A stretch of 64,000 nt of DNA from an uncultured Pelagibacteraceae bacterium (lineage in GTDB: Bacteria > Pseudomonadota > Alphaproteobacteria > Pelagibacterales > Pelagibacteraceae). The notes below the pieces were generated by a model that saw only the letters and a list, made by a program, of their open reading frames with translations, did not search any database and had not been told where the DNA came from. Location: assembly GCA_902630065.1 (NCBI GenBank), contig CACOTF010000001.1, forward strand, positions 133,854 through 197,853, in the 5' to 3' direction. How positions within the stretch are numbered: position 1 is the first letter of the stretch; the number at the start of each line of letters is the position of its first letter. Made by a program: the position numbers and the translations under genes. Below, in pieces: positions 1 to 64,000 of this stretch.

Positions 1-426
1 TGTTGCAATTTGATCTGAGTATCCTCTTTTTCTCATTTCAGGAATTCCCATAGTGCCAATTGCAGCACAGGTTGCGGGACTTGATCCACTTAGTGCAGCA
101 AAGATTGAACAAGCTCCTATATTAGAGATAACCAAACCTCCAGGTACCCTCCATAACCATCTGTCCAATCCTGTATATAAATCTTTTCCTGCAGGGGAAT
201 TAGCAACTGCCATCCCCATTAATATAAACATTGGTATTGAAAGTAGGACAAACGAATTTAATCCCGCATAGAAAGTTTCAGCAAAAACATCTAGCATTTG
301 GAAACCTTCGAAAGCAACTAAAAGAGCTATTGATACAAAACTTAAACCAAAAGCAATTGGTATTCCGGAAAATAATACTATCAAAGTAAAAACAGCAACA
401 ATTATTGCAATTATTAATGGATCCAT
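1..426 (-). CDS. dctM: TRAP transporter large permease DctM (3' end runs off the window)
   Basis: Hand translation from ATG at 426: MDPLIIAIIVAVFTLIVLFSGIPIAFGL...SIPMFILMG...FAALSGSSPATCAAIG, typical of DctM; start overlaps the dctQ stop. Confidence 0.9.
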   Translation of the reverse strand, partial: MDPLIIAIIVAVFTLIVLFSGIPIAFGLSFVSIALLVAFEGFQMLDVFAETFYAGLNSFVLLSIPMFILMGMAVANSPAGKDLYTGLDRWLWRVPGGLVISNIGACSIFAALSGSSPATCAAIGTMGIPEMRKRGYSDQIAT

Positions 427-920
427 TAGTTAGTATCCTTTTCGTCTGTAAGCTTAATAATTTCTGCTATATATTGTAAAATCATTAATGCAGCACCTAT
501 CATCATTGAAGAATATGGTATCCACAATGGAGGATCCCAAACCGTTCCTGTTGAGTAATTTTTAGTAAACGCTTCCTCAACCATTAAAAAACCAAAATAG
601 AATAAAATTAAGAAGAATAATAAACTGACTAATGAGGTAAAAATTTTAAGTCTTAATATATTTTTTTTTGATAAGAAATCATAGATCCACTCCATACTCA
701 CATGAGCTTTCTCACTTAAAACATATGCACTTCCAATAAATGTTGAAGCAACCAGAAGCATTGTAACTAGCTCAGTTTGCCATGTTATTGCTCTTTGAAA
801 AAAATATCTTTCAAAAACTAATTCTACAATTACAAGAATTGATAACAGTAAAGCTAGAACTGCAAAAGCTCCACAAGCTCTTGCAACATAATCACAGAAT
901 TTTAAGTATTTTTCTTTCAT
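426..920 (-). CDS. dctQ: TRAP transporter small permease DctQ
   Basis: 164 aa, four TM segments, RYFF..ITWQTEL and HVSME motifs; lies between dctP and dctM. Confidence 0.9.
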   Translation of the reverse strand: MKEKYLKFCDYVARACGAFAVLALLLSILVIVELVFERYFFQRAITWQTELVTMLLVASTFIGSAYVLSEKAHVSMEWIYDFLSKKNILRLKIFTSLVSLLFFLILFYFGFLMVEEAFTKNYSTGTVWDPPLWIPYSSMMIGAALMILQYIAEIIKLTDEKDTN

Positions 921-956
921 AAAAAAACCCCTACTTACAGAGAATAAATAGGGGTT
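921..956 (-). terminator. Intercistronic stem-loop with U tract between dctP and dctQ
   Basis: Minus strand AACCCCTATTTA-TTCTCTG-TAAGTAGGGGTT-TTTTT; 12 bp stem with one G-U pair. Confidence 0.7.
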
Positions 957-970
957 CTTTATATATTATT

Positions 971-1981
971 TTATTTAACTGCTAAAGCCATTTCCATTAG
1001 CTTATCGCCACCTGGAACTTTTTCAGCAAAAGCTTTGTGAGATGATTTTATTGCAATATCAACCCATGCAGCATGATCATCAGCATCCATATACACTAAT
1101 TTAACACCTGCAGCTTTGTATGCTTCCTCAAACTTTTTATCTAAGTTTTCTACTTGAGCTGTCATATATTTCTCAGCAACTTTACCTGCTTTCATTAAAG
1201 CCACTTGTTGGCTAGAATTTAAAGCATTGTAGCTTTTCTTAGACATTAAAATTGGCTCATACATAAACCATAAACCAAATTTTCCTGGAGGAGTTGCGCA
1301 TTTTACTTGTTCATAAATTTTGTAACTTACAAAACTTCCTGAACTAGTATTTGCACCTGTTAATACACCAGTTTGTAATCCAGTATAAATTTCAGATGAT
1401 GGCATACTTTGAATACCTGCACCAGCAGCTTCTAACATTTGGTTGAAAGCTTTTCCTGCTGCTCTCATCACTTGTCCTTTAGCATCACTTGGATTTTTGA
1501 TACATTTAGTTTTTGATGCAAAACCACCACCTAACCATGCATCAGATAGTACTACAACACCAGCATCACTGATTATTTTTTTAATCTCAGTCATCATTGG
1601 ACCTTTATTAAATCTCAATGCATGCTCATGATTTTTTACAGTTCCTGGCATTAATGTAGCATCAAACTCTGGATGGAATTTTGATGCATAAGCTAATGGA
1701 AAAGCAGAAATATCTAATTGACCTGTAGTCATAGGTTTCCACTGTTCTTTTGGCTTATAAAGTGACTTAGCTGGATAAATTCTAATTTCTAAATCAACGT
1801 TTGCTTTTTTAACTTCATCAGCAATAATTTGTACCATTTCATGACGTGGGTCAAAAGAGCCATCAGCTCTAGGTGTTCCTGGCCATTGGTGACTTGCTTT
1901 TAATGTAACTGCATATGCAGATCCTACTATTGAAAAAGCTATAATTATTGAAGACAAATATAATGTTATTTTTCTTAACAT
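971..1981 (-). CDS. dctP: TRAP transporter substrate-binding protein DctP
   Basis: Signal peptide; MPSSEIYTGLQTGV motif and conserved Arg in KGQVMR. Confidence 0.92.
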   Translation of the reverse strand: MLRKITLYLSSIIIAFSIVGSAYAVTLKASHQWPGTPRADGSFDPRHEMVQIIADEVKKANVDLEIRIYPAKSLYKPKEQWKPMTTGQLDISAFPLAYASKFHPEFDATLMPGTVKNHEHALRFNKGPMMTEIKKIISDAGVVVLSDAWLGGGFASKTKCIKNPSDAKGQVMRAAGKAFNQMLEAAGAGIQSMPSSEIYTGLQTGVLTGANTSSGSFVSYKIYEQVKCATPPGKFGLWFMYEPILMSKKSYNALNSSQQVALMKAGKVAEKYMTAQVENLDKKFEEAYKAAGVKLVYMDADDHAAWVDIAIKSSHKAFAEKVPGGDKLMEMALAVK

Positions 1982-2065
1982 AGTTTTCCCCTTTTATTTA
2001 TATTGAAGTTATTAAATTGAACTTGAGAGAAAGAGTCAATATAAGGAAATGTCATACTTAATATT

Positions 2066-3208
2066 ATGGATGGTCCTTTAAAAAATTTATTAGTTGTTGA
2101 TCTTACTAGGGTTTTAGTAGGTCCATATTGTACAATGATTTTATCTGATCTCGGTGCACGTGTAATTAAAGTAGAAGCACCAGAAATTGGTGACGATTCA
2201 AGAAAGTTTGGACCTTTTGTGAAAGACTATTCAGCATATTTCATGTCACTTAACAGAGGAAAAGAAAGTATTGCTCTTAATTTAAAAAATGAAGATGACA
2301 AAAAAATTTTTGATAAAATTTTAGCAAAAGCAGATATTTTAGTAGAAAATTTTAAACCAGGTACTTTAGAAAAATGGGGATATGGTTGGAAAGATGTAAG
2401 CAAAAAATATCCAAAGTTAATATATGCATCTGCATCTGGTTTTGGTCAAACTGGACCTTTAAAAGAATTACCAGCTTATGACATGGTCGTTCAGGGAATG
2501 GGTGGACTGATGAGTGTTACAGGTCATCAAAATAGTGAACCAACAAGAGTTGGAACATCAATTGGTGATATTACAGCAGGCCTTTTTACTGCAATTGGAA
2601 TTAATGCAGCTTTGTATGATAGACAAAAAACAGGTAAGGGAATGTTTATAGATGTTTCAATGTTAGACTGCCAAATTGCGATTTTAGAAAATGCAATTGC
2701 AAGATATTTATCTAAAAATGAAATTCCTAAACCAATGGGATCTAGACATCCTTCAATCGCTCCGTTTGAGGCATTTAAAACAAAAGATAGCTATATAATC
2801 ATTGCCGCAGGTAACGATAAATTATACGAAAAACTTTGTGAAGTATTAGGAATACCTGAAATGGTCAGTGATAAAAGATTTAATACCAATTCACTCAGAT
2901 GTGAAAATATGAATGAACTAAAATCAATTTTTGAAGATAAACTTTCTTCAAAAAATACTTCTGAATGGGTAAGTGAAATGGAAAAATTAAAGATACCTTG
3001 CGGACCAATATTTAATATTAAAGAAGCTGTAGAAAATCCTCAAGTAGAGGCGAGAAACATGATTGTTAAAGCTTATCATAAAGTGGTTGGTGATTTTAGA
3101 TTGGCAGGAAATCCCATAAAAATGTCTTCATACGAAGATAAAAGTACTAGAGGGGACATTCCTGATCTTGATGAACACAGAGAACAAATATTAAAAGAGT
3201 TTTCTTAA
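2066..3208 (+). CDS. Family III (CaiB/BaiF) CoA-transferase
   Basis: DLTRVLVGPYCTMILSDLGARVIKVE, NRGKES, ENFKPG and PAYD motifs. Confidence 0.92.
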   Translation: MDGPLKNLLVVDLTRVLVGPYCTMILSDLGARVIKVEAPEIGDDSRKFGPFVKDYSAYFMSLNRGKESIALNLKNEDDKKIFDKILAKADILVENFKPGTLEKWGYGWKDVSKKYPKLIYASASGFGQTGPLKELPAYDMVVQGMGGLMSVTGHQNSEPTRVGTSIGDITAGLFTAIGINAALYDRQKTGKGMFIDVSMLDCQIAILENAIARYLSKNEIPKPMGSRHPSIAPFEAFKTKDSYIIIAAGNDKLYEKLCEVLGIPEMVSDKRFNTNSLRCENMNELKSIFEDKLSSKNTSEWVSEMEKLKIPCGPIFNIKEAVENPQVEARNMIVKAYHKVVGDFRLAGNPIKMSSYEDKSTRGDIPDLDEHREQILKEFS

Positions 3209-3736
3209 TTAAGAATTATTTTCTTCGTCGCTTACGTTATCTGAAACTTGTTCTTCTGCTTCAGAAACTTGATCTAGTGAAACATCATCACTTTCTTCAG
3301 CTTCGCTTGGAGCTTCAACGTTAACATCTGGTTGAGCTGATGGTGATAGTTCAGCAAGATCTTCTTTTGAAACTTGAATTTTTTCAGGGATTTTTCTAGC
3401 TCTTTTAGAAGGAAGAATTGGTACACCACTTTTTGATATTTCACCTTTGTACAAATTCTCAAAATCATCACCAATATCTTCATCTTCTTCAGCAGTATCA
3501 TCAATTTGTTCTACATGTTTTCTTAGTTTGTAAACTGCAGCTTCTGTTAAATCTGGAACTTTAATTGTTTCTTCAGCTATTTCTCTCAAAGCAATAACTG
3601 TGTGTTTGTCGTTATCTCTATCTAATGTAGGTTCAATTCCTGAATTAAGTTGAGTAGCTCTTTCTTTAGCAACCAAAACTAATTCATAAGGGCTATCTAC
3701 TTTGTCTATACAGTCTTCAACGGTAACTCTTGCCAT
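3209..3736 (-). CDS. rpoZ: RNA polymerase omega subunit with long acidic C-terminal tail
   Basis: MARVTVEDC...YELVLVA..RA...[12 protein letters not shown] is the alphaproteobacterial RpoZ signature. Confidence 0.95.
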
Positions 3737-3777
3737 GGGCGATTAAATATACTCCAAGATCAACAAAATCAAGTATT

Positions 3778-4986
3778 TTATACTAAAATTGGATTTAATT
3801 TTTTTCTTACTAAAAAAAGAAGAATTAAAGAAATAAGTATATAAAGTGCAGATATTATAGCAATTTTCTCAATTGAAAATCCGATATCAATTAAAATACC
3901 AAAAAGAGCAGTCCCGAAAGCTGTTGAAAAAACCATAAGTGCAGTGGTCAAAGCTTTAATGGATCCAATATACTTTACACCATAAACCTCAGCCCAAGTA
4001 GAAGATCCCAAAACGTTTGCCAAACCATTTGATATTCCAATTAAACCTAAAAATATAAATGCAGTAAATTGTGCATCAAAATAAATAATTACAAAAGTCG
4101 ATAGAAATAAAGGAATATTCATAAAAATTAAAAGTTTTCGACTTGTGAATTTATCAATTAAAAAACCAGATATTAAAAGAGTAATTACTGAAAATACTGA
4201 ATAAGACATAAAAGACTGAGCAATTACAAATGGTCCCCAGTTTTTTGATTCAGTAATAAATGACTGATAAACAAATACACCAGTTGCAATCCAAGGCATG
4301 GCTAGCATATTCATGCTTACTATATAAAATTTATAATCTTTTAATACTTCAATTCTTTTCCATTGCTTAATATTTTCCTCTTTAAATTCTTCACCTTCAG
4401 TGCTTTCTCTCGTATCAAGTTTAACAGTTCGAACTAGAAAGAATGATGCAATCGGTAAAAATATTAAAATTAATAAAGCAATTACTGTCCAAATATTTTG
4501 CCAAGTTGTTAATGACAACAAAAATACCATTAAAACAGGTAAAATAAATTCAGCACTAGATAAACCAAACCAACAAATACTTAATGCCCTGCCCCGTGAT
4601 TTTGTAAAATATCTTGAAACTGTTGTTGTTGCAGTATGAGACATCATTCCCTGTCCTGAAAACCTCATTAAGAAAATTGCAATGAATAAAAAAACTATTG
4701 ATGAAATTTTTGAAAAGAAAAAACAAGAAAAAGATAAAAGTAATGTTACATAGATTGCAAATCGGAAAATATTTATATCATCAATTTTCTTTCCAACCCA
4801 TATTAGTAGTAAACTACTGCACAATGTTGCAGATGCATATATTGAGCCAAATTGTCCATGAGTTATCGATAGTGTCTCTCTTATACTTGTATTGAATATT
4901 CCAAGAAAAAAACTCTGTCCAAAGCTTGAAAAAAATGTAAATATGAATCCAAATACAATTACTTTTAAACTTAAATTTTTAAACAT
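3778..4986 (-). CDS. MFS transporter
   Basis: 402 aa, about 12 TM segments, SSFGQSFF N-terminus, GKKIDD/GFLIDKF loops. Confidence 0.85.
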   Translation of the reverse strand: MFKNLSLKVIVFGFIFTFFSSFGQSFFLGIFNTSIRETLSITHGQFGSIYASATLCSSLLLIWVGKKIDDINIFRFAIYVTLLLSFSCFFFSKISSIVFLFIAIFLMRFSGQGMMSHTATTTVSRYFTKSRGRALSICWFGLSSAEFILPVLMVFLLSLTTWQNIWTVIALLILIFLPIASFFLVRTVKLDTRESTEGEEFKEENIKQWKRIEVLKDYKFYIVSMNMLAMPWIATGVFVYQSFITESKNWGPFVIAQSFMSYSVFSVITLLISGFLIDKFTSRKLLIFMNIPLFLSTFVIIYFDAQFTAFIFLGLIGISNGLANVLGSSTWAEVYGVKYIGSIKALTTALMVFSTAFGTALFGILIDIGFSIEKIAIISALYILISLILLFLVRKKLNPILV

Positions 4987-4994
4987 AAAAAAAT

Positions 4995-5870
4995 ATGACT
5001 TCTAAAGTTGCTTTCATAGGTCTTGGTGTAATGGGTTATCCAATGGCAGGATATATATCAAAAGCAGGACATAATGTAACTGTTTTTAACAGAACAAAAT
5101 CAAAAGCAGAAAAATGGATTGGTGAATACAAAGGTAATATAGCTGATACACCATCTGAAGCTGCTAAAGATGCTGATTTTATTTTTACGTGTGTTGGGAA
5201 TGACGATGATTTAAGACAAGTTTCTTTAGGTGATAATGGGTTATTTCATAATGCTAAAGAAGGAAGTGTATATATAGATAATTCAACAGTGTCTGCTGAA
5301 ATTTCTAGAGAACTTTATAAAGCTGCAAAAGATAAAGGATTTGGTTTTTTAGATGCTCCTATATCGGGAGGACAATCAGGCGCTGAAGGTGGGATATTAA
5401 CTGTCATGGTTGGTGGAGATGATAATGATTTTAAAAAAGCAGAGCCAATAATTGATTGTTATAGCAAAAAAGTAACTTTGATTGGACCATCAGGCAGTGG
5501 ACAATTAACTAAGATGGTTAATCAAATGTGTATTGGTGGTTTAGTTCAAGGTTTATCTGAAGCAGTAAATTTTGGAATTAATGCAGGTTTAGATATGGAT
5601 AAAGTTATGGAAACTATTTCAAAAGGTGCAGCTCAATCTTGGCAAATGGAAAATAGATATAAAACTATGGTAGCTGATAAATTTGATTACGGATTTGCTG
5701 TAGATTGGATGAGAAAAGATTTAAAAATTTGTATTGAAGAAGCAAAAAGAAATGGTTCACCTGTACCAGTTACTGAAATTGTTGATGGTTATTATGCAGA
5801 AGTTCAAAAAATGGGTGGAAACCGTTGGGATAGCTCAAGTTTAATAGCTAGATTAAAAAAGAAAAAATAA
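4995..5870 (+). CDS. NAD(P)-dependent 3-hydroxyisobutyrate/2-hydroxy-3-oxopropionate reductase family oxidoreductase
   Basis: FIGLGVMGYPMA, DAPISGG and KMVNQ motifs. Confidence 0.9.
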   Translation: MTSKVAFIGLGVMGYPMAGYISKAGHNVTVFNRTKSKAEKWIGEYKGNIADTPSEAAKDADFIFTCVGNDDDLRQVSLGDNGLFHNAKEGSVYIDNSTVSAEISRELYKAAKDKGFGFLDAPISGGQSGAEGGILTVMVGGDDNDFKKAEPIIDCYSKKVTLIGPSGSGQLTKMVNQMCIGGLVQGLSEAVNFGINAGLDMDKVMETISKGAAQSWQMENRYKTMVADKFDYGFAVDWMRKDLKICIEEAKRNGSPVPVTEIVDGYYAEVQKMGGNRWDSSSLIARLKKKK

Positions 5871-5872
5871 TT

Positions 5873-6478
5873 GTGTCTACCACTGTTCCCTACTACGAGG
5901 ATTTTTCCGAAATAAAAAAGAAAATTTGGTTAATGTTAACTGATGCAGTAACTAATAGATCGTCTCCCTTTAGAATACCTGTATTTTCATGTGGAAGTGA
6001 AAACAATATCGAAAGTAGAATTGTTGTTCTTAGAAAATCAGATGAACAAAATAATTTAGTGCAATTCCACAGTGATATTAGATCTGATAAAATTAAAGTT
6101 TTAGAAAAAAATCCTAATGCCTCGATGTTATTTTACGATAAAGATGAAAAAATTCAGGTTAGATTAAAAGTTGAAGCAATTATCAATCACAATAATGATA
6201 TAACAAAACAATCTTGGGAAAAAACTCAACATATAAGTCGTAAATGTTACTTAGTAGATAATGGACCAGGTACAGAGTCTGATACTCCAACATCTGGTTT
6301 AAAACCTGAATTAGATAATTTTGATTATACAAAAGAACAAAGTGAAGAAGGATATAAAAACTTTACTGTTATACAGTGTAAAATTAAAACTATAGAATGG
6401 TTATATTTAGCTGCAAAAGGTCATCGAAGAGCTAGATTTGACCTTGATAATAGTAAAGATACTTGGTTGGTACCATAA
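5873..6478 (+). CDS. Pyridoxamine 5'-phosphate oxidase-like FMN-binding protein
   Basis: RIVVLR, HSDIRSDK, QVRL, EWLYL...HRRA pattern. Confidence 0.8.
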   Translation: MSTTVPYYEDFSEIKKKIWLMLTDAVTNRSSPFRIPVFSCGSENNIESRIVVLRKSDEQNNLVQFHSDIRSDKIKVLEKNPNASMLFYDKDEKIQVRLKVEAIINHNNDITKQSWEKTQHISRKCYLVDNGPGTESDTPTSGLKPELDNFDYTKEQSEEGYKNFTVIQCKIKTIEWLYLAAKGHRRARFDLDNSKDTWLVP

Positions 6479-6873
6479 TGAAAAAATATGAAGCTATGGT
6501 TTTGTCATGTATGGATCCAAGGTTTCAGCCAAAAGTTTTTAATTATTTAAAAAAAAAAAAATTAACTGGAAAATATAGCTCATTTACTATTGCTGGATCA
6601 GCCATTGGTGTAACTTCTAAAAAATTTAAAAATTGGCAATCAACCTTTTTAGATAATTTATCAACTTCAATAAAGTTGCATAATATTAATAAATTAATAG
6701 TTATTAATCACGAAGATTGTGGTGCAGCTAAAATAGTGAATGGAAAGAAAGAATTTAATTCAACTATTGAAAAGAAAATTCACAAGGATTCTTTTAAAAA
6801 AATCAAATCAATTATGGATAGAAAGTTTCCAGAGTTAAAAATAAATTTTAAAATTTTGTCGCTAAAAGATTAA
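6478..6873 (+). CDS. Small beta-carbonic-anhydrase-like protein
   Basis: Zn-ligand motifs CMDPR and HEDCGA; ATG at 6478 overlaps the upstream stop (TAATG). Confidence 0.75.
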   Translation: MKKYEAMVLSCMDPRFQPKVFNYLKKKKLTGKYSSFTIAGSAIGVTSKKFKNWQSTFLDNLSTSIKLHNINKLIVINHEDCGAAKIVNGKKEFNSTIEKKIHKDSFKKIKSIMDRKFPELKINFKILSLKD

Positions 6874-6877
6874 TCTT

Positions 6878-7168
6878 TCAAAGTCCTTTAATTATTATAT
6901 TTGTTCCTTCAGCATTATCTAATCTTATTTGTTTTATTGGTTTATATTCTTCCGAATTATACCACTCTAGCGCTCTTTCATAACTTGGAAATTTTAAAAC
7001 TATTATTCTTGGAAATTTAGTTTCACCATCAAATATTTGATATTCACCATTTCTAACTAAAAACTCTCCATCAAATTTTTTTACAATTGGATTAACTTTT
7101 TCAATATACTCTTTATAATTTTCTGGATTGGTTACTTTTAATTGAGCAATTACATACCCTGCTGGCAT
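6878..7168 (-). CDS. DUF1330 family protein
   Basis: 96 aa; FPSYERALEWYNSEEY motif. Confidence 0.85.
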   Translation of the reverse strand: MPAGYVIAQLKVTNPENYKEYIEKVNPIVKKFDGEFLVRNGEYQIFDGETKFPRIIVLKFPSYERALEWYNSEEYKPIKQIRLDNAEGTNIIIKGL

Positions 7169-7169
7169 A

Positions 7170-7682
7170 TTAAAAAACAGTTTTTACGTACCTTTTCCAA
7201 TTATCTTGGTAATGTTTTGCGTTCTCAGTAATTTTACCTATCTCATCATCAGTAAGTTTTCTTACTACTCTTCCTGGTGCTCCAACTACTAATGAATTGT
7301 CTGGAATTTCTTTGTTTTCAGTTATTAATGCTTTTGCACCAATGATGCAGTTTTTACCTATCTTTGCATTATTTAAAATGACAGCTCCAATACCTATTAA
7401 ACTATTGTCTCCAATTGTACATCCATGAAGCATAACGATATGACCGATAGTTACGTCTTTACCAATTCTTAATGGGCAACCTGGGTCAGTATGTAAAACA
7501 CTTCCATCTTGAACATTTGAACCTTCTCCAACATGAATATTTTCATTATCCCCTCTAATTACAGCATTAAACCAAACACTAGAGTTTTTTTCTAATGTGA
7601 CATCTCCAATAATAGTTGCATTTGGTGCTACCCAATTTTCGCCAGAGTTTTTTGGTTTTTTATCTTCCAAATCGTAAAACAT
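7170..7682 (-). CDS. Gamma-carbonic anhydrase family hexapeptide-repeat protein
   Basis: RGD, NVQDGSVLH, IGH.VMLHGC and hexapeptide repeats. Confidence 0.92.
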   Translation of the reverse strand: MFYDLEDKKPKNSGENWVAPNATIIGDVTLEKNSSVWFNAVIRGDNENIHVGEGSNVQDGSVLHTDPGCPLRIGKDVTIGHIVMLHGCTIGDNSLIGIGAVILNNAKIGKNCIIGAKALITENKEIPDNSLVVGAPGRVVRKLTDDEIGKITENAKHYQDNWKRYVKTVF

Positions 7683-7702
7683 AATTTATATATTATTACA
7701 TT

Positions 7703-8257
7703 ATGCCTATTAAAACACCAGTATGTGATTTTGGAAAAAAAGCAGAAAACTTTGAATTAAAATCTACAGAGAACAAATTAATATCTTTAAATGATATTAA
7801 AGGTGAAAATGGAACTTTGGTAATGTTTATTTGTAATCATTGTCCATATGTAAAAGCAATTATTAGAGATGTAGTGGAGGACTGTACTAAGCTTAGTGAT
7901 TTAGGAATAAATTCAGTTGCAATATGTTCTAATGATCCAATTAATTATCCGGAAGATTCTTTTGAAAAAATGATAGAGTTTGCAATTAAACATAAGTTTA
8001 ATTTTCCATACCTAATTGATGAAACCCAAGAAATTGCAAGAAAATACGATGCTGTATGTACTCCAGATTTTTTTGGTTATGATAAAGATTTTGGTCTTCA
8101 ATATAGAGGAAGAATAAGAGAATTAAGAGAACTAAAGCCTGTGAGATCTGGAGATAGTGATTTATTTTTTGCTATGAAACAAGTATCTGAAACCGGTAAA
8201 GGTCCTGAAGAACAATTTCCTAGTATGGGTTGTGGTATTAAGTGGTCATCTAATTAA
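7703..8257 (+). CDS. Thioredoxin-like AhpC/TSA family protein
   Basis: FICNHCPYV, AVCTPDFF and SMGCGIKW motifs. Confidence 0.88.
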   Translation: MPIKTPVCDFGKKAENFELKSTENKLISLNDIKGENGTLVMFICNHCPYVKAIIRDVVEDCTKLSDLGINSVAICSNDPINYPEDSFEKMIEFAIKHKFNFPYLIDETQEIARKYDAVCTPDFFGYDKDFGLQYRGRIRELRELKPVRSGDSDLFFAMKQVSETGKGPEEQFPSMGCGIKWSSN

Positions 8258-9339
8258 TGTATTTAATAATAACTAGAACTTTTCCACCCGACGTTGGTGG
8301 CATGCAAAATCTGATGTGGGGATTGGCTAGATCGTTGTCTAAACTTGATTTAGTTAAGGTATTTGCTGATTATCATGAAGATCATAAAAAATTTGATGAT
8401 AAAGTTTCTTTCACTATTGAAAGAGTTAGTGGAGTAAAGCTTTTAAGAAAGTATAGAAAATCATTGTTGATTAAAGAATATTTAAGCAAAAATAAGAATG
8501 TCAATTGTATAATAGCTGATCACTGGAAAAGTTTGGAACTTATAAAGTCTCCAAAAAAGAAAATATGTTTAATTCATTCAAAAGAAATTAATCACCCAAA
8601 AGGATCTAGATTAAACAAAAAAGTTTTAGAAGTTTTAAATAATGTTGATCACGTGGTGGCAAACTCAAATTTTACAAAAAATTTAGCCATTAATCTTGGT
8701 GTTGAAGAAAAAAGACTAGTAGTGATTAATCCTGGGGTAGATCCAGTCGAAGAAATTCCAAAAGAGGATCTTAAACAAGCTGATGAAATGCTTAAAGGAA
8801 AAAAACAAAGACTAATTACAGTTTCTAGATTTGATAAAAGAAAAAATCATGAAAAAGTCATTATGGCAATCAGAAATCTAAAAGAAAAATATCCTGATAT
8901 TACTTATACATGTATTGGATATGGTGATGAAGAAGAGAATTTAAAAAAATTAGTTATAGAATTAAAACTTGATAATTATGTAGTATTTTTAAGTGATATT
9001 TCAAACGAACTAAAAAATGCGTTGGTTGCAAAATCTAATATTTTTATTATGCCTTCAATAATTCATAAATCTTCTGTCGAAGGTTTTGGTATTTCTTTTA
9101 TAGAAGCAGCTCAATACGGAATTCCATCAATTGGTGGAAAAGATGGTGGAGCTTCAGATGCTATTATTCATGATAAAACAGGATTAATATGTGATGGAAA
9201 TAATCTTGATGAGATTTATTCAAGTATAGATAATCTATTAGAAAAAAGTAGATACTTAAATTTAGGTAAAGAGGCCAAAATTCACTCTGAAAATTTTCTC
9301 TGGGACAAGATAATTGAAAGCTATAAGAGAATATTATAA
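8257..9339 (+). CDS. Glycosyltransferase family 4
   Basis: FPPDVGGM and EGFGISFIEA motifs. Confidence 0.9.
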   Translation: MYLIITRTFPPDVGGMQNLMWGLARSLSKLDLVKVFADYHEDHKKFDDKVSFTIERVSGVKLLRKYRKSLLIKEYLSKNKNVNCIIADHWKSLELIKSPKKKICLIHSKEINHPKGSRLNKKVLEVLNNVDHVVANSNFTKNLAINLGVEEKRLVVINPGVDPVEEIPKEDLKQADEMLKGKKQRLITVSRFDKRKNHEKVIMAIRNLKEKYPDITYTCIGYGDEEENLKKLVIELKLDNYVVFLSDISNELKNALVAKSNIFIMPSIIHKSSVEGFGISFIEAAQYGIPSIGGKDGGASDAIIHDKTGLICDGNNLDEIYSSIDNLLEKSRYLNLGKEAKIHSENFLWDKIIESYKRIL

Positions 9340-9348
9340 GATTTTTAA

Positions 9349-9765
9349 ATGATCGAAAAGTTTAACGGGATAATTTATCTAATTATTTTCGTACTACACT
9401 TTATTGTTTATGCGGTTTACGCATTTAGGACTGTGATTGGCACTAAATCATTTTTAGACAAATATAATATAGATCATTCAGCAGCTGTTATGGTTAGATT
9501 TTTTGGAGCACCTTTTATAGCCTCGGTATTAGTTGCTATATATATTATGTTTATTAAAAGCGATGGATTAACCGGAACCTGGGGTTTTTTCACATTAATT
9601 TTTGCTCAAAATATTTTTTATTTTTTTATAGGGGTTTATACAATTTATATAAATAAACTTGGCCATAACGAAAAAACTAATAGTGAAGGAGTTATAGCTT
9701 CTGGAATTTTAACGATATTAAGCGCGGCACTATGTTATGGTTTGGCTGATAAAATTTATGTTTAA
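9349..9765 (+). CDS. Hypothetical membrane protein (about 4 TM)
   Basis: 138 aa hydrophobic ORF, tightly packed. Confidence 0.7.
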   Translation: MIEKFNGIIYLIIFVLHFIVYAVYAFRTVIGTKSFLDKYNIDHSAAVMVRFFGAPFIASVLVAIYIMFIKSDGLTGTWGFFTLIFAQNIFYFFIGVYTIYINKLGHNEKTNSEGVIASGILTILSAALCYGLADKIYV

Positions 9766-11261
9766 CTTTTTTTTCTAAAAGTTGAAAATATTTGCCAACC
9801 AACAATCGTAATCGTTAATAATAAGATAATAAGAGTTATTGGTCTTTCCCATAGAAAATTTGGTGACCCATCACTAATTAATAGTGATCTTCTTAATGTT
9901 TCCTCCATAAGTCCTCCTAAAACAAAAGCTAAAATTAAGGGTGGCATTGGAAAATCATAAAGGCGAAGAAATGTTGCAACTACCGCAATTCCGATCATTA
10001 AAAAAATATCGAAATTATTAAAAGACATTAAATAGATACCTGTAACTGAGAAAAATAATATCAATGGAATTAAAAAGTTTCTAGGAACAGCTAAAATTCT
10101 AGCAATATAAGGTATTAGAGGAAGGTTAAGTATTAGTAGTATTACCATTCCGATATACATAGACATTATAACTGACCAAAAAATTTCAGGATTAGTTTGA
10201 TATAGTCTTGGACCAGGTTGAATACCAAATCCTAACAGCGCTCCTAACATTACAGCAGTTGTACCACTCCCTGGAATTCCTAAAGTTAATAATGGAACAA
10301 ATGATCCAGAACATGCAGCATTATTTGCTGTTTCAGGAGCAGAAAGACCATGCACACTTCCCTTTCCAAATTTCTGTTTCTCTTCGTCGTTTACGTAATT
10401 TCTTTCCATTCCATATGCTAAAAAAGATGCAATAGTTGCACCTGCACCAGGTAAAACTCCAATCAAAAAACCTAATATTGATGACCTAGGTATTGTTTTT
10501 GCCATTTTAATTGTTTCTTCTTTATTCACTTTAATTGAACCTAGTTCAGTTAAAGAAATTTGTTTTGCAGCTCTATTTGGATCTTTTCCTCTAAATATTA
10601 TTGTTAAAGCTTCACTCATTGCAAAAGTTGCCATTACAATAAGAACAAAACTTATACCATCAGTTAAATTCATATTATTAAAAGTAAATCTTGTAATATC
10701 TGATAAAGAGTCTTGACCTACGGTTGCAAGCATTAATCCTAAAATAACCATCATCATTGCTTTTAAAAATTGGCCTTTTGATGAAAAAGCTGAAATTGCT
10801 GTTAATCCTAAAATCATTAGAGCAAAATAATCAGGGGACTGAAAAGATAAACTTACTTTAGATAAACTTGGTGCCGCTATAAGTAAAAATATTGCAGAAA
10901 TAGTTCCACCAGCAAATGAACTATAAGCAGCAATAGCTAGCGCTTTTCCAGCTTTACCCTGTTGTGCCATTGGATAGCCATCAAAGGCAGTTGCAACAGT
11001 TCCTGGTACACCTGGAGCATTTAATAATATTGATGATGTTGAGCCACCAAAGACAGCACCATAATAAACTCCTGCCATTAAAATTAAACCTGTTGATGGA
11101 TCAAAGCCATAAGTTATAGGTATCATCAAAGCAATTGCAGTCATCGGACCTAACCCTGGCAACATTCCAATTATGGTCCCTGCAAAACAACCAACCATTA
11201 CCATAAGTATGTTTGTAAAAGATAAAGCTGTAGATAAACCTATTAGTATTCCCTCAATCAT
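9762..11261 (-). CDS. tctA: Tripartite tricarboxylate transporter permease TctA
   Basis: GMLPGLG, YYGAVFGGS, DGYPMA and PETANNA motifs; likely start MIEGILIG at 11261 overlapping the tctB stop. Confidence 0.93.
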   Translation of the reverse strand: MIEGILIGLSTALSFTNILMVMVGCFAGTIIGMLPGLGPMTAIALMIPITYGFDPSTGLILMAGVYYGAVFGGSTSSILLNAPGVPGTVATAFDGYPMAQQGKAGKALAIAAYSSFAGGTISAIFLLIAAPSLSKVSLSFQSPDYFALMILGLTAISAFSSKGQFLKAMMMVILGLMLATVGQDSLSDITRFTFNNMNLTDGISFVLIVMATFAMSEALTIIFRGKDPNRAAKQISLTELGSIKVNKEETIKMAKTIPRSSILGFLIGVLPGAGATIASFLAYGMERNYVNDEEKQKFGKGSVHGLSAPETANNAACSGSFVPLLTLGIPGSGTTAVMLGALLGFGIQPGPRLYQTNPEIFWSVIMSMYIGMVILLILNLPLIPYIARILAVPRNFLIPLILFFSVTGIYLMSFNNFDIFLMIGIAVVATFLRLYDFPMPPLILAFVLGGLMEETLRRSLLISDGSPNFLWERPITLIILLLTITIVGWQIFSTFRKKS

Positions 11262-11728
11262 CCTATAATTCCTAAATATTGAAGAAGTGGATCTCTTAAA
11301 TAAATATTTAAAACTCCATGTAGCAGATACATAAATATAGCAACAAACGGAAAGGATAATGTAAACATCCAAATCCAACGTCTTTCACCCAGTAAATAAT
11401 AAGAAGATATTAAAAATAATGAAGTTGATAAGAAATAACCTATTTTTAAAATCACAGCGCCATAAATTACTGAAACTATGATTAAGTAAATTATACTTTT
11501 ATAATCTAGAACTTTGTGATCAACAATAATTGTAGTTTTTTCAGGTAAAATTATTTTTAATGAAGATAAAAAGATACCAGCATAACCTAAATAAATTGGA
11601 AACGTTCTAGCATTAAAAGGTGCATTTTCATCAAATGCAAATACTTGAATATTGTAAGCTGAATATAAGTAAAGAACTGATAAAACTAAAAAGAGCAGTG
11701 AGATAAATTTAGTTGGACTAATTCTCAC
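11258..11728 (-). CDS. tctB: Tripartite tricarboxylate transporter TctB
   Basis: Small 4-TM protein between tctC and tctA. Confidence 0.85.
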   Translation of the reverse strand: MRISPTKFISLLFLVLSVLYLYSAYNIQVFAFDENAPFNARTFPIYLGYAGIFLSSLKIILPEKTTIIVDHKVLDYKSIIYLIIVSVIYGAVILKIGYFLSTSLFLISSYYLLGERRWIWMFTLSFPFVAIFMYLLHGVLNIYLRDPLLQYLGIIG

Positions 11729-11755
11729 TGCTCTAATTTAAATAATCTCGAAAGA

Positions 11756-12730
11756 TTATATTACTCCTAATTTTTTCATAAGAGCTGTCATTTCAACAGT
11801 TTGTTTCTCTAAGAAAGCATCAAATTTAGAACCTGGGTTATATATATTTACCCATGCATTTCTTTTTCTAACCGCTTCCCACTCTGGTGTTTTTTGAACA
11901 TCGCCAAGCATTTTAGAGATTTTATTATAGTCACTCATACTCATGCTTTTTGGTGCAAAGAAACCTCTCCAGTTAACAAATTGCACGTCATAACCTTGCT
12001 CTTTTAAGGTTGGTGCATCAGGTGCATCACCTACTCTACTTGGTGCAGTAATACCAATAATTCTAACTTGGTCTCTTGCTCCCATTACTTCTCCCAAACC
12101 AGTTGAAAGAATTTGAGTTTCACCAGATAAAAGTCCAGCTAAAGCTTTTCCACCTGCATCATAAGGAACGTAAATCACATCATTTGGATTTGCTCCAGCA
12201 GCTTGAAATGCTAATGCTCCAATTAAATGGTCCATACTTCCTCTTACAGATCCACCAGCCATTTTAATTGATTTTGGATCTTTTTTGTATTGATCTACAG
12301 CATCTTTAAAATTTTTAATTGGCGAATTTTTAGCAACTACTATTGCACCATAATCTCCAATTACTCCTGCAATCGGTTTAACATCTTTGTAAGATAAAGT
12401 TCCACTACCTTTAACATATCCTTTATGTCTTGTGATTGATCTTAAAACCAAAGGTGTTGATTGAACTAAAACAGTATCTTTTGGGGCGTTATTTATTAAG
12501 TAAGCTAAAGCCTTACCACCTCCACCACCTGACATATTTTCAAATGATGCGCTTTTTAAAAAGCCAGCTTTAGTCAATGCTTCTCCAGTACCTCTAGCAG
12601 TTCCATCCCAACCACCACCAGCACCACCACCGATTAAGAAGTGTAACTTATCAACCGCAAATGAGCTTGTAGATGAAAAAAGAAGAGCTGCAGAAAATAA
12701 AACTGAAATAAAAGTTTTAATTAGTTTCAT
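11756..12730 (-). CDS. tctC: Tripartite tricarboxylate transporter substrate-binding protein TctC
   Basis: GGGAGGGWDGTAR, NMSGGGGG and NWRG motifs; start moved to MKLIK at 12730 (GAGG upstream, signal peptide). Confidence 0.92.
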   Translation of the reverse strand: MKLIKTFISVLFSAALLFSSTSSFAVDKLHFLIGGGAGGGWDGTARGTGEALTKAGFLKSASFENMSGGGGGKALAYLINNAPKDTVLVQSTPLVLRSITRHKGYVKGSGTLSYKDVKPIAGVIGDYGAIVVAKNSPIKNFKDAVDQYKKDPKSIKMAGGSVRGSMDHLIGALAFQAAGANPNDVIYVPYDAGGKALAGLLSGETQILSTGLGEVMGARDQVRIIGITAPSRVGDAPDAPTLKEQGYDVQFVNWRGFFAPKSMSMSDYNKISKMLGDVQKTPEWEAVRKRNAWVNIYNPGSKFDAFLEKQTVEMTALMKKLGVI

Positions 12731-12802
12731 TATTTCCTCTCTTATTATAATTATAATTATACTGATTAAACATATATTAAGATTTAGTGTCAATGAAGAA
12801 TA

Positions 12803-13885
12803 ATGATAAACTTTGTAAGAGATATACCAATAAACAAAAAAGAATTTAAATTATTAATTTCACCGAAATTTTTTCTTGTAATTCTAGTATCGATACCAAG
12901 TGCAATTATCGCTGATTATTTTAATGTACCACTTGCTTGGATGATCGGACCTATGATTATAACTTCAATAGCCGCCTTAGCTGGTCTTAAAATAATTATG
13001 CCTCGTTTAGCTTTAAGCTCAGTTTTAATAATTCTGGGTCTTTATATAGGAAATTATATTGATCAAAATTTATTTAATCAAATGTTAGATTGGATATGGA
13101 CAACTTTGATAATGCTTATTTATATAATAATAAGTATTTATGTAGTTTCAAAGTATCTACAGAAATTTTCAGGATATCAAAAAAAAGCATCTATTTTTTC
13201 TGCAGCACCTGGAGCGTTAGGTCCATTAATAATTTTAGCTGAATATGAAAAATCAGATTTGTCCCAAGTTGCCACATCTCATTTAATTAGATTAATTATT
13301 ATTATTACAGTTTTTCCATTTATAATTGTGAGTTCGTCAAATCAAGAGGCTTTAATTATTAATGATTATAATTATATGGCTCAGGATCATTTCAATTTAG
13401 CTTTATTAATTGTTGGGTCATTAATTTTAATATTTATATTTGATAAGATTAAAGTTCCTGCTGCCTTACTATCGGGGACTTTAGTGGCAAGCGGAATTTT
13501 ACAAATAACAGAAGTTGCTTCTTATAAGTTGCCAGAAACAACCATCAACTTTTGTTTGTTAGTGTTGGGGGCATCCGTTGGGTGCAGATTTGCAAACAAA
13601 ACTATAAAAGAAATTGCAAACAACTCTCTTCATAGTGTAGTTGCTACAGTCATTTTAGTAATACTTGGTTTATTAGCAGCATACTTTGCAAATTTTTTTG
13701 TAGAGAATAGTCTTATGACTTTAATATTAGCTTTTTGTCCTGGAGGTATTTATGAAGTTGCAGTTATTGCTATTGCATTTGATTTAGAGCCAGATTTTGT
13801 GGCCTTTCATCATATCATTAGACTTTTGTTTATTCTATTTACTGTTCCTGTTTTTTTAAAAGTAATTGAAAAGTTTAAGAAATAG
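12803..13885 (+). CDS. AbrB-family duplicated membrane protein
   Basis: PLAWMIGPM, duplicated APGA/CPGG and HLIR/HIIR motifs; divergent from tctC. Confidence 0.85.
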   Translation: MINFVRDIPINKKEFKLLISPKFFLVILVSIPSAIIADYFNVPLAWMIGPMIITSIAALAGLKIIMPRLALSSVLIILGLYIGNYIDQNLFNQMLDWIWTTLIMLIYIIISIYVVSKYLQKFSGYQKKASIFSAAPGALGPLIILAEYEKSDLSQVATSHLIRLIIIITVFPFIIVSSSNQEALIINDYNYMAQDHFNLALLIVGSLILIFIFDKIKVPAALLSGTLVASGILQITEVASYKLPETTINFCLLVLGASVGCRFANKTIKEIANNSLHSVVATVILVILGLLAAYFANFFVENSLMTLILAFCPGGIYEVAVIAIAFDLEPDFVAFHHIIRLLFILFTVPVFLKVIEKFKK

Positions 13886-14816
13886 ACGATTTTAGTTTTT
13901 CAAAAACATTTTCTGCAGATAGTTTGCTTAAATCTGAAACCTGGATAGCTTTAAAATATTCAGTTTCAATACTAACTTTTTCTGCAGTCGTATGAGATCC
14001 AAATAATACTAAACCTTTCTTATTTAAATGAGCAGCCATATGAGCTGGTCCTGTATCATTTGAAACAATAAATGAACTCTCTTTAATAAGCGAAGACAAT
14101 TTAGAAATATTAACTGCTATACCATTGTCTAAAATACTTATAGCATCAAATTCATTTGTTAACTTTATTTCATTTGGTCCTGGTACGATTACAATTTGAA
14201 ATTGATTAGAATATTGAGATTTAATTTTCTTAATTAAATTACTAAAGTAAGGCCATCTTTTGATAGTTAAACCCGGAGATGAAAATGGAAATAAAATAAT
14301 ATATTTTTTTAAGTTATAATTACGCTTTAAATCACTTATATCTTCACAACTCCAAGAAAAATCAGGTTTCAGTACATTTTTAGTAGTTATGCCAGATGAT
14401 TTTAACTGATGTTCAAATCTTCTTAAAACTCCGTCTTTATCAAAGTTTTTTTTACTAGTTCCTTCAGGTAAAGTTGTTTCGGTGGAGGACCAAATATCTG
14501 ATCTCGATTTCGGAAAAAGAATTTTTTTATAAAAATTTGTTCGATTTGAATTTTGAAGATCATATACTTTTGAAAATTTATATTTTTTTAATTTTCTCAT
14601 TAATAAATACAAATAAACTAAATTAAATCTAGAAAGTCTTTTGTCTAAAATTATGTCTTTAAAATTTTGATTTTTTTTAAATAAATCTATGTAAGGCTTA
14701 GTTGTTAATAAGTACAAATTATCTGCTCTATGATTTTCAGATATATCTTGAATTGCCCCACTTGCTTGAGCTATATCTCCTAAAGAGCCATGTTTTATAA
14801 TAAGTATATTAGACAT
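13875..14816 (-). CDS. Glycosyltransferase family 9 (heptosyltransferase-like)
   Basis: KHGSLGD, DLQ, KRWP and SNDTGPAHMAA motifs. Confidence 0.9.
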   Translation of the reverse strand: MSNILIIKHGSLGDIAQASGAIQDISENHRADNLYLLTTKPYIDLFKKNQNFKDIILDKRLSRFNLVYLYLLMRKLKKYKFSKVYDLQNSNRTNFYKKILFPKSRSDIWSSTETTLPEGTSKKNFDKDGVLRRFEHQLKSSGITTKNVLKPDFSWSCEDISDLKRNYNLKKYIILFPFSSPGLTIKRWPYFSNLIKKIKSQYSNQFQIVIVPGPNEIKLTNEFDAISILDNGIAVNISKLSSLIKESSFIVSNDTGPAHMAAHLNKKGLVLFGSHTTAEKVSIETEYFKAIQVSDLSKLSAENVFEKLKSSIS

Positions 14817-14848
14817 ATTTTTAACAACTTAACATAATATAAAATTAT

Positions 14849-15238
14849 ATGAATAAAATTTTAGTTGAAGTGTCTGTTGGAGAATTGTTAGATAAAATTT
14901 CAATTTTAGAAATTAAATCTGAAAAAATTAAAGATCCAGAAAAATTAAATTTTATTAAAGATGAGTATAAAATTTTAAAGAATCGATTAAATACTAGTAT
15001 TAAAAATTATAATGATATTGAAAGTTTATATAATTCATTAAAAGAAATAAATTCTAAGTTATGGGTAATTGAGGATGATAAGAGACTTTGTGAAAAAAAT
15101 TCTAATTTTGGTGAAAAATTTATTAAATTATCAAGAGATGTTCACTTCTTAAATGATGAAAGATCAAAATTAAAATTAGAAATAAATAATAAGACTGGTT
15201 CTAAAATTAAAGAAATAAAAGAATATACAAAGTATTAA
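14849..15238 (+). CDS. Conserved protein (DUF6165-like)
   Basis: VSVGELLDKISILEIK...LWVIED...NDER...KEIKEY. Confidence 0.75.
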   Translation: MNKILVEVSVGELLDKISILEIKSEKIKDPEKLNFIKDEYKILKNRLNTSIKNYNDIESLYNSLKEINSKLWVIEDDKRLCEKNSNFGEKFIKLSRDVHFLNDERSKLKLEINNKTGSKIKEIKEYTKY

Positions 15239-15265
15239 TATTACTTATAAATTTTCTAAATAAAT

Positions 15266-16051
15266 TTAAACTAAACTTGGAATTATTTTTCTTAAATCCA
15301 TTGAAAGCTTAGGGTTAATTTTTGAATAGATTACTCCCTTCCCTAATTTTTTTAGTGCCAATATTTTTCCATCTGGTGAAATAATTACTGTATGGCCAAA
15401 TGTTTCTCTTTTAGGGGTATTTTTACCAGTTTGAGCTGGCGCAAAAATATAACAAAAATTTTCAATAGCTCTTGCTCTTAAAAGGGTTAACCAATGTTTT
15501 TGTCCAGTAAACTTTGTAAAAGCTGAAGGAACTGCTATAAAGCTCAAATTTTTTTTTGATAAACTTCTATAAAGTTCAGGAAATCTTAGATCAAAACAGA
15601 TAGTAAATCCTAATCTACCCCAAGGTAAATTTGCTGTAACTAATTTGTTTCCTGCTTTAAAAGTTTTACTTTCTTTATGTTGTTCTTTATTTGGTATTTT
15701 TACATCAAACATATTGATTTTGTCATAATATTTGACAACTTTTCCATTTGGTCCAATCAATATTGACCTATTTCTAAGTTTATTTTTAACCTTAACGCAA
15801 ATTGATCCGAGTAAAATCCATTTCTTATATTTTTTTGAAACTTCTTTAATTTTCTTCAAAATTGGATCTTTATTCATTTCAAATGAATATTTAAAAAGTG
15901 TTTCTCTACTACTGGACATCAAGGAAGAGGTTTCAGGTGTAATAATTAAATCAGATTTATTTTTTATAGCTTGATTTACATATTTAAGAATATCTTTGTA
16001 ATTATTTTCATAATTTTCTCCACTAGATAATTGTATGCATGCTATTTTCAT
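15266..16051 (-). CDS. Carbon-nitrogen hydrolase (Nit1-like)
   Basis: Glu-Lys-Cys triad motifs TPE, YDK and ICFDLRFPE; RARAIEN. Confidence 0.9.
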   Translation of the reverse strand: MKIACIQLSSGENYENNYKDILKYVNQAIKNKSDLIITPETSSLMSSSRETLFKYSFEMNKDPILKKIKEVSKKYKKWILLGSICVKVKNKLRNRSILIGPNGKVVKYYDKINMFDVKIPNKEQHKESKTFKAGNKLVTANLPWGRLGFTICFDLRFPELYRSLSKKNLSFIAVPSAFTKFTGQKHWLTLLRARAIENFCYIFAPAQTGKNTPKRETFGHTVIISPDGKILALKKLGKGVIYSKINPKLSMDLRKIIPSLV

Positions 16052-16725
16052 GTTTGAAATCCATATTTTTTTTCCAAATATTTAATTACATTATGAATTA
16101 TAAAAGTCATAAACAAGTAAATACCTCCTGCCACAATAAATACTTCTACTGGCTTAAATGTTGTTGAAATTATATATTTAGCAACACCAGTTAAGTCCAT
16201 TAGTGTGACTGTGCTTGCTAATGATGTGCCTTTAAGCATTAAAATAATTTCATTGCCATAAGCTGGCAAAGATTGTTTTATTGCAATAGGAATTTGTATT
16301 TTTGTAAAAATAATTTTAGAAGGTATGCCTAAGCTTCTTCCAGCTTCTAAATATCCAGGTTTTATAGTTTGAAAAGCTGATCTCAATATTTCTGATGTAT
16401 AAGCACCTGTATTTAATGAAAATGCAATTATCGCGCACCAATATGGTTCTTTTAAAACTACCCACAAAACTGTTGTTCTTAAGTATTCAATTTGACCTAA
16501 TCCAAAATATATTATGAAAATTTGAACCAATAGAGGTGTTCCTCTGAATATATAAGAATAGCCGTAAGCAAATTTATTAATTAATTTATGACTATTCATT
16601 CTCAAAATTGCAAAACCTAATCCAATAAAAAGACCGACAATAAGAGATACAGACAATAGTTTAAGAGTAATCAAAGTTGCGTTTAGCAACTTAGGAAAAC
16701 TACTAATCATTAATTCAATATCCAT
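16048..16725 (-). CDS. Polar amino-acid ABC permease (HisM/OccM-like)
   Basis: RGTPLLVQ and LKGTSLAS motifs. Confidence 0.9.
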   Translation of the reverse strand: MDIELMISSFPKLLNATLITLKLLSVSLIVGLFIGLGFAILRMNSHKLINKFAYGYSYIFRGTPLLVQIFIIYFGLGQIEYLRTTVLWVVLKEPYWCAIIAFSLNTGAYTSEILRSAFQTIKPGYLEAGRSLGIPSKIIFTKIQIPIAIKQSLPAYGNEIILMLKGTSLASTVTLMDLTGVAKYIISTTFKPVEVFIVAGGIYLFMTFIIHNVIKYLEKKYGFQT

Positions 16726-17417
16726 TAATAACCTTTGCTATATTTTGTCTCTAATTTGTTTAATAATTGCATACTTAAAAATGTAAGAATTAAGTACAAA
16801 ACTGCTGCAAATGAGTAAAAAAATAATGGATCTCTTGTTGATCCAGCTGCAATATAAGATTGTCTCATTATTTCAACTAGACCAGTTACAGATATAAGAG
16901 AAGTATCTTTCAAAGTAATTTGCCAAACGTTACTTAAATTTGGAATTGCTAATCTAAGCATTTGAGGCAAAATAATTTTAAAGAAGTAAATATATTTATT
17001 AAATCCTAAAACTTTTGCAGCTTCAAACTGACCTCTGTCAATTGATTGTAATGCACCTCTAAATACTTCGGTTGAGTATGCTCCCGATATTATCCCTATT
17101 GAAAATGAACCTGTTAAAAAAGCATTAATTTCGATGTAATCATTATAACCAAATATAGAAGCAACAAACATAATTGCTCCGCTACCCCCAAAGAAAAATA
17201 AATAAATTACTAGAAGCTCTGGTACACCTCTAATAACAGTGGTGTATGCATTACCAATAGAATTAAGAAATTTATTATTAGATAATTTTAATGGAGTAAA
17301 TAAAGCAGCGAATATAAAGCCAATTATCATTGCGGTTATAGAGACCGCAATTGTCATTAAGGTTGCAAAGAATAACTCGTCTCCCCAACCTTTATCACCA
17401 AAATATAGAAGTTCCAT
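16725..17417 (-). CDS. Polar amino-acid ABC permease (HisQ/OccQ-like)
   Basis: RGVPELL, GQFEAA and LKDTSL motifs. Confidence 0.9.
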   Translation of the reverse strand: MELLYFGDKGWGDELFFATLMTIAVSITAMIIGFIFAALFTPLKLSNNKFLNSIGNAYTTVIRGVPELLVIYLFFFGGSGAIMFVASIFGYNDYIEINAFLTGSFSIGIISGAYSTEVFRGALQSIDRGQFEAAKVLGFNKYIYFFKIILPQMLRLAIPNLSNVWQITLKDTSLISVTGLVEIMRQSYIAAGSTRDPLFFYSFAAVLYLILTFLSMQLLNKLETKYSKGY

Positions 17418-17420
17418 AAT

Positions 17421-17446
17421 ATAGGTGGCTAATTATAGCCACCCAT
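17421..17446 (-). terminator. Intercistronic stem-loop after the binding-protein gene
   Basis: Minus strand ATGGGTGGCTA-TAAT-TAGCCACCTAT; 11 bp stem with one G-U pair. Confidence 0.6.
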
Positions 17447-17456
17447 AACTAATTTA

Positions 17457-18284
17457 TTACATAGAAGCGTCAAAACCAAAATGTTTTATAGCAAGCTTAC
17501 TAATAATGCCATCGTCTCTAGCTTTATCAATTGCTGCATTAAAATCATTTAAAAGTTTAGAGTCACCTTTTCTAATACCTACACCAACTCCATTTCCAAA
17601 GTCTCCACCTGCAAATGTTGGTCCAGTCAATACAACTCCTTTACCAGATTTTTCTGCATAATCTGTAAAAGCAACTGCTGCAGCTAGTGCTGCATCTATT
17701 CTACCAGCAGATAAGTCTAAGTTTACTTCATCTTGAGTCTTGTAAGTTCTAATTTTTACATTACCCATTAAACCAGACTCTAAGAAATTCTGATGAATTG
17801 TTGCTGTTTGTACACCTATAGTTTTACCTTTAAAAGCTTTAGTCAAAACATCTAGTGTTGCTTGCTCATCAGCACTTATATCTGTTAAATTTATAGCTGA
17901 CATTGTTTTAAGACCTTCATTTTTTGATCCCTTCATAACAGCTAGTGATGCAACTTCATCAGCATAACCTTGAGAAAAGTTTATTGTTTTCATTCTCTCA
18001 CCAGTTATTGACATTCCAGCCATGATAGCATCAAATTTTCTTGAAACTAAAGCTGGTATCATTCCATCCCAATCTTGCTCTACAATAGTGCAGTCATGTT
18101 TCATTATTTTGCATAATTCATTTGCTAATTCGACTTCAAAGCCAATCAAATTTCCAGCTGCGTCTTTAGAATTCCAAGGTGGATATGCACCTTCGGTTCC
18201 TATTTTAATTTGATCTGCAATTGAAGAAATTGTTAAGAATAATGATATTAAAATACCAAGTCCTAATACTTTTAATTTTTTCAT
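17457..18284 (-). CDS. Basic amino-acid/opine ABC substrate-binding protein
   Basis: IGTEGAYPPWN and QDWDGMIPAL motifs; start MKKLK at 18284 with GGAGG upstream. Confidence 0.9.
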   Translation of the reverse strand: MKKLKVLGLGILISLFLTISSIADQIKIGTEGAYPPWNSKDAAGNLIGFEVELANELCKIMKHDCTIVEQDWDGMIPALVSRKFDAIMAGMSITGERMKTINFSQGYADEVASLAVMKGSKNEGLKTMSAINLTDISADEQATLDVLTKAFKGKTIGVQTATIHQNFLESGLMGNVKIRTYKTQDEVNLDLSAGRIDAALAAAVAFTDYAEKSGKGVVLTGPTFAGGDFGNGVGVGIRKGDSKLLNDFNAAIDKARDDGIISKLAIKHFGFDASM

Positions 18285-18342
18285 ATTTTCCTCCAAAAAT
18301 TTTGAAGATTATTTCATAAAATTATTGTTTTAAAAAGAAAAA

Positions 18343-19383
18343 TTAATGATTTATTGACGAGGAAAAATTCCAAGAACAATCAAAACTTGGTATGTAAACT
18401 CTTGAAAGTTTTGTATTTCCAAAATTTTTGTTAAAAACATTTAACCAATTTTCAACTTGTTTTGGTTTTTTGTCTTGGCTTCCTACTTGAGCAGTAATTA
18501 CACCTTTGGGTTTTAATATTCTTTCTAAAGATGACATATTTTTCGCTGCCAAATCTATACAAAATTGATCATCATTAAGATCTACAAAGATTTGATCATA
18601 AGTATTGTCTTTGATAGATTTAATACTTTCAAAAGCATCTCCCCAAACACATTTAACTGAATTTTTTTCTGTGGCCTTCTCACCAATTTTGCTTAAATGT
18701 TTATCACAAACATCAACAACCTCGTGATCTAATTCATACCAATCAATAAATCCAAAATTTTGTGAAATGCATTCTCTTGCAACACCTCCATCACCTCCAC
18801 CAATAATTGCGGCTTTTTCTTTATTTGAGTTTAAATTAAGACCCGAATTTACAAAAGTTGAGCTATATAAATGTTCATCGCTTTCAGCTACTTGTATTTC
18901 ATTATCAATAAATAAAGCTTTTCCAAACTGTTCTAAATCAAGTATTTCAATATATTGACCAACTTTAGATTTAAAATTTTCCAAAACTTTATTAACAACA
19001 TATGATTTTTTTAAACCTGGGGAACTATAATTGTCATGATAAAGATCAATTGTATCTCTATTAAATTCTTTAATAATGATATTTGTATGTTCCATCTCAT
19101 ATTTTATTATATCCAGAGAAACTTTTGGAGATACTTTTCCACAAGTAAAAAAATCAAAGCTTACAATTTCTTTTTCTGGGAAAGTGTGAAAACTAATGTG
19201 ACTTTCAGCGAGTAAGGCAACTAATGTAAATCCTTGAGGTTCAAATTTATATTTAGAAATTTTTAAAACTGTTACTTTTGCTGCTTTAGCAATTTTATAA
19301 ACCAACTTTTCATAAAATTCAGGTGTGTATTCTTTTTTAGTTCCAACAATATCCAGTGTTATATGTTCGCCAACTTTTTCCAT
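18343..19383 (-). CDS. speD-speE: S-adenosylmethionine decarboxylase / spermidine synthase fusion
   Basis: N-terminal pyruvoyl cleavage motif LAESHISFHTFPE and TCG; C-terminal IGGGDGG aminopropyltransferase motif. Confidence 0.92.
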   Translation of the reverse strand: MEKVGEHITLDIVGTKKEYTPEFYEKLVYKIAKAAKVTVLKISKYKFEPQGFTLVALLAESHISFHTFPEKEIVSFDFFTCGKVSPKVSLDIIKYEMEHTNIIIKEFNRDTIDLYHDNYSSPGLKKSYVVNKVLENFKSKVGQYIEILDLEQFGKALFIDNEIQVAESDEHLYSSTFVNSGLNLNSNKEKAAIIGGGDGGVARECISQNFGFIDWYELDHEVVDVCDKHLSKIGEKATEKNSVKCVWGDAFESIKSIKDNTYDQIFVDLNDDQFCIDLAAKNMSSLERILKPKGVITAQVGSQDKKPKQVENWLNVFNKNFGNTKLSRVYIPSFDCSWNFSSSINH

Positions 19384-19472
19384 AAGAATCTAATAAATAT
19401 CTTTTTTAACTAACGAAATTTTTTACTTCTTTCAAACAAAAAACTATTATAATAATTTATTGAGGATAAACA

Positions 19473-21506
19473 TTGAAAAACAATTGGTCAGATACCGTAG
19501 CTAAAAAGTATATAAAAAAGTATAAGAAATTAGGTCATTCTGAAGATATGGCTTTAAGAGTTTATACAACTAGGCTTTTAGGAAGAAATCCAGAATTAGT
19601 ATTGCATGGTGGTGGAAATACTTCAGTTAAGACTAGAATCAAAGATATAGATGGCAAATATTACGATGTTCTTTGCGTAAAAGGCAGTGGATGGGATATG
19701 GCTGAAATTGAACCAGCAGGCCTACCAGCTGTTAAATTAGATCCGTTGCTTACTATGAAAAAAAAGAAAATACTTTCAGACGACGACATGGTTGCATTTC
19801 AAAAAAAAAATTTAATAGATACAAAATCACCTAATCCATCAGTTGAAACTTTTTTACATGCATTTTTGCCATATAAATTTGTTGATCATACTCATTCAGA
19901 TGCAATTATGAAAATCACTAATAGACCAAATGGAGAAATGCTATCAAAAAAAATATTTGGTAAAAAGACTGCAATAGTACCTTATGTAATGCCTGGATTT
20001 AAATTAGCACAAAAAATAAATGAAATTTATTCTAAAAACCCAAATATAAATTGTTTAATTTTATTAAACCATGGAATTTTCACATTTGCAAATAATGCAA
20101 AAGATGCATACAGTTTAATGATAAAGTATATATCCGATGCTGAAAAAACTTTAACCAAACTAAAAAAGAAAAAAATAAAACAGATCAAGAAAACTAAATT
20201 TAATTTTTCAACAGCAGACATAGCTCCTATATTGAGAGGTCTTTTATCTGAAAAAAATGATAACAAATTTATCTTAAATTTTAAAAAAAATAATAAGTTA
20301 GATTATTTTATTAATGGTAAAGATATAAATAGATATTCAAATGAAGGAACAGCTACTCCTGATCATGTGATAAGAGTTAAACCATTTCCTTTAATAATAT
20401 CACCAAAACCAAAATGTAGTTTGGATGAATTTAAAAATTTAGCTGAAAAAAAATTTAAAGAATACCGGCAAAAATATAAAAAATATTTTGATGTAAACAA
20501 GAAAAAAACAAAAGAAAAAAAGGTGATGCTTGATACATCTCCTAGAGTGATACTTGTTCAGAATTTTGGTTTATTTACCGTAGGTGACAGTTTAAAAGCT
20601 GCAAAAATTGCAGGAGATTTAACTCAAACTAATGCCAATGTAATTTCAAGTGTTGAAGAGACATCCAGATATAAATTCTTATCAAAAAAAGACTTATTTG
20701 ATGTCGAGTATTGGTCCTTAGAACAATCAAAATTAAACAAAGCAAAAAAGGAATTACAAGGCAACGTTGTTGTTATCACCGGTAGCACTGGTGAAATTGG
20801 TAAAGCAACTTATAAATTATTTAAAAAATATGGAGCTGAAGTTGTTTTACTTGATATTAATAAAAGTAAGATAAATGATTTACAGACTAAAATAAGCGAT
20901 CTTTGTATTCACTGTGATGTAACCAACAAACAAAGTGTAAAAAAAGCATTTAGTAAAATTTTGGAAATTTATGGAGGTGTAGACATTTTAATATCAAATG
21001 CAGGCACTGCTATTGGTGGATCAATTGCAGAAGTTAATGATGAAATACTTCGAAAAAGTTTCGAAGATAATTTTTTCTCACATCAAAATTGTGCTTCAGA
21101 GGCTGTAAAAATTATGAAAAAACAAAATATAAATGGATGTTTGTTATTTAATATATCTAAGCAATCAGTTAATCCTGGTAAAAATTTTGGACCATATGGA
21201 TTGCCTAAGTCTGCGCTTCTAAATTTGTGTAAACAATATGCAGTTGATTATGGACACCTTGGTATTAGATCAAATGGTGTTAATGCTGATAGAATAAGAA
21301 GTGGTCTATTAAATGATAAAATGATTAAACAAAGAGCAAAAGCTAGAGAAGTAACCACGGATCAATATATGAGTGGTAATCTACTGTTAAGCGAAGTTAA
21401 AGCAGATGATGTGGCTAAAGCTTTTTATCACCTTGCTATATCAAAAAAATCAACAGGTGCTGTTTTAACTGTTGATGGTGGAAATATTGCAGCATCTTTG
21501 CGATAG
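19473..21506 (+). CDS. Bifunctional class II aldolase / short-chain dehydrogenase
   Basis: GGGNTSVK, KGSG, PSVETFLH, DHTH and NHG (aldolase); TGSTGEIG, NAG, YGLPK and VDGG (SDR); TTG start. Confidence 0.9.
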   Translation: MKNNWSDTVAKKYIKKYKKLGHSEDMALRVYTTRLLGRNPELVLHGGGNTSVKTRIKDIDGKYYDVLCVKGSGWDMAEIEPAGLPAVKLDPLLTMKKKKILSDDDMVAFQKKNLIDTKSPNPSVETFLHAFLPYKFVDHTHSDAIMKITNRPNGEMLSKKIFGKKTAIVPYVMPGFKLAQKINEIYSKNPNINCLILLNHGIFTFANNAKDAYSLMIKYISDAEKTLTKLKKKKIKQIKKTKFNFSTADIAPILRGLLSEKNDNKFILNFKKNNKLDYFINGKDINRYSNEGTATPDHVIRVKPFPLIISPKPKCSLDEFKNLAEKKFKEYRQKYKKYFDVNKKKTKEKKVMLDTSPRVILVQNFGLFTVGDSLKAAKIAGDLTQTNANVISSVEETSRYKFLSKKDLFDVEYWSLEQSKLNKAKKELQGNVVVITGSTGEIGKATYKLFKKYGAEVVLLDINKSKINDLQTKISDLCIHCDVTNKQSVKKAFSKILEIYGGVDILISNAGTAIGGSIAEVNDEILRKSFEDNFFSHQNCASEAVKIMKKQNINGCLLFNISKQSVNPGKNFGPYGLPKSALLNLCKQYAVDYGHLGIRSNGVNADRIRSGLLNDKMIKQRAKAREVTTDQYMSGNLLLSEVKADDVAKAFYHLAISKKSTGAVLTVDGGNIAASLR

Positions 21507-21523
21507 TTTTAACAATTTTATTC

Positions 21524-21552
21524 TTGCAATTTATAATTTTTGTCTTCAAAAT
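21524..21552 (+). promoter_or_regulatory. Possible sigma70 promoter for trpB2
   Basis: TTGCAA-17 nt-CAAAAT; weak evidence in AT-rich DNA. Confidence 0.25.
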
Positions 21553-21566
21553 TAAGAATATAAAAA

Positions 21567-22928
21567 ATGACTGATACAATTAAATATTTTCTTGAAGAAA
21601 GCAAAATGCCTAAAACTTGGTATAATATTGCTGCTGATTTACCAAAACCAATGGAGCCACCTCTTCATCCGGGTACTTTAAAACCCATTGGTCCTGATGA
21701 TTTAGCTCCGTTGTTTCCTATGGCTTTAATTGGTCAAGAAGTTTCTCAAGATAGAGAGATAGAAATCCCTGAACCAGTAAGACAAATTTACAAACAGTGG
21801 AGACCATCTCCTTTATATAGAGCAAGAAAATTAGAAAAGCATTTAGATACTCCTGCAAAAATTTATTATAAATATGAAGGCGTTAGTCCTTCAGGTAGTC
21901 ATAAACCTAATACTGCTGTTGCTCAAGCATTTTACAATAAAGAGGAAGGCACAAAAAAAATTACAACTGAAACAGGTGCTGGACAGTGGGGAACTTCATT
22001 AGCATTTGCATGTAAATTATTTGGAATTGAATTAGACGTATACATGGTAAAAGTAAGTTTTGAACAAAAACCTTATAGAAAACTTGTTATGCAAACATAT
22101 GGGGCAAGATGTGTTGCTAGTCCATCTAATGAAACAGATAGTGGTAAAGCAATATTAGCTAAAGATCCAGATAACACTGGTAGTTTAGGTATAGCAATAT
22201 CTGAAGCAGTTGAGATGGCAGCAAAAAATCCAGATACAAAATATGCATTAGGCAGTGTATTAAATCATGTCTTAATGCACCAAACTATTGTTGGTAATGA
22301 AGCATTGTTACAAATGGAAATGGCAGATGACTATCCTGACATTTTAGTTGGTTGTACAGGTGGAGGAAGTAATTTTTCAGGTTTAGCAAATCCATTTTTA
22401 GGTAAAAATTTTAGAGAAGGTAAAAAAACAAGAGTGATAGCTTGTGAACCTAAGTCATGCCCTACATTAACAGAGGGTAAATATGTATATGATTTTGGTG
22501 ATACAGGAAAATTAACACCATTAGTAAAAATGCATACACTTGGGTCTCAATTTATACCACCAGCAACACACTCTGGAGGCTTGAGATATCATGGTATGGC
22601 TCCTTTAGTGAGTCATTTAAAAGAAATAAATGCCCTTGAAGCTAAAGCTTATGGTCAAAAAGAATGTTTCGAAGCTGGTGTAAATTTTGCAAGAACTGAA
22701 GGAATTGTTCCAGCACCAGAAGCTACTCATGCTGTTAAGGGAGCTATAGATGCTGCTTTAGAATGTAAGAAAAATGGAGAGTCTAAAACAATTTTATTCA
22801 ACTTATGTGGTCATGGTCATTTTGATATGAAAGCATACGGAGATTACTTCGAGGGAAATTTAGCAGAAGATAAGTTTGATAAAGGTAGTATGGATAAAGC
22901 TCTTGAGGACTTACCGAAAATTGCATAG
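21567..22928 (+). CDS. trpB2: TrpB2-type PLP enzyme (stand-alone tryptophan synthase beta)
   Basis: 453 aa; PKTWYNI, GSHKPNTA (PLP Lys), TETGAGQWG, GGGSNF and GGLRYHG; no trpA nearby. Confidence 0.9.
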   Translation: MTDTIKYFLEESKMPKTWYNIAADLPKPMEPPLHPGTLKPIGPDDLAPLFPMALIGQEVSQDREIEIPEPVRQIYKQWRPSPLYRARKLEKHLDTPAKIYYKYEGVSPSGSHKPNTAVAQAFYNKEEGTKKITTETGAGQWGTSLAFACKLFGIELDVYMVKVSFEQKPYRKLVMQTYGARCVASPSNETDSGKAILAKDPDNTGSLGIAISEAVEMAAKNPDTKYALGSVLNHVLMHQTIVGNEALLQMEMADDYPDILVGCTGGGSNFSGLANPFLGKNFREGKKTRVIACEPKSCPTLTEGKYVYDFGDTGKLTPLVKMHTLGSQFIPPATHSGGLRYHGMAPLVSHLKEINALEAKAYGQKECFEAGVNFARTEGIVPAPEATHAVKGAIDAALECKKNGESKTILFNLCGHGHFDMKAYGDYFEGNLAEDKFDKGSMDKALEDLPKIA

Positions 22929-22933
22929 TTATT

Positions 22934-24034
22934 TTGAGTCTCATAACACCATTTAGAGGAATAAGACCACAGGTTAAGTTTGCTAAAAAAATCTCATCAC
23001 CAAATATAAGTTACTTAAATAATTTTAAATTTAGCAAAGACAAAAACTTTCTTAATATTTTAAATAATCCAAATATATCTTATGCAAACAAAATATTTAA
23101 AGAATTAGAAAAAAATAAAATCATATTTCAAGACAAAAAAGATAACTATTATCTTTATAAAATATCATTTAAAAAAAAATACTTGTTAGGAATAGTAGGT
23201 AAAATAAATTTAAAAAACTACGACGACAAAAAAATTTTAGGACATGAAGAGACTTTTCCTGAAAGAATAAAAAAAAGAAAACAACAGTTAATAAAGTTTA
23301 ATACACAAATTAGTCCAATATATACTACATATAAGTTAAATAAGTTGTCTTTATCAACTTTAAAAAAACTTTTTAAATTTAAACCTAATTATGAATTTAT
23401 TTCAAATGATAAATGTAAACACGAATTATGGGTAATTGAAGATAAAGATAAACAGACTAAAGTACAAAAATATTTAAATAAAATTAAAAAATTATACATT
23501 TGTGATGGACATCATAGACTTCAAGCGATGTTAAAAAGTAAAGAAAAAATTTCACCTATGATTATAGCTTTTCCAGATAAGCAAGTTGAAATATTGGATT
23601 ACAATAGAGTCATACAATCAAATTTAAATTTTAAACAAATACATAATATAATTTCAAAATACTTTTCTATTAAAATAAAGAAAACTAAAAAACTAAAAAA
23701 AAATGAAATTGGAATGTATATAAATAATACATGGTATATTATTAAATACCTAAAAAAATCCAAAGATTTAGATATTACAATTCTTAAAAAATTTATTATT
23801 GATAAAATTTTAAAAAATAAAAAAAATATAAAGTATGTATCTGGTATTAAAGGAGATGTTATATTAAAAAAACTTGTTAATTCAGGTAAATTTAATGTTG
23901 CATTTAAATTAAATCCTACAAATCTTTTACAAGTAATGTCTTTTGCTGAGAAGAAAAAGTATATGCCTCAAAAATCCACTTGGTTTCATCCAAAACCGCT
24001 TGATGGTTTAATATTGTCAAAAGTTATTTCTTAA
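22934..24034 (+). CDS. DUF1015 family protein (ParB/Srx-like fold)
   Basis: PFRGIRP, HEET, YICDGHHR and MPQKSTWFHPK motifs. Confidence 0.88.
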   Translation: MSLITPFRGIRPQVKFAKKISSPNISYLNNFKFSKDKNFLNILNNPNISYANKIFKELEKNKIIFQDKKDNYYLYKISFKKKYLLGIVGKINLKNYDDKKILGHEETFPERIKKRKQQLIKFNTQISPIYTTYKLNKLSLSTLKKLFKFKPNYEFISNDKCKHELWVIEDKDKQTKVQKYLNKIKKLYICDGHHRLQAMLKSKEKISPMIIAFPDKQVEILDYNRVIQSNLNFKQIHNIISKYFSIKIKKTKKLKKNEIGMYINNTWYIIKYLKKSKDLDITILKKFIIDKILKNKKNIKYVSGIKGDVILKKLVNSGKFNVAFKLNPTNLLQVMSFAEKKKYMPQKSTWFHPKPLDGLILSKVIS

Positions 24035-25103
24035 ATAAGTTTTCTAATCCTTCAGTTGAAGCATTACAAACTCCTTTTTCTGTTATTAATGCAGTAACAT
24101 ATTTAGCAGGTGTTACATCAAAGGCTAAATTTAATGATTTGCTTTTTTCGGGATATATTAAAACTTTATCCACTTTATTATCTTTGTTAATTCCATCCAC
24201 ATGAGAAAGTTCTTTTGGATCTCTTTCTTCTATAGGAATATCTTTTGCGTTTTTTAAATTCCAATCTATCGTTGAACTTGGTAAAGCTACGTAAAAAGGT
24301 ACCTTATTATCATGAGCTGCAAGAGCTTTTAAATAGGTTCCAATTTTATTGCACACATCTCCGTTAGATAATGTTCTATCTGTTCCAACAATACACATAT
24401 CAACCTGTCCTCTTTGCATTAATATTCCACCTGTATTATCTGCTATAATTGTATTTGGAATTTCTTCTTCATTAAGTTCATATGATGTAAGGTTTGCTCC
24501 TTGATTTCTTGGTCTAGTTTCATCTACCCAAACATGTATAGGTATTCCTTTTTTATGTGCATGATAAATAGGAGAAGTTGCTGTTCCCCAATCTATTGTA
24601 GCTAACCAACCTGCATTACAATGTGTGAGAATATTGACGGTATCTTTCTTTTTATTATATATATCTTCAATAATATTTAATCCATTTTTACCAATACTTT
24701 CACAAAATCCCTCATCCTCTTTACAAATTTCTTTAGCTTCATTGAGTGCAACATTAAATAAATCTCCAGGTTCAACAAATGACAATTTGTTATTCATTCT
24801 ATGAACTGCCCACTGAAGATTTATTGCTGTTGGTCTAGATGCAACTAATTTCTCTGAACTTTTTTTTATAAAATCTAAACTGTTATTTTCTTTTATAGCT
24901 AAAACCAATCCAAATGCAGCTGTACCTCCGATTAATGGAGCACCTCTCACTTCCATTGTTTTTATAGCATTTATCGCGTCTTTAACTGAATTTAATTCTT
25001 TTATTATAAACTTATGTGGAAGCTTTGTTTGATCTATTATTTTTACAACCTGTTTTTCTTCATCAAACCAAATTGTTTTATATTTAACACCATTAATTTT
25101 CAT
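24024..25103 (-). CDS. mtnA: Methylthioribose-1-phosphate isomerase
   Basis: DQTKLP, VRGAPLIG, SRPTAINL, THCNAGWLAT, ETRP and NKIGTY motifs. Confidence 0.95.
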   Translation of the reverse strand: MKINGVKYKTIWFDEEKQVVKIIDQTKLPHKFIIKELNSVKDAINAIKTMEVRGAPLIGGTAAFGLVLAIKENNSLDFIKKSSEKLVASRPTAINLQWAVHRMNNKLSFVEPGDLFNVALNEAKEICKEDEGFCESIGKNGLNIIEDIYNKKKDTVNILTHCNAGWLATIDWGTATSPIYHAHKKGIPIHVWVDETRPRNQGANLTSYELNEEEIPNTIIADNTGGILMQRGQVDMCIVGTDRTLSNGDVCNKIGTYLKALAAHDNKVPFYVALPSSTIDWNLKNAKDIPIEERDPKELSHVDGINKDNKVDKVLIYPEKSKSLNLAFDVTPAKYVTALITEKGVCNASTEGLENLFKK

Positions 25104-25972
25104 TAAGTAAGAACTCTTCCTGCAATTGTTTTTAATTTATCTTTAGTTTTTTGAGTTCTTTTTTCTGGAGCAGTAATTATTGCTACATCTAAGCAATTAT
25201 TAGTTGGATCCTTAGGATCAATGTGATTTTCAAAGTTCTCTATCAAATTTTTAATCATGTTTTTTGCTTTCGCTGCATTATCTAAGAGTACTTTTATAAC
25301 TTGTTGAACATCCACATTTTCATGATCTGGATGCCAGCAATCATAATCTGTTACCATTGAAACTGAAGCATATCTAATTTCTGCTTCTCTTGCTAGTTTA
25401 GCTTCTGGCATATTTGTCATTCCAATAACATCTGCTTTCCATGATCTATATAGGTTTGACTCTGCTAATGTAGAAAATTGTGGACCTTCCATTACAACAT
25501 AAGTTCCACCTCTTTGATAAGGTATGCTTTCTTTTTTTATAGCATCTTCGCAAGCATTCATCAGCCCATTTGAGGTTGGGTGTGCCATTGATACATGTGC
25601 AACAATCTCATCATCAAAAAAAGTTTTGTATCTTGCAAAAGTTCTATCAATGAATTGATCAACGATAACAAATTTACCTGGAGGCAAATCTTCCTTTAAA
25701 GATCCAACTGCTGAAACAGAAACTATATCTGTGATACCTAGTTGTTTAAGAGCATCTATATTTGCTCTAAAATTTATTTTTGATGGAGAAATAAAATGAC
25801 CTTTTCCATGTCTTGGTAAAAAAAAAATTTCTTTATTATTATATTCAGCTTTTAATATTAAATCTGAGGGTTTTCCCCAAGGAGTGTTTAAATCTAAAGT
25901 TTCTCTATCTTTAAACTCTTCAACATCATATAGGCCACTTCCACCAATAATTGCTAATTTATTATTTGCCAT
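25103..25972 (-). CDS. mtnP: Methylthioadenosine phosphorylase
   Basis: IIGGSGLY, RHG, EGPQFSTLAES, GMT and TDYDCWH motifs. Confidence 0.95.
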   Translation of the reverse strand: MANNKLAIIGGSGLYDVEEFKDRETLDLNTPWGKPSDLILKAEYNNKEIFFLPRHGKGHFISPSKINFRANIDALKQLGITDIVSVSAVGSLKEDLPPGKFVIVDQFIDRTFARYKTFFDDEIVAHVSMAHPTSNGLMNACEDAIKKESIPYQRGGTYVVMEGPQFSTLAESNLYRSWKADVIGMTNMPEAKLAREAEIRYASVSMVTDYDCWHPDHENVDVQQVIKVLLDNAAKAKNMIKNLIENFENHIDPKDPTNNCLDVAIITAPEKRTQKTKDKLKTIAGRVLT

Positions 25973-26000
25973 AATACGTTTTAGATTATAATTAAGTTTT

Positions 26001-26528
26001 ATGGATTTAAAAGAACATATTAGATCAATTCAAGACTATCCTAAAAAGGGAATTCTATTTAGAGACATCACAACTCTCATAAAAAATGAAAAAGCATTTA
26101 AAGAATGTATTGATCAAATAGTAGAGAGATCAAAAAAATTTAATTTTGATAAAATAGCAGCTGTAGAATCTAGGGGTTTTGTATTTGCTTCTGCTATTTC
26201 ATACATCTTAGATAAGCCATTTATAATGTTAAGAAAAAAAAATAAACTACCCGCTGAGGTACATTCTGTTGATTTTGAGCTAGAATATGGAACGGCTACA
26301 ATTGAAGTTCATAAAGACTCATTTAATGAAAGCGATAATGTATTAATTATTGATGACTTAATTGCAACTGGAGGTACTGCTGAAGCTGCAGCTAAACTAA
26401 TAGAAATATCAAAAAGCAAGGTTGCAGGATTTATTTTTGTAATTAATTTGTTTGATCTTGGTGGTACTGATAATCTTTTAAAAAAAGGATATAAAGTTGA
26501 AAATCTTTTAGATTTTCCTGGTCATTGA
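26001..26528 (+). CDS. apt: Adenine phosphoribosyltransferase
   Basis: GILFRDIT, ESRGF, LEYG and IDDLIATGGT motifs. Confidence 0.96.
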   Translation: MDLKEHIRSIQDYPKKGILFRDITTLIKNEKAFKECIDQIVERSKKFNFDKIAAVESRGFVFASAISYILDKPFIMLRKKNKLPAEVHSVDFELEYGTATIEVHKDSFNESDNVLIIDDLIATGGTAEAAAKLIEISKSKVAGFIFVINLFDLGGTDNLLKKGYKVENLLDFPGH

Positions 26529-26605
26529 TGGTAGCGGGAAGTGGGATCGAACCACTGACCTCGGGCTTATGAGTCCCGCGCTCTAACCAACTGAGCTACC
26601 CCGCC
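26529..26605 (-). tRNA. tRNA with CAT anticodon (probably elongator Met)
   Basis: GGCGGGGTAGCTCAGTTGGTTAGAGCGCGGGACTCATAAGCCCGAGGTCAGTGGTTCGATCCCACTTCCCGCTACCA; 77 nt, encoded CCA; lacks initiator features; Ile2 not fully excluded. Confidence 0.93.
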
Positions 26606-26620
26606 GTAAATAATTGTTGG

Positions 26621-26648
26621 TTTATACTACTTTTATTTTTTGATGCAA
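26621..26648 (-). promoter_or_regulatory. Possible sigma70 promoter of the tRNA
   Basis: TTGCAT-16 nt-TATAAA ending 15 nt before the tRNA 5' end. Confidence 0.4.
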
Positions 26649-26656
26649 ACAAGATT

Positions 26657-26770
26657 TCACTTACTCTTTTTCTTATCTTTTTTAATTTTTCTTTTTTCCT
26701 TAAGAGAAAGTTTGGCTTTTTTCATTACACTAGAGTCTTTAAATGATTTACCGCTATATCTTTTTGACAT
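26657..26770 (-). CDS. Small Lys-rich protein, 37 aa (not in ORF track)
   Basis: MSKRYSGKSFKDSSVMKKAKLSLKEKRKIKKDKKKSK; ATG directly follows the upstream stop. Confidence 0.5.
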   Translation of the reverse strand: MSKRYSGKSFKDSSVMKKAKLSLKEKRKIKKDKKKSK

Positions 26771-27220
26771 TTAGTTAATTTGTTCAAAGAACTTATCTTT
26801 TAGTTGGTAGGTAAAAGGATATTCTTTTCCAAGTGGTTGAAATTTAGTTTTAATTACTATTACGTTTTGCTTATCAAGTTTAAATTTCCATGTTAATTTG
26901 ATATCTCCTGAAAAAACTCTTAATTTACCTAAGTTTGTAAATCTCCATCCATCTTCTGAAATGACGTTTCCATCTTGGTATCTTTTATAATTTTTTTCAT
27001 CAAATATATAAGTTACAACACCTTGATTTCTCTCATCTTCCAATGTTATTGCATAATTATTTAAAAATTCTGCAGTTTGTGATTTATTCAAACTTTTCTT
27101 AGATATAGATTTTAAAAAGTCAGTGGTTTTATCAATAGTTTCATCTATTTTATCTTTAGCTATCGAAATCGATGATAAGAATAAAGAAATAAAAAGGATA
27201 CTAAATATATTTTTGATCAT
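26771..27220 (-). CDS. Hypothetical exported protein
   Basis: 149 aa with N-terminal signal peptide. Confidence 0.7.
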   Translation of the reverse strand: MIKNIFSILFISLFLSSISIAKDKIDETIDKTTDFLKSISKKSLNKSQTAEFLNNYAITLEDERNQGVVTYIFDEKNYKRYQDGNVISEDGWRFTNLGKLRVFSGDIKLTWKFKLDKQNVIVIKTKFQPLGKEYPFTYQLKDKFFEQIN

Positions 27221-27226
27221 ATTTAT

Positions 27227-28150
27227 TTAATTTAATAAATTTATTGTAAATAAAAAGGTAAATATTGAAGCAAATGTTGAAATAAATATTGCCTTAATAA
27301 TATTTTCTGGACTTACATTATACGCAGAACACATAACAATTGAGGTAGCTCCACAAGGACCAACACTAACCAACAAAGCTCCGGCAAAATTGATTGGATT
27401 TGATAAGCTAAAAAATGTGTACCCTAAAATTAGCAAAATCAGTGGTGATATAATAAGTTTTAATATTGAAATAGTAATTGTTAATTTATTGAAAACTTTT
27501 TTTGAGTAAAAAGATAGAATAATACCAATTGCAAATAACCCAACTGGCATCACACACGCTGCAAGTCTTTGGAGAATATACTCAAATGGAGTGTCGTCTA
27601 TATTGATCTTTGAAATTCTTATAATCAATCCAATTAATATTGCTAATATCATCGGATTTAATATTAAATTTCTTAAAAACTGAAATAATTTGATTCTCTT
27701 TTTTACAGTAAGTTCTAAAAAGAAACTAACTATGGATATTAAAACTACACTATCCATTAAAATAATACCTGATATTTGAGTTATCGTACTCCCTGCAAAG
27801 AAAATTTCTGCAATAGGTAAAACTAATATTACGTGATTAGATAAAGCAACTGTTAAAGCCCAAATAATTGACTCTTGAATTGATCTTTTGAAAGTATTTT
27901 TAGTTAATAAAAAAGCAATTATTCCACTCGTTAATTGCATTAAAAAATATGATGAAATTTGAGACACATCTATTTCCCCAACATCACTTTGTGCAACTAG
28001 TTTTATGATTAAAGCTGGTACCGCTATATAAAATGAAAATAAATTAAATATTCTAGCCTTTTGTAAATCAAATATTTTAATATATCCTAAAAGATAACCT
28101 ATAAGCGTAATGCCTATAAATGGTGTTAATCCTAGAAATACCTGAAACAT
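27227..28150 (-). CDS. AEC (auxin efflux carrier) family transporter
   Basis: About 10 TM segments; LNPMILA, PVGLFAIG and KLIISP motifs. Confidence 0.85.
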   Translation of the reverse strand: MFQVFLGLTPFIGITLIGYLLGYIKIFDLQKARIFNLFSFYIAVPALIIKLVAQSDVGEIDVSQISSYFLMQLTSGIIAFLLTKNTFKRSIQESIIWALTVALSNHVILVLPIAEIFFAGSTITQISGIILMDSVVLISIVSFFLELTVKKRIKLFQFLRNLILNPMILAILIGLIIRISKINIDDTPFEYILQRLAACVMPVGLFAIGIILSFYSKKVFNKLTITISILKLIISPLILLILGYTFFSLSNPINFAGALLVSVGPCGATSIVMCSAYNVSPENIIKAIFISTFASIFTFLFTINLLN

Positions 28151-28938
28151 TATTGGACAGTAATTCTATGCATAATTCTATTACCTTTAAAGGCCGTTGC
28201 TTGATGTAGCATAGATCTGTTATCCCAAATGGCTAATTGGTTCTTTTCCCATTCTAAAGAATATTGAAAGCTTTTTTTTAATTGGTGTTTAAATAAATAA
28301 GTTTTTAATTTTTTATCAATTTTGCTGTTATTAAAACGAATAAAGTGTCCAGGACTACAGTATAAAGTATATTTACTATTTATTTTTCTTATTAATTTAT
28401 GCTTTGAAATAAGTTCTTTAGCTTTTTTTCCCTTTTCTTTCTCTCTTTCTAATCTTGTTACAGAAATAGGTCCTTCAGAAGAAAATATACATTTTTCGTC
28501 TTTCAACTTTCTTTTAAAGTTTGCTGGTAATTTCTCATAAGCTAAATATTGGGAACAAAAATCTGTGTTTGCCTGACCTTTTTTTGGAACTAATTTAGAA
28601 AGCAACATAGTAAATCTAGGCGGTTTTTTAGTATAAATTGAATCAGTATGAAATTGCTCTCCAAAACTAGGGCCTTTGTCAGTAGATTTTCTTTGAACAA
28701 CAGTTATTTGAGGATATTTTTTATTCAATCCTTTAAGTCTTGGATAATTTGCAAGTTTTCCAAATTTTTTTGCAAATTTTACATAATGATCAGAGCTTAA
28801 TTTTTGGTTTCTAAAATAAATCATTCCATATTTTAAGAGAGCAGATTTTATTTTTTTTAATGTAGAATTATTAATTTTATTTAAATCACAGACTAATTCT
28901 GCACCTATATTTTTTTTATTAGGAATAATTTTAAGCAT
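28150..28938 (-). CDS. TauD/TfdA family Fe(II)/2-oxoglutarate dioxygenase
   Basis: FRNQ, HTD (HxD), WDNRSMLH and terminal R.MHR motifs. Confidence 0.88.
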   Translation of the reverse strand: MLKIIPNKKNIGAELVCDLNKINNSTLKKIKSALLKYGMIYFRNQKLSSDHYVKFAKKFGKLANYPRLKGLNKKYPQITVVQRKSTDKGPSFGEQFHTDSIYTKKPPRFTMLLSKLVPKKGQANTDFCSQYLAYEKLPANFKRKLKDEKCIFSSEGPISVTRLEREKEKGKKAKELISKHKLIRKINSKYTLYCSPGHFIRFNNSKIDKKLKTYLFKHQLKKSFQYSLEWEKNQLAIWDNRSMLHQATAFKGNRIMHRITVQ

Positions 28939-29806
28939 TTTTTAAAAAGAAACTTTTTAATTGTTTAATTGTTTCTTTGGGATTTTGCTCTGGTATAAAA
29001 TGTCCAGATTTAACAGCAACTCCTAAAACTTTTTTATTTGAATATTTTTGCCAAATTTTAATAGGTTTAAATTGTTTACCTATAACACCATTTTTTCCCC
29101 ATAATACTTGAACAGGAATATTTAATTTTTTCTTTCGATCGTATCTGTCATGATCAAGATCAATAGTTGCAGATGCTCTATAATCCTCACATGATCCATG
29201 TATTCTCTTTGGTTGCTTAAAGCACTTAAGATAACCCTCTTCAACTTTTCCAAATTTATGATTACCTGACCATTTATCTAAACAATTCTTCATCCATTTC
29301 CTAGGATCGCTCATTATCATTCTTTCTGGTAGCCACTTTGGCTGAATTAAGAAAAACCAATGGAAGTAAGCTTTTGCAAAATCTCTAGTTGTTAGTTCAT
29401 ACATATCTAATGTTGGACAAATATCTAATACACTTAGAGCAAGCACATTTTTTCTGTGGTCTCTTGCCAATCTATGAGCAACCCTTCCACCTCTATCATG
29501 TCCTGCAACAAAAAATTTAGGATATCCCAATTTTACCATCATTTGTTTCATATCACTCGCCATTTCTCGTTTTGAATAATTGAAATGTTTGCTATCAGAT
29601 GGTGGAGTTAAACTATTTCCATAACCTCTTAAGTCTGCAGCAACAACTGTAAAACTTTTCGATAACTCTGGAGCTGTTTTGTGCCACATTAAATGTGTTT
29701 GAGGGTAACCATGAAGTAATAATAAAGGTGGTCCATCTCCTTTAATTTTACAAAACACTTTCCCTTTTTTAACTTGTACGTATTTGCTCTTAAATCCTTC
29801 AAACAT
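28931..29806 (-). CDS. Haloacetate (fluoroacetate-type) dehalogenase, alpha/beta hydrolase
   Basis: LHGYPQ, GHDRGGR, YFHWFF, CEDYRA and GHFIPE motifs. Confidence 0.85.
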   Translation of the reverse strand: MFEGFKSKYVQVKKGKVFCKIKGDGPPLLLLHGYPQTHLMWHKTAPELSKSFTVVAADLRGYGNSLTPPSDSKHFNYSKREMASDMKQMMVKLGYPKFFVAGHDRGGRVAHRLARDHRKNVLALSVLDICPTLDMYELTTRDFAKAYFHWFFLIQPKWLPERMIMSDPRKWMKNCLDKWSGNHKFGKVEEGYLKCFKQPKRIHGSCEDYRASATIDLDHDRYDRKKKLNIPVQVLWGKNGVIGKQFKPIKIWQKYSNKKVLGVAVKSGHFIPEQNPKETIKQLKSFFLKNA

Positions 29807-29928
29807 TTATTTATTTTAATTTATATTTTTATAATTCAATCAGTAATTTTAAAATTGTTCAAATATAACGTTAATAAGGTCAATTATTAAATTGAATTAT
29901 CATTCATTGAATGTATACCTTCATTTTT

Positions 29929-30963
29929 GTGAGAATTGAAGAAGAGCTAAAACTAGATTATTCCGACGTACTTTTTAGACCTAAAAGAAGCACTCTTAAA
30001 AGTAGAAAAGACGTTAATTTAAAACGAACTTATCGTTTTAAATACAGTAAAAATGAATGGTCTGGAATTCCTATAATGGCAGCTAATATGGACGGTGTAG
30101 GAGTACTAGGTGTAGCTGAAAAATTATCTGAATACGGAATGATTACATGCTTAACAAAACAGCATGATGTTAAAAAAATCAAACAATTTAAAAAAATTAA
30201 ATCAATATATCCAAATGTAGCTTTAAGTATTGGAACAAAAAAAGAAGATTTTCAAAATTTAGATAAAGTTTTAAAAGAATTTAATTTCATTAAATTTATA
30301 TGCATTGATGTTGCAAACGGTTACTCAGAGCATTTTAGTAAATTTTTAAAATCTGTAAGAGATAAATATCCAACGAAAACAATCATAGCTGGTAATGTTG
30401 TTACCGCCGATATGACTCAAGAATTAATTTTATCAGGTGCTGATATTGTCAAAGTTGGAATTGGACCAGGAAGTGTCTGTACAACCCGAATACAAACTGG
30501 AGTTGGCTATCCTCAGTTAAGTGCGGTAATAGAATGTGCCGATGCAGCTCATGGATTAGGTGCACATATAATTGCAGATGGTGGATGCACATGTCCAGGT
30601 GACGTTGCTAAAGCATTTGGTGGAGGAGCTGATTTTGTTATGCTTGGAGGAATGTTTGCAGGTCATGATGAAGGTAAAGGAAAATTGGTAAAATCTAATG
30701 GCTCAAAGTTTGTTGAATTTTACGGATCAAGTTCTGAAACTGCAAATAACAAACATTATGGTGGACTTTCAGACTACCGAAGTAGCGAAGGCAGAACAGT
30801 AAGAGTTAAGTACCGTGGTAAAATTAATGATACCATTTTAAATATTTTAGGTGGTGTGAGAAGCAGTTGTACATATGTTGGAGCGCCCTCTTTAAAACAA
30901 TTAAGTAAGTGCACAACTTTTGTAAGAGTTACTAAGCAATTTAACGATACATTCACTAAATAA
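29929..30963 (+). CDS. guaC: GMP reductase
   Basis: [27 protein letters not shown] and [11 protein letters not shown]; likely GTG start at 29929. Confidence 0.95.
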
Positions 30964-32037
30964 ATGAAAGAGTATTCTATAGCTTCTATTGCTGGCGACG
31001 GCATTGGAAAAGAAGTTGTACCTGAAGCGCAAAAAATTTTAAAAGAAATTTCTCAGCAACATCAATTTAAATTAAATATAAAAGATTATGATTTCGCATC
31101 ATGTGATTATTACGAAAAGCATGGAAAAATGATGCCAGATGACTGGAAAGATAAATTAACTAAACACGATGCAATTTTCTTTGGTGCGGTTGGTATGCCA
31201 GATAAATATCCTGACCATATAACACTTTGGGGATCATTGTTAAAATTTAGAAGAGAGTTTGATCAATTTATTAACTTAAGACCTGTAAAACTTTTTGAAG
31301 GTGTAAATGCCCCATTAGCTAATAAGATGCCAGGTGATATTGACATGATAATTGTAAGAGAAAATACTGAAGGTGAATACTCATCAGTCGGTGGAAGAAT
31401 GTATCAGGGAACTGATAGAGAGGTGGTTATTCAAGAAACAGTAATGTCAAAATATGGAATAGATAGAGTTCAACAATTTGCATTTGAATTAGCTAAAAAA
31501 AGGAAAAGAAAAAAACTGACAAGTGCAACGAAATCAAATGGAATATCAATTACAATGCCTTATTGGGATGAAAGATTTAATGAGAATAAAAAAAATTATC
31601 CTGATGTAGAAACAGATCAGTATCATATTGATATATTAGCTGCTAGATTTGTTCTAAGTCCTGAACGTTTTGATGTGATAGTCGCATCAAACCTGTTTGG
31701 AGATATTTTATCAGATCTAGGACCGGCTTGTACTGGAACAATTGGAATTGCACCGTCAGGAAATATAAATCCAACGAATAAGTATCCATCATTATTTGAA
31801 CCTGTGCATGGATCTGCCCCGGATATTGCGGGCCAAGGAATAGCTAATCCAATTGGTCAAATTTGGTCAGCTGCAATGATGTTAGATTACTTGGGTGAAA
31901 AAGAAGCTTCTGATAGAATAATAAAATCAATTGAATTAACTCTTAAAGATAAAAATAGTCGAACAAAAGATCTTCAAGGCTCTAGTAATACAGAACAATG
32001 TTCAAAAAAAATTTTAGATAATCTTAGTTCAGTCTAA
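30964..32037 (+). CDS. Tartrate dehydrogenase / D-malate dehydrogenase (decarboxylating)
   Basis: GDGIGKEV, DHITLWG, ATKSNG.SITMPYWD and EPVHGSAPDI motifs. Confidence 0.9.
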   Translation: MKEYSIASIAGDGIGKEVVPEAQKILKEISQQHQFKLNIKDYDFASCDYYEKHGKMMPDDWKDKLTKHDAIFFGAVGMPDKYPDHITLWGSLLKFRREFDQFINLRPVKLFEGVNAPLANKMPGDIDMIIVRENTEGEYSSVGGRMYQGTDREVVIQETVMSKYGIDRVQQFAFELAKKRKRKKLTSATKSNGISITMPYWDERFNENKKNYPDVETDQYHIDILAARFVLSPERFDVIVASNLFGDILSDLGPACTGTIGIAPSGNINPTNKYPSLFEPVHGSAPDIAGQGIANPIGQIWSAAMMLDYLGEKEASDRIIKSIELTLKDKNSRTKDLQGSSNTEQCSKKILDNLSSV

Positions 32038-32052
32038 AATTTAATCACAAAT

Positions 32053-32934
32053 ATGAATTTAATAAAAAAAAAATCTATTACTAAAGTCATAATTTTATCT
32101 ATATCAGGATTTTTTATTCTAGTTTGCCAAGACTCTACCGCAAAATATTTAGGAACATTGATGCCATTAAATCAAGTAATTTGGGGCAGATTTTTTTTTC
32201 ACTTTGTGATTATTTTAATTTTATTCGCAATATTAAAACCTAAGTTAAACCTAAAAAGCAATTTTAAAGTTAATATTATTAGATCTATATTAATGGTTTT
32301 TGCTACATTTTTTTTCATTCATTCTTTACAAAAATTTGACCTTGTAGATATCTATGTAGTTTTCTTCTCGGCTCCACTAATAGTATCAATTTTAACAGCG
32401 TTGTTTTTAAAAGATATTCTTTCACCTAAGGGTATAATTTTAATGTTGTTAAGCTTCGGATGTATAATTTATTCAATGAGTCCAAGTATGAAGGTATTAA
32501 GTTTAGACTTAATTTTTCCTTTAGTGCCGCCAGTATGTTGGGCTTTATATCAATTTTTTACAAAATTTATTTCTGGTAAAAATGATCCTTTAATAGCGTT
32601 ATTTTATGCTGCTGTTGTAGGGGCTATTGTTTTCTCTATTTATGTAATGTTAGACTGGACTCCTATTGAGAATAAAGGGTTATGGGTTTGGTTGATATTT
32701 CTTGGTGTATTAGGTTTTACTAGCCACCTTTTAATTATATTTGCAATTCAGCTATCAAATTTATCTTTTGTAACTAATTTTCAATATTCACAATTAATTT
32801 GGTCAACATTAATCAATTTTTATATATTTGGAGTACCTTTTGATTTTAACAAAACCTTTGGAGTTATTGGAATAATTGTTTTTGGAGTTTTATTTGTTCA
32901 GGCCGAAAGTAGAAAAAAGAAAATTAGTTCTTAA
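32053..32934 (+). CDS. DMT/EamA family transporter
   Basis: 10 TM segments, EamA-like repeats, FQYSQLIW. Confidence 0.85.
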   Translation: MNLIKKKSITKVIILSISGFFILVCQDSTAKYLGTLMPLNQVIWGRFFFHFVIILILFAILKPKLNLKSNFKVNIIRSILMVFATFFFIHSLQKFDLVDIYVVFFSAPLIVSILTALFLKDILSPKGIILMLLSFGCIIYSMSPSMKVLSLDLIFPLVPPVCWALYQFFTKFISGKNDPLIALFYAAVVGAIVFSIYVMLDWTPIENKGLWVWLIFLGVLGFTSHLLIIFAIQLSNLSFVTNFQYSQLIWSTLINFYIFGVPFDFNKTFGVIGIIVFGVLFVQAESRKKKISS

Positions 32935-35365
32935 AATCTTTATTGTTTAGAGGTTTTTCTAATACTTCAACTGGATATTTTTGTTTTTCAATTTCAATGT
33001 ATATATTTTTATCTTTTAATGTTTCAATCGTATTTCCAGAATTGACATATCCAAATGATAGATTTTTATCATAACAAAAAGAATAATTTCCTGAAGTTGT
33101 TCTACCAATTATTTTTTCATCCATATAAATAGGTTCTTCATGTAGTAAAAGCGGCTCACCAGGTTTGCTGTCTTTAAGAGTAAACATCATCATTCTCTTG
33201 TCTAATTTTTGGTCTTTAATTTTTAATAGGGCATCTTTTCCAATAAAGTTGACATTTTTTTTATAACTAATTGCAAATTTTAAACCTGCTTGATACTGAT
33301 TTTCTTCTGGCGAAATATCGTGACCCCAGTGAACAAATCCACTTTCCATTCTCATAATATCCATTGCATGCATTCCACAATGAGATAGTTCAAATTTTTT
33401 CCCCTCTTCAATTATAATTTCATATAAATCCTTAGCTAAACTTGAGTCAACATAAAGCTCAAATCCTAATTCACCAACGTAAGAAAGTCGTTGAGCCCAA
33501 ACTTTAATACCATTTATCATTATGAACTTTCCAGTTCCAAACTTAAATTTATCATTACTAAAATCATCATTGCTTATTTTCGAGATCATCTCTCTACTCT
33601 TTGGACCAAACAATCCTAAACAACAAATATCCTCTGTTACATCTTTAAAAGATACGTCTTCATCTAAATATTTTAAGATATGGTATTTATCGTGTTCTCT
33701 AGTAGCTGCAGAGCTCACAACTCTAAAAAAGTTTTTATCCATACATACAACAGTTAAATCTGTTTCTATTCCACCATCTTCATTCAGCATATGAGTATAT
33801 GTTGTTTTACCAATTTCGTTTTTAATGTTAGCGGTACATAACTTTTGAAGTTCTTGATGAGTTTTTTCCCCTTTTAAATCAAACTTTGAAAAAGTTGAAA
33901 AATCAAAAAGTCCAACATTTTTTCTTGCATTTAAAGTTTCATGCTTTGCTGATGGGTACCAATTTTGATAATTAAAACTATATTCATACTTAGCCTCTTT
34001 ACCATTCAACGAATACCACATTGGTCTTTCAAATCCTCCTGCAACTCCAAAACAAGCTCCTGCTTTTTTTAATTCCTCGTGATAAGGTAAAAGCTTTTGA
34101 TTTCTTGATGTATTATGCTGTTTAAATGGCCAATGCATTCCATACAGATCACCAAGAGTTTCTGTTACCCTTTCCATAATGAAGTTTTTTGAAGAGTGGA
34201 ATTTTTGAAACCTTTTAATATCTAATGAAAATAAATCCTCATTTATATGTCCATTCATCATCCATTCGGCTGTTACTCTACCCGCTCCTCCAGAGCTAGC
34301 AATTCCGATGCTATTGAAGCCACAACATGTATATAAATTTTTTACTTCTGGAGTTTCTCCTAATAAATATTGTGTATCTGGGGTGAAAGACTCTGGACCT
34401 GAGAAAAATTTTCTAATTCCTGCACTTTCTAACATTGGTAATCTATGAAATGACTTTTCTAAATATGGTTCAAAATGATCGAAATCATCAGGAAGTTCGC
34501 CAAAAGAAAAATCATCAGGCACTCTTCCAGTCTCCTTGAATGCTGGTTTTGCATTTGGTTCAAAAATTCCAACAAGCATTTTTCCTGCGTCCTCTTTTAA
34601 ATATAAGCATGCATTATAATCTCTTAAAACAGGAAGATTTTGAGGTAAATCTTTCATTGGCTCAGTAATTATATAAAAATGTTCATTTGGATATAAAGGA
34701 ACGCTAACATTAATTTCTTCACCTAATTGTCTAGACCACATTCCTGTAGCCATAACTACATACTCACAATCTATAATACCTCTCTCTGTCTCCACTCCAC
34801 TAATTCTTGAATTCTTTGTAAGTATTTTTTTTACAGGAGTTTTTTCGAAAATTTTGGAACCTTCCATTTTTGCAGCTTTTGCAAGAACGTTAGTAACTCC
34901 AACAGGATCTGCTTGTCCATCTTTTGGCATGTAAACACCACCAACAAGATCTTCACTATGGATCACTGGATACAATTCTTTTAGTCTTTTGTGATCTAAA
35001 ACTTCTACTTCAACGTCAGACAATTGAGCCGTAGTTGCTTGTCTTAACAATTCTTGCATTCTTTCTTTTGTAGATGCAACTGTAATTGCACCATTCTGTT
35101 TAAGTCCTGTGGATAAACCTGTAGTTTTTTCTAACTCTTTATAAAGATCTAATGAATATTTTCTTATCTTGGTAATTGTCGATGATGCACCTAACTGACC
35201 AATTAATCCTGCTGCATGCCATGTAGTACCTGAAGTCAATTGATCTCTTTCAAGCAATATTACATCTTTCCAACCAAATTTAGCTAAATGATAAGCGCAA
35301 GATGTTCCAGCAACTCCTCCACCTATAATTACAACTTTACATGAATTAGGTAAACTCTCTGTCAT
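32924..35365 (-). CDS. FAD-dependent sarcosine/dimethylglycine-dehydrogenase-like protein (DAO + GcvT domains)
   Basis: GGGVAG, SGTTWHAAG (covalent FAD His), GPESFTPD and YVGELGFEL motifs. Confidence 0.9.
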   Translation of the reverse strand: MTESLPNSCKVVIIGGGVAGTSCAYHLAKFGWKDVILLERDQLTSGTTWHAAGLIGQLGASSTITKIRKYSLDLYKELEKTTGLSTGLKQNGAITVASTKERMQELLRQATTAQLSDVEVEVLDHKRLKELYPVIHSEDLVGGVYMPKDGQADPVGVTNVLAKAAKMEGSKIFEKTPVKKILTKNSRISGVETERGIIDCEYVVMATGMWSRQLGEEINVSVPLYPNEHFYIITEPMKDLPQNLPVLRDYNACLYLKEDAGKMLVGIFEPNAKPAFKETGRVPDDFSFGELPDDFDHFEPYLEKSFHRLPMLESAGIRKFFSGPESFTPDTQYLLGETPEVKNLYTCCGFNSIGIASSGGAGRVTAEWMMNGHINEDLFSLDIKRFQKFHSSKNFIMERVTETLGDLYGMHWPFKQHNTSRNQKLLPYHEELKKAGACFGVAGGFERPMWYSLNGKEAKYEYSFNYQNWYPSAKHETLNARKNVGLFDFSTFSKFDLKGEKTHQELQKLCTANIKNEIGKTTYTHMLNEDGGIETDLTVVCMDKNFFRVVSSAATREHDKYHILKYLDEDVSFKDVTEDICCLGLFGPKSREMISKISNDDFSNDKFKFGTGKFIMINGIKVWAQRLSYVGELGFELYVDSSLAKDLYEIIIEEGKKFELSHCGMHAMDIMRMESGFVHWGHDISPEENQYQAGLKFAISYKKNVNFIGKDALLKIKDQKLDKRMMMFTLKDSKPGEPLLLHEEPIYMDEKIIGRTTSGNYSFCYDKNLSFGYVNSGNTIETLKDKNIYIEIEKQKYPVEVLEKPLNNKDFKN

Positions 35366-35385
35366 TTGTTAAAATCTATGCTCGG

Positions 35386-36396
35386 CTATGACTTAGTAAA
35401 ACGACTAAGATTATTTCTTTGTTGTGACATTTCATTTTCTATCCATTTAAAAGTTTTAGTTAGCCCATCCTTTAAGCTCATTTTATAACTCCAATTAAGA
35501 ACTTTTTTTGCAAAGTCATTATTGCTTGATCTTCCCCTTACACCTTTTGGTTTGTCTAACTGGTAATTTTTTTTTAATTTTTTTACACCAGAGATTTTTT
35601 CAATTATTTCTATCATCTGATTAATTGAAACCTGTTCGTCGCTACCTATATTTACTGGCTCAGAACAGGTTGACTCAAATAGTCTTAATGTTCCTTCAAT
35701 ACATTCATCTACAAATAGGAATGTTCGAGTTTGTTTACCATCGCCCCAAACATCTATTGTTCCAGTATTATTTTTTTTTGCGTCTATAACTTTTCTGCAT
35801 AATGCTGCTGGAGCCTTTTCACGTCCGCCATCATATGTTCCATATGGACCATAAATATTATGATACCTAGCAATTCTTACCTGCATCCCATAATCTTCCA
35901 TAAAATGTCTGCACATTCTCTCGCTAAATAATTTTTCCCATCCATAACCATCCTCTGGATCAGCCGGATAAGCATCTTCCTCTTTTAAACCTTCAATAAA
36001 AACTTCCTCTTGTTTTGATTTATTATACGCACATGCACTTGAAGAAAAAAAATATTTTTCAACCTTACTCTCTTTTGAAGCAATTAATAAATTTGTATTG
36101 ATTAATACAGATTGCATACATTCAGCTTTGTTATTTTCAATAAATCCCATACCACCCATATTACAAGCCATATTAAAAACATAATCAATTTCTTTGGTTA
36201 CTTTTCTGCAATTAGAAATATCTTTCATATCCATTGAATAATGATTTTCAATATTTTCAAAATCTTGGAACCAATACTCCTTGGGTTTTATATCGCAAGC
36301 TACTACTTTATTACCATTATCTAAAATTTTTTTTATTAAATGACCGGCTATAAAACCTCCTGCGCCAACCACTAATACTTTTTTGTTTTTAATCAT
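35386..36396 (-). CDS. NAD-dependent epimerase, GDP-mannose 3,5-epimerase-like
   Basis: GAGGFIA, MGGMGFI, SSACAY, YGWEK, GGREKAPAA and GVRGR motifs. Confidence 0.85.
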   Translation of the reverse strand: MIKNKKVLVVGAGGFIAGHLIKKILDNGNKVVACDIKPKEYWFQDFENIENHYSMDMKDISNCRKVTKEIDYVFNMACNMGGMGFIENNKAECMQSVLINTNLLIASKESKVEKYFFSSSACAYNKSKQEEVFIEGLKEEDAYPADPEDGYGWEKLFSERMCRHFMEDYGMQVRIARYHNIYGPYGTYDGGREKAPAALCRKVIDAKKNNTGTIDVWGDGKQTRTFLFVDECIEGTLRLFESTCSEPVNIGSDEQVSINQMIEIIEKISGVKKLKKNYQLDKPKGVRGRSSNNDFAKKVLNWSYKMSLKDGLTKTFKWIENEMSQQRNNLSRFTKS

Positions 36397-36471
36397 TATT
36401 TATTATATGTTTTTTGTTCTTAAAATCTAATAACCATACTAATTATAATACAAATTAACTCTAAAGATAAA

Positions 36472-37527
36472 TTAAAAACATACAATATGATCAATATGTA
36501 TAGGTCTTTTTATACCAAATTTTTCATCAGCTTCGTGTTGATGAATATGATGAGAATGAACAAAAACTGGTATTAATTTGTTACTTAATGTTTTTAAAGT
36601 ATAAATAAAATTTGAACCTCTAAATTTTCTATCTACTACTTCAAGTTTGAGATTACTGGCATCATCATGTTGTAAGTCCTCTGGTTGTATTAATAGTTTT
36701 ACTTTAGATCCTATTGGGAACGGTCTGGCGAAATTTCCAATTATTGTACCTAAATCTTCACTTTCAAGACTTTTCGGACTAGTAACTTCTGCTGGTATCA
36801 AAGTCCCTCTATTCAAAAAATTAACTACTTCTACTGAATTTGGTAAATGATAAACGTTATATGGATCATCATATTGCTTTAATTCACCATTTAATATTAT
36901 TCCACATTTACTGCCTAGATAAAAAGCTTCATATGAGTCGTGTGTTACAATTATAGTTGTTATTTTAGAATTTATTAAAATTTGCTTTAATTCAACTTGA
37001 ATTTCCTCCTTAAAACTTTGATCTACATTAGATAATGGCTCATCAAGCATAAGTAAATCTGGTTGTGAGACTAAAGATCTTGCTAAAGAAGCTCTTTGTG
37101 CTTCACCGGCACTAATCTCATGCGGAAATTTATTTAATATTTTGTTTAAATTTAAAAAATTAATTACTTCTTTAGTTTGTATTTTTTTATCATCTTTCAC
37201 TCTATCTGAGCCAAGATTAATATTTTTTTCTATATTGTAATGAGGAAATAAACTGTTCTCTTGAAATGATAAAGCAATATTACGATTTTCTGGCTCTATA
37301 TGAATATTTTCAGAAGAAATTGTTCTGCCTTTTAGATTAATTTTACCTTTATTAATTTTTTCTAAACCTGCAATAGTTCTTAATATTGTAGTTTTACCTA
37401 TACCAGAAGGACCAAGTAAACATACAATTTCACCTTCATTTTCAATTTTTAAAGAAACATTATTAACTTTATTTTTCCCACCAGCAGCAAAAGATACATT
37501 TTCAATTTCAAAAAAATTATTAGCCAT
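36472..37527 (-). CDS. sfuC: Fe3+ ABC transporter ATPase
   Basis: GPSGIGKT Walker A, degenerate ISAGEAQR signature, LDEP; operon context. Confidence 0.88.
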   Translation of the reverse strand: MANNFFEIENVSFAAGGKNKVNNVSLKIENEGEIVCLLGPSGIGKTTILRTIAGLEKINKGKINLKGRTISSENIHIEPENRNIALSFQENSLFPHYNIEKNINLGSDRVKDDKKIQTKEVINFLNLNKILNKFPHEISAGEAQRASLARSLVSQPDLLMLDEPLSNVDQSFKEEIQVELKQILINSKITTIIVTHDSYEAFYLGSKCGIILNGELKQYDDPYNVYHLPNSVEVVNFLNRGTLIPAEVTSPKSLESEDLGTIIGNFARPFPIGSKVKLLIQPEDLQHDDASNLKLEVVDRKFRGSNFIYTLKTLSNKLIPVFVHSHHIHQHEADEKFGIKRPIHIDHIVCF

Positions 37528-39137
37528 TAGTCTTTCAAAATAAATTTAGACGTAATCAAAATAAATGTACTTGCAATTAATATCAAGAATAATGATGGAA
37601 CTGCTGCAGCCTCTAAGAGATCTTGAGATGCAAAAATATATGCTGTTGTAGCAAATGTTTCAAAGTTAAATGGTCTCAATATTAAAGTTATAGGTAATTC
37701 TTTTATTACTTCTATCGTAATTAATATTCCTATTAGAAATACAGAATTTTTTAAATAAGGAACATGAATTCCTAAAAAAGTTTTTATTTTCGAGTAACCG
37801 AGAAGATAAGAACTTTCATCAATTGACCTATTAATCCTATCGTAACCAGTTTTCAGTCCATTATAAGATAGTGAATAAAATCTTATAAAATAAACTATCA
37901 CTAAACCGAAAATAGATCCTATAAATATTTTCTTAATAGAATTAAATTCAAAAGTTTTAACAATAGTATTATCAAACCAAGCAATAAAAGTAATGAACGC
38001 AACAGCTAAAATTACACCAGGTATCGCATATCCTGTAATAGAAAATGTTGTAAGAAAGTTTAAAAATTTACTTTTAGTTACTCTATTTCCATAATTTGAA
38101 ATAAATGAAAAAACTACTAATACGATACTAGATAAAAAAACTAGATAAATGGTGTTTGAAAATAATTGAAAGGTATTTAAATCAAATAAATTTTTTGGAA
38201 AAATTATTGTCCAATATAACATTTGTAAAACGGGAAATAGAAAACTTATAAAAAATACTAAAAAACAAAAACCAAAAGCCAAAGTCCCTTTAGAAAAATT
38301 TAGTTTAATTTTCTTCTTTTCTTTGATGCCACCTTTAATTGGAGAGTGATATTGAGCACGTTTTCTCGAAATATTTTCAATAAAAAAGAGACCTAAAATA
38401 AATAATAGTAAAAAAAATGAAAGCTGATTTGCAAAAGCTAAATCATCAAATGATATCCATGAATCATATATTCCTGTAGTTAGAGTTGCTATGCCAAAAA
38501 ATGATACTGCCCCAAAATCAGATAAAGTCTCCATTGCAACTAATGCTAATCCTGCAACTATTGCAGGTCTAGCTGATGGTAAAATAATCTTAAAAAAAGA
38601 TTTATATTTTGAAAAACCTAAATTTTGTCCTAATTCTATTAAATTTTGAGATTGATAATGGAAAGATGCTCTCGTTAGAACGTAAACATATCCAAATAGT
38701 GAAAAAGATACTGATAAAATAGCACCAAGCATACCATCAAATTTAGGGATTGATCTATTATATTCACCAGGCCCAAATAAAGATTTTAAAATTGAGTACA
38801 GTGTTCCAAAGTTTTCAAAAAAAGCTGTTAATGAATAAGCATAAATGTAAGCAGGGACTGCAAAAGATAATATTAAGGCCCATTTAAAAAATTTAACGCC
38901 TGGAAAATCATAAAATGAAACTACATATGCACAGCCAACACCTAAGATTAATGTAAGAAATAAAACTCCTAAAAGTAATATTAAAGAATTATAAATATAT
39001 TCAATTAAAAATGTATTTTTTAAAATATCAAAGTAATTAGTTGTTTCTTGGAAGAAACTTGCAAACACAGTTAAAATTGGAATTGCGACAATAAATGAAA
39101 CTATAAAAGATGATAAGTACCAGGAATTAAATTTCAT
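37527..39137 (-). CDS. sfuB: Fe3+ ABC transporter permease
   Basis: Duplicated permease; ETLSDFG and KELPITLILRPFNFET motifs. Confidence 0.9.
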   Translation of the reverse strand: MKFNSWYLSSFIVSFIVAIPILTVFASFFQETTNYFDILKNTFLIEYIYNSLILLLGVLFLTLILGVGCAYVVSFYDFPGVKFFKWALILSFAVPAYIYAYSLTAFFENFGTLYSILKSLFGPGEYNRSIPKFDGMLGAILSVSFSLFGYVYVLTRASFHYQSQNLIELGQNLGFSKYKSFFKIILPSARPAIVAGLALVAMETLSDFGAVSFFGIATLTTGIYDSWISFDDLAFANQLSFFLLLFILGLFFIENISRKRAQYHSPIKGGIKEKKKIKLNFSKGTLAFGFCFLVFFISFLFPVLQMLYWTIIFPKNLFDLNTFQLFSNTIYLVFLSSIVLVVFSFISNYGNRVTKSKFLNFLTTFSITGYAIPGVILAVAFITFIAWFDNTIVKTFEFNSIKKIFIGSIFGLVIVYFIRFYSLSYNGLKTGYDRINRSIDESSYLLGYSKIKTFLGIHVPYLKNSVFLIGILITIEVIKELPITLILRPFNFETFATTAYIFASQDLLEAAAVPSLFLILIASTFILITSKFILKD

Positions 39138-39173
39138 ATATTATAATCCGCCTTATAATCATGAAAATCAAAA

Positions 39174-39207
39174 GTGCCCATGGTTTAGGAGACCAAACCA
39201 TAGGCAC
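39174..39207 (-). terminator. 15 bp stem-loop with U-rich tail upstream of sfuB
   Basis: GTGCCTATGGTTTGG-TCTC-CTAAACCATGGGCAC-TTTTGATTTT. Confidence 0.8.
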
Positions 39208-39220
39208 AAACTTTAGAAAA

Positions 39221-39394
39221 TCAAAAATTAAATACTTTTAGGATATGCGGAACCTCCTTAGATTTAATTTCGGACAATTTTCTATTATTTACACGTTTAT
39301 TGATTTTTTCACACTCCGAAGCACATGCAGGACAGGCTTTGGTAGATTTATTATAATCAACTTCCGTAGTAAATTTTTTTTTATCAGCTGTCAT
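39221..39394 (-). CDS. Small CxxCxxxC protein, 57 aa (not in ORF track)
   Basis: MTADKKKFTTEVDYNKSTKACPACASECEKINKRVNNRKLSEIKSKEVPHILKVFNF; ATG directly after the sfuA stop; ends just before the stem-loop. Confidence 0.65.
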   Translation of the reverse strand: MTADKKKFTTEVDYNKSTKACPACASECEKINKRVNNRKLSEIKSKEVPHILKVFNF

Positions 39395-40417
39395 TTACTT
39401 CCAACCAGCAGCTAACATTACTTCTAATGCATCTGCTTGTTTTGCACCGTATGACTTAACACTTGTTTTAGTATCCATTACAAAGTTCATCTCTTTGCCT
39501 GGAACTAAATCATTAGGTGTTACACCGCCAATCATTGGATACTCAAAAGTATTATTTACAATATGATTTTGAGCCTCTTCTGATAATAAAAACTCAACTA
39601 ATTTTACAGCATTAGCTTTGTTTGGTGCATGTTTAAGCATACCAGCTCCACTAATATTGATGTGCGTTCCTCTATCTTGTTGATTAGGGAAAAAAGGCAT
39701 TACTTTTTTTGCTGCTTCTTGTTGTTCAGCACCCTTTTTTCCAGATAACATCAACGCATGATAGTATGTGTTTGCAACAGCAATATCAGCTTCTCCAGCT
39801 GCAACAGCCATGATTTGAGCACGGTCGTTACCTTTTGGAGTTCTAGCCATGTTTGCTACAACAGCTTTTGACCATTCTGCAGTTTTTGCTTTACCATTAT
39901 TCTTAACAAGTGAAGCAACTAAAGATTGGTTATAAATGTTGTTAGATTTTCTTATTACTAATCTACCTTTCCATTTTGGATCAGCTAGACCTTCATAAGT
40001 CATACCATTAAGTTCGTTCGCACTTACTCTTTCTGGTGAATAATAAATTATTCTAGCTCTTTTTGCTATTCCAGTCCATTTTGCTGATCTGAATTGCGAT
40101 GGAACTGCATCCTTAATAGCTTTAGACCAGCCTGCATTTTGCATCATTCCTTTAGCTGCAAATGCACCTAGTCTTCCAGCATCTGCTGTGATGTATAAAT
40201 CACCAACACAGTCTGCTCCCTCTTCAGTGATTCTTTTTTGAAGAGCTTTATCTTTTCCCGAAACTACATTTACTTTAATTCCAGTAGCAGCAGTAAATTT
40301 TTCATATAATTGAACGTCAGAATCGTAGTGCCTTGCACTAAAAATATTGACCTCAGCTGCAATCGTAAAACTTGAAATTAAAGCAAAAAATAACGAGATT
40401 ATTGTAAGTTTTCTCAT
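39395..40417 (-). CDS. sfuA: Fe3+ ABC substrate-binding protein
   Basis: SARHY, ADAGRL, NIYNQSL and ANTYY (Tyr ligands) of the FutA/SfuA family. Confidence 0.93.
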   Translation of the reverse strand: MRKLTIISLFFALISSFTIAAEVNIFSARHYDSDVQLYEKFTAATGIKVNVVSGKDKALQKRITEEGADCVGDLYITADAGRLGAFAAKGMMQNAGWSKAIKDAVPSQFRSAKWTGIAKRARIIYYSPERVSANELNGMTYEGLADPKWKGRLVIRKSNNIYNQSLVASLVKNNGKAKTAEWSKAVVANMARTPKGNDRAQIMAVAAGEADIAVANTYYHALMLSGKKGAEQQEAAKKVMPFFPNQQDRGTHINISGAGMLKHAPNKANAVKLVEFLLSEEAQNHIVNNTFEYPMIGGVTPNDLVPGKEMNFVMDTKTSVKSYGAKQADALEVMLAAGWK

Positions 40418-40467
40418 ACTTCTCCTTAAGTTTATGTTAAACGTTTAATTATTACTTATAATGCGGA

Positions 40468-40498
40468 TGATAACTATTCTCAATGATATTGATTATCA
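40468..40498. promoter_or_regulatory. Tandem Fur-like boxes upstream of sfuA
   Basis: TGATAACTATTCTCA (40468-82) and TGATATTGATTATCA (40484-98) versus consensus TGATAATnATTATCA (2 and 1 mismatches). Confidence 0.7.
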
Positions 40499-40554
40499 AT
40501 TGCAATAATGTCGCAACTAATAATCATTTGCAAAATTAAGGATTTTGAGAATTT

Positions 40555-41445
40555 TTAAAATTCCCACTCTGAAATTTTACTGTATAAAAAGTTTCTGAAT
40601 GCTTGAACTCTGGCAACGTTTTTTAGAGATTGAGGATACACAAAGTGTGCCTCTGTGGTTGGACCTTGAACGTTAGGTAATACTTTTACTATATTTGGTT
40701 GTTTGACAGTTAAGTAATCTGGAATTGCGGCTAATCCTACACCGCTTTGAACAGCTAAAAGTAAACCATAAACACTATTCACTCTCATGACCGTTTTTCT
40801 CTTTTTGTTATCTTTCATTCCAAGTTTTAATGCCCAGTCTGGATTAAAAACTGGAGAAGGAGCACCTCTGCCAAATGAAATAAAATTGTGCTTATTCAAA
40901 TCATTAATTGTTTTAGGATATCCATGTTTTTCTAAGTATTTTGGTGATCCGTAGATATGATAATTAATATCTATCAGTTTTTTTTGAATATAATTAAGCT
41001 GTTTTGGCCTTCTCATAAATATTCCAATATCTGCCTGTCTAGTACTCAAATCTAGCTCTTTATCATCAAATATGAGTTCAACTTCAATCTCAGGATTAAG
41101 TTGCATAAATTCCTGAATTCTTGGTGTTAACCACGTTGTTCCAAAACTAACAACAGTTGTCACTGATAATTTTCCAGAAGGCTTGGTTTTTTTATCTCCT
41201 AAAGTTGTTTCTACTTCTTTTAATTTAGAAATTACCTCATGAGCTGTTTTAAATACATATTCACCATTTTCAGTTAGTGTTAAGCCTCTAGCATGACGTT
41301 CAAATAATTTTACTTTTAAATCTTCCTCTAATGACTGGATTTGTCTGCTAATAGCTGATTGGCTAAGATTTAAAATGACAGTAGCACTTGTAAAACTTCC
41401 AGCTTCCGCAACTGCATGAAATATTTTTAATTTATCCCAATCCAT
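40555..41445 (-). CDS. LysR family transcriptional regulator
   Basis: MDWDKLKIFHAVAEAGSFT...SQSAISRQI helix-turn-helix. Confidence 0.93.
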   Translation of the reverse strand: MDWDKLKIFHAVAEAGSFTSATVILNLSQSAISRQIQSLEEDLKVKLFERHARGLTLTENGEYVFKTAHEVISKLKEVETTLGDKKTKPSGKLSVTTVVSFGTTWLTPRIQEFMQLNPEIEVELIFDDKELDLSTRQADIGIFMRRPKQLNYIQKKLIDINYHIYGSPKYLEKHGYPKTINDLNKHNFISFGRGAPSPVFNPDWALKLGMKDNKKRKTVMRVNSVYGLLLAVQSGVGLAAIPDYLTVKQPNIVKVLPNVQGPTTEAHFVYPQSLKNVARVQAFRNFLYSKISEWEF

Positions 41446-42446
41446 TATTTATTTACATCTACAACAACTTTATTTTTTAAATTACCCTTCAACATATCCG
41501 GGTATATATTAAGTAATTCCTCTAATCCTGTAGTTTTAACAGACTTTTCTAAAATGTTAAAATCTAAGAGCGCAGGAAATTCACCCCACAAATATTCTTT
41601 TCTTTTTTTACTAATATTAACTGAGTCTATCCCCCATAATTTTACAGCTCTTAAAATAAATGGAATTACTGAAGTATTTAATTTATTACCACTCGCATTA
41701 CCACATATTGCAACGATACCTTTTGGTTTTGTTTGTGCTATTGCATTTGATAAAATATTTCCTCCAACAGAATCTACAACACCATCCCATGTTCCTTTAT
41801 CAATCAACCTCGCCTCACCTTCAAATTCTTTACGATCTATAACGTTTTTAGCACCTAATTCTTTTAGATATTCAGCTTTATCTGGTTTACCAGTTATTGC
41901 TGTTACATTAATTCCCATTTTAGCAAGAACCATTACCGCTACCATTCCAACTCCTCCAGTTGATCCTGTAACCAAAACATCGTTAACTTTACTTTGCATT
42001 AAAAGTTCTTCGCGTGCTTTAACTGCAAAGGCACACATTAAACCAGTAAGACCTGCTGTTCCTAATATCATGGCTTGCCTACTATTTATTCCATTTGGAG
42101 CTTTTGTAATTTGATCTTTCTTTACTTTTGCATATTGTGAATACCCTCCATCAAATAATTCTCCAGCTCTGCATCCTGTTAAAATAACTTTATCCCCTTC
42201 CTTAAATTCTTCACCATCACCTTGTGCTACAGTTCCGGAGAAATCAATTCCTGGAATTCTTGGATATTCTTTTATAAGTTTGCCACCATCTTTAAGGATC
42301 ATAGCATCCTTGAAATTAAGATCAGAAAAATCAATCTTGACTAGTACTTCTCCATCTTTGAAATGATCTAAATTTAATTCTTTAACTTCTCGTGTAAAAT
42401 TTTCGTTTTGATTATTTAATACAACTGCTTTAAATGAGTCCGCCAT
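41445..42446 (-). CDS. acuI: YhdH/AcuI family acryloyl-CoA reductase
   Basis: LNFKD, PGIDFSG, GTAGLT, TGSTGGVG and PFILR.V.L.GIDSV motifs. Confidence 0.82.
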   Translation of the reverse strand: MADSFKAVVLNNQNENFTREVKELNLDHFKDGEVLVKIDFSDLNFKDAMILKDGGKLIKEYPRIPGIDFSGTVAQGDGEEFKEGDKVILTGCRAGELFDGGYSQYAKVKKDQITKAPNGINSRQAMILGTAGLTGLMCAFAVKAREELLMQSKVNDVLVTGSTGGVGMVAVMVLAKMGINVTAITGKPDKAEYLKELGAKNVIDRKEFEGEARLIDKGTWDGVVDSVGGNILSNAIAQTKPKGIVAICGNASGNKLNTSVIPFILRAVKLWGIDSVNISKKRKEYLWGEFPALLDFNILEKSVKTTGLEELLNIYPDMLKGNLKNKVVVDVNK

Positions 42447-42462
42447 TTTTTATCAGTAAATA

Positions 42463-43065
42463 TTATTTTGCAATAAATCGCAAATATCTATTTTGATAAC
42501 TTAAATCGTCTTTAAACTGTCCTAAATAAAAATTTGTAACTGTTGTAGCTTGTTCTTTTTTAATACCTCTCATAGTCATACACTGATGAGTTGAATCTAT
42601 TGTTACCGCAACTCCTTTTGCATCTAAAGACTCCATTAAAGTATTAGCTATTTGAACAGTTAATCTTTCTTGCGTTTGTAATCGTTTTGAAAAAACTTCT
42701 ACCACTCTTGCTATTTTACTTAATCCTACAACTCTTTCATTTGGAATATATGCAACATGAGCAATACCTATAATTGGTGCCATATGATGCTCACAATGAC
42801 TTTGAACTGAAATATTTTTTTGCACAACCATATCGCTATAGCCTTCGACATCACCAAACGTTTTATCTAAAACCGCTTTAGGATCTTCTTTATATCCCTT
42901 GAAATATTCTTTAAATGCTTTTGTTACTCTTTTTGGAGTTTCCAATAAACCTTCTCTAGTAGGATCTTCACCTAACCATTTAAGGATTTTGACAAAAGCT
43001 TCTTCAGCTTCTTTGTCAGTTACTTCATTAATTTTTTTTTCGTTTTCGTTTTTTACTAATTTCAT
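42463..43065 (-). CDS. folE: GTP cyclohydrolase I
   Basis: CEHH, GLSK, QER and HQCMTMRG motifs. Confidence 0.96.
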   Translation of the reverse strand: MKLVKNENEKKINEVTDKEAEEAFVKILKWLGEDPTREGLLETPKRVTKAFKEYFKGYKEDPKAVLDKTFGDVEGYSDMVVQKNISVQSHCEHHMAPIIGIAHVAYIPNERVVGLSKIARVVEVFSKRLQTQERLTVQIANTLMESLDAKGVAVTIDSTHQCMTMRGIKKEQATTVTNFYLGQFKDDLSYQNRYLRFIAK

Positions 43066-43122
43066 GACGTGCTTTTATATATATAAAACCTTAATTTTAA
43101 AATATTTATTATATTTATTATT

Positions 43123-43611
43123 ATGTTAGATAATTCCACATATATGTTTAAAAAAAGAGAAAATGTAGCAGAAATAGAAGAAGGCAAGCTTTTATCTCCT
43201 AAATTCGACAATGATGGATTGATTCCAGTCATTACAACATGCTCAAAAACAAAAGAAATATTAATGCATGGGTATATGAATGTTGAAGCCTTCAAGTTAA
43301 CTATTGAAACGAAAGAAGCTCACTACTGGAGCAGATCAAGACAATCAATTTGGCACAAAGGAAAAACAAGTGGATTTGTTCAAAAAGTAAAAGAGATTCG
43401 AATTGATGATGATCAAGATGCGGTTTGGATGACTGTAGATATTGGCGAAGGTGCTAGTTGCCACGTTGGGTACAGATCCTGTTTTTATAGATCTGTTCCT
43501 TTGGGTAAAATTGATAATGCAAGACAAATTGAAATGAAATTTGAAGAAGAAGAAAAAAAATTTGACCCAGAGGTTGTTTATAAAGGACAACCTAATCCAA
43601 CAAAAATATAA
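43123..43611 (+). CDS. hisI: Phosphoribosyl-AMP cyclohydrolase
   Basis: YWSRSR..WHKG.TSG, DDDQD and CHVGYRSCF motifs. Confidence 0.93.
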   Translation: MLDNSTYMFKKRENVAEIEEGKLLSPKFDNDGLIPVITTCSKTKEILMHGYMNVEAFKLTIETKEAHYWSRSRQSIWHKGKTSGFVQKVKEIRIDDDQDAVWMTVDIGEGASCHVGYRSCFYRSVPLGKIDNARQIEMKFEEEEKKFDPEVVYKGQPNPTKI

Positions 43612-43618
43612 AAAATTG

Positions 43619-44227
43619 ATGAAAGTTTTAAGTCCGTTTGGACCAAAAATTGCTGTTATTAAAATTCCATTAAACTTGGTAAAAAAAATTAATGATGAAG
43701 TTGAAAGTATTATTAAAGATAAAAAAAAATCAAAATCAAGTGACTATTCAAAAAAATTGGTAGGTCAAGTAGAACAGGAAATTGAATTAAAAAATAAATT
43801 TATAAAAAAAAATTTAAAAAGTTTTATTTCTAAATCTGTTAATCAATATTTAAAAAAAAATCTTAATAAGAAGTCAAAAAATATTAAAATTAAGAATTTA
43901 TGGGTTGTAAGACAATTTAAAAATGATTACAATCCTATTCATTTCCATGATGGTAATGTTTCTGGAGTTGGTTATTTGAAAATTCCAAATAATTTAACAA
44001 AGGGAAACAAGAAAATAAAAACTAACGGAACAATTGATTTTATTTATGGCTCTAAATCTTTTTTAAATAATTCTATATTTAATCATAAACCAAAAGTTGG
44101 CGATCTTATTTTGTTCCCAAATAATTTAATGCATACTGCATATCCATTTAAATCTGATGGTGAAAGAAGATCTTTTTCATTTAACATAGATATTGATAAA
44201 AAATTAACAGAATTATTTCATGGCTGA
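43619..44227 (+). CDS. Putative 2OG-Fe(II) oxygenase
   Basis: NPIHFH, SGVGYL and LFP..LMH..YPF....RRSFSFN; start moved to ATG 43619. Confidence 0.75.
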   Translation: MKVLSPFGPKIAVIKIPLNLVKKINDEVESIIKDKKKSKSSDYSKKLVGQVEQEIELKNKFIKKNLKSFISKSVNQYLKKNLNKKSKNIKIKNLWVVRQFKNDYNPIHFHDGNVSGVGYLKIPNNLTKGNKKIKTNGTIDFIYGSKSFLNNSIFNHKPKVGDLILFPNNLMHTAYPFKSDGERRSFSFNIDIDKKLTELFHG

Positions 44228-44594
44228 TAAACAAAAAAATGTTTTAGATGAAGATTTGGAGTTATGCTCTAATGACCCTTTAACAGGATGGTATAGAGAC
44301 GGATGTTGTAATACAGATGAAAATGATCATGGTGTTCACACTGTTTGTGCAAAAGTAAATACTGAATTTTTAGAATGGTGCAAAGAAGCAGGGAATGATT
44401 TAGTTACACCTCATCCTGAGTTTGGTTTTCCGGGTTTAAAAGATGGAGATAGTTGGTGTGTGTGTGCAGGTTGGTATGCTAGAGCTTTAGAAGCGGGAAA
44501 AGGATGTCCTATTTATTTAAAAAAAACTCACAAAAACACTTTGAAACTTATTCCAATTGAAACTTTAAAAAAGTTCGCAATCGATTTATCTTAA
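44220..44594 (+). CDS. DUF2237 family protein
   Basis: PLTGWYRDGCC, GNDL.TP and GLKDGD.WCVCA motifs. Confidence 0.9.
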   Translation: MADKQKNVLDEDLELCSNDPLTGWYRDGCCNTDENDHGVHTVCAKVNTEFLEWCKEAGNDLVTPHPEFGFPGLKDGDSWCVCAGWYARALEAGKGCPIYLKKTHKNTLKLIPIETLKKFAIDLS

Positions 44595-46214
44595 TTACAT
44601 ATTTCCGTATTTAGGTCCGCCTCCACCTTCTGGGGTTACCCAAGTAATATTTTGAGACGGTTCTTTAATATCACACGTTTTACAATGTATGCAATTTTGA
44701 GCATTGATTACAAATTTTTGAACAGAATTTACTTCTTGAACTTCATAAACTCCTGCTGGACAATATCTTTGTGCGGGCTCATCAAATTTCTCTAAAGTAT
44801 ATTTTATAGGCAAATCTGGATCTTTAAGTTTTAAATGCACTGGTTGATTATCATCATGAATCGTACCCGTTAAATAAACCGAACTAGTTTTATCAAAAGT
44901 AATAACGTTATCAGGCTTAGGATAATCAATTTTTGGCATTTTATTTGCTGGTTTTAGAGCTTCATGATCAGCATGTTTATGTTTTAATGTGAAAGGAAGC
45001 TTTCCTCTAAATAAAATCTGGTCAATTCCAGTAAATAATATACCCAAAATTAATCCCCAAGAGAAACTTGGTTTTACATTTCTTGCCTCATGTAATTCTT
45101 TGTAAACCCAACTTTCTTTAAATTTTTGTTCATATGTAGATAAATTTAAATTTTTTGTAAGATGCTCATAAATTGTTTCAGCAGCGATCATTCCACTCTT
45201 CATCGCAGTATGAGACCCTTTTATTTTAGGCATATTTAATGTTCCTGCATCACATCCAACTAACAAAGCACCTGGCATAAACATCTGAGGTAAACTCTGT
45301 ATACCACCCTCAATTAAAGCTCTTGCGCCATAAGAAATTCTTTTCCCGCCTTCAATTATTTTTTTTATATCTGGATGAGTTTTAAATCTTTGGAATTCAT
45401 CGAAAGGTGAGAGATGAGGATTTTGATAATCTAATCCAATTACGTAACCAAGAAAAACTTGTTTATTTTCTGCATGATACATAAAACTTCCACCGTAGGT
45501 GTTATTGTCTAAAGGCCATCCAGCAGTATGCATTACTAAACCTTCTGTATGATTTTTTTCATCTATCTCCCAAATTTCTTTAAAACCAATTCCATATTGT
45601 TGAGGATTTTTACCTTTGTCTAATTCAAACTTCTTTATTAATTCTTTTCCTAAGTGACCTCTGCATCCTTCTGCAAATACTGTAACTTTTGCATGCAATT
45701 CCATTCCAGGTTCATAAGTATCTTTTTTATTTCCCTCTTTATCGATACCCATATCTTGAGTAGCAATACCTTTAACTGATCCATCGTCATTATATAAAAC
45801 TTCACTTGCTGGAAATCCTGGGAATATTTCAACTCCTAATCCCTCAGCCTGCTCTGCCAACCATCTACAAAGATTTGCAAGACTTATAATATAATTGTTA
45901 TGATTTTGTTGAACCTTGGGAAGTAACCATGTTGGCCAACTTAATGATTTTTGTTTTCCTAAAAATAAAAATTTTTCTTTTGTAACTTTTGTTTTAATTG
46001 GAGCATTTAATTCTTTCCAATTAGGTATTAGTTCGTCTAAAGCACGTGTTTCAAACACGTTCCCTGACAAAATATGCGCACCTATTTCAGATGCTTTTTC
46101 TAAAAGGCAGACATTAATATCTGGATTTAACTGCTTTAATTTAATTGCAGTTGAAAGTCCTGATGGTCCGCCACCTACGATGACAACATCGTATTCCATC
46201 ACTTCTCTGGACAT
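44595..46214 (-). CDS. ETF-ubiquinone oxidoreductase
   Basis: GAHILSG, KIKGSH, CPAGVYE and CIHCKTCDIK motifs. Confidence 0.96.
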   Translation of the reverse strand: MSREVMEYDVVIVGGGPSGLSTAIKLKQLNPDINVCLLEKASEIGAHILSGNVFETRALDELIPNWKELNAPIKTKVTKEKFLFLGKQKSLSWPTWLLPKVQQNHNNYIISLANLCRWLAEQAEGLGVEIFPGFPASEVLYNDDGSVKGIATQDMGIDKEGNKKDTYEPGMELHAKVTVFAEGCRGHLGKELIKKFELDKGKNPQQYGIGFKEIWEIDEKNHTEGLVMHTAGWPLDNNTYGGSFMYHAENKQVFLGYVIGLDYQNPHLSPFDEFQRFKTHPDIKKIIEGGKRISYGARALIEGGIQSLPQMFMPGALLVGCDAGTLNMPKIKGSHTAMKSGMIAAETIYEHLTKNLNLSTYEQKFKESWVYKELHEARNVKPSFSWGLILGILFTGIDQILFRGKLPFTLKHKHADHEALKPANKMPKIDYPKPDNVITFDKTSSVYLTGTIHDDNQPVHLKLKDPDLPIKYTLEKFDEPAQRYCPAGVYEVQEVNSVQKFVINAQNCIHCKTCDIKEPSQNITWVTPEGGGGPKYGNM

Positions 46215-46238
46215 AATGATAATTTCTTACAGTATTTG

Positions 46239-47192
46239 CTATTTTTGTATAGTGTTTAATTTGTTCAATTCTGACAAAAATTGAGGAAGCGCTTCAAAAA
46301 GATCTGCTTCTAATCCGTAATCTGCGACACTAAAAATTGGAGCTTCACCGTCTTTATTTATTGCAACAATAACTTTACTTTCTTTCATTCCTGCTAAGTG
46401 CTGTATTGCACCTGAAATTCCAACTGCAATATATAAATCTGGAACTACAACTTTACCCGTTTGTCCTACTTGATGATCATTCGTAATATAACCAGCATCA
46501 ACTGCTGCTCTTGATGCACCAATTGCTGCATTAAGTTTATCAGCAATATCGCTGATTAATTTGAAATTTTCACCATTTTGCATTCCTCTGCCGCCAGAAA
46601 TAACTATTCTAGCTGTTCCAAGCTCTGGTCTGTCTGACTTAACTTCTTCTTTCTTTAGAAATTTAGTTGACGAACTAGCTTCTGCTGGATCAGATTTTGT
46701 AATTTCAGCAGATCCACCACTCTTATCAGCAGGATCAAATGATGTTGGTCTTATAGTAACACATTTTTTCTTGTCATTACTTCTGACCGTAGCAAAAGCA
46801 TTTCCTGCATAAATTGGTCTTAAAAAAGTATCTTCAGAAATAACTTTAATTATATCGCTTACTTGCGAAGTATCTAGTAACGCTGCAATTCTTGGCATTA
46901 AATTTTTGCCAAATGTATTTGCTGAGCTTACAATGTGTGAATAATTTTCTGCATGCTTGATTATTGCTGCTGTATAATTTTCAGCAATGTAGTTTTCATA
47001 AATCTCATTATCCACATGAATAACTTTTTTAACATTTGGAACTTCAGATAAAGATTTAGCAACATCGTCAGCTTGATGACCTAAAACCAAAACATGAAGA
47101 TCCTCATTTATTTGAGAAGCTGCTGTAATAGCATTATATGTAAATGGTCTTACTTCTTTATTGTTATGTTCTGCAATTAATAATACCGACAT
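46239..47192 (-). CDS. etfA: Electron transfer flavoprotein alpha
   Basis: SGGRG, QVGQTGK and GISGAIQH motifs. Confidence 0.96.
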
Positions 47193-47942
47193 TTAAATTA
47201 CTTTAGCCTCATTTTTTAATTTTTGCACCAACTCTTCAACACTAGCGACTTTTATTCCAGCTTTTCTTTTAGGTGGCTCTTCAACTTTAATCTGTTCGAT
47301 TCTAGGATTAATATCAACTCCTAAATCTGAAGCATTTATCTGTTCTATTGGTTTTTTCTTAGCTTTCATAATGTTTGGAAGTGAAGCATATCTTGGTTCA
47401 TTTAATCTTAAATCACATGTAACAATTGCTGGAACATTCACTTCAATAGTTTCTAAACCTTCATCAATTTCTCGTGTTACCTCTAATGCATTATCTTTTA
47501 CCTCAATTTTAGATGCAAAAGTTGCTTGAGGCCAATTTAATAAAGCTGCAAGCATCTGACCAGTTTGATTACAGTCATCATCAATTGCTTGTTTTCCCAT
47601 AAATACTAAATCAGGATTTTCTTTTTCTACAATTTTTTTTAAAATTTTTGAAACTGCTAATGGTTCAATTATATTATCAACTTTGACATGTATTCCCCTA
47701 TCCGCTCCAACTGCCAATGCTTTTCTAACAGTTTCTTGTGCTTTTTCTTCACCAATTGTAATTGCAACTATTTCTTTAGCTTTGCCAGCCTCTTTAATTT
47801 TTACTGCTTCCTCTATTGCATTATCATCTGGTGGATTTGTTGACATTTTAACGTTGTCAGTAACAACACCTGAACCATCTTCTTTAACTCTTATTTGAAC
47901 GTTGTAATCAATAACTCTTTTAACTGCGACTAGTATTTTCAT
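47193..47942 (-). CDS. etfB: Electron transfer flavoprotein beta
   Basis: [15 protein letters not shown] and NEPRYASLP motifs. Confidence 0.96.
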
Positions 47943-50374
47943 TAAGCTCTTAATAAATTGTTTTCTGGATCGTAAGGACTTTCATCTAAAATTGTTGCAT
48001 CGTATTTCTCACCTAATATTTCAATTTTTAGTTTTTGTCCAACATTTGCTAATTCTGGTTTAACCATTCCTAAAGCTAAAGATTTTCCAATTCTAAAACC
48101 AAAATCTCCTCCTGTTGCTCTTCCTATAACACTTCCATTTTCGTAAATTGGATTGTTTCCTAAAACATCTGCATCTTTTGGATTATGAACCTCTAAGGTA
48201 ACAAGCTTGTTATCAAAGCCTTTTTCTCTCCATTTGTTCAATGCATCAAGTCCAATAAAACTTCCTTTATTAGGGTGTATAAATCTATCAAGACCACTTT
48301 CATAAGGTGAGTATTCTATTGATAGTTCTGTTCCAACTAACTTATAAGATTTTTCTACCCTCAAACTATTCATAGCTCTAATACCATAAGGCTTTAGTCC
48401 AAGATCTTTTCCTGCTTCAATAAGTTTATCAAAAATGTGATTTTGATATTCAATTGGATGATGAAGTTCCCATCCTAATTCACCAACAAAATTAACTCTC
48501 ATAGCATTTACCGGTGCGTACCCTACATCAACCATTTTTGCACTTAGCCATTTAAAGTTTTCATTTGAAAAATCATCTTTTGAAACTCTTTGCATTAACT
48601 CTCTTGCTTTTGGACCTGAAACAACCAAAACTCCATTACTATTAGTTAAATTTTCAAACTGTACTGAACCATCTGAAGGCATCCATTTTAAAATCCAATC
48701 ATGATCTAATCTTTGGAAAGCTCCTGCTGATACTAAATAAAAGCTATCATGTGACTCTCTCATAATAGTAAATTCAGAATGAACTCCGCCTTTAGTATTT
48801 AAAGCGTGACATAAATTAATTCTTCCAACTTTTTTTGGTAATTTGTTTGCAACTAAATTATCTAAAAATTCCTCAGCACCAGGTCCTTTAATTCTACATT
48901 TTGCAAATGCAGTCATATCTAAAAGACCAACATTTTCTTTTACGTTTTTGCATTCTTTTTCCATTGCATTGAACCATTTAGATCTTCTAAATGACCAATC
49001 ATCTTTTTGATCCATTCCATCAGTTGCAAAAAAATTAGGTCTTTCCCATCCAAATTTTTGACCAAACACTGCTCCTAAATTTTTCATTCTGTCATAACAT
49101 GGTGCTGTTCTTAATGGTCTTGCCGCTGGTCTTTCTTCATCAGGAAAGTGAGTTATGAAAACGTGACTGTAGGCTTCTTCATTTTTAGCTTTTAAATATG
49201 ATTTAGAGCAATAATCTCCATATCTTCTTGGTTCAACACCAAGCATATCAATAGTTGGTTCACCATCTACGATCCATTCAGCAAGTTGCCATCCTGCTCC
49301 ACCTGCTGCAGTGATACCAAAACTATGACCTTCATTTATCCAAAAATTTTTCAATCCCCAAGCAGGTCCAACAATAGGGTTACCATCAGGTGTGTAACAA
49401 ATTGCACCATTATAAACTTTCTTTACGCCCACTTCTCCAAAAGCAGGTACTCTATGTATTGCACCTTCAATATGAGGAGCCAATCTATCTAAATCTTCTT
49501 GAAATAATTCATATTCAGAATCTTTTGATGGTCCATCTACATAACAAGCTGGTGCACCATCTTCATATGGTCCTAAAATTAATCCACCTGCTTCTTCTCT
49601 CATGTACCATCTGCTATCACTATCTCTTAAAACTCCCATCTCAGGTAATCCATCTTTTTTTCTTTTTTGAATTTCAGGATGAGGTTCGGTAACAATGTAT
49701 TGATGTTCTACTGGGATAACTGGAATATCTAAGCCAACCATCTTTCCAGTTTGTCTTGCAAAATTTCCTGAACAAGAAATAATATGTTCACATTCTATAG
49801 ACCCTTTATCTGTCTCAACAACCCAACCATCTTTGGTTTGTTTCATTCCAACAACATTTGTATTTCTATAAATTTCTGCTCCTCTATTTCTTGCACCTGT
49901 TGCAAGTGCTTGAGTTAAATCAGCTGGTTGAATATATCCATCTTCAGGGTGTTGTATTGCACCAACTAAATCTGATGTATTACATAATGGCCAGATTTCC
50001 TTAACTTGGTCTGGAGTTAAAAATTTTACATCAACACCAATTGTTTGAGCAACACCAGCGTATTGAAAGTATTCATCCATTCTATCTTTAGTGCTTGCTA
50101 ATCTAATATTTGATACAACGCTGAAACCTACGTTCTTACCTGTCTCCTCTTCTAAAGTTTTATACAAATTGACAGCATACTTGTGGAGTTGTCCCACAGA
50201 ATAACTCATATTAAATAGTGGTAATAAGCCAGCTGCATGCCAAGTTGAGCCTGATGTTAGTTCTTTTCTTTCAATTAAAACAACATCTGACCAACCTTTT
50301 TTTGCTAAGTGATAGAGTGCACTAACTCCTACTACTCCACCGCCTACTACTACAACTTTTGCTTTGGATTTCAT
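47942..50374 (-). CDS. Dimethylglycine dehydrogenase-like (DAO + GcvT domains)
   Basis: [14 protein letters not shown] and [10 protein letters not shown] motifs; coupled to etfB. Confidence 0.9.
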
Positions 50375-50420
50375 TATCAGATTCCTACTAAATTTTAATT
50401 ACTAACGAAACAAAATTCTA

Positions 50421-50624
50421 TTATTCATCATCTGCGTCACGCCAGCCCATTCTGAACATTAAATAAGCGGCAACTACAACGGAAATTGTACCTACTACCA
50501 TACCAATATTAATCCCAACTTCACTTCCCCAAAAATACCATCCAAGTTGAGTGGATGAGATTGTTGGAAAGCATAAAATAAACATTAGAATTGCGTACCT
50601 AATATACATTGGAGGTTTTTTCAT
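50421..50624 (-). CDS. Small 2-TM membrane protein (67 aa)
   Basis: MKKPPMYIRYAILMFILCF...; start overlaps the upstream stop (TAATG). Confidence 0.65.
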   Translation of the reverse strand: MKKPPMYIRYAILMFILCFPTISSTQLGWYFWGSEVGINIGMVVGTISVVVAAYLMFRMGWRDADDE

Positions 50625-51085
50625 TATATTGATGATCCCATTGATATTGGTTGTGAAACTGCTGTTGTTAGCCAGCAATCTAAAAGATTGCCCTCTTTAT
50701 TATTTTTTTCAACTTTCCATTTAAATTTAAAATATTGTTTATCCTTATCCAAGACAACAACTTCATAAGTTGCTATGGTACTTGATTTGTAAATTTCAGT
50801 TACTGTATTTTCTTTGTGATCAATTAACATTGAGTATGAAGCACCCTTTAACATTCTTTTAAATCTATCTAAAGGACCTGTCATCCTTTGATTATTGGGA
50901 TGTGCAAATTCCCATGTTTGCTCAATCCCTCTATCTTTATATGGACTGTCATTTTTCATTAAAGCATTTAATTGAATCACAACAACTTGTTTCGGATCTA
51001 TATTCACACTTGGTTTTAAAACATCGGCAAATGAAGAATTAAAATAAATAAATGTAATTAAAAAAAATAAAATTTTGAATTTCAT
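50624..51085 (-). CDS. Exported protein, DUF4864-like
   Basis: Signal peptide; QLNAL, FAHP.N...TGP..RF..M and WLT pattern. Confidence 0.7.
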   Translation of the reverse strand: MKFKILFFLITFIYFNSSFADVLKPSVNIDPKQVVVIQLNALMKNDSPYKDRGIEQTWEFAHPNNQRMTGPLDRFKRMLKGASYSMLIDHKENTVTEIYKSSTIATYEVVVLDKDKQYFKFKWKVEKNNKEGNLLDCWLTTAVSQPISMGSSI

Positions 51086-51151
51086 ATTTTAAATTTATCT
51101 TAAATTTAAAATGAAATAAAAGGTCTTAATATCACACTTAATAATTTGATA

Positions 51152-51577
51152 TTATATAGTTTTGAATAATCTATCGTATTCGTTTTTAATACATTTATTA
51201 GAGATATAATAAATTTTATTTTGAGAGACTAATTTAGCTGCATTTTCGTTATGAATTCCTAATTGCAACCATAATACATTTGCTCCAATTTCTATTGTTT
51301 GTTTTGCTATTTCCTCAGCCTCTTCACTGGGTCTAAAAACATTAACAATTCCAACATGATCTTTTATATCAGTTAGTTTTTTATAAACTGGTTCTCCATG
51401 TATAATTTTATTATCTGTTACTGGATTAACAGGAAAAACTTTGTAACCTGTATTTCTTAAATATTTCATTATTATATTGGAAGTTTTTTTTGAGTCTGGG
51501 CTTGCTCCAACAATTGCTATCGTCCGATAACTTAAATAAAGTTCTTTTATCTTTTCGTCTACTAGTGTTGTGTCCAT
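51152..51577 (-). CDS. CoA-binding protein (YccU-like), copy 2
   Basis: IAIVGAS, PVNP, VFR, WLQLG and NKCI motifs. Confidence 0.9.
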   Translation of the reverse strand: MDTTLVDEKIKELYLSYRTIAIVGASPDSKKTSNIIMKYLRNTGYKVFPVNPVTDNKIIHGEPVYKKLTDIKDHVGIVNVFRPSEEAEEIAKQTIEIGANVLWLQLGIHNENAAKLVSQNKIYYISNKCIKNEYDRLFKTI

Positions 51578-51585
51578 AATTTAAT

Positions 51586-52035
51586 TTAAATTTTTAGATC
51601 TAGACGCGGTTTCCAAAATGGTCTGAAGAGTTCAATTTTTGGACATCTATTCATAACTACTTTTAAACCTGCATCTTCAGCAATTTTTGCTGCATCATGA
51701 TTAATTACACCAATTTGTCCCCATAATACTTTTGCTCCAATTGATATTGCCTCTTCAGCAATACCATAGAGATCCTCGGATTTTCTAAATACTTCGACCA
51801 TATCAACAGGTCTATCTATTGCCGATAAATTTGGATAAACTTTTAAATTTCTAATTTCCTTTACACCTGGTTTAGGATTTACAGGTATCATGTCATAGCC
51901 AGTTTCATGCAAAACTCGTAATACACCATAACTAAATTTAGTTTTGTCTGGACTAGCGCCAACCATTGCAATTGTCTTAACTGAACTTAGAATATCTTTT
52001 AAATATTCAGCGCTATAAGGTTCATTGTGGTTCAT
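51586..52035 (-). CDS. CoA-binding protein (YccU-like), copy 1
   Basis: IAMVGAS, PVNP, VFR, WGQIG and MNRCPKIE motifs. Confidence 0.9.
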   Translation of the reverse strand: MNHNEPYSAEYLKDILSSVKTIAMVGASPDKTKFSYGVLRVLHETGYDMIPVNPKPGVKEIRNLKVYPNLSAIDRPVDMVEVFRKSEDLYGIAEEAISIGAKVLWGQIGVINHDAAKIAEDAGLKVVMNRCPKIELFRPFWKPRLDLKI

Positions 52036-52402
52036 CTTTATTTTTTTCTTCCTTTTTACTTGCGATATCTGCTTTTAATTCGTGTGGCTCTAAAGGATCA
52101 AGGAAAGGATTTCGGTATAATTTATCATGACTTTCAACTCCTATCTCTATTGTGCAATCTGTTTTTGCTTTAGCAACACATAAAATAATATATCCATCAT
52201 TTATTTGTCTATTATTTAAAGCAACTTGAGAACGTTGATCCACTTCACCATTAATCAGTTTAGCTGCACATGTAATACATCCTCCATACTGACATCCGTA
52301 TGGAAGATCGACACCTTGATCTCTTAATTCATTTAATAAAGGTTTTTTTCCACTTACTTCAAATGCACTGTTATTTCTGTTTGAGATTGTAATTTTTGTC
52401 AT
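52022..52402 (-). CDS. Plant-type [2Fe-2S] ferredoxin with C-terminal extension
   Basis: LPYGCQYGGCITC...ILCVA; ATG at 52402 overlaps the SBP56 stop (ATGA). Confidence 0.88.
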   Translation of the reverse strand: MTKITISNRNNSAFEVSGKKPLLNELRDQGVDLPYGCQYGGCITCAAKLINGEVDQRSQVALNNRQINDGYIILCVAKAKTDCTIEIGVESHDKLYRNPFLDPLEPHELKADIASKKEEKNKDEPQ

Positions 52403-53751
52403 AGCCAGATGTCGCTTGTGCAATCTCCACCTGGATATCTACTTTCATGGCACCTACTAGGTCCATTTGGCTCTTTGCCAAAATCAACAATAAAATCTTT
52501 ATTAATTTTCATTCCTCCATTTTCAACATCACAATCAATCATAATCATTGCTCCACCCTGTTTTCTAATTTCAGGATAAAATTGATTATCCCAAGTAGAA
52601 AATAATGATGTTGTTACATACATTCTTTTGCCATCTAAAGATAATTGATACATTTGAGGTCCACCAGCAATTTTAACACCATTTACTTCTGGAGCCTTTC
52701 CTAACAATCCACCCATCCAAACTTGACCAGTTAATTTTGGTTTATGCGGATCTGAAATATCGTATTGCCTCATATCCCCATGAAGCCAATTATTTATATA
52801 TAGATATTTATCATCCATTGAAACTAATATCGCTGACATAACCCCAGGTACAGGGATTGGCCAGTCAGGATGTGGTTCATTTTCAACATCGATTATTTTT
52901 TCCCATTCCCATTTTCCTTCTTTTGATTTCCAAAAATGAATTACATTTGCACTTAGCGCTGCACCACAAAATCCATGACTACTGTCAGGATTATGCATAA
53001 ATTTTACTTCTAATGGTATTAAACCATCCTCACCTAAATACATTGTTTGAACTGGCTCTTTTTTTTTAAAATCCCAAACATGAAGTCGTCTACCATATTT
53101 CAAATGACCAACTTCCTCTAAATCAAATCCAGGCATAAAAGTATTAGGGGCAGCCCATTCAGAACTAACCATCACATTATGTCTTGGTTGGTACCAGAAG
53201 TCATAACTAAAAGGTATGTCTCCCATTGAATTTTCCCATCTACCTACAATTTCAAAATCTTTGTTTAAATGTAAATATCCTCCTGGAGCTTCTCCTCTTG
53301 CATCTCCTAGAAAAGAAATGATAATTTCAGAACCTAGGCAATGAACTGTATGCGGTCCTGATAAATTAGTTTTTTTCTTTATTTCAGATCCATCTACTAC
53401 TTTATGTATTTTTGGAGCTCTAGGATCGGATGCAGTATCAACAACATAAATATTATTTGATCTAACACCTGGAACTAATAAATATTTTCTGCTCATTTTT
53501 GAGTCGCCATGACAAGAAGAACATGCATTCCATCCCATATGATGCAATTCATCACCAATACCTGGCATTTCAAGTCTATGAATTACTTTAGAATAAGTAG
53601 GGCTTTGAGGATCAACATCGACGGTTGCTAAGTAGTCTGGTTTTTGTATTCCTGTCCCTGTGTAAATCGCTATAGTATATAAAAGCTTTTCTTTTGGTGC
53701 TTTTATTGCTTCTGCAGGACTAGCATATCCGGGACCACAACATCCATCCAT
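52399..53751 (-). CDS. SBP56/SELENBP1-like protein, putative methanethiol oxidase
   Basis: CCGPGYASP, DELHHMGWNACSSC, PHTVHC, YDFWYQP, GGPQM.QLSLDG and YPGGDCTSDIW; no signal peptide. Confidence 0.9.
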   Translation of the reverse strand: MDGCCGPGYASPAEAIKAPKEKLLYTIAIYTGTGIQKPDYLATVDVDPQSPTYSKVIHRLEMPGIGDELHHMGWNACSSCHGDSKMSRKYLLVPGVRSNNIYVVDTASDPRAPKIHKVVDGSEIKKKTNLSGPHTVHCLGSEIIISFLGDARGEAPGGYLHLNKDFEIVGRWENSMGDIPFSYDFWYQPRHNVMVSSEWAAPNTFMPGFDLEEVGHLKYGRRLHVWDFKKKEPVQTMYLGEDGLIPLEVKFMHNPDSSHGFCGAALSANVIHFWKSKEGKWEWEKIIDVENEPHPDWPIPVPGVMSAILVSMDDKYLYINNWLHGDMRQYDISDPHKPKLTGQVWMGGLLGKAPEVNGVKIAGGPQMYQLSLDGKRMYVTTSLFSTWDNQFYPEIRKQGGAMIMIDCDVENGGMKINKDFIVDFGKEPNGPSRCHESRYPGGDCTSDIWL

Positions 53752-53811
53752 GATTGATTTTCTCCTTTAATTACAACTTAATCTTTTTTTTAAGTGACTT
53801 CAACTTAATGG

Positions 53812-54585
53812 TTATTTGTTTTTCCAACTTGGATTTCTTTTTTCTATAAATGCACTTATACCCTCTTTAGCATCATAAGATGACATATTAAGTGTCATCA
53901 TCTTACTTGTATAATCATAAGCTTTGTTAAGAGGCATTTCTAATTGTTTATAAAAACCCTTTTTACCTATTTTGATAGTTAAATTTGATTTTGAAGATAT
54001 TTTTTTTGCGATATCTAAAATTTTTTTATTTAAAGTTTTTGGACTGTAATGATCATTAATTAATCCGATTTCCTTTGCATATTTTGCACTAATTGGATCA
54101 CCGGTAAGTAGCATTTCCATCATTCTTTTTCTGCTAATTTTTCGGCTGACAGCTACCATTGGTGTACTACAAAATAATCCAATTTTTACTCCAGGTGTAG
54201 CAAAAGTTGCTGAGTTTGTGCTATATGCAAGATCACAACTGGCAGCTAATTGACATCCAGCAGCATAAGCAGCACCATGAACTTTTGCTATTACTGGTTT
54301 GTTGCCTTCTACTATTTGCATCATAAGTTTTGAACAAAGTTTAAACAATTTTAAATGATTAGATCTATTTTTTATACCTCTTACTTCTTTTAAATTATGA
54401 CCTGCACTAAATCCTTTGCCAGCTCCTTCTAAAATAATAACTCTTGTATCTTTGTCATTATCTAATTTTTTAAATGCTTTTAATAAAGATGAGAGAGTTT
54501 TGTAGGATAAGGAATTATAAGTTTTTGGATCATTTATTAAAACTCTCTTAACCCCTTGTGTAACTTTATTTATTTTTACAATCAC
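53812..54585 (-). CDS. Enoyl-CoA hydratase/isomerase family (ECHDC3-like)
   Basis: FSAGHNL, AAGCQL and TPGVKIGLFCSTP motifs; GTG start. Confidence 0.9.
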   Translation of the reverse strand: MIVKINKVTQGVKRVLINDPKTYNSLSYKTLSSLLKAFKKLDNDKDTRVIILEGAGKGFSAGHNLKEVRGIKNRSNHLKLFKLCSKLMMQIVEGNKPVIAKVHGAAYAAGCQLAASCDLAYSTNSATFATPGVKIGLFCSTPMVAVSRKISRKRMMEMLLTGDPISAKYAKEIGLINDHYSPKTLNKKILDIAKKISSKSNLTIKIGKKGFYKQLEMPLNKAYDYTSKMMTLNMSSYDAKEGISAFIEKRNPSWKNK

Positions 54586-54960
54586 TTATTTTAATTTACC
54601 CTCTTCTCTCATCTTGGCTCTAATTTTAGTTGCGGAAATTTTTTGAATTTCTTCTGATAGAACTATTTCTTCAATTTTATATCCTACACCTCTTCCATAA
54701 CAAATATTTGTAATATTAGGCACAAGTATAATTTTGAACCTGCCCTCAAACTCTGGATTAAGTTTTTCTTCTATATTTTTTTTTACAGTTTCAAAATCAA
54801 ATGGATTGTCATCAACACCTTGAACATCTCTAATTTGAATACTAACTTGACCTGTTTTTTTTATAATCTCTTTAAATAAAGTGTAGTGACCATCATGAAA
54901 AGGTTGCCATCTTCCTAACATTTGTGCTGTTGGCTTTTTGTTATCCCATTGATAAGTCAT
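54586..54960 (-). CDS. HxGH cytidylyltransferase-like nucleotidyltransferase
   Basis: GRWQPFHDGH, NPF, YGRGVGY and ISATKIR; start at 54960 overlaps the upstream stop. Confidence 0.8.
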   Translation of the reverse strand: MTYQWDNKKPTAQMLGRWQPFHDGHYTLFKEIIKKTGQVSIQIRDVQGVDDNPFDFETVKKNIEEKLNPEFEGRFKIILVPNITNICYGRGVGYKIEEIVLSEEIQKISATKIRAKMREEGKLK

Positions 54961-55367
54961 TTTTTTATCTCCTCTAAAATCTTTGGTGCCCAAGACTTAG
55001 CGTCCTGAGAAGTAACGTGAAAGTCATATTTTTCTGGTTTTACAAACATTTTATTCGTATCATCAAATCTACCTTCTTTTATTGTATCTACCCAAACTAC
55101 ATAATCTGCTGGAAATAAACTTCTAGCTTCTGGAGTTGGACAAATAAAATCTGCAACAACATAATTTCCTTTATCTTTTAATTTTAAAGCGAAGTCTGCC
55201 ATTCTTTTTGCTTGTCTTGATCTACCCTCTTCTGAAAAATCCCAATCGTTTGCAGCTTTTCTTACCTCATCTGCATTCAATCTTTTAGCATTTAATAATG
55301 GAGCAAGTTCATCAGCCAAAGTTGTTTTTCCTGCTCCTGGTAATCCCATGATTAATATAATTTTCAT
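54957..55367 (-). CDS. Short P-loop kinase, APS-kinase-like
   Basis: GLPGAGKTT, NADEVR, DFSEEGR..Q and DFICP motifs. Confidence 0.8.
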   Translation of the reverse strand: MKIILIMGLPGAGKTTLADELAPLLNAKRLNADEVRKAANDWDFSEEGRSRQAKRMADFALKLKDKGNYVVADFICPTPEARSLFPADYVVWVDTIKEGRFDDTNKMFVKPEKYDFHVTSQDAKSWAPKILEEIKK

Positions 55368-55382
55368 GTTTAAGTTTTACCT

Positions 55383-56558
55383 TTAAATTAAATTACCAGC
55401 AACCCACTTATGAAAATGATGAGTTGGATTATCCATTTTTGGAGAAAAATTACCACCGTTATAAGCTGGAGAGTTTCTACCTATTTGCATACTTTGAATT
55501 ATGTCTACATCCTCTTTTTGGATATCTTCCCATTGTTTGTGATTTTTTTGTCTTAAAGTTTTATACTTTGTTGAAGTTGCCGCTTCTTCTCCAACATAAT
55601 AAATTTCCATATGTTCTATTGTAAACTCATGATTGATTGGTTCTAACCAATAAGCATAATAATGATCTTTATGAATTCCTAACATTACATTTGGAAATAA
55701 TGCTACATACTCAGCTATATTTTCTTTATCGTTTGGCCAATTAGGAAAGCAAGGAAACTTTTCTTTTCCTTCAAATCTTGGATTGTAGACCACTGTTCCT
55801 TGTCCGGCGAAACGATTTGGAAGACCTTGAATATGATAGTGATCTTCTAACTTTGAATAAGAATTTAATCCTGGATGAACCCAAGGTAGATGATAGCTTT
55901 CACAATAATTTTCAATTGCAAATTTCCAATTACATTTTGCATCTAATTTAAAATAACCATAGTCATTTGCATGATAAATTAATTCTCTATCTTTCAATGG
56001 CCAAAATTTTTCCCATCTTTCACTTAAAGGACTAATGTAATCCTCAAATGAAATTTCATTATTGTTAATATTAATCATAATAAGATCTAACCAAATATAT
56101 GATCTTATCTCTTTTAAATTACTTTTTGATTTATCAAATTCAGGTGTTTGATGAATATTCATACCTCCTATATGAGGTGTGGCAACTAAATTTCCTTCTA
56201 AGTTATATGACCATGAATGATATGAGCATCTCATAACATTTCGAATTTTGCCAGCTTCTTTAACTAATTTAACTCCTCTATGACTACAAATATTATGAAA
56301 AACTTTTATTTCTTTATTTTTTGTTCTAACAATAAGTAAGGGTATCCCAAGTAAATCAATTGGTTTCACATCACCTTCGTCAGGAATAGAGCTTCCAACT
56401 CCTATTACGATCCACTTATCTTCAAATAATTTTTTTCTTTCAATTAAAGTATATTCTTTATTGATGTAACATTCATTTGGTAAACCATGAGCTTCGGTAA
56501 TTGGTTTAGATACAATATCTAACTTTTGTTTATCTATAATATTGTAAATTTCTGACAT
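55383..56558 (-). CDS. Rieske oxygenase alpha subunit (choline monooxygenase/betaine demethylase-like)
   Basis: CSHRG...CSYH Rieske ligands; ENYCESYHLPWVH and ED mononuclear Fe motifs. Confidence 0.88.
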   Translation of the reverse strand: MSEIYNIIDKQKLDIVSKPITEAHGLPNECYINKEYTLIERKKLFEDKWIVIGVGSSIPDEGDVKPIDLLGIPLLIVRTKNKEIKVFHNICSHRGVKLVKEAGKIRNVMRCSYHSWSYNLEGNLVATPHIGGMNIHQTPEFDKSKSNLKEIRSYIWLDLIMININNNEISFEDYISPLSERWEKFWPLKDRELIYHANDYGYFKLDAKCNWKFAIENYCESYHLPWVHPGLNSYSKLEDHYHIQGLPNRFAGQGTVVYNPRFEGKEKFPCFPNWPNDKENIAEYVALFPNVMLGIHKDHYYAYWLEPINHEFTIEHMEIYYVGEEAATSTKYKTLRQKNHKQWEDIQKEDVDIIQSMQIGRNSPAYNGGNFSPKMDNPTHHFHKWVAGNLI

Positions 56559-56561
56559 GGT

Positions 56562-57191
56562 TTATTTTATCACTTGGTATAACCCTAACCAAGCATTTAC
56601 GTCTTTGCTCGCAATGTAATCTGATTTAAAAAATTTTATTTCTTTCCATTTATTTTGCTTTTTAAGTTGTTCAATTTTTTTATCAAAACCATATTCTTCA
56701 TGTATTCCCTCATTAATAGTAAAACAGATAAATCCATCGTTCTTTGTAATTCTGATAAATTCCTCCAAAGCTGGTGGCTTTACATGTCCAAAAGTAAATG
56801 TACCAACACACATAACAGAGTCATATTCATTATCTTTTTTATTAATGGGTTTATTCAAGTCTACTTGTTCAAGCTCTTCATAAAGATCATTTGGTACTAA
56901 TTCTAATAACTTTTTTGAAAGATCTGCCCCATGAAAATTTTTAAAACCATATTTTTTTAATTCGACACCCACCAATCCAGTTCCACAGCCAGCATCATAA
57001 ATTTTTGCATCTTTATTTTTTTGGAATTCTGAAAATACTTTTGTTGTTTCTTTTGGTCCTGTGTAATTCCAATCCACCATATCCTTGTCATATTTATTAC
57101 CATCACCCCACTCATCGTAATATTTCATTACTTGATCGGTGTCTTTTAACTTATAAATGGGAATTTTGTTACCTACGTCTTTTTGTGCCAT
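56562..57191 (-). CDS. Class I SAM-dependent methyltransferase
   Basis: YYDEW, DAGCGTGLVG, DLS and GTFTFGH motifs. Confidence 0.88.
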   Translation of the reverse strand: MAQKDVGNKIPIYKLKDTDQVMKYYDEWGDGNKYDKDMVDWNYTGPKETTKVFSEFQKNKDAKIYDAGCGTGLVGVELKKYGFKNFHGADLSKKLLELVPNDLYEELEQVDLNKPINKKDNEYDSVMCVGTFTFGHVKPPALEEFIRITKNDGFICFTINEGIHEEYGFDKKIEQLKKQNKWKEIKFFKSDYIASKDVNAWLGLYQVIK

Positions 57192-57199
57192 GATAAAAC

Positions 57200-58162
57200 T
57201 TACTTCACTTTTAATAAAAAAACTCCAAAATAATTTTTTTTATCTGCAAAATATTTTAAGACTTTAAAGCCTGATTTATTAACTAATTTAATAAAGTTAT
57301 TTTTTGAATATTTATGAGAATTTTCAGTATGAATGCTTTCATCTTTAGTAAATTTAATATTCTTTTTATTAATTTTTAACGTGAAATTTTTTTTCGAGAT
57401 AAGATGCATTTCAATTCTATTTTTTTTTAAATTGTAGAATGCTTTATGATCAAAATTTTTAGTTTGAAAATTTGAATTACAAATTTTGTTTACTACATTT
57501 AATATATTTTTATTAAATTTTGCTGTAACTCCCAATTTATCATTATAAGCATTTTCAAGAGTTTTCTTATTTTTGATCAAATCAACCCCAATTACTAAAT
57601 AAGAATTTTTGCCTATGATTTTTGAAAAATTTTTTAATATTTTTTTTGCATTTTTGGGTAAATAATTTCCTATTGTAGATCCTGGAAAAAAACTGACTAT
57701 TTTTTTTTTGTTTTTTAAAATTTTATTTAATCTATTGGTCTGACTAAAGTCAGCACATATTGCTGTTACTTTTAAATCTGAGAATTTTTTTGCAATTATT
57801 GATGCATTTTCAAACAAATATTCCTTGCTAATATCTATAGGAATGTATTCTTTGGGTTCACTTAATGATTTTATAAATTTATTTATTTTTTTATTTGAGC
57901 CACTACCAAATTCTACAATTGTTGAATTAATTGGTAATTTCTTTCTTATCTCTTTTTGTAAGTTACCTAGTATTTCTAACTCTTTATTTGTTGGGTAATA
58001 TTCTTTAAGATTTGTAATTTTATTAAATAACTTTGAACCTTTTTCATCATAAAAATATTTAGGTAATAAATATTTTTGTTTTTTATTTAATAATCCTTGT
58101 AAGATTAATTTTTTATCGTCTTGAATTTGATTGTTTATGTTTATTAATTTTAAATTAGTCAC
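57200..58162 (-). CDS. egtD: L-histidine N-alpha-trimethyltransferase
   Basis: PKYFYD..GS.LF, EYYPT, EFGSG, GSTIGN, AYND..GVTA.FN and TENSHKY motifs. Confidence 0.92.
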   Translation of the reverse strand: MTNLKLININNQIQDDKKLILQGLLNKKQKYLLPKYFYDEKGSKLFNKITNLKEYYPTNKELEILGNLQKEIRKKLPINSTIVEFGSGSNKKINKFIKSLSEPKEYIPIDISKEYLFENASIIAKKFSDLKVTAICADFSQTNRLNKILKNKKKIVSFFPGSTIGNYLPKNAKKILKNFSKIIGKNSYLVIGVDLIKNKKTLENAYNDKLGVTAKFNKNILNVVNKICNSNFQTKNFDHKAFYNLKKNRIEMHLISKKNFTLKINKKNIKFTKDESIHTENSHKYSKNNFIKLVNKSGFKVLKYFADKKNYFGVFLLKVK

Positions 58163-59379
58163 TAGATGTCATCAGCTAGTCTGACACCACAAAACTGCCA
58201 AGTATCACTTGGGTAAAAGAAATTTCTATAAGATGCTCTGACATGATTAATAGATGTGGAATGTGAGCCACCTTTTAAGACAAACTGATTACACATGAAC
58301 TTATTATTATATTCTCCTAAATTTCCTTCATAAGGTTTATATTTTTTGTAAGGTGTATAATTACTACTTGTCCAAGCCCATAAATTTCCATAAACATCGT
58401 TTGCTTTTTCTTCTACTTCATGAAAAATTTTATTTTCTATAAAATTACCTTTTTTCTCAGATTGTTTTAAGAAATACTCTAGTTCAAATTCAGTTGGTAA
58501 TCTTTTGTTTTTGTATCTTGCAAATGCATCTGCTTCATAGAAACTTATATGAGAAACTGGCTTTTCATTATCAATTTTTTTTACACCGTTTAATGTAAAA
58601 TAATTATTATTATCTATCCAATACATTGGTTTTTGTAATTTGTTATTATTTACATAATCCCATCCATCAGATAACCAATACTCATGATTTTTATATCCTC
58701 CTTCATTAATAAATTCTTTCCACTCTCCATTGGTAACAAATGAATATATTTTAAAAGGATCTAATTGTGTTTCTGATGCTGGTAATTCGTTATCGTAACA
58801 AAAAATATCTTCGTCGTTTCCATATTTAAATTTTTTACTAGTTTCTAATGTCAATTCATTTTTTTCTTTAGCAGTTGGTTTATCATCATTAGAATTATAA
58901 GTCGGCATCAATGGATTGTTGTAAAAAATATTTTTAATATCCATTAACATTAATTCTTGATGCTGTTGTTCGTGATTTAAACCTAGTTCAACTAAAAAAG
59001 ATGTCCTGTTATTTTTTGTCCTTTTTAAAAAATCAATAATATTTTCAGTTACATAATGTCTATATTTTACAACATCTTTTAAGATGGGTCTATTTAGTGA
59101 ACCTCTCTTATTTCGAGGATTGTATTCACCTACAGAATTGTAATATGAATTAAATATATAATTATAATCTTTGTTGAAAGGTTTGTAACTTTCATCCAAT
59201 TCAGACAAGATGAATTTTTCGAAGAACCATGTGGTGTGACCAAGATGCCACTTAAGAGGACTAACATTTTTGCTGGGCTGTATGACCATATCCTCAGCCT
59301 CTAAGTTTTCGCACAGGGATAGAGTTTGTTGTCTTGTTTTGGAGAATAATTCTGTAATTTGAGATGATTTGTTTTCCAT
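58162..59379 (-). CDS. egtB: Ergothioneine sulfoxide synthase
   Basis: SPLKWHLGHTTWFFE, FNSYY, HEQQHQE, RLPTE, EYN.KFM and RASYRNFF motifs. Confidence 0.92.
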   Translation of the reverse strand: MENKSSQITELFSKTRQQTLSLCENLEAEDMVIQPSKNVSPLKWHLGHTTWFFEKFILSELDESYKPFNKDYNYIFNSYYNSVGEYNPRNKRGSLNRPILKDVVKYRHYVTENIIDFLKRTKNNRTSFLVELGLNHEQQHQELMLMDIKNIFYNNPLMPTYNSNDDKPTAKEKNELTLETSKKFKYGNDEDIFCYDNELPASETQLDPFKIYSFVTNGEWKEFINEGGYKNHEYWLSDGWDYVNNNKLQKPMYWIDNNNYFTLNGVKKIDNEKPVSHISFYEADAFARYKNKRLPTEFELEYFLKQSEKKGNFIENKIFHEVEEKANDVYGNLWAWTSSNYTPYKKYKPYEGNLGEYNNKFMCNQFVLKGGSHSTSINHVRASYRNFFYPSDTWQFCGVRLADDI

Positions 59380-59483
59380 GACTAAATTTAATTAAATTTT
59401 CAGATCATGACAATGGGTTACAATGTGTTCAGCTGTTTAATATTTTTATAGACACGGAATATAAAATAATTAAGAATTTACTT

Positions 59484-60212
59484 ATGAATTTTTCTTTAGA
59501 AATAGGTCCTAAAACTGATTTAAGTACATTGCCAAAGGTAAAAGATGTTTATGTTACAATGCTACCTGGAGGTGATTATAAAGAGACTGCTCAACAATCT
59601 GGAGAGTTAGTTAAAGAGGGATTTAATCCAGTTCCTCACTTCCCAGCAAGGTCAATAAATGATGAAAATCAGCTTAAAGATTATGTTTCTAGATGTAAAG
59701 ATTTGGGTGTTAAGCAGGTCTTGGTGATAGGTGGAAGTCGTGACCCGATCGGAAAATTTGATAGCTCATATCAAATGTTAGAGACAGGATTTTTTGATGG
59801 TATCAAGATTGGAATTGCTGGACATCCAGAGGGGAGTCCTGATATATCCGACTCTGATTTAGAAAAAGCTATGATAGATAAAAAGCCTTATGCTGATTAT
59901 ATAGTTACACAGTGGCTAATGGATACTCAGCCTATTATAGATTTTATCTTAAAACAAACAATACCAGTTCATGTTGGAATAACTGGGCCAATGAAAATAT
60001 CTAGCTTAATTAAATTTGCTAATATTGTAGGGGCAAAAAATTCCATTAACTTTCTTAAATCTAATTTTAGTAAGGCATTAGATTTATTGAAACCTAAAGA
60101 CCCTAATGATTTAATTGGGAAAGTTAAATCGCATACTGATTATTTCCACATTTATACATTCGGCGGCTTGAAGGAAACTAACAAGTGGTTGAAGGAGAAT
60201 AACTATGTCTAA
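59484..60212 (+). CDS. metF: Short methylenetetrahydrofolate reductase
   Basis: PVPHFPAR, AGHPEG, VTQ and HIYTFGG motifs. Confidence 0.82.
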   Translation: MNFSLEIGPKTDLSTLPKVKDVYVTMLPGGDYKETAQQSGELVKEGFNPVPHFPARSINDENQLKDYVSRCKDLGVKQVLVIGGSRDPIGKFDSSYQMLETGFFDGIKIGIAGHPEGSPDISDSDLEKAMIDKKPYADYIVTQWLMDTQPIIDFILKQTIPVHVGITGPMKISSLIKFANIVGAKNSINFLKSNFSKALDLLKPKDPNDLIGKVKSHTDYFHIYTFGGLKETNKWLKENNYV

Positions 60213-61563
60213 TGAATTTGACTATAGTAAACTAAGACATACAACATCAGTAGATCAGTCTGATAGAAAAGTACCATACAATTTAAGACAAAGCGGACCT
60301 ACTAAAGTTGAGATGCTAATATCAACAAGAGTAAGGAAGTCTCCATACTGGCATTTATCAATGAAAGCAGGATGTTGGAGAGCAACTGTATATAACAGAA
60401 TTTACCATCCAAGAGGTTATGTTAAACCTGAAGATGGTGGTGCAATGGTTGAGTACGAAGCAATTAAAAACCATGTAACAATGTGGAATGTTGCAGTTGA
60501 AAGACAAATACAAGTTAAAGGACCAGATGCAGAAAAATTTGTTGATTATGTAATTACAAGAGATGCTACAAAAATCTCTCCAATGAGAGCTAGATACGTA
60601 ATTTTGTGTAATGCTTATGGAGGAGTGTTAAATGATCCTATACTATTAAGAATTTCTAAAGATGAATTTTGGTTTAGTTTATCTGATAGTGATATTGGAT
60701 TATATTTACAAGGAGTTAACGCAGATGAAAGGTTTAATGTTCAGATTAATGAAATAGATGCATGTCCAGTCCAAATACAAGGTCCAAAATCAAAAGCATT
60801 AATGAAAGACCTTTGTGGAGATCAAGTTGATTTTGATAATATGCCTTTTTATGGTTTGGCATCTGCAAAAGTTGGTGGAAGAAGTTGTATTATTTCACAA
60901 TCTGGATTTTCTGGAGAAGCTGGTTATGAAATATATTTAAGGGAAGCCACTTTATATGCTGAAGATATGTGGAATACAGTTTTAAAAGCTGGTAAAAAAC
61001 ACAATCTCATGGTCATTGCTCCTGCTCATCATAGAAGAATTCAAGCAGGAATTCTTTCATGGGGACAAGATATGGATAACGAGCATAACCCATTTCAGTG
61101 TAATTTAGGTTATCAAGTTTCATTATCTGGTAAAGGAGAATGGAATAAAACAAGTGATTATGTTGGCAAAAAAGCATTAGAAAAAATGAAAGCTGATATA
61201 AAAGCAGGCCATAAACCTTATAAACTTCAATTAGTAGGATTGGAGTTAGGTGGAAAACCTATTGAGGAATATGCGCCAGACTTTTGGTTAATCTCTGATG
61301 AAAATGGAGGAGAGCCTGTAGGTTTTATAACATCTCCATGGTATCACCCAGAAAAAAAACAAAATATAGCAATGGGTTACGTGCCATTTGATGGGACTCT
61401 TAACGCTAATGGTTTTCCTAAAGGTAAAGTTGGATCAAAGTTTAAAGTTCATTTACCAGAAAAATATTCTGAAAAACCTGGTGAACCTGTAAATGCAGTT
61501 GTAGTAGACATTCCATTCACAGAATCTTACAACGCAAATACAAGAGAGGTTGTAAGCGGATAA
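60205..61563 (+). CDS. GcvT/DmdA-like THF-dependent demethylase/aminomethyltransferase
   Basis: RVRKSPY, WNVAVERQI, LNDPILL, QIQGP and SGFSGEAGYEI; overlaps the metF end. Confidence 0.85.
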   Translation: MSNEFDYSKLRHTTSVDQSDRKVPYNLRQSGPTKVEMLISTRVRKSPYWHLSMKAGCWRATVYNRIYHPRGYVKPEDGGAMVEYEAIKNHVTMWNVAVERQIQVKGPDAEKFVDYVITRDATKISPMRARYVILCNAYGGVLNDPILLRISKDEFWFSLSDSDIGLYLQGVNADERFNVQINEIDACPVQIQGPKSKALMKDLCGDQVDFDNMPFYGLASAKVGGRSCIISQSGFSGEAGYEIYLREATLYAEDMWNTVLKAGKKHNLMVIAPAHHRRIQAGILSWGQDMDNEHNPFQCNLGYQVSLSGKGEWNKTSDYVGKKALEKMKADIKAGHKPYKLQLVGLELGGKPIEEYAPDFWLISDENGGEPVGFITSPWYHPEKKQNIAMGYVPFDGTLNANGFPKGKVGSKFKVHLPEKYSEKPGEPVNAVVVDIPFTESYNANTREVVSG

Positions 61564-61570
61564 AGAATTT

Positions 61571-61592
61571 TAGGGGGGATTTATCCCCCCTA
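61571..61592 (+). terminator. Stem-loop after the GcvT-like gene
   Basis: TAGGGGGGA-TTTA-TCCCCCCTA followed by TTT. Confidence 0.7.
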
Positions 61593-61595
61593 TTT

Positions 61596-61694
61596 ATGAC
61601 AAAAACTTTTTTCATAGTAGTTTGCATTATAATCGCTATTGCACTAATAATATTCCCATTAATCGTTTCGTATAAAGCACAAAAAAAAAAATAA
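61596..61694 (+). CDS. Putative 32 aa single-TM microprotein (not in ORF track)
   Basis: MTKTFFIVVCIIIAIALIIFPLIVSYKAQKKK; fills the gap before the next gene. Confidence 0.45.
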   Translation: MTKTFFIVVCIIIAIALIIFPLIVSYKAQKKK

Positions 61695-61703
61695 AGATAA
61701 TTA

Positions 61704-62249
61704 ATGTTTGCTCAGTTTTTAGATATTGTTTTTAAATCGTTAAAGCTTGATAAAACTCTTTATAGAACTCCAAGATATTACGGAGAAGCTGGAATTTATT
61801 TTGCAATTCTTATCATGATTTTAGATGGGGTTGCTGGTGCTATCGCAGCGAACACAATTGTTAAAACGTCTGTTGGTATATCTGGTTTAACAGCATTATT
61901 AACTTGGCTGGTGTGGGCAATTTTTATATTTGTAATTGGAGTTAAAATTTTTCCTGATAAAGATAGAAAAATTCCATTTAAAAGAGTTCTTATAGCTGTT
62001 GGGTACGCACACGCTCCAGGCCTTATAAGATTTTTTGCTGTCACACCAGAACTAGTTCTTTTAATTATTTTTCTTACTCAATTTTGGATTTTTGCTTCAT
62101 TAATCATTGCAACACGACATATTTTAAATTTAAAATCAAATTTAAAAGCATTTGGAATTGTATTTTTGTCTTTTTTAATTATTTCTTTTTTGACAATTTC
62201 ATTTGTAATGACAAAAATTAATTCATTACCTATAAGTACAAATATTTAA
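61704..62249 (+). CDS. Yip1-like membrane protein
   Basis: About 5 TM segments; GYAHAP and W....LIIA.RH pattern. Confidence 0.7.
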   Translation: MFAQFLDIVFKSLKLDKTLYRTPRYYGEAGIYFAILIMILDGVAGAIAANTIVKTSVGISGLTALLTWLVWAIFIFVIGVKIFPDKDRKIPFKRVLIAVGYAHAPGLIRFFAVTPELVLLIIFLTQFWIFASLIIATRHILNLKSNLKAFGIVFLSFLIISFLTISFVMTKINSLPISTNI

Positions 62250-62413
62250 AGCGGAAATAAAGTTTTAGATGTTCTGCAGGAGTTACAAAGTTTATATCCT
62301 GTGAGTATTAAATTTTGAGTTACTGTCTCATCTTCTTTTTTACATTCATCACAAATATCATTTAATTCATTTTTATCTGATTTGTCCGATTTATATTCAA
62401 AGTTATCAGTCAT
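62246..62413 (-). CDS. Small CxxC...CxxC zinc-finger-like protein, 55 aa (not in ORF track)
   Basis: MTDNFEYKSDKSDKNELNDICDECKKEDETVTQNLILTGYKLCNSCRTSKTLFPL; start overlaps the upstream gene end. Confidence 0.65.
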   Translation of the reverse strand: MTDNFEYKSDKSDKNELNDICDECKKEDETVTQNLILTGYKLCNSCRTSKTLFPL

Positions 62414-63014
62414 TATCTGTTAATCCTGCTCCTGCGGTTTTTTGTTTTAACTCATCTGTTTCTTCAACAAATGTGTTTTCAGATAATTTTGTTAATTCTT
62501 TCCAATCTTCTTCGGAAAAATTATTCTTGTTTTCTAAGAATTGGATTTTGATTACATCAGCTTTTTCTACAACCTCACTACTTAAATAATTTGAATAAAT
62601 TGATTGATTGAAATTTAATAAAAATTCTTTTTGATCTATCTTTAAAAAAATTCTCTTTCCTGTTATTTCCGAAGATCTGCTGACAAACGGCAAAAATATC
62701 AATGGGTAAGCCATTTTTTCAATTTCTATATCATTTAGTTCTTGGATAGAGATAGATTGATCAAAAAAACTTAATCCAAGTTTAATTGGACAGTAAAAGT
62801 TTTGAGGTCTGTTGCTTTTGTTAAAAGATTGGCAATTTTCAAACTTCTCATTATTAAAAATCTTAAAATATTGGTTTATATGTTTTATTCCTGGTAAACC
62901 AAATAACTCGAGTTGCTTGATGTTCTTTCCTATTTCTTCTGCAACTCCCCAGGAGAAACCTTTCGCTTTTGTTGAACGTTTAACAATCGTGTCAATTTCA
63001 CTATAACTTCTCAT
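62406..63014 (-). CDS. DUF3726-like protein
   Basis: S.SEI...KR..KA.G.SWG.AEE N-terminus and GAGLTDND C-terminus. Confidence 0.75.
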   Translation of the reverse strand: MRSYSEIDTIVKRSTKAKGFSWGVAEEIGKNIKQLELFGLPGIKHINQYFKIFNNEKFENCQSFNKSNRPQNFYCPIKLGLSFFDQSISIQELNDIEIEKMAYPLIFLPFVSRSSEITGKRIFLKIDQKEFLLNFNQSIYSNYLSSEVVEKADVIKIQFLENKNNFSEEDWKELTKLSENTFVEETDELKQKTAGAGLTDND

Positions 63015-63022
63015 TAATTACT

Positions 63023-64000
63023 TTAGTTATATATCCAATATTGATTAAATGAATTTAGTTCATTTGGTAATGGAGCTCCTTGAAACATACAAATCCTTAA
63101 CCATTTGTCAGATCTTGGATCAAACTTTACCGCCCCAAAAAAAGATAGTTTAAGTCTTAACATATCAATAGGAACTAATTTTGAGCCAATGGTGTTATCT
63201 TGAATTTCAGAATATGGATATTTCTCTGTTATAAACACTCTTCTTACAATATGTCTTAAATCATTGTTCTGTACTAGAAAATTACCAACCTTTAAGCTGT
63301 TTTTTAAAGTAGAAATAGTTTCATAAAGTTTTTTAATATCTCTAGCAATAGCTGTAGGCTGCTCAAGTTCTGAGCCATTATCTTCAAACCGATCTCCAAT
63401 CCTAGGTTCTTCTTTATTTTTTGAAATGAACCAAAATTTTTTATTATTTTCATTTTTTGAAAAATCAATTTTTAAAATATCTGAATAATTTTTTTCAATT
63501 ATTTCTCTTAGGTCATTTATAGTTCTGTCTACAGGTATATTAAAACTACTATCCTCGTCTGAACTCATTTGAGAAATTAAAGGATCAGTTATTTTATTAT
63601 ATGGCTCCATCATTATAGAAACCAAATACTCAACTCCTTCTTCGGATAAATTTTCCTCCGCCCAATTGTATAATTTGTCGAATATATAAAAATTTGATTT
63701 ATGAATATTGTCTTTCAAATAATTGATTAAATTTTGTAAATCATTAATTAAATTCTCAATTTTCTTCTTTTGATATTCACTATCAGTATTCCATGAAGTT
63801 ACATTTTTTAAAGATTTTGTTAAACAGTTGTAAAAAATTTTAAACTCTTCTTCTGATACTTTTTCTATTTCTCTTATTTTTTTTAAAGCTGTCTCTTTAG
63901 CTAGAATCCAATTATTTAACAATGAAGGGTGGTTTACAATAAATGGTGCCATTCCCAATCCAGTTGAATTACCAATTCCTAAATTTCTGCAAATATCCAA
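63023..64000 (-). CDS. Conserved hypothetical protein (5' end outside the window)
   Basis: Frame open to the window edge; GIGNSTGLGMAPF..NHP, KEEPRIGDR and FFGA.KFDPRSD.W.RI.MFQGAP look like conserved blocks. Confidence 0.75.
   Translation of the reverse strand: MDICRNLGIGNSTGLGMAPFIVNHPSLLNNWILAKETALKKIREIEKVSEEEFKIFYNCLTKSLKNVTSWNTDSEYQKKKIENLINDLQNLINYLKDNIHKSNFYIFDKLYNWAEENLSEEGVEYLVSIMMEPYNKITDPLISQMSSDEDSSFNIPVDRTINDLREIIEKNYSDILKIDFSKNENNKKFWFISKNKEEPRIGDRFEDNGSELEQPTAIARDIKKLYETISTLKNSLKVGNFLVQNNDLRHIVRRVFITEKYPYSEIQDNTIGSKLVPIDMLRLKLSFFGAVKFDPRSDKWLRICMFQGAPLPNELNSFNQYWIYN

What the first reader, a model, noticed from the sequence alone, without database searches (positions are those of the whole stretch)
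18343..26528. MTA salvage cluster in which an aldolase-SDR fusion stands where mtnB/C/D would be
Seen: SpeD-SpeE (makes MTA), MtnP, MtnA and Apt cluster with a class II aldolase-dehydrogenase fusion; no mtnB/C/D and no rhamnose genes in the window. Known: in the DHAP shunt a class II aldolase cleaves methylthioribulose-1-P (or 5-deoxyribulose-1-P) to DHAP plus an aldehyde; MtnB shares this fold. Inference: the 'RhaD-like' fusion cleaves MTRu-1-P and its SDR domain oxidises or reduces methylthioacetaldehyde. This would be a compact variant route releasing a methylthio-C2 compound.
Basis: partly seen in the sequence, partly recalled or inferred. Interest (0 to 1): 0.75.

Follow-up and report, generated by a model that had tools for sequence, protein, structure and literature searches.

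The report
Fused aldolase-dehydrogenase replaces DHAP-shunt aldolase
In this SAR11 (Pelagibacter) genome, a fused aldolase-dehydrogenase sits in the slot where sister genomes keep the simple aldolase of a known methylthioadenosine disposal route, so it probably defines an untested but widespread version of that route.

Summary
The genes are as described: speD-speE, a 677-aa class II aldolase/SDR fusion, mtnA, mtnP and apt.

The organism is a Pelagibacter (SAR11). No MtnB or MtnD above family cut-off was found in 151 genomes of the order, so the fusion does not replace mtnBCD. It replaces the FucA-like aldolase (Ald2 type) of the DHAP shunt.
- Of 62 same-genus genomes with mtnA, 50 carry that aldolase (48 within 5 kb of mtnA). 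The other 12 carry the fusion in the same slot.
- A genome 92-93% identical in the flanking DNA shows a clean cassette swap.
- In a second SAR11 family and many other Alphaproteobacteria, mtnP-(apt)-mtnA-fusion is one co-directional operon.
- In an even class-wide sample, 47 of 51 genomes with this fusion type have MtnA, against 85 of 245 others.

True rhamnose RhaEW is a separate clade, about 29% identical and linked to rhaM.

Most likely the fusion cleaves methylthioribulose-1-P and 5-deoxyribulose-1-P to DHAP, then oxidises the aldehyde with NAD+. The direction is inferred, and nothing here is biochemically shown.

TrpB2-DUF1015 is optional island cargo. This scan has noted the same fusion-mtn link on at least ten other genomes. 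I found no paper describing it.

The parts
18343..19383 (-). speD-speE fusion (SAM decarboxylase + aminopropyltransferase), the MTA-producing step
   Evidence: Pfam AdoMet_dc 7-109 and Spermine_synth 170-340. The gene is conserved next to the aldolase slot in all Pelagibacter loci. The SAR11 SpeE is described as a multidomain fusion in PMC8437039.
19384..19472 (.). 89-bp divergent intergenic region between speDE and the fusion
   Evidence: A promoter-like site TTTACT-17-TATTAT lies at 19422-19450(+). GAGGA lies 8 nt before the TTG start at 19473. Homology to the ALD-type relative L038 ends at 19378.
19473..21506 (+). 677-aa fusion: class II aldolase domain (about aa 1-230), middle domain (about 230-425) and classical NAD-type SDR domain (about 426-677)
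   Evidence: NF006192 scores 898 bits, above its cut-off. TIGR02632 RhaD_aldol-ADH scores 445, below its cut-off of 567.75. The AF2 model has pLDDT 91.7. Foldseek matches the N-terminus to 3m4r, a class II aldolase domain, and the C-terminus to NAD-dependent SDRs. Conserved residues are GGGNxS 46-51, KGSG 70-73, H139/H141/H200, TGxxxGxG 436-443, D461, NAG 509-511, S562, Y575 and K579.
21509..24030 (+). 2,522-bp optional island holding the TrpB-like PLP enzyme (21567-22928) and DUF1015/SerBK-like gene (22934-24034), with a promoter-like site at 21509-21537
   Evidence: It is a clean insertion relative to L019, a fusion-type relative that lacks the pair. The promoter-like site matches 11 of 12 positions. 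The pair occurs in 6 of 77 genus genomes, always between mtnA and the aldolase slot, whether that slot holds ALD or the fusion. DUF1015 is proposed as a serine kinase, SerBK, in bioRxiv 10.1101/2024.10.14.618325.
24024..25103 (-). mtnA, methylthioribose-1-P (and 5-deoxyribose-1-P) isomerase
   Evidence: TIGR00512 scores 413 bits (cut-off 279).
25103..25972 (-). mtnP, MTA phosphorylase
   Evidence: NF006492 scores 441.8 bits (cut-off 437) and TIGR01694 scores 310 (cut-off 275). Its last base is the first base of the mtnA ORF (25103).
26001..26528 (+). apt, adenine phosphoribosyltransferase, which salvages the adenine released by MtnP
   Evidence: TIGR01090 scores 201.5 bits (cut-off 185.85).
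26529..26605 (-). tRNA-Met(CAT) at the edge of the cluster
   Evidence: ARAGORN and Rfam RF00005 at 62.6 bits.

Best explanation
The cluster is a Pelagibacter version of the DHAP shunt for the SAM by-products 5'-methylthioadenosine (made here by SpeD-SpeE) and probably 5'-deoxyadenosine.

Proposed route:
1. MtnP releases adenine, which Apt recycles, and gives the 5-substituted ribose-1-P.
2. MtnA isomerises this to the ribulose-1-P.
3. The N-terminal Zn-dependent class II aldolase domain of the 677-aa fusion cleaves it to DHAP plus 2-(methylthio)acetaldehyde, or acetaldehyde from 5'-deoxyadenosine.
4. The C-terminal NAD-type SDR domain immediately converts the reactive aldehyde. By analogy with RhaEW, the likeliest reaction is oxidation with NAD+ to 2-(methylthio)acetate or acetate, which would also pull the reversible aldolase step forward.

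The fusion is a non-orthologous, in-situ replacement of the FucA-like stand-alone aldolase (Ald2 type) that most Pelagibacter genomes carry in the same slot.

What is shown: gene identities, intact catalytic motifs, the cassette swap, the mutual exclusion of fusion and ALD at the locus, and the conserved operon and co-occurrence with mtnA. What is inferred: the substrates, the aldolase chemistry on the MtnA product, and the direction of the SDR step.

I put the aldolase-step assignment alone at about 0.8. The full statement, including oxidation, is at 0.6.
For: 1. Slot replacement.
- In the order sample, all 12 same-genus genomes with the fusion have MtnA.
- The other 50 MtnA-positive genomes of the genus each have a 210-232-aa FucA-like aldolase. 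It lies within 5 kb of mtnA in 48 of them, and none has both at the locus.
- That aldolase scores about 200-214 bits on L-fuculose-P aldolase models but only 66-76 bits on MtnB (cut-off 137). It matches E. coli FucA and B. thuringiensis DrdA (6btd) in the PDB.
- The gene order is apt | mtnP mtnA [ALD or fusion] speDE ABC transporter in all loci.

2. Cassette swap. Window versus L038 is 92-93% identical in DNA up to 19378 and again from 24045. In between lie 4,666 bp here and 654 bp (ALD) there.

3. Operons elsewhere.
- In the second SAR11 family, apt-mtnP-mtnA-fusion is co-directional (L032, L033). Among 60 genomes of that family, MtnA occurs only in the 3 that have the fusion.
- Of 69 loci outside Pelagibacteraceae (43-54% identity), 38 have mtnA and/or mtnP within 8 kb. 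Most are mtnP-(apt)-mtnA-fusion with short gaps.
- Linked loci are spread over the whole clade in the tree.

4. Class-wide sample of 301 genomes.
- 51 genomes carry this sub-cut-off fusion type, and 47 of them have MtnA, against 85 of 245 without it.
- mtnA lies within 3.5 kb of the fusion in 23 of the 47.

5. No alternative route. MtnB is over cut-off in 0 of 151 and ARD in 0 of 151 genomes of the order. MtnC is below cut-off in 5 complete fusion genomes. The fusion is the only class II aldolase domain found in the own genome.

6. Chemistry.
- Zn ligands, phosphate-binding motifs and the SDR Ser-Tyr-Lys triad are conserved.
- D461 at the end of beta-2 indicates NAD(H) preference. This is established SDR knowledge applied.
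- The only characterised relatives, RhaEW, are an aldolase plus an NAD+-dependent aldehyde dehydrogenase. They were inactive with NADH, and their aldolase turnover depended on NAD+ (PMC3870299).

7. A 2026 review states that the enzyme acting on 2-methylthioacetaldehyde in the DHAP shunt is unknown (PMC13474568).
Against: - No biochemical or genetic data exist for any member of this clade.
- The characterised relatives are only about 29% identical. They cleave L-rhamnulose-1-P, which is 3R,4S. Methylthio- and 5-deoxy-D-ribulose-1-P are 3R,4R, the FucA-type configuration, so a different C4 stereopreference has to be assumed. This point rests on my own knowledge of DHAP aldolases and was not tested.
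- In this Pelagibacter family the fusion is inverted relative to mtnP-mtnA and is transcribed separately.
- In the class sample about half of the co-occurring genomes do not have the two genes adjacent. Four fusion genomes showed no MtnA, and two of those assemblies are incomplete.
- Many linked loci share a conserved petABC ... pth-rplY-ychF neighbourhood, so they are not independent events.
- The direction of the SDR step rests on analogy only.
- SAR11 depends on exogenous reduced sulfur, so discarding the methylthio group as an acid looks wasteful. No downstream enzyme was found.
Confidence: 0.6

Rival explanations
1. The aldolase step is the same, but the SDR domain reduces the aldehyde with NAD(P)H to 2-(methylthio)ethanol or ethanol, as in the DHAP shunt of Rhodospirillum rubrum and E. 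coli.
For: In the described DHAP shunt the aldehyde ends up as 2-methylthioethanol or ethanol through an unidentified or general alcohol dehydrogenase (PMC13474568; PMC10986504). Most SDRs are alcohol/ketone oxidoreductases, and the nearest solved folds are such enzymes.
Against: The only characterised members of the architecture oxidise the aldehyde with NAD+ and were inactive with NADH. The conserved Asp461 indicates NAD rather than NADP. SAR11 is an aerobe, and I did not search for the methylthio-alkane reductase that gives methylthioethanol a purpose in R. rubrum.
Confidence: 0.2
2. The fusion acts on a different ribulose-1-P made by the same upstream enzymes, for example D-ribulose-1-P from adenosine or other nucleosides. 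It would give DHAP plus glycolaldehyde, oxidised to glycolate, so the module would mainly be a carbon-salvage route rather than MTA disposal.
For: The replaced stand-alone aldolase also scores 166-180 bits on the haloarchaeal ribulose-1-P aldolase model NF053831, below its cut-off of 300. DHAP-shunt enzymes are known to be promiscuous and serve carbon acquisition in E. coli.
Against: MtnP and MtnA pass equivalog cut-offs for the MTA enzymes. The module is fixed next to the MTA-producing speDE in Pelagibacter.
Confidence: 0.1
3. The N-terminal domain is not an aldolase here. It is a MtnB-like dehydratase (same fold), and the SDR domain reduces the resulting diketone, giving a new branch of methionine salvage.
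For: MtnB shares the class II aldolase fold and Zn site. Fusions of this fold inside methionine salvage exist, such as Arabidopsis DEP1 and Tetrahymena MtnBD.
Against: The own-genome search with the MtnB model gave no match at E <= 0.001 anywhere, the fusion included. The fusion replaces a FucA-like aldolase, not a dehydratase. RhaEW relatives are aldolases. No MtnC/MtnD/MtnE-type follow-up enzymes were found.
Confidence: 0.05
4. It is an ordinary RhaEW/YuxG enzyme for L-rhamnose (or another deoxyhexose) catabolism that lies near the mtn genes by chance.
For: Same domain architecture. Sources name close homologues 'rhamnose utilization protein RhaD'.
Against: It is below the cut-offs of both rhamnulose-specific models: TIGR02632 at 445 (cut-off 567.75) and NF006189 at 428 (cut-off 634). 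No RhaA or rhaM was found in the own genome, and no RhaA in five complete fusion-bearing relatives. True RhaEW in Alphaproteobacteria scores 949-1143 bits, is about 29% identical and has rhaM about 6 kb away in 4 of 5 genomes tested. Three genomes carry both types.
Confidence: 0.03

Closest known systems
DHAP shunt for MTA and 5'-deoxyadenosine (MtnP or MtnN+MtnK, MtnA, Ald2/DrdA; Rhodospirillum rubrum, Rhodopseudomonas palustris, extraintestinal E. coli, Bacillus thuringiensis)
   Same: MtnP and MtnA are equivalog-level matches. A class II aldolase gene sits beside them. The canonical mtnB/D are not found. Most sister Pelagibacter genomes have the textbook layout with a FucA-like aldolase.
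   Different: The aldolase here is not an Ald2/DrdA/FucA orthologue. BLASTP against the SAR11 ALD aligns only 47 residues, and phmmer against the PDB finds only 3m4r. It is fused to an SDR that would take over the aldehyde step, for which the described pathway has no assigned enzyme.
RhaEW / YuxG (bifunctional L-rhamnulose-1-P aldolase / L-lactaldehyde dehydrogenase; TIGR02632; B. subtilis, Chloroflexus aurantiacus)
   Same: Same three-part architecture, and the same Zn, phosphate and SDR catalytic residues. This is the basis for predicting aldolase plus NAD+-dependent aldehyde oxidation.
   Different: About 29% identity, below the family cut-off, and a separate clade. It is linked to mtn genes rather than rha genes. 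65 clade-specific positions include E125 (D in RhaEW) and the loop 564-578 between the catalytic Ser and Tyr-Lys of the SDR. The predicted substrate has the opposite C4 configuration.
Canonical methionine salvage (MtnB dehydratase, MtnC or MtnW/X, MtnD dioxygenase)
   Same: Shares the first two steps (MtnP, MtnA) and the class II aldolase fold of MtnB.
   Different: No MtnB, MtnC or MtnD above cut-off in the own genome, in the order sample or in complete relatives. The route would not regenerate methionine directly.
Class II aldolase-fold fusions in methionine salvage (Arabidopsis DEP1 = MtnB+HAD phosphatase; Tetrahymena MtnBD)
   Same: Fusion of the fold that acts on methylthioribulose-1-P with the enzyme of a following step.
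   Different: Those fusions are dehydratase-based and lead to KMTB. This one is predicted to be aldolase-based, with an SDR partner.

Membership tests
NCBIfam NF006192 (bifunctional aldolase/short-chain dehydrogenase, PRK08324.1-6) | Whole-protein score at or above the curated cut-off (639 bits) | tested here: met
   898.4 bits over residues 1-677.
RhaEW / TIGR02632 RhaD_aldol-ADH | Score at or above the curated cut-off (567.75 bits) | tested here: not met
   445.5 bits. The class sample is bimodal, with 949-1143 bits for true members and 378-521 bits for this type.
RhaEW / TIGR02632 RhaD_aldol-ADH | Encoded in a rhamnose utilisation locus (rhaA/rhaI, rhaB/K, rhaM) | tested here: not met
   No RhaA or rhaM in the own genome. 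No RhaA in 5 complete fusion-bearing relatives. rhaM lies about 6 kb from true RhaEW in 4 of 5 control genomes.
RhaEW / TIGR02632 RhaD_aldol-ADH | Aldolase_II + SDR architecture with an intact Zn site and Ser-Tyr-Lys triad | tested here: met
   Pfam domains. H139/H141/H200, S562/Y575/K579 and D461 are conserved across both clades.
RhaEW / TIGR02632 RhaD_aldol-ADH | Cleaves L-rhamnulose-1-P and oxidises L-lactaldehyde with NAD+ | not testable with these tools
   Needs an enzyme assay.
DHAP shunt (MtnP/MtnA/Ald2) | MTA phosphorylase (or nucleosidase + kinase) and MTR-1-P isomerase present | tested here: met
   MtnP scores 441.8 on NF006492 (cut-off 437). MtnA scores 413 on TIGR00512 (cut-off 279).
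DHAP shunt (MtnP/MtnA/Ald2) | A class II aldolase encoded with mtnA/mtnP, in genomes without MtnB/MtnD | tested here: met
   The fusion lies in the conserved slot next to mtnA. MtnB and ARD are over cut-off in 0 of 151 order genomes.
DHAP shunt (MtnP/MtnA/Ald2) | The aldolase is an Ald2/DrdA (FucA-like) orthologue | tested here: not met
   The fusion's aldolase domain aligns with the SAR11 Ald2-like protein over only 47 residues, E = 4e-4. Its only PDB sequence match is 3m4r, whereas the stand-alone ALD matches FucA and DrdA.
DHAP shunt (MtnP/MtnA/Ald2) | Cleavage of methylthioribulose-1-P / 5-deoxyribulose-1-P to DHAP plus aldehyde | not testable with these tools
   Needs reconstitution with MtnP and MtnA.
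Canonical methionine salvage pathway | MtnB, MtnC (or MtnW/X) and MtnD present | tested here: not met
   Own genome. Order sample. Five complete relatives for MtnC. MtnW/X were not searched.
Classical short-chain dehydrogenase/reductase | TGxxxGxG, NAG and catalytic Ser-Tyr-Lys, with an acidic residue after beta-2 for NAD | tested here: met
   T436-G443, N509-G511, S562, Y575, K579 and D461 are conserved in at least 97% of 54 sequences. The fold matches NAD-dependent SDRs.

The most novel reading that the evidence does not exclude
SAR11 strains with the fusion, and about one in six sampled alphaproteobacterial genomes, convert the methylthio-sugar left from polyamine synthesis into DHAP plus 2-(methylthio)acetate. 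They would do this through a coupled aldolase-dehydrogenase whose oxidation step drives the cleavage. That would be an unrecognised enzyme activity: a RhaEW paralogue with switched C4 stereopreference and a new aldehyde specificity. It would also be an unrecognised organosulfur product released by the ocean's most abundant heterotrophs. The ALD/fusion polymorphism within near-identical populations would then mark two alternative fates of salvaged sulfur.
Probability: 0.35. Interest if true: 0.7.

Novelty: new variant of a known kind. Interest (0 to 1): 0.58.

Why it matters
MTA and 5'-deoxyadenosine are unavoidable and inhibitory by-products of SAM chemistry. The DHAP shunt is the main oxygen-independent way bacteria dispose of them. 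A 2026 review still lists the enzyme that handles its aldehyde product as unknown.

A dedicated fused aldolase-dehydrogenase would fill that gap for a large group of bacteria. It would also correct the widespread 'rhamnose utilisation RhaD' annotation of these genes.

In SAR11 the question has extra weight, because these cells cannot reduce sulfate. It would tell us whether they keep or discard the methylthio group of MTA. The natural ALD/fusion swap in otherwise near-identical genomes offers a ready-made comparison for physiology and metabolomics.

Tried and rejected
- Key papers: North et al. 2020 (PMC7237333) and North et al. 2017 (PMC5715764) are not held. I could not check whether they mention aldolase-dehydrogenase fusions.
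- Literature searches: full-text searches linking the fusion to MTA, or SAR11 to the DHAP shunt, found nothing relevant. The phrases may have failed because the usual name contains a slash.
- ORF maps: longest-ORF maps of the high-GC loci were unreliable because spurious antisense ORFs displaced real genes. I replaced them with tblastn.
- Distant representatives: genomic context of representatives at 34-37% identity showed neither rha nor mtn genes and was uninformative.
- Further dedicated enzymes: a search for another conserved enzyme next to the operon in other Alphaproteobacteria found only housekeeping genes (petABC, pth, rplY, ychF) and a dienelactone hydrolase.
- Riboswitches: none were found in the window. 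The only Rfam match is a tRNA.
- TrpB2-DUF1015 as part of the pathway: considered and set aside. The pair is present in only 6 of 77 genus genomes, occurs with either aldolase type, has its own promoter-like site and is a clean insertion.
- L047 and L050: these loci seemed to lack mtnA/mtnP. That is probably a flank artefact, because the same 9-kb island separates ALD from mtnA in L135.
- Structure: the predicted structure only confirmed the domain assignment. No complex prediction was run.

Full report
**Observation**

The span 18343-26528 holds seven genes, not five. Family matches are from Pfam and NCBIfam.
- 18343-19383(-): a SpeD-SpeE fusion.
- 19473-21506(+): a 677-aa class II aldolase/short-chain dehydrogenase fusion. 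NF006192 scores 898 bits (cut-off 639).
- 21567-22928(+): a TrpB-like PLP enzyme of the TrpB2 type.
- 22934-24034(+): a DUF1015 protein.
- 24024-25103(-): MtnA.
- 25103-25972(-): MtnP.
- 26001-26528(+): Apt.

A tRNA-Met follows at 26529-26605(-). Names attached to close homologues and to related contigs identify the organism as Candidatus Pelagibacter / Pelagibacteraceae, that is SAR11. The assembly has 963 kb in 22 contigs and is 67.7% complete.

**Is a canonical route hidden elsewhere?**

In the own genome there is no match to MtnB or ARD/MtnD. There is only a 21.7-bit match to MtnC. The fusion is the only class II aldolase domain found. Because the assembly is incomplete, I repeated the tests on relatives.
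- Among 151 genomes of the order, MtnB exceeds its cut-off in none, and ARD in none.
- Five complete fusion-bearing genomes have no MtnC above cut-off and no L-rhamnose isomerase.
- The own genome has no RhaA or rhaM.

The canonical methionine salvage pathway is therefore not found in this order in the genomes searched. The fusion cannot be said to stand in for mtnBCD specifically.

**What the fusion replaces**

The MtnB search gave an unexpected result. In most Pelagibacter genomes a 210-232-aa class II aldolase lies immediately next to mtnA. It scores about 200-214 bits on L-fuculose-phosphate aldolase models and only 66-76 bits on MtnB (cut-off 137). In the PDB it matches E. coli FucA and the 5-deoxyribulose-1-P aldolase DrdA, entry 6btd. 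This is the textbook DHAP-shunt layout of mtnP-mtnA-ald2.

Gene maps of 20 loci show one conserved order: apt | mtnP mtnA [X] speDE followed by an amino-acid ABC transporter. X is either this aldolase (ALD), co-directional with the operon, or the fusion, inverted.

In the sample of 77 genomes of the genus, 62 have MtnA.
- 12 of these have the fusion.
- The other 50 have ALD, within 5 kb of mtnA in 48 of them.
- None has both at the locus.
- The extra aldolase-like hits in some fusion genomes are a different paralogue, 25-30% identical to ALD, in other contexts.

A relative with 92-93% DNA identity in the flanks (L038) shows the exchange precisely. Homology stops at window position 19378, just inside the 5' end of speDE (start codon at 19381-19383). 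It resumes at 24045, near the 3' end of mtnA. Between these points lie 4,666 bp here and 654 bp (ALD) there.

**The TrpB2-DUF1015 pair**

Compared with a fusion-type relative that lacks the pair (L019), the window has a clean 2,522-bp insertion at 21509-24030. It is preceded by the best promoter-like site of the region, at 21509-21537 with 11 of 12 matches.

The pair is present in 6 of 77 genomes of the genus. It always lies between mtnA and the aldolase slot, whether that slot holds ALD (L121-L124) or the fusion (the window and L023). Other relatives have a 9-kb island or other ORFs at the same junction.

I read this junction as an insertion hot spot and the pair as optional cargo. A 2026 preprint proposes that DUF1015 proteins are serine kinases, named SerBK. 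That fits the earlier first-stage note that the pair could be an O-phosphoserine-dependent module. I did not test this idea.

**Linkage beyond this family**

In the second family of the order the fusion is 51-52% identical and forms a co-directional apt-mtnP-mtnA-fusion operon (L032, L033). Among 60 genomes of that family, MtnA occurs only in the three that have the fusion.

A scan of one genome per species returned 80 loci.
- Of the 69 outside Pelagibacteraceae (43-54% identity), 38 have mtnA and/or mtnP within 8 kb. They are mostly mtnP-(apt)-mtnA-fusion on one strand with gaps of tens of bases.
- These loci include Rhodospirillales, Rhizomicrobium, Ferrovibrio, Defluviicoccus, Stellaceae, Pseudolabrys, Mesorhizobium, Chelativorans and a Gemmatimonadales MAG.
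- Four or five of the unlinked loci are cut off upstream.
- In a tree of these proteins, the linked loci are spread over the whole clade that contains the SAR11 sequences.

In an even sample of 301 alphaproteobacterial genomes, scores on the rhamnose model TIGR02632 are bimodal.
- Nine genomes have matches of 949-1143 bits.
- 51 genomes have full-length matches of 378-521 bits. The window scores 445.
- Three genomes carry both types.

MtnA is present in 47 of the 51 genomes with the low-scoring type, against 85 of the 245 genomes with no match of this type (4 with partial matches set aside). It lies within 3.5 kb of the fusion in 23 of the 47. In contrast, the high-scoring type has the rhamnose mutarotase gene about 6 kb away in 4 of 5 genomes tested.

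Many linked loci share flanking housekeeping genes: petABC upstream and pth, rplY and ychF downstream. They therefore reflect an old, vertically kept arrangement rather than many independent events. No further dedicated enzyme is associated with the operon.

**The protein**

The AlphaFold model is confident, with mean pLDDT 91.7. Foldseek assigns the N-terminus to a class II aldolase domain, 3m4r, an uncharacterised Thermoplasma protein. It assigns the C-terminus to classical NAD-dependent SDRs.

I aligned 46 mtn-linked sequences with 8 true RhaEW sequences.
- The two clades share the phosphate-binding GGGNxS and KGSG motifs, the three His zinc ligands (H139, H141, H200), the SDR TGxxxGxG and NAG motifs, Ser562-Tyr575-Lys579, and Asp461 after beta-2. 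That Asp indicates NAD rather than NADP.
- The clades are only about 29% identical.
- They differ at 65 positions that are conserved within each clade. These include E125 (D in RhaEW) next to the conserved PSVE motif, and most of the loop 564-578 between the catalytic Ser and Tyr of the SDR. That is where a change of aldehyde specificity would be expected.

**Mechanism**

[quoted passage not shown] It was inactive with NADH, and neither DHAP nor lactate formed without NAD+ (PMC3870299).

By analogy and by position, I propose that the fusion here cleaves the MtnA products, methylthioribulose-1-P and probably 5-deoxyribulose-1-P, to DHAP. It would then oxidise 2-(methylthio)acetaldehyde or acetaldehyde to the acid.

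There are caveats.
- The MtnA products have the D-erythro (3R,4R) configuration that FucA-type aldolases handle. Rhamnulose-1-P is 3R,4S. The clade must therefore have a different C4 preference. This is my own knowledge and was not tested.
- Reduction to the alcohol, as in the described shunt, cannot be excluded.
- The fate of the sulfur is unexplained in an organism that needs reduced sulfur.

**Known or new**

The DHAP shunt and RhaEW are both known. A 2026 review says the enzyme acting on 2-methylthioacetaldehyde in the shunt is unknown (PMC13474568). Neither the DHAP-shunt papers I could read nor any search hit mentions an aldolase-dehydrogenase fusion in the shunt or a SAR11 DHAP shunt. 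Two key papers were not available.

Earlier agents of this scan reached the same reading on at least ten other genomes, including SAR11, a Sulfurimonas and an Acidimicrobiia. Those are unchecked AI notes, not independent evidence. I re-derived the linkage here, then added:
- the ALD/fusion cassette swap;
- the mutual exclusion of ALD and fusion within the genus;
- the class-wide co-occurrence figures;
- the clade-specific residues;
- the finding that TrpB2-DUF1015 is island cargo.

**Verdict**

This is a new variant of a known pathway. It is widespread, mis-annotated as a rhamnose gene, and readily testable.

Noticed in passing
window 21509-24030; L121-L124, L023, L044, L048: The TrpB-like PLP enzyme plus DUF1015 (SerBK-like) pair is an optional island. 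It always sits between mtnA and the aldolase slot in Pelagibacter, with either aldolase type. TrpB2 is 92-99% identical between genomes whose flanking genes are only about 78-80% identical, which suggests recent exchange. DUF1015 partners vary from 35 to 65% identity.
   Followed up: partly
L135 (G148) 2604-11577; L047 and L050 10038-17952; L021, L022, L024, L038, L041: The mtnA/aldolase junction and the mtnP/mtnA junction are insertion hot spots. A 9-kb island of about 9 ORFs occurs at the first junction in several relatives. A 310-aa ORF with no NCBIfam match lies between mtnP and mtnA in several others.
   Followed up: partly
L051, L053, L058, L063, L080, L097, L106: In seven alphaproteobacterial loci mtnP lies directly before the fusion with no mtnA between them. 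I did not check where mtnA lies in those genomes.
   Followed up: no
G260, G347, G164: Three alphaproteobacterial genomes carry both a true RhaEW-type gene (over the TIGR02632 cut-off) and the mtn-type fusion. In G164 the mtn-type copy lies 436 bp from mtnA.
   Followed up: partly
L134, L136, L015, L016 and many hits: Many SAR11 genomes carry a further 230-250-aa class II aldolase/adducin-family paralogue, 25-30% identical to the mtnA-linked aldolase, in unrelated contexts. Its role is unknown. None was found in the assembled part of this genome.
   Followed up: no
L058-L106: In many other Alphaproteobacteria the mtnP-(apt)-mtnA-fusion operon sits between the cytochrome bc1 genes petABC and pth-rplY-ychF. 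A dienelactone hydrolase gene lies downstream in 12 loci.
   Followed up: partly
window 26529-26605: A tRNA-Met(CAT) gene starts one base after the apt stop codon, on the opposite strand. Beyond it, relatives differ in gene content.
   Followed up: no

What the first reader, a model, noticed from the sequence alone, without database searches (positions are those of the whole stretch)
21567..24034. TrpB2 + DUF1015: candidate free-serine kinase feeding an O-phosphoserine-dependent PLP enzyme
Seen: a stand-alone TrpB2 with no trpA, followed 5 nt later by a DUF1015 gene carrying HEE and DGHHR motifs. Known: TrpB2 enzymes can use O-phospho-L-serine rather than serine with indole. The free-serine kinases SerK and SbnI use a ParB/Srx fold with a DG.HR-type motif. 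Cultured SAR11 are functional glycine/serine auxotrophs with an incomplete phosphoserine pathway. Inference: DUF1015 makes phosphoserine from serine for TrpB2, giving a two-gene indole-scavenging module. Because the pair sits inside a methylthio-salvage cluster, the nucleophile might instead be sulfide or methanethiol.
Basis: partly seen in the sequence, partly recalled or inferred. Interest (0 to 1): 0.85.

Follow-up and report, generated by a model that had tools for sequence, protein, structure and literature searches.

The report
TrpB2 plus serine-kinase-like DUF1015 pair
Two adjacent genes in a small marine alphaproteobacterial genome, a TrpB2 tryptophan-synthase paralogue and a shortened DUF1015 ("SerBK") serine-kinase look-alike, are what is left of a four-gene phosphoserine operon, and probably make phosphoserine from serine to turn indole into tryptophan.

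Summary
ORF 21567-22928 is a TrpB2-type PLP enzyme. Five nt later, ORF 22934-24034 (TTG start) is a DUF1015 protein with GHEETF and DGHHR motifs. MTA-salvage and polyamine genes flank the pair.

- An AlphaFold model of the DUF1015 protein (pLDDT 93) matches only the free serine kinases SerK and SbnI over their whole length (Z 14-16). SerK's HE, DGHHR and PK(S/T)T motifs are the invariant DUF1015 residues.
- This kinase assignment is already published: the family was named SerBK in GapMind 2026, where it sits with serA/serC and complements serB.
- The TrpB2 link is new. In relatives the locus is a four-gene cluster, trpB2-DUF1015-serC-serA.
- The window's lineage, including two closed 99%-complete genomes, lost serC-serA and has no serC or serB. 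It kept trpB2-DUF1015 under purifying selection.
- All 32 other TrpB2-bearing alphaproteobacterial genomes sampled have serC.

This fits DUF1015 as the only phosphoserine source for TrpB2 here.

Three caveats apply. The adjacency is confined to a few lineages. One relative keeps trpB2 alone. The methylthio neighbourhood is not conserved, so the sulfide/methanethiol idea has no support. No biochemistry exists.

The parts
21509..21537 (+). Promoter-like site TTAACA-17 nt-TATAAT in the 60-nt gap upstream of trpB2
   Evidence: Best consensus match in 19300-24300 (11 of 12). It is a consensus match only; the total number of sites in the region is not above shuffles.
21567..22928 (+). trpB2: TrpB-like fold-type II PLP enzyme, 453 aa. 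It is an extra paralogue beside the canonical trpB1-trpA elsewhere in the genome.
   Evidence: NF009057 729.7 bits, TIGR01415 626.9 bits. E 6.6e-132 to S. solfataricus TrpB2 structure 6hul_B and 8e-115 to 4qys_B. Lys113 in GSHKPN, Glu in ETGAGQWG, GGLRYHG motif. dN/dS 0.04 against G113.
22929..22933 (+). 5-nt spacer between the trpB2 stop (TAG) and the DUF1015 TTG start
   Evidence: The TTG start aligns with residue 1 of the family consensus (M..I.PF.A.RP). The same TTG start occurs 7 nt after trpB2 in L032.
22934..24034 (+). DUF1015 / SerBK-family gene, shortened 'type S' form, 366 aa; predicted free-serine kinase fold
   Evidence: PF06245 168 bits. All family-invariant residues are kept: E105, D191, G192, H194, R195, K347, T349, P353. 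AF2 pLDDT 93.4. SerK Z 16.1 and SbnI Z 14.1. dN/dS 0.06-0.19 within type S.
24024..25103 (-). Context: mtnA (S-methyl-5-thioribose-1-phosphate isomerase), convergent. Its 3' end overlaps the DUF1015 3' end by 11 nt. This is where serC-serA lie in relatives.
   Evidence: NF004326 450 bits. In G022 serC and a short serA lie between DUF1015 and mtnA. The same DUF1015/mtnA junction is seen in G113, G151, L113 and L032.

Best explanation
The two genes are a bicistronic remnant of an older four-gene phosphoserine cluster, trpB2-serBK(DUF1015)-serC-serA. In that cluster SerA and SerC make O-phospho-L-serine (OPS) from 3-phosphoglycerate. SerBK interconverts OPS and serine. TrpB2, a known OPS-dependent tryptophan synthase type, condenses OPS with indole. 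The window's lineage ('type S') deleted serC-serA and has no other serC or serB. It kept trpB2 and a trimmed, faster-evolving but still constrained DUF1015. Here the DUF1015 protein most likely runs as a free-serine kinase (serine + ATP or ADP -> OPS) whose only consumer is TrpB2 (OPS + indole -> tryptophan + Pi). That would make an indole-scavenging side route beside the canonical TrpAB. Shown: gene identities, fold, motif conservation, synteny history, absence of serC/serB in closed relatives, purifying selection. Inferred: kinase activity and its direction, OPS use by this TrpB2, indole as the nucleophile.
For: Fold: the top 9 Foldseek hits are all SerK or SbnI (E 9e-8 to 7e-7, probability 1.0); the next hit has E 5e-3. 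VIA-align gives SerK Z 16.1 (225 of 240 residues) and SbnI Z 14.1, against sulfiredoxin 5.7 and ParB/Noc 4.9. Motifs: the DUF1015 profile aligns collinearly to SerK at H29-E30 (the PDB holds E30A/E30Q mutants), D69-R73 (DGHHR) and PK(S/T)T. These are the family-invariant residues and all are present in the window protein. Literature: DUF1015 was proposed as serine kinase 'SerBK'. TrpB2 enzymes are reported as OPS-dependent (Busch 2014, as cited). Context: trpB2-DUF1015-serC-serA occurs in G022, G042, G047, G057, L038 and G359. Type S locus: trpB2-DUF1015 directly followed by convergent mtnA occurs in the window and in closed genomes G113 and G151; the DUF1015/mtnA junction is also seen in L113 and L032. 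G113 and G151 (99% complete, single contig) have no serC_2, serC_1 or serB. The window genome has no SerC-like gene by tblastn. All 32 of 32 TrpB2-positive genomes in a 400-genome class sample carry serC above cut-off. So type S is the only case seen where DUF1015 would be the sole OPS source. Selection: DUF1015 dN/dS is 0.064 (G113 vs G151) and 0.12 (window vs L116). Type S copies have diverged to 47-65% identity while keeping the arrangement. The tree places type S inside the order's own DUF1015 clade.
Against: No enzymology exists for any DUF1015 protein. The published genetics also show the opposite direction, serB complementation. The motif alignment to SerK is statistically weak on sequence alone (E 0.024-0.4). 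The adjacency is restricted to a few lineages: 2 of 80 diverse loci and 1 of 5 co-occurring genomes in the class sample. G063 keeps an intact, conserved trpB2 (dN/dS 0.04) with DUF1015-serC-serA deleted and no serC found, so TrpB2 can persist without either OPS source, at least for a while. An 11-codon DUF1015 remnant suggests that deletion is recent. DUF1015 evolves 2-3 times faster relative to TrpB2 in type S than in type L, which could mean relaxed or changed function. The window's own genome is only 67.7% complete.
Confidence: 0.5

Rival explanations
1. OPS salvage rather than OPS synthesis. Type S cells are serine/glycine auxotrophs and obtain OPS from outside or from phosphoprotein turnover. 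DUF1015 would convert it to serine (the SerB-like direction shown genetically for the family), and TrpB2 would draw on the same pool independently.
For: CBO1128 complements E. coli serB, i.e. OPS->serine in vivo. 9 of 9 closed same-genus genomes without the pair lack serC, as do G113 and G151, so serine supply is limiting in this genus. A polar amino-acid ABC transporter lies nearby at 16048-18296.
Against: No OPS transporter was identified. The transporter's proximity to the pair was seen only in this genus, in G022, G113 and G151. The family authors note that serine kinase run in reverse is thermodynamically unfavourable. Only about 5% of the family carries the gene, which is odd for a generally useful salvage step.
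Confidence: 0.15
2. Historical linkage only. TrpB2 here works with free serine, and DUF1015 is retained for an unrelated or shifted function. The adjacency merely reflects descent from the four-gene cluster.
For: G063 retains trpB2 alone. There is no genome-level association of the two families across Alphaproteobacteria: 5 observed against 3.3 expected. Type S DUF1015 shows accelerated change and loop deletions.
Against: Of the three genes downstream of trpB2, only DUF1015 survived. That two-gene state persisted while type S copies diverged to about 50% identity under purifying selection. All invariant catalytic residues are retained. The 5-7 nt spacing with a conserved TTG start suggests co-translation.
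Confidence: 0.17
3. Same OPS supply but a different nucleophile. TrpB2 would use sulfide or methanethiol to make cysteine or S-methylcysteine, linked to the neighbouring MTA-salvage genes.
For: The pair lies between speDE and mtnA-mtnP-apt in this genus. That TrpB-family enzymes can accept thiols in vitro is my own background knowledge and was not tested here.
Against: The four-gene cluster in G042, G047 and G359 has unrelated flanks, so the methylthio neighbourhood is incidental. The ETGAGQWG glutamate, which from my memory of TrpB1 activates indole, is conserved, and the protein is 83-93% identical to TrpB2 of relatives in other contexts.
Confidence: 0.06
4. The window's DUF1015 is a decaying gene left over after loss of serC-serA.
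For: It is only 33-37% identical to the syntenic G022 copy while flanking genes are 66-92% identical. Its GC is 20.6% against 28-35% for neighbours. It is about 35-40 aa shorter than type L. One metagenomic relative has a frameshift at an A9 run.
Against: The reading frame is intact in the window, G113, G151 and L032. dN/dS is 0.06-0.19. All eight family-invariant residues are kept. The model is confident, pLDDT 93.4. The deletions fall in loops. GC3 equals that of neighbours, so the low GC reflects amino-acid composition.
Confidence: 0.04

Closest known systems
SerBK (DUF1015 proteins CDIF630erm_01132, CBO1128, BT1151; Price et al., GapMind 2026, bioRxiv 10.1101/2024.10.14.618325 / PLoS Genet 2026)
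   Same: Same Pfam family (PF06245). Same SbnI/SerK-like predicted fold. Relatives of the window gene sit in DUF1015-serC-serA clusters exactly as described for SerBK.
   Different: The window copy belongs to a shortened (366-375 aa vs 400-420 aa), faster-evolving subclade. That subclade lost the serC/serA neighbours and occurs in genomes lacking serC and serB. It is always preceded by trpB2, a link the paper does not mention.
SbnI-SbnA of Staphylococcus aureus staphyloferrin B synthesis
   Same: Same logic: a ParB/Srx-fold free serine kinase supplies O-phosphoserine for staphyloferrin B synthesis (Verstraete 2018, title as cited). From memory, the consumer SbnA is a fold-type II PLP beta-replacement enzyme encoded in the same cluster. 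SbnI is a top structural match (Z 14.1).
   Different: Sequence identity is 12-15%. SbnI lacks the roughly 70-residue N-terminal part of DUF1015 (model residues 1-69 lie outside the SbnI alignment). From memory, SbnA uses glutamate, not indole, and the product is a siderophore precursor.
SerK (TK0378) of Thermococcus kodakarensis with OPS-using cysteine synthesis
   Same: Best structural match (Z 16.1, 225 of 240 residues). Shared HE, DGHHR and PK(S/T)T motifs. serK homologues in Desulfurococcales also sit beside serA and aminotransferase genes.
   Different: SerK is ADP-dependent, archaeal, 240 aa, and feeds cysteine synthesis and serine catabolism. There is no significant sequence similarity by phmmer.
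TrpB2 (TrpB2_o type) of Thermotoga maritima and Sulfolobus solfataricus
   Same: Same NCBIfam family. E 1e-114 to 1e-132 to solved S. solfataricus TrpB2 structures. Located outside the trp operon in a genome that also has trpB1-trpA, which is the TrpB2_o pattern. The family is reported as OPS-dependent (Busch 2014, cited).
   Different: A 2007 survey found no conserved trpB2 neighbourhood outside trp operons. Here trpB2 heads a phosphoserine-pathway cluster.

Membership tests
TrpB2 (TrpB-like PLP enzyme, NF009057 / TIGR01415 / COG1350) | Scores above the family cut-off and below the canonical trpB cut-off | tested here: met
   729.7 bits against cut-off 366; TIGR00263 gives 146 bits against cut-off 392.
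TrpB2 (TrpB-like PLP enzyme, NF009057 / TIGR01415 / COG1350) | PLP-binding lysine and active-site ETGAGQ(W/H)G loop | tested here: met
   GSHKPN at 110-115 and ETGAGQWG at 135-142, conserved with S. solfataricus TrpB2 structures.
TrpB2 (TrpB-like PLP enzyme, NF009057 / TIGR01415 / COG1350) | Preference for O-phospho-L-serine over L-serine with indole | not testable with these tools
   Known only from Busch 2014 as cited; I could not read that paper. The GGLRYHG motif is shared with 4qys and 6hul, but its role is recalled from memory, not tested.
DUF1015 / SerBK (PF06245) | Pfam model match above the gathering score with family-invariant residues | tested here: met
   168.2 bits against 25.8. 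E105, D191, G192, H194, R195, K347, T349 and P353 are all present.
DUF1015 / SerBK (PF06245) | Encoded with serA and serC | tested here: not met
   In the window the gene is followed by convergent mtnA. serC and serA follow it in G022, G042, G047, G057, G359, G025 and G189. This is a contextual hallmark, not a definition of the Pfam family.
DUF1015 / SerBK (PF06245) | Replaces SerB in vivo / needed for serine use | not testable with these tools
   Shown for CBO1128 and BT1151 only.
Free serine kinases SerK / SbnI (ParB/Srx-fold) | Two-domain SerK/SbnI fold over the whole length of the kinase | tested here: met
   5x0k Z 16.1, rmsd 4.0, 225 of 240 residues aligned; 5uje Z 14.1, 213 aligned. The next unrelated folds score Z <= 5.7. 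Foldseek probability 1.0.
Free serine kinases SerK / SbnI (ParB/Srx-fold) | Catalytic Glu (SerK E30), DGHHR nucleotide motif, PK(S/T)T motif | tested here: met
   Collinear profile-to-sequence alignment to 5x0b and 1vk1. The sequence E-values are weak (0.024-0.4), so the equivalence rests on structure plus motif order.
Free serine kinases SerK / SbnI (ParB/Srx-fold) | Detectable sequence homology to SerK/SbnI | tested here: inconclusive
   phmmer finds none. The profile search gives 1vk1 at E 0.024 and 5x0b at E 0.29.
Free serine kinases SerK / SbnI (ParB/Srx-fold) | Phosphorylates free L-serine with ATP or ADP | not testable with these tools

The most novel reading that the evidence does not exclude
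A subclade of SAR11-type marine bacteria that cannot make phosphoserine from 3-phosphoglycerate keeps a dedicated two-gene route: a trimmed SerBK working purely as an ATP-spending serine kinase, and TrpB2 as its only client. They would capture trace indole as tryptophan. This would be a natural experiment showing both the in vivo direction of SerBK and the in vivo OPS dependence of a bacterial TrpB2. A still bolder version, in which TrpB2 uses a sulfur nucleophile, is not excluded but has no support.
Probability: 0.4. Interest if true: 0.65.

Novelty: new variant of a known kind. Interest (0 to 1): 0.55.

Why it matters
Three open points become testable with this locus.

1. SerBK/DUF1015 biochemistry is unresolved: kinase or phosphatase, and which nucleotide. 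Genomes with DUF1015 but no serC or serB leave only the kinase direction meaningful.

2. TrpB2's O-phosphoserine preference is known in vitro, but its physiological role has stayed unclear, and no conserved gene neighbourhood outside trp operons was known. A trpB2-serBK-serC-serA cluster is the first genomic-context support I found for OPS as its in vivo substrate.

3. It shows variation in serine metabolism inside a family famous for serine/glycine auxotrophy. About 5% of the sampled genomes carry DUF1015, either within the full phosphoserine cluster or in the reduced two-gene form.

Tried and rejected
- Sequence search of PDB with the single DUF1015 protein found nothing relevant.
- Rfam scan of the window found only a tRNA at 26532-26605 and no riboswitch near the pair.
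- A general TrpB2-DUF1015 association was rejected. 2 of 80 diverse DUF1015 loci are adjacent. In 400 alphaproteobacterial genomes there are 32 TrpB2, 41 DUF1015 and 5 with both, against 3.3 expected.
- Foreign origin of the divergent window DUF1015 was rejected. It nests in the order's own clade (98% SH-aLRT) and sits at the syntenic site.
- The pseudogene reading was rejected (see rivals).
- L117, a 95%-identical fragment, is a 0.63x-coverage contig with 23 gap openings (frameshifts) across both genes. I treated it as sequencing error.
- The 43-aa 'SerA-like' tblastn hit at window 24025-24153 is the antisense of the conserved mtnA 3' end, not a serA remnant.
- The Busch 2014 and Verstraete 2018 papers could not be read.
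- I did not run complex prediction, because I make no claim that the two proteins bind.
Full report
**1. Observation**

The window holds an ATG ORF at 21567-22928 (453 aa) and, after a 5-nt spacer, a TTG ORF at 22934-24034 (366 aa) on the same strand.

The first ORF is a TrpB2-type enzyme:
- NF009057 729.7 bits and TIGR01415 626.9 bits, against 146 bits for canonical trpB.
- E 6.6e-132 and 8e-115 to the solved S. solfataricus TrpB2 structures 6hul_B and 4qys_B.
- PLP lysine in GSHKPN, plus the ETGAGQWG loop.

The second ORF is PF06245 DUF1015 (168 bits, cut-off 25.8) with GHEETF and CDGHHR. Its TTG start lines up with residue 1 of the family consensus.

The best promoter-like site in the region (TTAACA-17-TATAAT, 21509-21537) lies just upstream of trpB2. 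Neighbours are:
- a SpeD-SpeE fusion (18343-19383);
- a bifunctional aldolase/SDR (19473-21506);
- convergent MtnA (24024-25103, overlapping the DUF1015 end by 11 nt);
- MTAP and Apt.

The genome (G000, 963 kb, 67.7% complete) also has trpB1-trpA on another contig.

**2. What the DUF1015 protein is**

I aligned 140 family representatives. The invariant columns are E105, D191, G192, H194, R195, K347, T349 and P353, and the window protein keeps all of them.

The AlphaFold2 model is confident (pLDDT 93.4, pTM 0.92).
- Foldseek against PDB returns nine hits with probability 1.0. All are the free serine kinases SerK (5x0b/e/g/j/k and the P. furiosus homologue 1vk1) or SbnI (5uje, 5ujd, 6nr6). The tenth hit has E 5e-3.
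- VIA-align gives Z 16.1 for SerK (225 of 240 residues, rmsd 4.0) and Z 14.1 for SbnI. The generic fold relatives sulfiredoxin and ParB/Noc score only 5.7 and 4.9.
- A profile-to-sequence search is weak statistically (E 0.024-0.4). It aligns three motifs in order: DUF1015 kHEkT with SerK PHEQL (H29-E30; E30 is the residue mutated in several SerK entries), ADGHHR with VDGHHR, and PPKST with SPKTT.

It is, however, already in the literature. Price et al. (bioRxiv 10.1101/2024.10.14.618325; also PLoS Genet 2026) report the following:
- DUF1015 genes cluster with serA and serC.
- CBO1128 complements E. coli serB.
- BT1151 is needed for growth on serine as nitrogen source.
- SbnI is the top Foldseek hit.

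They named the family SerBK and left its direction and nucleotide open. They do not mention trpB2 or SAR11.

**3. Where the pair comes from**

In the same genus, G022 has, at the syntenic site between speDE and mtnA: trpB2, a 400-aa DUF1015, a phosphoserine transaminase (TIGR01365 568 bits, cut-off 448) and a short phosphoglycerate-dehydrogenase-like gene.

The same four-gene order occurs in G042, G047 and G057 (other genera of the family), in SAG contig L038 and in G359 (another family). A DUF1015-serC-serA core without trpB2 is found in G025 of the sister family and in G189; in the sister family 15 of 16 genomes carry DUF1015.

The window instead has trpB2-DUF1015 followed at once by mtnA. 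This 'type S' state is shared by two closed, 99%-complete genomes of the same genus. G113 and G151 show full synteny, with TrpB2 93% and DUF1015 64% identical. Metagenomic contigs L113, L114, L115, L116 and L032 share it too. Where visible, trpB2 lies upstream and the mtnA C-terminus downstream.

A tree puts type S (99% support) inside a 98%-supported clade with the other copies of this order, so it diverged in place. Compared with type L it has lost about 35-40 residues in loops.

**4. Is the reduced pair functional?**

DUF1015 dN/dS values:

| Comparison | dN/dS |
|---|---|
| G113 vs G151 | 0.064 |
| window vs L116 (dS 0.36) | 0.12 |
| window vs L113, L115, G113 (saturated pairs) | 0.11-0.19 |

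TrpB2 is at 0-0.06. Type S copies have diverged to 47-65% identity while keeping the arrangement.

DUF1015 evolves 4.7 times faster than TrpB2 in type S, against 1.7-2.3 times in type L. Its GC is 20.6% with unchanged GC3, which reflects a shift to K/N/I-rich composition. I read this as a constrained catalytic core with relaxed surface and loops, not decay.

**5. Phosphoserine supply**

- G113 and G151 have no serC of either type and no serB, only a 26-bit HAD hit in a 753-aa ORF.
- Their best PGDH-like gene (278 bits) is a paralogue that type L genomes carry in addition to the operon serA.
- The window genome has no SerC-like sequence.
- Nine of nine closed same-genus genomes without the pair also lack serC.
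- All 32 TrpB2-positive genomes among 400 sampled Alphaproteobacteria carry serC above cut-off.

So every TrpB2 I examined sits in a genome with an OPS source. In type S the only candidate source is the adjacent DUF1015. Within the family sample of 121 genomes at least 80% complete (plus the window's own, 67.7%), DUF1015 occurs in 6 and TrpB2 in 7. All 6 DUF1015 genes lie directly downstream of trpB2.

**6. Counter-evidence**

- The seventh TrpB2 genome, G063 (93% complete), has trpB2 alone. DUF1015-serC-serA are deleted, and only the first 11 codons of DUF1015 remain recognisable. No serC was found. Its TrpB2 is well conserved (dN/dS 0.04). The surviving remnant suggests a recent deletion, but the case shows that TrpB2 is not instantly lost without an OPS source.
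- Outside these lineages the two families are not associated. TrpB2 is adjacent in 2 of 80 diverse DUF1015 loci, while a SerA-like gene is adjacent in about 30. Genome-level co-occurrence is near chance.
- The methylthio-salvage flanks are specific to this genus. The cluster in G042, G047 and G359 has other neighbours.

**7. Mechanism proposed**

Serine + ATP (or ADP) -> O-phosphoserine by the type S SerBK. Then O-phosphoserine + indole -> tryptophan + phosphate by TrpB2. The genes would be transcribed as a two-gene unit and probably translationally coupled.

Shown here: gene identities, fold, motifs, evolutionary history, selection, and pathway gaps in closed relatives.

Inferred: both activities and the direction of the kinase reaction.

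Nearest precedents:
[quoted passage not shown] From my own memory, its client SbnA is a fold-type II PLP enzyme.
- SerK feeding cysteine synthesis in T. kodakarensis.

The TrpB2s here share the GGLRYHG motif with the S. solfataricus structures. From memory, the Arg replaces Asp305 of canonical TrpB and could bind the phosphate. I could not verify this.

**8. Novelty and verdict**

Both protein families and the 'serine kinase feeds an OPS-using PLP enzyme' logic are known, and the kinase assignment for DUF1015 is published. I found three things in no paper of the library:
- the TrpB2 link;
- the four-gene cluster;
- the reduced two-gene form in genomes without serC or serB.

I rate it a new variant of a known kind, with interest 0.55 and confidence 0.5 in the coupled kinase-TrpB2 mechanism.

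Limits:
- The window genome is incomplete.
- Related genomes are not independent observations.

Noticed in passing
window 19473-21506 (+): A 677-aa bifunctional class II aldolase/short-chain dehydrogenase (NF006192, 898 bits) sits between speDE and trpB2 in the window. G022 has a 219-aa fuculose-phosphate-aldolase-like gene there. In G113 and G151 no gene matching a window ORF was found in the roughly 690-nt gap.
   Followed up: partly
window 18343-19383 (-): S-adenosylmethionine decarboxylase and spermidine synthase domains are fused in one 346-aa ORF. The fusion is conserved in G022, G113 and G151 (78-81% identity).
   Followed up: partly
L125 (G063:C1) 8347-8379, just after trpB2: A third state of the locus: trpB2 alone, with only the first 11 codons of DUF1015 (MHFINPFKGL...) left and serC-serA gone. 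It looks like a recent deletion.
   Followed up: yes
L115 about 1000-1020 (Tara scaffold): The type S DUF1015 on this contig is split by a frameshift at an A9 homopolymer. It could be an assembly error, a pseudogene or slippage.
   Followed up: partly
window 22934-24034: The DUF1015 gene has 20.6% GC against 28-35% for its neighbours, but the same GC3 (0.14). The bias is in amino-acid composition (K, N, I rich), not in codon usage.
   Followed up: yes
Family and sister-family genomes (G042, G047, G057, G022; G049, G059; L027 = G025): Serine metabolism is not uniform in this order. A minority of the window's family carries serC with DUF1015. One genus (2 of 2 genomes) has serC without DUF1015 or TrpB2. 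In the sister family, 15 of 16 genomes carry DUF1015; G025 shows it in a DUF1015-serC-serA-gpmA cluster. These lineages may not share the serine/glycine auxotrophy.
   Followed up: partly
G000 contig C2:111483-112592: The canonical TrpB1 of this genome scores 389.4 bits, just under the TIGR00263 cut-off (392.45). It reads GAGITYFS where I recall canonical TrpB having GLDYPG. This fits the distinct SAR11 trpB_1 cluster noted in the Sargasso Sea survey.
   Followed up: no
L034 (Tara MAG contig, 3147 nt): trpB2 (73% identical to the window's) is followed after about 115 nt by a DUF1015 gene that falls outside the SAR11-order DUF1015 clade. This may be an independent instance of the adjacency. The contig ends before any serC could be seen.
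   Followed up: partly
window 26532-26605 (-): A tRNA gene (Rfam 62.6 bits) lies directly after apt. It is the only Rfam gathering-level hit in the 64-kb window.
   Followed up: no

What the first reader, a model, noticed from the sequence alone, without database searches (positions are those of the whole stretch)
21567..24034. TrpB2 + DUF1015: candidate free-serine kinase feeding an O-phosphoserine-dependent PLP enzyme
Seen: a stand-alone TrpB2 with no trpA, followed 5 nt later by a DUF1015 gene carrying HEE and DGHHR motifs. Known: TrpB2 enzymes can use O-phospho-L-serine rather than serine with indole. The free-serine kinases SerK and SbnI use a ParB/Srx fold with a DG.HR-type motif. Cultured SAR11 are functional glycine/serine auxotrophs with an incomplete phosphoserine pathway. 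Inference: DUF1015 makes phosphoserine from serine for TrpB2, giving a two-gene indole-scavenging module. Because the pair sits inside a methylthio-salvage cluster, the nucleophile might instead be sulfide or methanethiol.
Basis: partly seen in the sequence, partly recalled or inferred. Interest (0 to 1): 0.85.

Follow-up and report, generated by a model that had tools for sequence, protein, structure and literature searches.

The report
Serine-kinase-fed indole salvage in SAR11
Some strains of the ocean's most abundant bacteria keep a two-gene remnant of a serine-making operon that most likely spends ATP to turn serine into phosphoserine, so that a second enzyme can capture stray indole and make the costly amino acid tryptophan; each enzyme type was known or proposed, but their pairing was not in the papers searched.

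Summary
In detail: trpB2 (21567-22928), then 5 nt, then DUF1015 (22934-24034). The genome also has ordinary trpB1-trpA and trpC. The DUF1015 model matches the free-serine kinases SerK and SbnI (Z 15.2, 12.7) with their catalytic residues kept. That family-level idea is already published (SerBK, GapMind 2026). New here is the genomic logic. In 401 genomes of the genus (inferred Pelagibacter), all 48 with trpB2 have DUF1015, 45 of them adjacent. The full cassette is trpB2-DUF1015-serC-serA, also seen in another alphaproteobacterial order. In 23 genomes, this one included, serC is not found (serA and serB also not, where tested, closed genomes included). Yet a shortened DUF1015 stays intact under purifying selection (omega 0.078) beside a TrpB2 with the phosphoserine-binding arginine. 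With no other phosphoserine source, the best reading is serine to phosphoserine to tryptophan from indole (confidence 0.7; no activity measured). The sulfur idea is weak: the cassette is an opposite-strand insertion into the mtnP-mtnA-ald2-speDE run and sits at unrelated sites elsewhere. Verdict: new variant of a known kind, interest 0.6.

The parts
21567..22928 (+). trpB2, stand-alone type-2 tryptophan synthase beta chain (453 aa)
   Evidence: TIGR01415 626.9 > 518.85; best solved relatives are Sulfolobus-type TrpB2 6hul, 4qys, 6hte; omega 0.008
21903..21905 (+). Lys113, PLP-binding lysine (SHKPN)
   Evidence: invariant in 48 genus copies and in alignment A4
21969..21971 (+). Glu135, the indole-activating glutamate (TETGAGQ)
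   Evidence: invariant; role from established TrpB chemistry (own knowledge)
22584..22586 (+). Arg340 (GLRYH), at the Asp/Arg site that binds the phosphate of phosphoserine in TrpB2
   Evidence: invariant; meaning of the site from 10.64898/2026.03.11.711232
22929..22933 (+). 5-nt spacer between trpB2 stop and DUF1015 start
   Evidence: sequence; 5-9 nt in the two-gene form, 31-82 nt in the four-gene form
22934..24034 (+). short-type DUF1015/SerBK-family protein (366 aa), predicted free-serine kinase
   Evidence: PF06245; AlphaFold2 pLDDT 93.5; SerK/SbnI fold; omega 0.078
23243..23248 (+). His104-Glu105, aligning with His29-Glu30 of the SerK orthologue 1vk1 (Glu30 is the residue mutated in SerK structures)
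   Evidence: invariant in 126 rows; HMM alignment, whole-sequence E 1.2, weak by itself; E30A/E30Q entries
23504..23518 (+). DGHHR motif (D191-R195), aligning with D69-R73 of 1vk1
   Evidence: present in 120 of 120 close homologues
23966..23995 (+). C-terminal PxKSTWFxPK motif, aligning with the SPKTT end of 1vk1
21523..21529 (+). conserved CTTG element 44 nt before the trpB2 start, candidate -35 of the cassette's own promoter (inferred)
   Evidence: CTTG seen upstream in 46 of 48 copies; the other two are truncated or read N
19473..21506 (+). flank: class II aldolase/short-chain dehydrogenase fusion, in the place that ald2 holds in other genomes
   Evidence: NF006192 898 > 639; never found together with ald2 at this site
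24024..25972 (-). flank: mtnA and mtnP, convergent with the cassette (11-nt overlap of the 3' ends); host operon into which the cassette is inserted

Best explanation
The two genes are the reduced form of a four-gene cassette trpB2-DUF1015(serBK)-serC-serA. In the full form SerA and SerC make phosphoserine, DUF1015 stands in for SerB, and TrpB2 draws on the same phosphoserine pool. In this lineage serC and serA are missing, so the shortened DUF1015 runs forward as a free-serine kinase (serine + ATP or ADP to O-phosphoserine). TrpB2 eliminates phosphate and condenses the aminoacrylate with indole to give tryptophan. The cell can still make tryptophan de novo, so the module is salvage, of indole leaking from TrpA/TrpB1 or taken from seawater. 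Shown: gene identities, fold, conserved catalytic residues, adjacency, co-retention, serC/serA/serB not found, purifying selection. Inferred: both activities, the direction of the kinase, the nucleotide donor, the loss of serC-serA as the order of events, and the source of indole.
For: Fold: top 9 Foldseek hits are all SerK/SbnI-type, E 2e-7 to 1.1e-5, next hit 2.8e-3; VIA Z 15.2 (rmsd 4.7, 225 aligned) to SerK 5x0b and 12.7 (rmsd 4.2, 211 aligned) to SbnI 5ujd, next 5.8. Catalytic motifs invariant. TrpB2 keeps Arg340 and Glu135 in all 48 copies. In 401 genus genomes: trpB2+DUF+serC 23; trpB2+DUF without serC 25 (23 short type, 2 long type cut by contig ends); DUF+serC without trpB2 6; serC only 3 (partial matches or at a contig end); none 344; trpB2 without DUF1015 0; DUF1015 without either partner 0. 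About 18 of the 23 short-type genomes should show serC if they had it; none does. Closed genomes G180 and G200 show no serC, serB or serA orthologue. Omega 0.078 by ML, median 0.137 by NG86; 120 of 120 close homologues are 366-367 aa with motifs intact. All 5 other trpB2-bearing Alphaproteobacteria in a class draw have serC, so every trpB2 genome tested for both has a possible phosphoserine source. The same adjacency recurs in 30 of 30 top loci of one group in G429's order and 5 of 30 loci in G425's family. The kinase direction is the thermodynamically favoured one.
Against: No activity has been measured for any DUF1015 protein; the published test shows only serB complementation, the opposite direction. 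The short form is 36-39% identical to the long form, has lost about 35 residues, evolves twice as fast (omega 0.078 vs 0.036) and has become very basic (pI about 10.1, 19% Lys), so its function may have shifted. Its genes form one clade and hosts are clustered (4-5 changes on a recA tree), so the 23 genomes are not independent. Outside these lineages the link is loose: trpB2 in 20 of 50 DUF1015 genomes, directly adjacent in 2 of 80 loci. G000 is 67.7% complete.
Confidence: 0.7

Rival explanations
1. The short DUF1015 is a relic carried along with trpB2 after serC-serA were lost, and this TrpB2 works with free serine.
For: Faster evolution, deletions, 20.5% GC and a Lys-rich make-up of the short gene.
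Against: Omega far below 1, reading frame intact in 21 of 21 fully assembled copies and 120 of 120 database homologues, catalytic residues invariant across 51-66% identity; no trpB2-only genome among 401; Arg340 retained.
Confidence: 0.1
2. Both enzymes use phosphoserine taken up from outside: DUF1015 runs backwards to give serine (useful to a serine/glycine auxotroph) and TrpB2 uses the same pool.
For: A DUF1015 protein complements E. coli serB; the genus depends on outside glycine/serine. In Alphaproteobacteria DUF1015 and serB exclude each other (0 of 8 vs 28 of 52, Fisher p 0.005).
Against: The backward reaction is unfavourable, estimated K 4e-4. It would not explain why the short form is never found without trpB2. 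No phosphoserine transporter is linked to the cassette.
Confidence: 0.08
3. The kinase feeds TrpB2, but the nucleophile is sulfide or methanethiol, giving cysteine or S-methylcysteine and tying the pair to methylthioadenosine salvage.
For: All fully assembled short-type pairs sit next to mtnA; MtnP-MtnA-Ald2 lead to methanethiol in Rhodopseudomonas (PMC5893883); SerK feeds cysteine synthesis in Thermococcus (PMC5120207); the genus lacks sulfate reduction.
Against: The cassette lies on the opposite strand inside an operon that is contiguous without it. Twelve trpB2-DUF1015 cassettes in the genus and those in two other lineages lie away from mtnA. Glu135 is invariant. Cysteine-synthase models score under 45 bits against cut-offs of about 350, and the genome has its own cysK-cysE.
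Confidence: 0.07
4. The short DUF1015 has become a nucleotide- or DNA-binding regulator of trpB2 rather than an enzyme.
For: ParB/Srx-related fold and a uniform pI of 10.05-10.28 in the short form.
Against: It keeps the whole kinase motif set, its best matches are SerK and SbnI rather than ParB (Z 15 vs 4-5), and no DNA-binding domain is detected. AT-driven drift explains the charge.
Confidence: 0.03

Closest known systems
SerBK / DUF1015 (PF06245; CDIF630erm_01132, CBO1128, BT1151; GapMind 2026, 10.1101/2024.10.14.618325, PMC13759103)
   Same: Same Pfam family, same predicted SbnI-like fold and conserved catalytic residues; genome lacks serB.
   Different: Known members lie with serA/serC and are proposed to work in serine synthesis and use. 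This one is shorter (366 vs about 400-415 aa), about 30% identical to distant members, has no serA or serC found in its genome and is tied to trpB2.
Free-serine kinases SerK (Thermococcus kodakarensis TK0378, PMC5120207) and SbnI (Staphylococcus)
   Same: ParB/Srx kinase fold, HE, DGxHR and PKxT motifs; same logic of making phosphoserine for a PLP beta-replacement enzyme (cysteine synthase for SerK, staphyloferrin B synthesis for SbnI).
   Different: Only 12-14% identity and about 120 residues longer; the partner is a tryptophan synthase; ATP or ADP use unknown.
Stand-alone TrpB2_o, phosphoserine-dependent, indole-salvaging tryptophan synthases (Busch 2014, Hettwer and Sterner 2002, Hiyama 2014, as cited in PMC11917138 and PMC12727527)
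   Same: Family score, Arg at the Asp/Arg site, location outside the trp operon with trpB1-trpA elsewhere.
   Different: An earlier survey found no conserved neighbourhood for trpB2 beyond trp operons (PMC1854888). Here it is linked to phosphoserine genes in three alphaproteobacterial lineages and sits in cells with no SerA/SerC found.
DHAP shunt MtnP-MtnA-Ald2 (PMC5893883)
   Same: Physical neighbour of the cassette in this genome.
   Different: Opposite strand, intact without the cassette, absent at the cassette's other sites; a host site, not a partner.

Membership tests
TrpB2 (TIGR01415) | Family model score above the curated cut-off | tested here: met
   626.9 > 518.85; NF009057 729.7 > 366
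TrpB2 (TIGR01415) | Arg instead of Asp at the serine/phosphoserine-binding site | tested here: met
   R340 in GLRYH, 48 of 48 copies
TrpB2 (TIGR01415) | PLP lysine and indole-activating glutamate | tested here: met
   K113 and E135 invariant
TrpB2_o subgroup | Outside the trp operon, with trpB1-trpA elsewhere in the genome | tested here: met
   (by location only; no tree with reference TrpB2_o was built)
TrpB2 (TIGR01415) | Phosphoserine-dependent tryptophan synthesis with high indole affinity | not testable with these tools
   needs enzyme assay
DUF1015 (PF06245) | Pfam score above the gathering cut-off | tested here: met
   168.2 > 25.8
SerBK as SerB replacement | Encoded with, or in a genome holding, serA and serC | tested here: not met
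   no serC in any of 23 short-type genomes; no serA orthologue (at most 36% identity) in five tested, closed genomes included; met by the long type
SerBK as SerB replacement | Genome lacks known serB | tested here: met
   TIGR00338 under cut-off in G000, G180, G200, G148
SerBK as SerB replacement | Complements E. coli serB | not testable with these tools
   shown only for CBO1128
SerK/SbnI free-serine kinases | ParB/Srx kinase fold | tested here: met
   Foldseek E 2e-7 to 1.1e-5; VIA Z 15.2 and 12.7
SerK/SbnI free-serine kinases | Catalytic Glu, DGxHR and PKxT motifs in register | tested here: met
   E105, D191-R195, K347/T349 align with E30, D69-R73, K221/T223 of 1vk1; these HMM matches are weak alone (E 0.47-1.2) and lean on the fold match
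SerK/SbnI free-serine kinases | Significant sequence similarity to SerK or SbnI | tested here: not met
   no phmmer hit, profile E 0.47, 12-14% identity on structure: works like them, not filed as a member
SerK/SbnI free-serine kinases | Phosphorylates free serine with ATP or ADP | not testable with these tools
   needs assay
Cysteine synthases / phosphoserine sulfhydrylases (CysK, CysM, SbnA) | Family model score above cut-off | tested here: not met
   TrpB2 scores 42.3 (cysK), 26 (cysM), 23.8 (SbnA) against cut-offs of 350-394
DHAP-shunt (mtnP-mtnA-ald2) operon | Co-oriented, conserved member of the operon | tested here: not met
   opposite strand, absent from the contiguous empty site, other insertion sites

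The most novel reading that the evidence does not exclude
The kinase-TrpB2 pair is not for indole but gives sulfur-limited SAR11 a phosphoserine-dependent route to fix methanethiol or sulfide (from the neighbouring methylthioadenosine shunt or from DMSP) into S-methylcysteine or cysteine, a function not described for TrpB2.
Probability: 0.07. Interest if true: 0.85.

Novelty: new variant of a known kind. Interest (0 to 1): 0.6.

Why it matters
(1) It is a natural experiment on an open question. GapMind 2026 could not say whether DUF1015/SerBK is a phosphatase or a kinase; a copy kept under selection where serA and serC are missing has nothing to dephosphorylate, and trpB2 plus DUF1015 on indole gives a simple growth test of the kinase direction. 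(2) It supplies a conserved gene neighbourhood for bacterial TrpB2, which an earlier survey did not find, and so genomic support that TrpB2 uses phosphoserine in vivo. (3) It predicts indole salvage in about 12% (48 of 401) of the sampled genomes of this abundant marine genus. (4) About 29 of 401 carry DUF1015 with serC (27 seen with serA in line), a probably complete serine pathway, whereas a recent survey scored such genomes as partial and called the dependency genus-wide.

Tried and rejected
Complex prediction of TrpB2 with DUF1015: no answer, score 0.00, no evidence either way. Single-sequence search of the PDB with DUF1015 gave only chance myosin hits. Rfam found no riboswitch, only a tRNA. 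The sigma-70 scan found 24 sites against 31 expected; its best site (21509-21537) is not conserved in relatives and was rejected in favour of the CTTG element. Pseudogene reading of DUF1015 rejected. The idea that the pair compensates for a missing de novo pathway was rejected: trpC is in all five genomes tested, trpB1 and trpA in the four examined. The idea that it tracks one of the two TrpB1 types was rejected: both types occur with it. A universal trpB2-DUF1015 link was rejected. The DUF1015 tree is the quick version and has long branches, so whether the short form descends from the long form is unresolved. Void: (wrong accession), the degP columns (wrong ORF, redone), failed. Busch 2014 and the SbnI paper were not held; they are cited through other papers.

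Full report
OBSERVATION. The window has a 453-aa ORF at 21567-22928 (+) and, after 5 nt, a TTG-initiated 366-aa ORF at 22934-24034 (+). The first is TrpB2 (TIGR01415 626.9 bits, cut-off 518.85), closest in the PDB to Sulfolobus-type TrpB2. The second is DUF1015 (PF06245, E 3e-49) with HEE at 104-106 and DGHHR at 191-195. Upstream is an aldolase/dehydrogenase fusion on the same strand and speD-speE on the other; downstream, convergent, are mtnA and mtnP, then apt. The genome (963 kb, 67.7% complete, 30% GC) is inferred to be a Pelagibacter: a close homologue is named from a Pelagibacterales genome. It also has trpF-trpB1-trpA and trpC, so TrpB2 is an extra copy.

WHAT DUF1015 IS. An AlphaFold2 model from 126 sequences has pLDDT 93.5. 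Its nine best Foldseek matches are SbnI, SerK and the SerK orthologue 1vk1 (E 2e-7 to 1.1e-5; next 2.8e-3). An independent search of 48,161 chains gives Z 15.2 to SerK and 12.7 to SbnI, next 5.8. Profile alignments place E105 on E30, D191-R195 on D69-R73 and K347/T349 on K221/T223 of 1vk1 (weak alone). This much is already in print: GapMind 2026 names the family SerBK, shows that one member complements E. coli serB, and proposes a kinase while leaving the direction open. My class-wide draw agrees with a SerB-replacing role for ordinary members. None of 8 DUF1015 genomes has serB against 28 of 52 others (Fisher p 0.005), and in one family DUF1015 sits in the degP/miaA slot that serB holds elsewhere.

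WHAT TRPB2 IS. K113, E135 and R340 are invariant in all 48 copies from the genus. R340 is the site that is Asp in serine-using TrpB1 and Arg in TrpB2, where it binds the phosphate of phosphoserine (10.64898/2026.03.11.711232). Cysteine-synthase models score about a tenth of their cut-offs.

DISTRIBUTION. In one draw of 401 genomes of the genus, trpB2 is in 48, DUF1015 in 54 and serC in 32. Every trpB2 genome has DUF1015; 45 have them adjacent, one is split across contig ends and two are unlinked. There are two forms. The long form (400 aa) lies in trpB2-DUF1015-serC-serA, or DUF1015-serC-serA, at four or more chromosomal sites. The short form (363-367 aa, as in the window) lies in trpB2-DUF1015 alone, 5-9 nt apart, next to mtnA. 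None of the 23 short-form genomes shows serC, though about 18 should if it were present. In the closed genomes G180 and G200 no serC, serB or serA orthologue was found. No genome has trpB2 without DUF1015, and none has DUF1015 without serC or trpB2. Kin are not independent: the short proteins form one clade (SH-aLRT 99), their TrpB2 partners nearly one, and hosts need 4-5 changes on a recA tree. The four-gene cassette recurs in 30 of 30 top-scoring loci from the order of isolate AG-337-F02. trpB2 lies directly before DUF1015 in 5 of 30 loci of a Rhodospirillaceae-like family, where serC is elsewhere and serB is not found. Further afield the link is loose, but all five other trpB2 genomes in the class draw have serC.

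IS THE SHORT FORM ALIVE? Omega is 0.078, against 0.036 for the long form, 0.008-0.011 for trpB2 and 0.034 for mtnA (NG86 medians 0.137, 0.102, 0.020-0.036, 0.068). All 120 closest database homologues are 366-367 aa with GHE, DGHHR, DYNR and PxKSTWFxPK intact. It has diverged more than its partner (36-39% identity to the long form, against 83-96% for TrpB2), lost surface segments and become basic. That reads as relaxed or shifted constraint around a conserved active site, not decay.

MECHANISM. Without SerA and SerC there is no internal phosphoserine for DUF1015 to dephosphorylate, and no SerC/SerA route to consume what it makes. Among the PLP fold-II enzymes of these genomes (cysteine synthase beside cysE, threonine synthase, TrpB1, diaminopropionate ammonia-lyase, one dehydratase-like protein), TrpB2 is the only recognised phosphoserine user, and it is the adjacent gene. 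The economical reading is serine (from uptake or GlyA) to phosphoserine by the kinase, in the thermodynamically favoured direction, then tryptophan from indole by TrpB2. Identities, fold, residues, linkage, missing genes and selection are shown. Activities, direction, donor nucleotide, order of gene loss and indole source are inferred. Confidence 0.7.

THE SULFUR ALTERNATIVE. MtnP-MtnA-Ald2 can lead to methanethiol. But three relatives without the cassette have mtnP-mtnA-ald2-speDE contiguous on one strand, so the cassette is an opposite-strand insertion with what looks like its own promoter element (CTTG, 44 nt upstream, seen in 46 of 48). Twelve trpB2-DUF1015 cassettes in the genus and those of the other two lineages are away from mtnA. 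All short-form pairs are at this site, which a single origin explains but a functional tie would too, so it is not excluded: 0.07.

COMPARISON AND NOVELTY. The TrpB2 is a member of its family on every testable feature. The DUF1015 is a member of PF06245 and works like SerK/SbnI by fold and motifs, but it fails the serA/serC context of SerBK and has no significant sequence similarity to SerK or SbnI. The design, a free-serine kinase feeding a PLP beta-replacement enzyme, is known from SerK with cysteine synthase and from SbnI in staphyloferrin B synthesis. Its pairing with TrpB2 was not in the papers searched, and an earlier survey saw no conserved neighbourhood for trpB2. The library lacks most subscription papers.

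Noticed in passing
window 19473-21506 (+); loci L032-L119: The aldolase/short-chain dehydrogenase fusion and a FucA-like ald2 exclude each other beside the cassette (16 vs 12 loci, none with both), and G000 has no other ald2 hit. The fusion may be the DHAP-shunt aldolase joined to the reductase of methylthioacetaldehyde, or an unrelated gene that displaced ald2.
   Followed up: partly
L029:1447-2637 (G000), L238, L234 versus L236, L242, L235: Two TrpB1 types, 33.5% identical, fill the same pyrF-trpF-trpB-trpA-accD slot. One has Asp in place of the indole glutamate; the other has Thr or Gln in place of the serine-binding Asp. An unusual SAR11 trpB1 cluster was noted in PMC2395257. Either might leak indole.
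   Followed up: partly
L032, L033, L068-L115 (long-form cassettes): 29 of 401 genomes of the genus carry DUF1015 with serC, 27 seen in line with serA: a probably complete serine pathway in a genus described as serine/glycine dependent; none of the 72 genomes over 90% complete has serC.
   Followed up: partly
L003-L023, L035-L037 (sister family f2): 21 of 24 genomes of a sister family have DUF1015, followed by serC in the loci read and by serA in the three read widely, without adjacent trpB2; one genus has trpB2 elsewhere.
   Followed up: partly
L260-L289, L336-L355 (family of G425): DUF1015 occupies the degP...miaA position where other Alphaproteobacteria have serB (miaA beside 19 of 20 serB loci): an in-place displacement.
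   Followed up: yes
L428 (G672): In this genome trpB2 lies under 1 kb from a canonical serB, convergent: a single further case of trpB2 near a phosphoserine gene.
   Followed up: no
L320-L329 (order of G429): A second shortened DUF1015 type (380 aa) occurs with serC-serA and no adjacent trpB2, so shortening alone does not imply loss of the serine genes.
   Followed up: partly
L334 (G594): trpB2-DUF1015-serA with serC missing from the cassette, a possible intermediate of cassette reduction; serC elsewhere in that genome not checked.
   Followed up: no
window 18343-19383 (-): speD and speE are fused in one 346-aa ORF, as in relatives.
   Followed up: no
window 26532-26605 (-): A tRNA gene just after apt, the only Rfam match in the window.
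   Followed up: no
window 57203-59379 (-): Two ORFs whose N-termini resemble EgtD (320 aa, only 20% GC) and EgtB (405 aa), suggesting ergothioneine-type synthesis; judged from memory, not searched.
   Followed up: no
window 52402-53751 (-): A 450-aa ORF beginning with a CCGPGY motif typical of selenium-binding protein / methanethiol oxidase families, which would be another fate for methanethiol; judged from memory, not searched.
   Followed up: no

What the first reader, a model, noticed from the sequence alone, without database searches (positions are those of the whole stretch)
51152..53751. Cytoplasmic, eukaryote-like SELENBP1/methanethiol oxidase coupled to a ferredoxin and two CoA-binding proteins
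Seen: an SBP56 gene with no signal peptide and termini resembling animal/plant SELENBP1 (GPGYASP...; YPGGDC.SDIW). It overlaps a [2Fe-2S] ferredoxin gene (ATGA), followed by two YccU-like genes; no mauG or sco is present. Known: SELENBP1 and periplasmic bacterial MtoX oxidise methanethiol to formaldehyde, H2S and H2O2; MtoX clusters carry MauG/SCO; SAR11 release methanethiol from DMSP and need reduced sulfur. Inference: a different, intracellular methanethiol-handling module, possibly ferredoxin-dependent for maturation or turnover.
Basis: partly seen in the sequence, partly recalled or inferred. Interest (0 to 1): 0.8.

Follow-up and report, generated by a model that had tools for sequence, protein, structure and literature searches.

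The report
Methanethiol oxidase with private ferredoxin cassette
A SAR11 ocean bacterium carries a known, human-SELENBP1-like copper enzyme that destroys the sulfur gas methanethiol, acquired as a three-gene block with its own small iron-sulfur protein and a coenzyme-A-binding protein; I found no paper that describes this partnership, and the enzyme has so far been assayed without these partners.

Summary
A leaderless SBP56 gene (52399-53751, minus strand) overlaps a plant-type [2Fe-2S] ferredoxin gene by ATGA and is followed by two PF13380 CoA-binding genes. No mauG or sco was found in the window or the assembly.

The enzyme itself is not new. It carries every motif and copper ligand of 'cluster 1' RdMTO of Roseobacter denitrificans, a bacterial SELENBP1 orthologue shown to oxidise methanethiol in vitro without partners.

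The new part is the linkage. SBP56-ferredoxin-CoA-binding protein is a fixed unit in all 83 genome loci examined, from SAR11, SAR116, roseobacters, Gammaproteobacteria and Acidimicrobiia, and in most metagenome loci. In 400 Pseudomonadota genomes, both partner subfamilies occur only where this SBP56 class occurs. Deeper relatives and Haloferax keep only the ferredoxin.

Findings specific to this window:
- The second CoA-binding gene and the enoyl-CoA hydratase are resident SAR11 genes.
- The three-gene cassette sits between them.
- It is present in about 17% of species of one SAR11 genus.

The partners' roles are inferred, not shown. This scan found the same trio earlier on other genomes, and I found no paper describing it.

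The parts
52399..53751 (-). SBP56 / SELENBP1-like class A (RdMTO-type) cytoplasmic methanethiol oxidase, 450 aa; first gene of the cassette
   Evidence: PF05694 at 692 bits. Motifs GWNACS (73), HTVHC (134), GGDCT (441) and CSSC (77). His70/71, His134/137, Asp184 and Glu248 are invariant. No signal peptide. 429 bits to PDB 2ECE.
52022..52402 (-). Dedicated plant-type [2Fe-2S] ferredoxin, 126 aa, with conserved C-terminal extension GVESHDKLYRNPFLDPLxPHELKADIA; second gene of the cassette
   Evidence: Fer2 at 49.7 bits. ATGA overlap with SBP56. Its subfamily profile scores 234-238 bits only in genomes with class A SBP56; the next best score is 63 bits. Alignment A2.
51586..52035 (-). Cassette-borne CoA-binding protein (PF13380, YccU-like subfamily with conserved tail NRCPKIELFRPFWKPRLDLKI), 149 aa; third gene of the cassette
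   Evidence: PF13380 at 126.7 bits. Its profile scores 297-302 bits only in genomes with class A SBP56; the next best scores are 200 and then 161 or less. 70-100% identical in other lineages. 135 bits to PDB 2DUW.
51152..51577 (-). Resident YccU-like CoA-binding gene of the genus; not part of the cassette
   Evidence: Present at 42-58% identity in 26 of 36 genus genomes, including ones without SBP56. In SBP56-less loci it lies directly next to ECH.
53812..54585 (-). Resident enoyl-CoA hydratase (NCBIfam PRK08139, ECHDC3-like), upstream flank of the insertion site
   Evidence: NF006008 at 339 bits, above its cut-off of 313. Adjacent to CoA2 in SBP56-less SAR11 genomes. Closest PDB entries are 3MYB and human ECHDC3 2VX2. 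The same NCBIfam family follows the cassette on the Phaeobacter plasmid.

Best explanation
The SBP56 gene encodes a cytoplasmic, copper-dependent methanethiol (short alkyl thiol) oxidase of the RdMTO/SELENBP1 type. It is the first gene of a three-gene cassette: oxidase, a dedicated plant-type [2Fe-2S] ferredoxin, and a dedicated CoA-binding protein. The genes overlap or abut and are inherited as one block. In this SAR11 lineage the block lies between a resident enoyl-CoA hydratase gene and a resident YccU-like gene.

The organism makes methanethiol from DMSP, since it has two canonical dmdA genes. The cassette most likely converts that methanethiol inside the cell into formaldehyde plus sulfide or sulfane sulfur.

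The remaining steps are inferred, not shown:
- The ferredoxin docks on the oxidase through its conserved ...LYxNPF extension. It exchanges electrons with the copper/cysteine site, most likely keeping it reduced or preventing release of H2O2 in the cytoplasm.
- The CoA-binding protein is a later add-on that handles the thiol or persulfide product. In roseobacters it is followed by rhodanese and a persulfide-dioxygenase-like protein.
For: Enzyme identity:
- Pfam SBP56 at 692 bits.
- All three cluster-1 cysteine motifs and the six proposed copper ligands are present and invariant.
- The cysteine spacing 77/138/444 matches RdMTO's 82/143/448 after a 5-residue N-terminal offset. Class B matches RlMTO's 76/140/456 exactly.
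- RdMTO activity has been shown in vitro (PMC10936201, PMC13603461).

Unit character:
- The ferredoxin follows SBP56 in 80 of 80 genome loci, and CoA1 follows in 79 of 80; the exception is cut by a contig end. These loci come from SAR11, SAR116, Rhodobacteraceae, Granulosicoccaceae, Spiribacter, Acidimicrobiales/Ilumatobacter and Geminicoccaceae, and their flanks differ.
- All 3 class A loci in a 400-genome sample have both partners. None of the 23 class B or 5 class C loci does.
- The ferredoxin and CoA-binding subfamily profiles score high only in the 4 genomes that hold class A.
- In metagenome loci the ferredoxin follows directly in 63 of 70 with room, and 3 more have a swapped order. The CoA-binding gene follows in 47 of 64.
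- Annotated records agree. Phaeobacter inhibens conjugative plasmid pP30_b reads IclR | SBP-2Fe2S-CoA-binding-rhodanese-MBL-ECH-acyl-CoA synthetase. Haloferax mediterranei pHME322 and a Paracoccus plasmid have the SBP-2Fe2S pair.

Context:
- MtoX-type loci carry SCO1 and MauG instead.
- The MBL protein matches the dioxygenase half of the sulfur transferase/dioxygenase Blh.
- The genome has two dmdA genes above the family cut-off.

Expression:
- 14 marine metatranscriptome runs from 6 studies hold the stretch. Their contigs cover all genes and bridge the SBP56/Fdx, Fdx/CoA1 and CoA1/CoA2 junctions.
- In Rhodobacteraceae HTCC2255, the selenium-binding and CoA-binding genes, two gene numbers apart, show the same expression shift (PMC10203303).
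Against: - RdMTO and human SELENBP1 are active in vitro with copper alone, so the partners are not essential for catalysis (PMC10936201, PMC13603461).
- No assay, complex or structure involves the ferredoxin or the CoA-binding protein. The direction of electron flow is unknown.
- No ferredoxin reductase recurs in the neighbourhoods.
- 3 or 4 of 70 metagenome loci show no adjacent ferredoxin.
- Eukaryotic SELENBP1 works without such an operon partner.
- Contigs from RNA libraries cannot prove a single transcript and may contain DNA.
- The enzyme's products are disputed in the literature: H2S plus H2O2, or sulfane sulfur.
Confidence: 0.7

Rival explanations
1. The ferredoxin, and perhaps the CoA-binding protein, are maturation or repair factors rather than turnover partners. 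They would be the cytoplasmic counterpart of SCO1/MauG in MtoX clusters. Possible roles are reducing Cu(II) for loading, reducing the CSSC disulfide, or removing the Cys-S-S-CH3 adduct seen on the C-terminal cysteine.
For: MtoX clusters carry maturation genes at the same position (PMC5739008). Recombinant RdMTO is active without the partners, though only when copper is supplied (PMC13603461). A Cys448-S-S-CH3 adduct was observed. No reductase gene is conserved nearby.
Against: Expression of RdMTO in E. coli gives active enzyme with no dedicated factor. Very high conservation of the ferredoxin, including a specific extension, and translational coupling fit a stoichiometric partner at least as well.
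Confidence: 0.2
2. In vivo the trio acts mainly on a substrate other than methanethiol, such as another thiol, a persulfide, sulfide or a selenium compound. Methanethiol oxidation would then be a side activity of the isolated enzyme.
For: RdMTO and SELENBP1 accept other alkyl thiols. The family was named for selenium binding. Neighbours include a CoA-binding protein, rhodanese, and DmdA-like and acyl-CoA synthetase genes that fall below the DmdA and DmdB cut-offs. One deep locus lies next to methionine-salvage genes.
Against: The only demonstrated activity of class A is methanethiol/alkyl thiol oxidation. The host has canonical dmdA genes. Formaldehyde-detoxifying class III ADH genes lie near some loci (and a Zn-ADH).
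Confidence: 0.1
3. The adjacency carries no functional meaning; the genes merely travel together.
For: The genes move as a block. One copy sits on a conjugative plasmid.
Against: Both partner subfamilies are found only with class A SBP56 in 400 genomes. The pair persists from bacteria to haloarchaea while the flanks change. The start and stop codons overlap.
Confidence: 0.02

Closest known systems
RdMTO of Roseobacter denitrificans ('cluster 1' Rhodobacteraceae methanethiol oxidases; Cao et al. 2024, PMC10936201; Schlemminger et al. 2026, PMC13603461)
   Same: Same class. It is leaderless, has the N-terminal CC pair, the GWNACS/CSSC, HTVHC and GGDC(T/S) motifs, the same proposed copper ligands and the same cysteine spacing. 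Roseobacter-lineage proteins are 85-90% identical to the window protein.
   Different: RdMTO was studied as a single protein. Neither paper mentions a ferredoxin or an operon. Here the gene is one of a fixed trio. I could not fetch the R. denitrificans locus itself.
Human SELENBP1 (methanethiol oxidase)
   Same: Cytoplasmic and copper-dependent. The literature gives about 53% identity to RdMTO and near-identical termini. In my quick tree the two eukaryotic sequences join class A in a clade with SH-aLRT 94 that excludes class B and MtoX.
   Different: No operon partner is known in eukaryotes. The tree is a quick one with long eukaryotic branches and only two eukaryotic sequences.
MtoX, the periplasmic methanethiol oxidase of Hyphomicrobium VS and Ruegeria pomeroyi (Eyice et al. 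2018, PMC5739008)
   Same: Same Pfam family and the same overall reaction.
   Different: Only 26-29% identical. It has a signal peptide and a TCQSPYM motif, and SCO1/SenC and MauG genes lie downstream. The window protein scores 162 against the equivalog cut-off of 650.
RlMTO-type / Sulfolobus tokodaii 2ECE-type leaderless SBP56 (class B here)
   Same: Leaderless, with the same three cysteine motifs. RlMTO degrades methanethiol in vitro.
   Different: About 40% identical and lacks the N-terminal CC pair. None of 23 loci has the ferredoxin or the CoA-binding gene.
Stand-alone CoA-binding proteins of the YccU family (PDB 2DUW, PH1109 2D59, TT1466 1IUK)
   Same: Same PF13380 fold family.
   Different: The cassette copy forms a distinct subfamily with a conserved RPFWKPRLDLKI tail, found only beside class A SBP56. 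The family as a whole has no established function.

Membership tests
SBP56 / selenium-binding protein family (PF05694) | Full-length match to the family profile above the gathering score | tested here: met
   692.4 bits against a cut-off of 34, covering profile positions 2-453 of 453.
Class A / 'cluster 1' RdMTO-type methanethiol oxidase | [quoted passage not shown] | tested here: met
   Found at residues 73, 134 and 441. The motifs are defined in PMC10936201.
Class A / 'cluster 1' RdMTO-type methanethiol oxidase | Proposed copper ligands (RdMTO His75/76, His139/142, Asp189, Glu253) | tested here: met
   Window His70/71, His134/137, Asp184 and Glu248 are invariant in alignment A1. The correspondence rests on a constant +5 numbering offset, not on a direct alignment to RdMTO, whose sequence I did not hold.
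Class A / 'cluster 1' RdMTO-type methanethiol oxidase | No export signal (cytoplasmic) | tested here: met
   No hydrophobic or twin-arginine N-terminus, and only 5 codons are open upstream of the start.
Class A / 'cluster 1' RdMTO-type methanethiol oxidase | Copper-dependent methanethiol oxidation | not testable with these tools
   Shown only for RdMTO and SELENBP1 in the literature.
MtoX (NCBIfam NF052453 equivalog) | Score above the equivalog cut-off | tested here: not met
   162 bits against a cut-off of 650.
MtoX (NCBIfam NF052453 equivalog) | Signal peptide, and SCO1/SenC plus MauG genes alongside | tested here: not met
   No leader. No PF02630 or PF03150 in the neighbours or the assembly. 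Genuine MtoX-type loci in the sample have both.
Plant-type [2Fe-2S] ferredoxin | Fer2 domain with CX4CX2C...C ligands | tested here: met
   PF00111 at 49.7 bits, with Cys37/42/45/75. The best PDB matches are cyanobacterial and plant ferredoxins. TIGR02008 fdx_plant scores 74.4, just under its cut-off of 81.15.
YccU-like CoA-binding proteins (PF13380) | Full-length CoA_binding_2 domain | tested here: met
   126.7 bits for CoA1 and 115.8 bits for CoA2. CoA binding itself was not tested.

The most novel reading that the evidence does not exclude
In cells, the SELENBP1-type methanethiol oxidase is not a stand-alone H2O2-forming oxidase. It is the catalytic part of a ferredoxin-coupled system. The private [2Fe-2S] protein feeds or takes electrons at the copper/cysteine site, so that no peroxide is released in the cytoplasm. 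Where present, the CoA-binding protein passes the sulfur on as a CoA-linked persulfide to rhodanese and persulfide dioxygenase. This would explain the conflicting product stoichiometries reported for the isolated enzyme.
Probability: 0.25. Interest if true: 0.8.

Novelty: new variant of a known kind. Interest (0 to 1): 0.6.

Why it matters
Methanethiol is a major intermediate of marine DMSP turnover. SELENBP1-type oxidases are used as marker genes for its removal, and loss of the human orthologue causes disease.

Published assays use the enzyme alone and disagree on its products: H2S plus H2O2, or sulfane sulfur. A ferredoxin that occurs only with this enzyme class, from SAR11 to haloarchaea, points to a missing physiological partner and gives a direct experiment.

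For SAR11 there is a second point. The cassette is accessory: 48 of 287 species genomes of one genus have it, and none of 113 genomes of the order's other genera searched. Strains should therefore differ in whether DMSP-derived methanethiol is released or oxidised.

Tried and rejected
- The look-up of encoding contigs and complex prediction were closed, so no complex prediction was made.
- The promoter and terminator scan gave no more sites than shuffled sequence, so operon ends are not defined.
- The 'longer forms' P0002 and P0062 are an over-extended N-terminus and a chimera, not fusions.
- The single 275-aa Fdx-CoA-binding ORF in SAG locus L042 arises in a poly-A run. It is probably a homopolymer error and is not used as evidence.
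- ECH as the methanethiol-releasing DmdD: the nearest solved structures are 3MYB and human ECHDC3, and DmdD is not among hits at E<=1e-25. That link stays speculative.
- The window's GcvT-like gene (60205-61563) scores 239 against the DmdA cut-off of 410, so it is not dmdA.
- Base composition gives no sign of recent transfer. GC3 of the cassette genes is 0.13-0.19, against 0.14-0.23 for the flanks.
- RNA-library contigs bridge the gene junctions but cannot show one transcript or the strand.
- The ferredoxin tail PLxPxELK is present in nearly all loci with the CoA-binding gene and in none of 14 without it. Those 14 form one deep branch, and a swapped-order clade has the CoA-binding gene without the tail, so this is only a hint.
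- Full-text searches for selenium-binding protein plus ferredoxin plus CoA-binding found no paper that describes the trio.
Full report
**What is there.** The window has about 30% G+C. It belongs to a Pelagibacteraceae (SAR11) single-cell-type genome of 963 kb that is 67.7% complete. On the minus strand lies an unbroken run of genes:
- EgtB-like and EgtD-like genes
- a methyltransferase
- a Rieske oxygenase
- a P-loop kinase-like gene
- orf135
- an enoyl-CoA hydratase (ECH, 53812-54585)
- SBP56 (52399-53751)
- a [2Fe-2S] ferredoxin (52022-52402)
- CoA-binding protein 1 (CoA1, 51586-52035)
- CoA-binding protein 2 (CoA2, 51152-51577)
- a DUF4864 gene
- dimethylglycine dehydrogenase, etfB, etfA and ETF-QO

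The ferredoxin's ATG overlaps the SBP56 stop codon as ATGA. CoA1 overlaps the ferredoxin's end by 14 nt, and CoA2 follows 8 nt later. SBP56 has a good ribosome-binding site and no signal peptide. No MauG or SCO1/SenC gene is in the neighbourhood or in the assembly.

**What the enzyme is.** The protein matches Pfam SBP56 end to end at 692 bits. It scores only 162 bits against NCBI's MtoX equivalog, whose cut-off is 650.

The literature already describes this type. Cao et al. 2024 split Rhodobacteraceae methanethiol oxidases into two clusters:
[quoted passage not shown] Its examples are RdMTO and RlMTO.
- Cluster 2 is the MtoX type, with TCQSPYM.

They showed that the cluster 1 enzymes degrade methanethiol. 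Schlemminger et al. 2026 showed three things for RdMTO:
- It is about 53% identical to human SELENBP1.
- It is strictly copper-dependent.
- It forms H2S, H2O2 and formaldehyde.

The window protein has all three motifs, the CSSC motif, the N-terminal cysteine pair and all six proposed copper ligands. All of these are invariant across relatives.

**Three classes of SBP56.** In 400 sampled Pseudomonadota genomes the family falls into three classes:
- Class A is the window type (84-89% identical, leaderless, N-terminal CCGPGY).
- Class B is about 40% identical and leaderless, with a 2ECE-like N-terminus.
- Class C is 26-29% identical, with a signal peptide and ADETCQSPYM, which is MtoX.

Cysteine positions place RdMTO in class A and RlMTO in class B. 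A quick maximum-likelihood tree puts a nematode and a sea-urchin sequence with class A (SH-aLRT 94), apart from class B, a haloarchaeal sequence and MtoX. 'Eukaryote-like' is therefore fair. The tree is provisional and the eukaryotic branches are long.

**The linkage.** Among the 80 genome loci most similar to the window protein (85-100% identity), the ferredoxin follows SBP56 in all 80. CoA1 follows in 79; the remaining contig ends too early. These loci come from SAR11, SAR116, many Rhodobacteraceae, Granulosicoccaceae, Spiribacter, Geminicoccaceae, Hyphomicrobiales, Hellea and Acidimicrobiales/Ilumatobacter.

The partners are themselves strongly conserved: the ferredoxin at 63-100% and CoA1 at 70-100%. 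Both carry signature C-terminal extensions. The flanks differ between lineages.

In the 400-genome sample, all 3 class A loci have both partners. None of the 23 class B or 5 class C loci does. The MtoX-type loci carry SCO1 and MauG instead, as published.

Profiles of the two partner subfamilies were searched against the same 400 genomes.

| Profile | Score in the 4 class A genomes | Next best scores |
|---|---|---|
| Ferredoxin | 234-238 bits | 63 bits |
| CoA-binding protein | 297-302 bits | 200, then 161 or less |

Both partners are thus private to class A.

A second set of 80 metagenome loci was centred on more distant class A members:
- The ferredoxin lies directly downstream in 63 of 70 loci with room, and 3 more have the order SBP56-CoA-Fdx.
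- The CoA-binding gene is present in 47 of 64.
- All loci lacking the CoA-binding gene have an SBP56 that is 70% or less identical to the window's.

Annotated public records show the same pattern:
- Phaeobacter inhibens conjugative plasmid pP30_b reads IclR | selenium-binding protein, 2Fe-2S protein, CoA-binding protein, rhodanese, MBL-fold protein, enoyl-CoA hydratase, acyl-CoA synthetase.
- Haloferax mediterranei pHME322 and a Paracoccus plasmid carry the SBP-2Fe2S pair without the CoA-binding gene.

The ferredoxin extension ...LYxNPF is shared by all these ferredoxins. In Haloferax it is altered to ...LVSNPW. The further PLxPxELK tail goes with the presence of the CoA-binding gene.

**What is specific to this window.** CoA2 is not part of the unit. 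A 42-58% identical YccU-like gene is present in 26 of 36 genomes of the genus, including complete genomes without SBP56. In those genomes the locus reads orf135-ECH-CoA2-(BT1)-(flavodoxin-like)-DUF4864-DMGDH-etfBA-ETFQO.

SBP56-Fdx-CoA1 is therefore a block of about 2.2 kb lying between two resident genes. This explains the 'two CoA-binding proteins'.

The cassette is accessory:
- It is in 5 of 36 genus genomes in one draw.
- It is in 48 of 287 genus genomes in a larger draw.
- It is in none of 68 genomes from other genera of the family, and none of 45 from the sister family.

Its GC3 equals that of the flanks, so there is no sign of recent arrival.

**Context.** The genome has two dmdA genes above the family cut-off, at 572 and 530 bits. 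It can therefore make methanethiol from DMSP.

In roseobacters, SAR116 and Gammaproteobacteria the cassette often lies beside these genes:
- a divergent IclR regulator
- a DmdA-like gene (354 bits, below the cut-off of 410)
- a rhodanese
- an MBL-fold protein matching the dioxygenase half of the sulfur transferase/dioxygenase Blh
- an ECH of the same NCBIfam family as the window's (PRK08139)
- an acyl-CoA synthetase

Formaldehyde-handling alcohol dehydrogenases and, once, methionine-salvage genes lie near deeper members. All of this fits a methylated-sulfur pathway that yields sulfide or persulfide and formaldehyde.

**Expression.** Fourteen marine metatranscriptome runs from six studies hold 30-43% of the stretch's sampled words. 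Contigs from four runs in four studies cover every gene. They bridge the ECH/SBP56, SBP56/Fdx, Fdx/CoA1 and CoA1/CoA2 junctions. This is consistent with transcription, possibly as one unit. However, contigs cannot show a single transcript, and RNA libraries may carry DNA.

A published study lists the selenium-binding and CoA-binding genes of Rhodobacteraceae HTCC2255, two gene numbers apart, with the same shift in expression.

**How it most likely works.**
- Shown by sequence and comparison: the oxidase's class, the leaderless form, the private and block-inherited partners, and the insertion in SAR11.
- Taken from the literature: copper-dependent oxidation of methanethiol by this class.
- Inferred: the ferredoxin is a physical redox partner of the oxidase, and the CoA-binding protein is a later addition linked to thiol or persulfide handling.

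The ferredoxin is closest to low-potential plant-type ferredoxins. That favours a role as electron donor to the copper/cysteine site. The direction is open, and no reductase recurs nearby. A maturation or repair role is the main rival.

The isolated enzyme is active without partners. They are therefore not required for catalysis as such. They may set the in vivo stoichiometry, on which the two published studies disagree.

**Known or new.** The enzyme is known. I found no paper describing the fixed trio or pair. This scan has reported the same trio on several other genomes. I re-derived it independently and checked the lead about haloarchaea.

**Limits.** No complex prediction could be made.

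Noticed in passing
window 57200-59379 (minus strand): An adjacent EgtD-like histidine methyltransferase (PF10017, 325 bits) and an EgtB-like DinB_2 + FGE-sulfatase protein. This is an ergothioneine/ovothiol-type thiol-histidine biosynthesis pair in a SAR11 genome. It is conserved in the close relatives' loci.
   Followed up: partly
window 52040: Contigs from all four metatranscriptome runs carry one extra T here (an A-run on the coding strand). This would end the ferredoxin at ...KKEEKK and remove its 14-nt overlap with CoA1. The window's version is shared by several SAGs, so it may be a natural homopolymer variant.
   Followed up: partly
L042:8335-9159: In one SAR11 SAG the ferredoxin and CoA-binding genes read as a single 275-aa ORF. 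The join lies in a poly-A run, so it is probably a homopolymer error rather than a real fusion.
   Followed up: partly
window 53812-54585; L210:7606-8406: The resident SAR11 ECH beside the insertion site and the ECH that follows the cassette on the Phaeobacter plasmid belong to the same NCBIfam family (PRK08139; human ECHDC3-like). In SBP56-less SAR11 genomes this ECH sits directly next to a YccU-like gene. An ECH-YccU functional pair may exist in its own right.
   Followed up: partly
L210:6309-7598 (Phaeobacter inhibens plasmid pP30_b): A rhodanese plus an MBL-fold protein that matches residues 131-422 of the bifunctional sulfur transferase/dioxygenase Blh. This looks like a split Blh directly after the cassette, on a conjugative plasmid.
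   Followed up: partly
protein P0077: A protein labelled 'Methanethiol oxidase [Nymphon striatum]' (a sea spider) is 80% identical to the window protein in alignment A1 and matches the bacterial class A proteins closely. It probably comes from bacterial DNA in that assembly.
   Followed up: no
window 60205-61563 (plus strand): A GcvT-family gene whose best match is DMSP demethylase, but far below the cut-off (239 against 410). It is a DmdA paralogue of unknown substrate. Two further such paralogues and two true dmdA genes lie elsewhere in the genome.
   Followed up: partly
window 55383-56558 (minus strand): A Rieske-type oxygenase alpha subunit, weakly GbcA-like at 117 bits, with no reductase or ferredoxin gene beside it. 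It is also present in SAR11 genomes without the cassette, so it does not depend on the cassette's ferredoxin.
   Followed up: no
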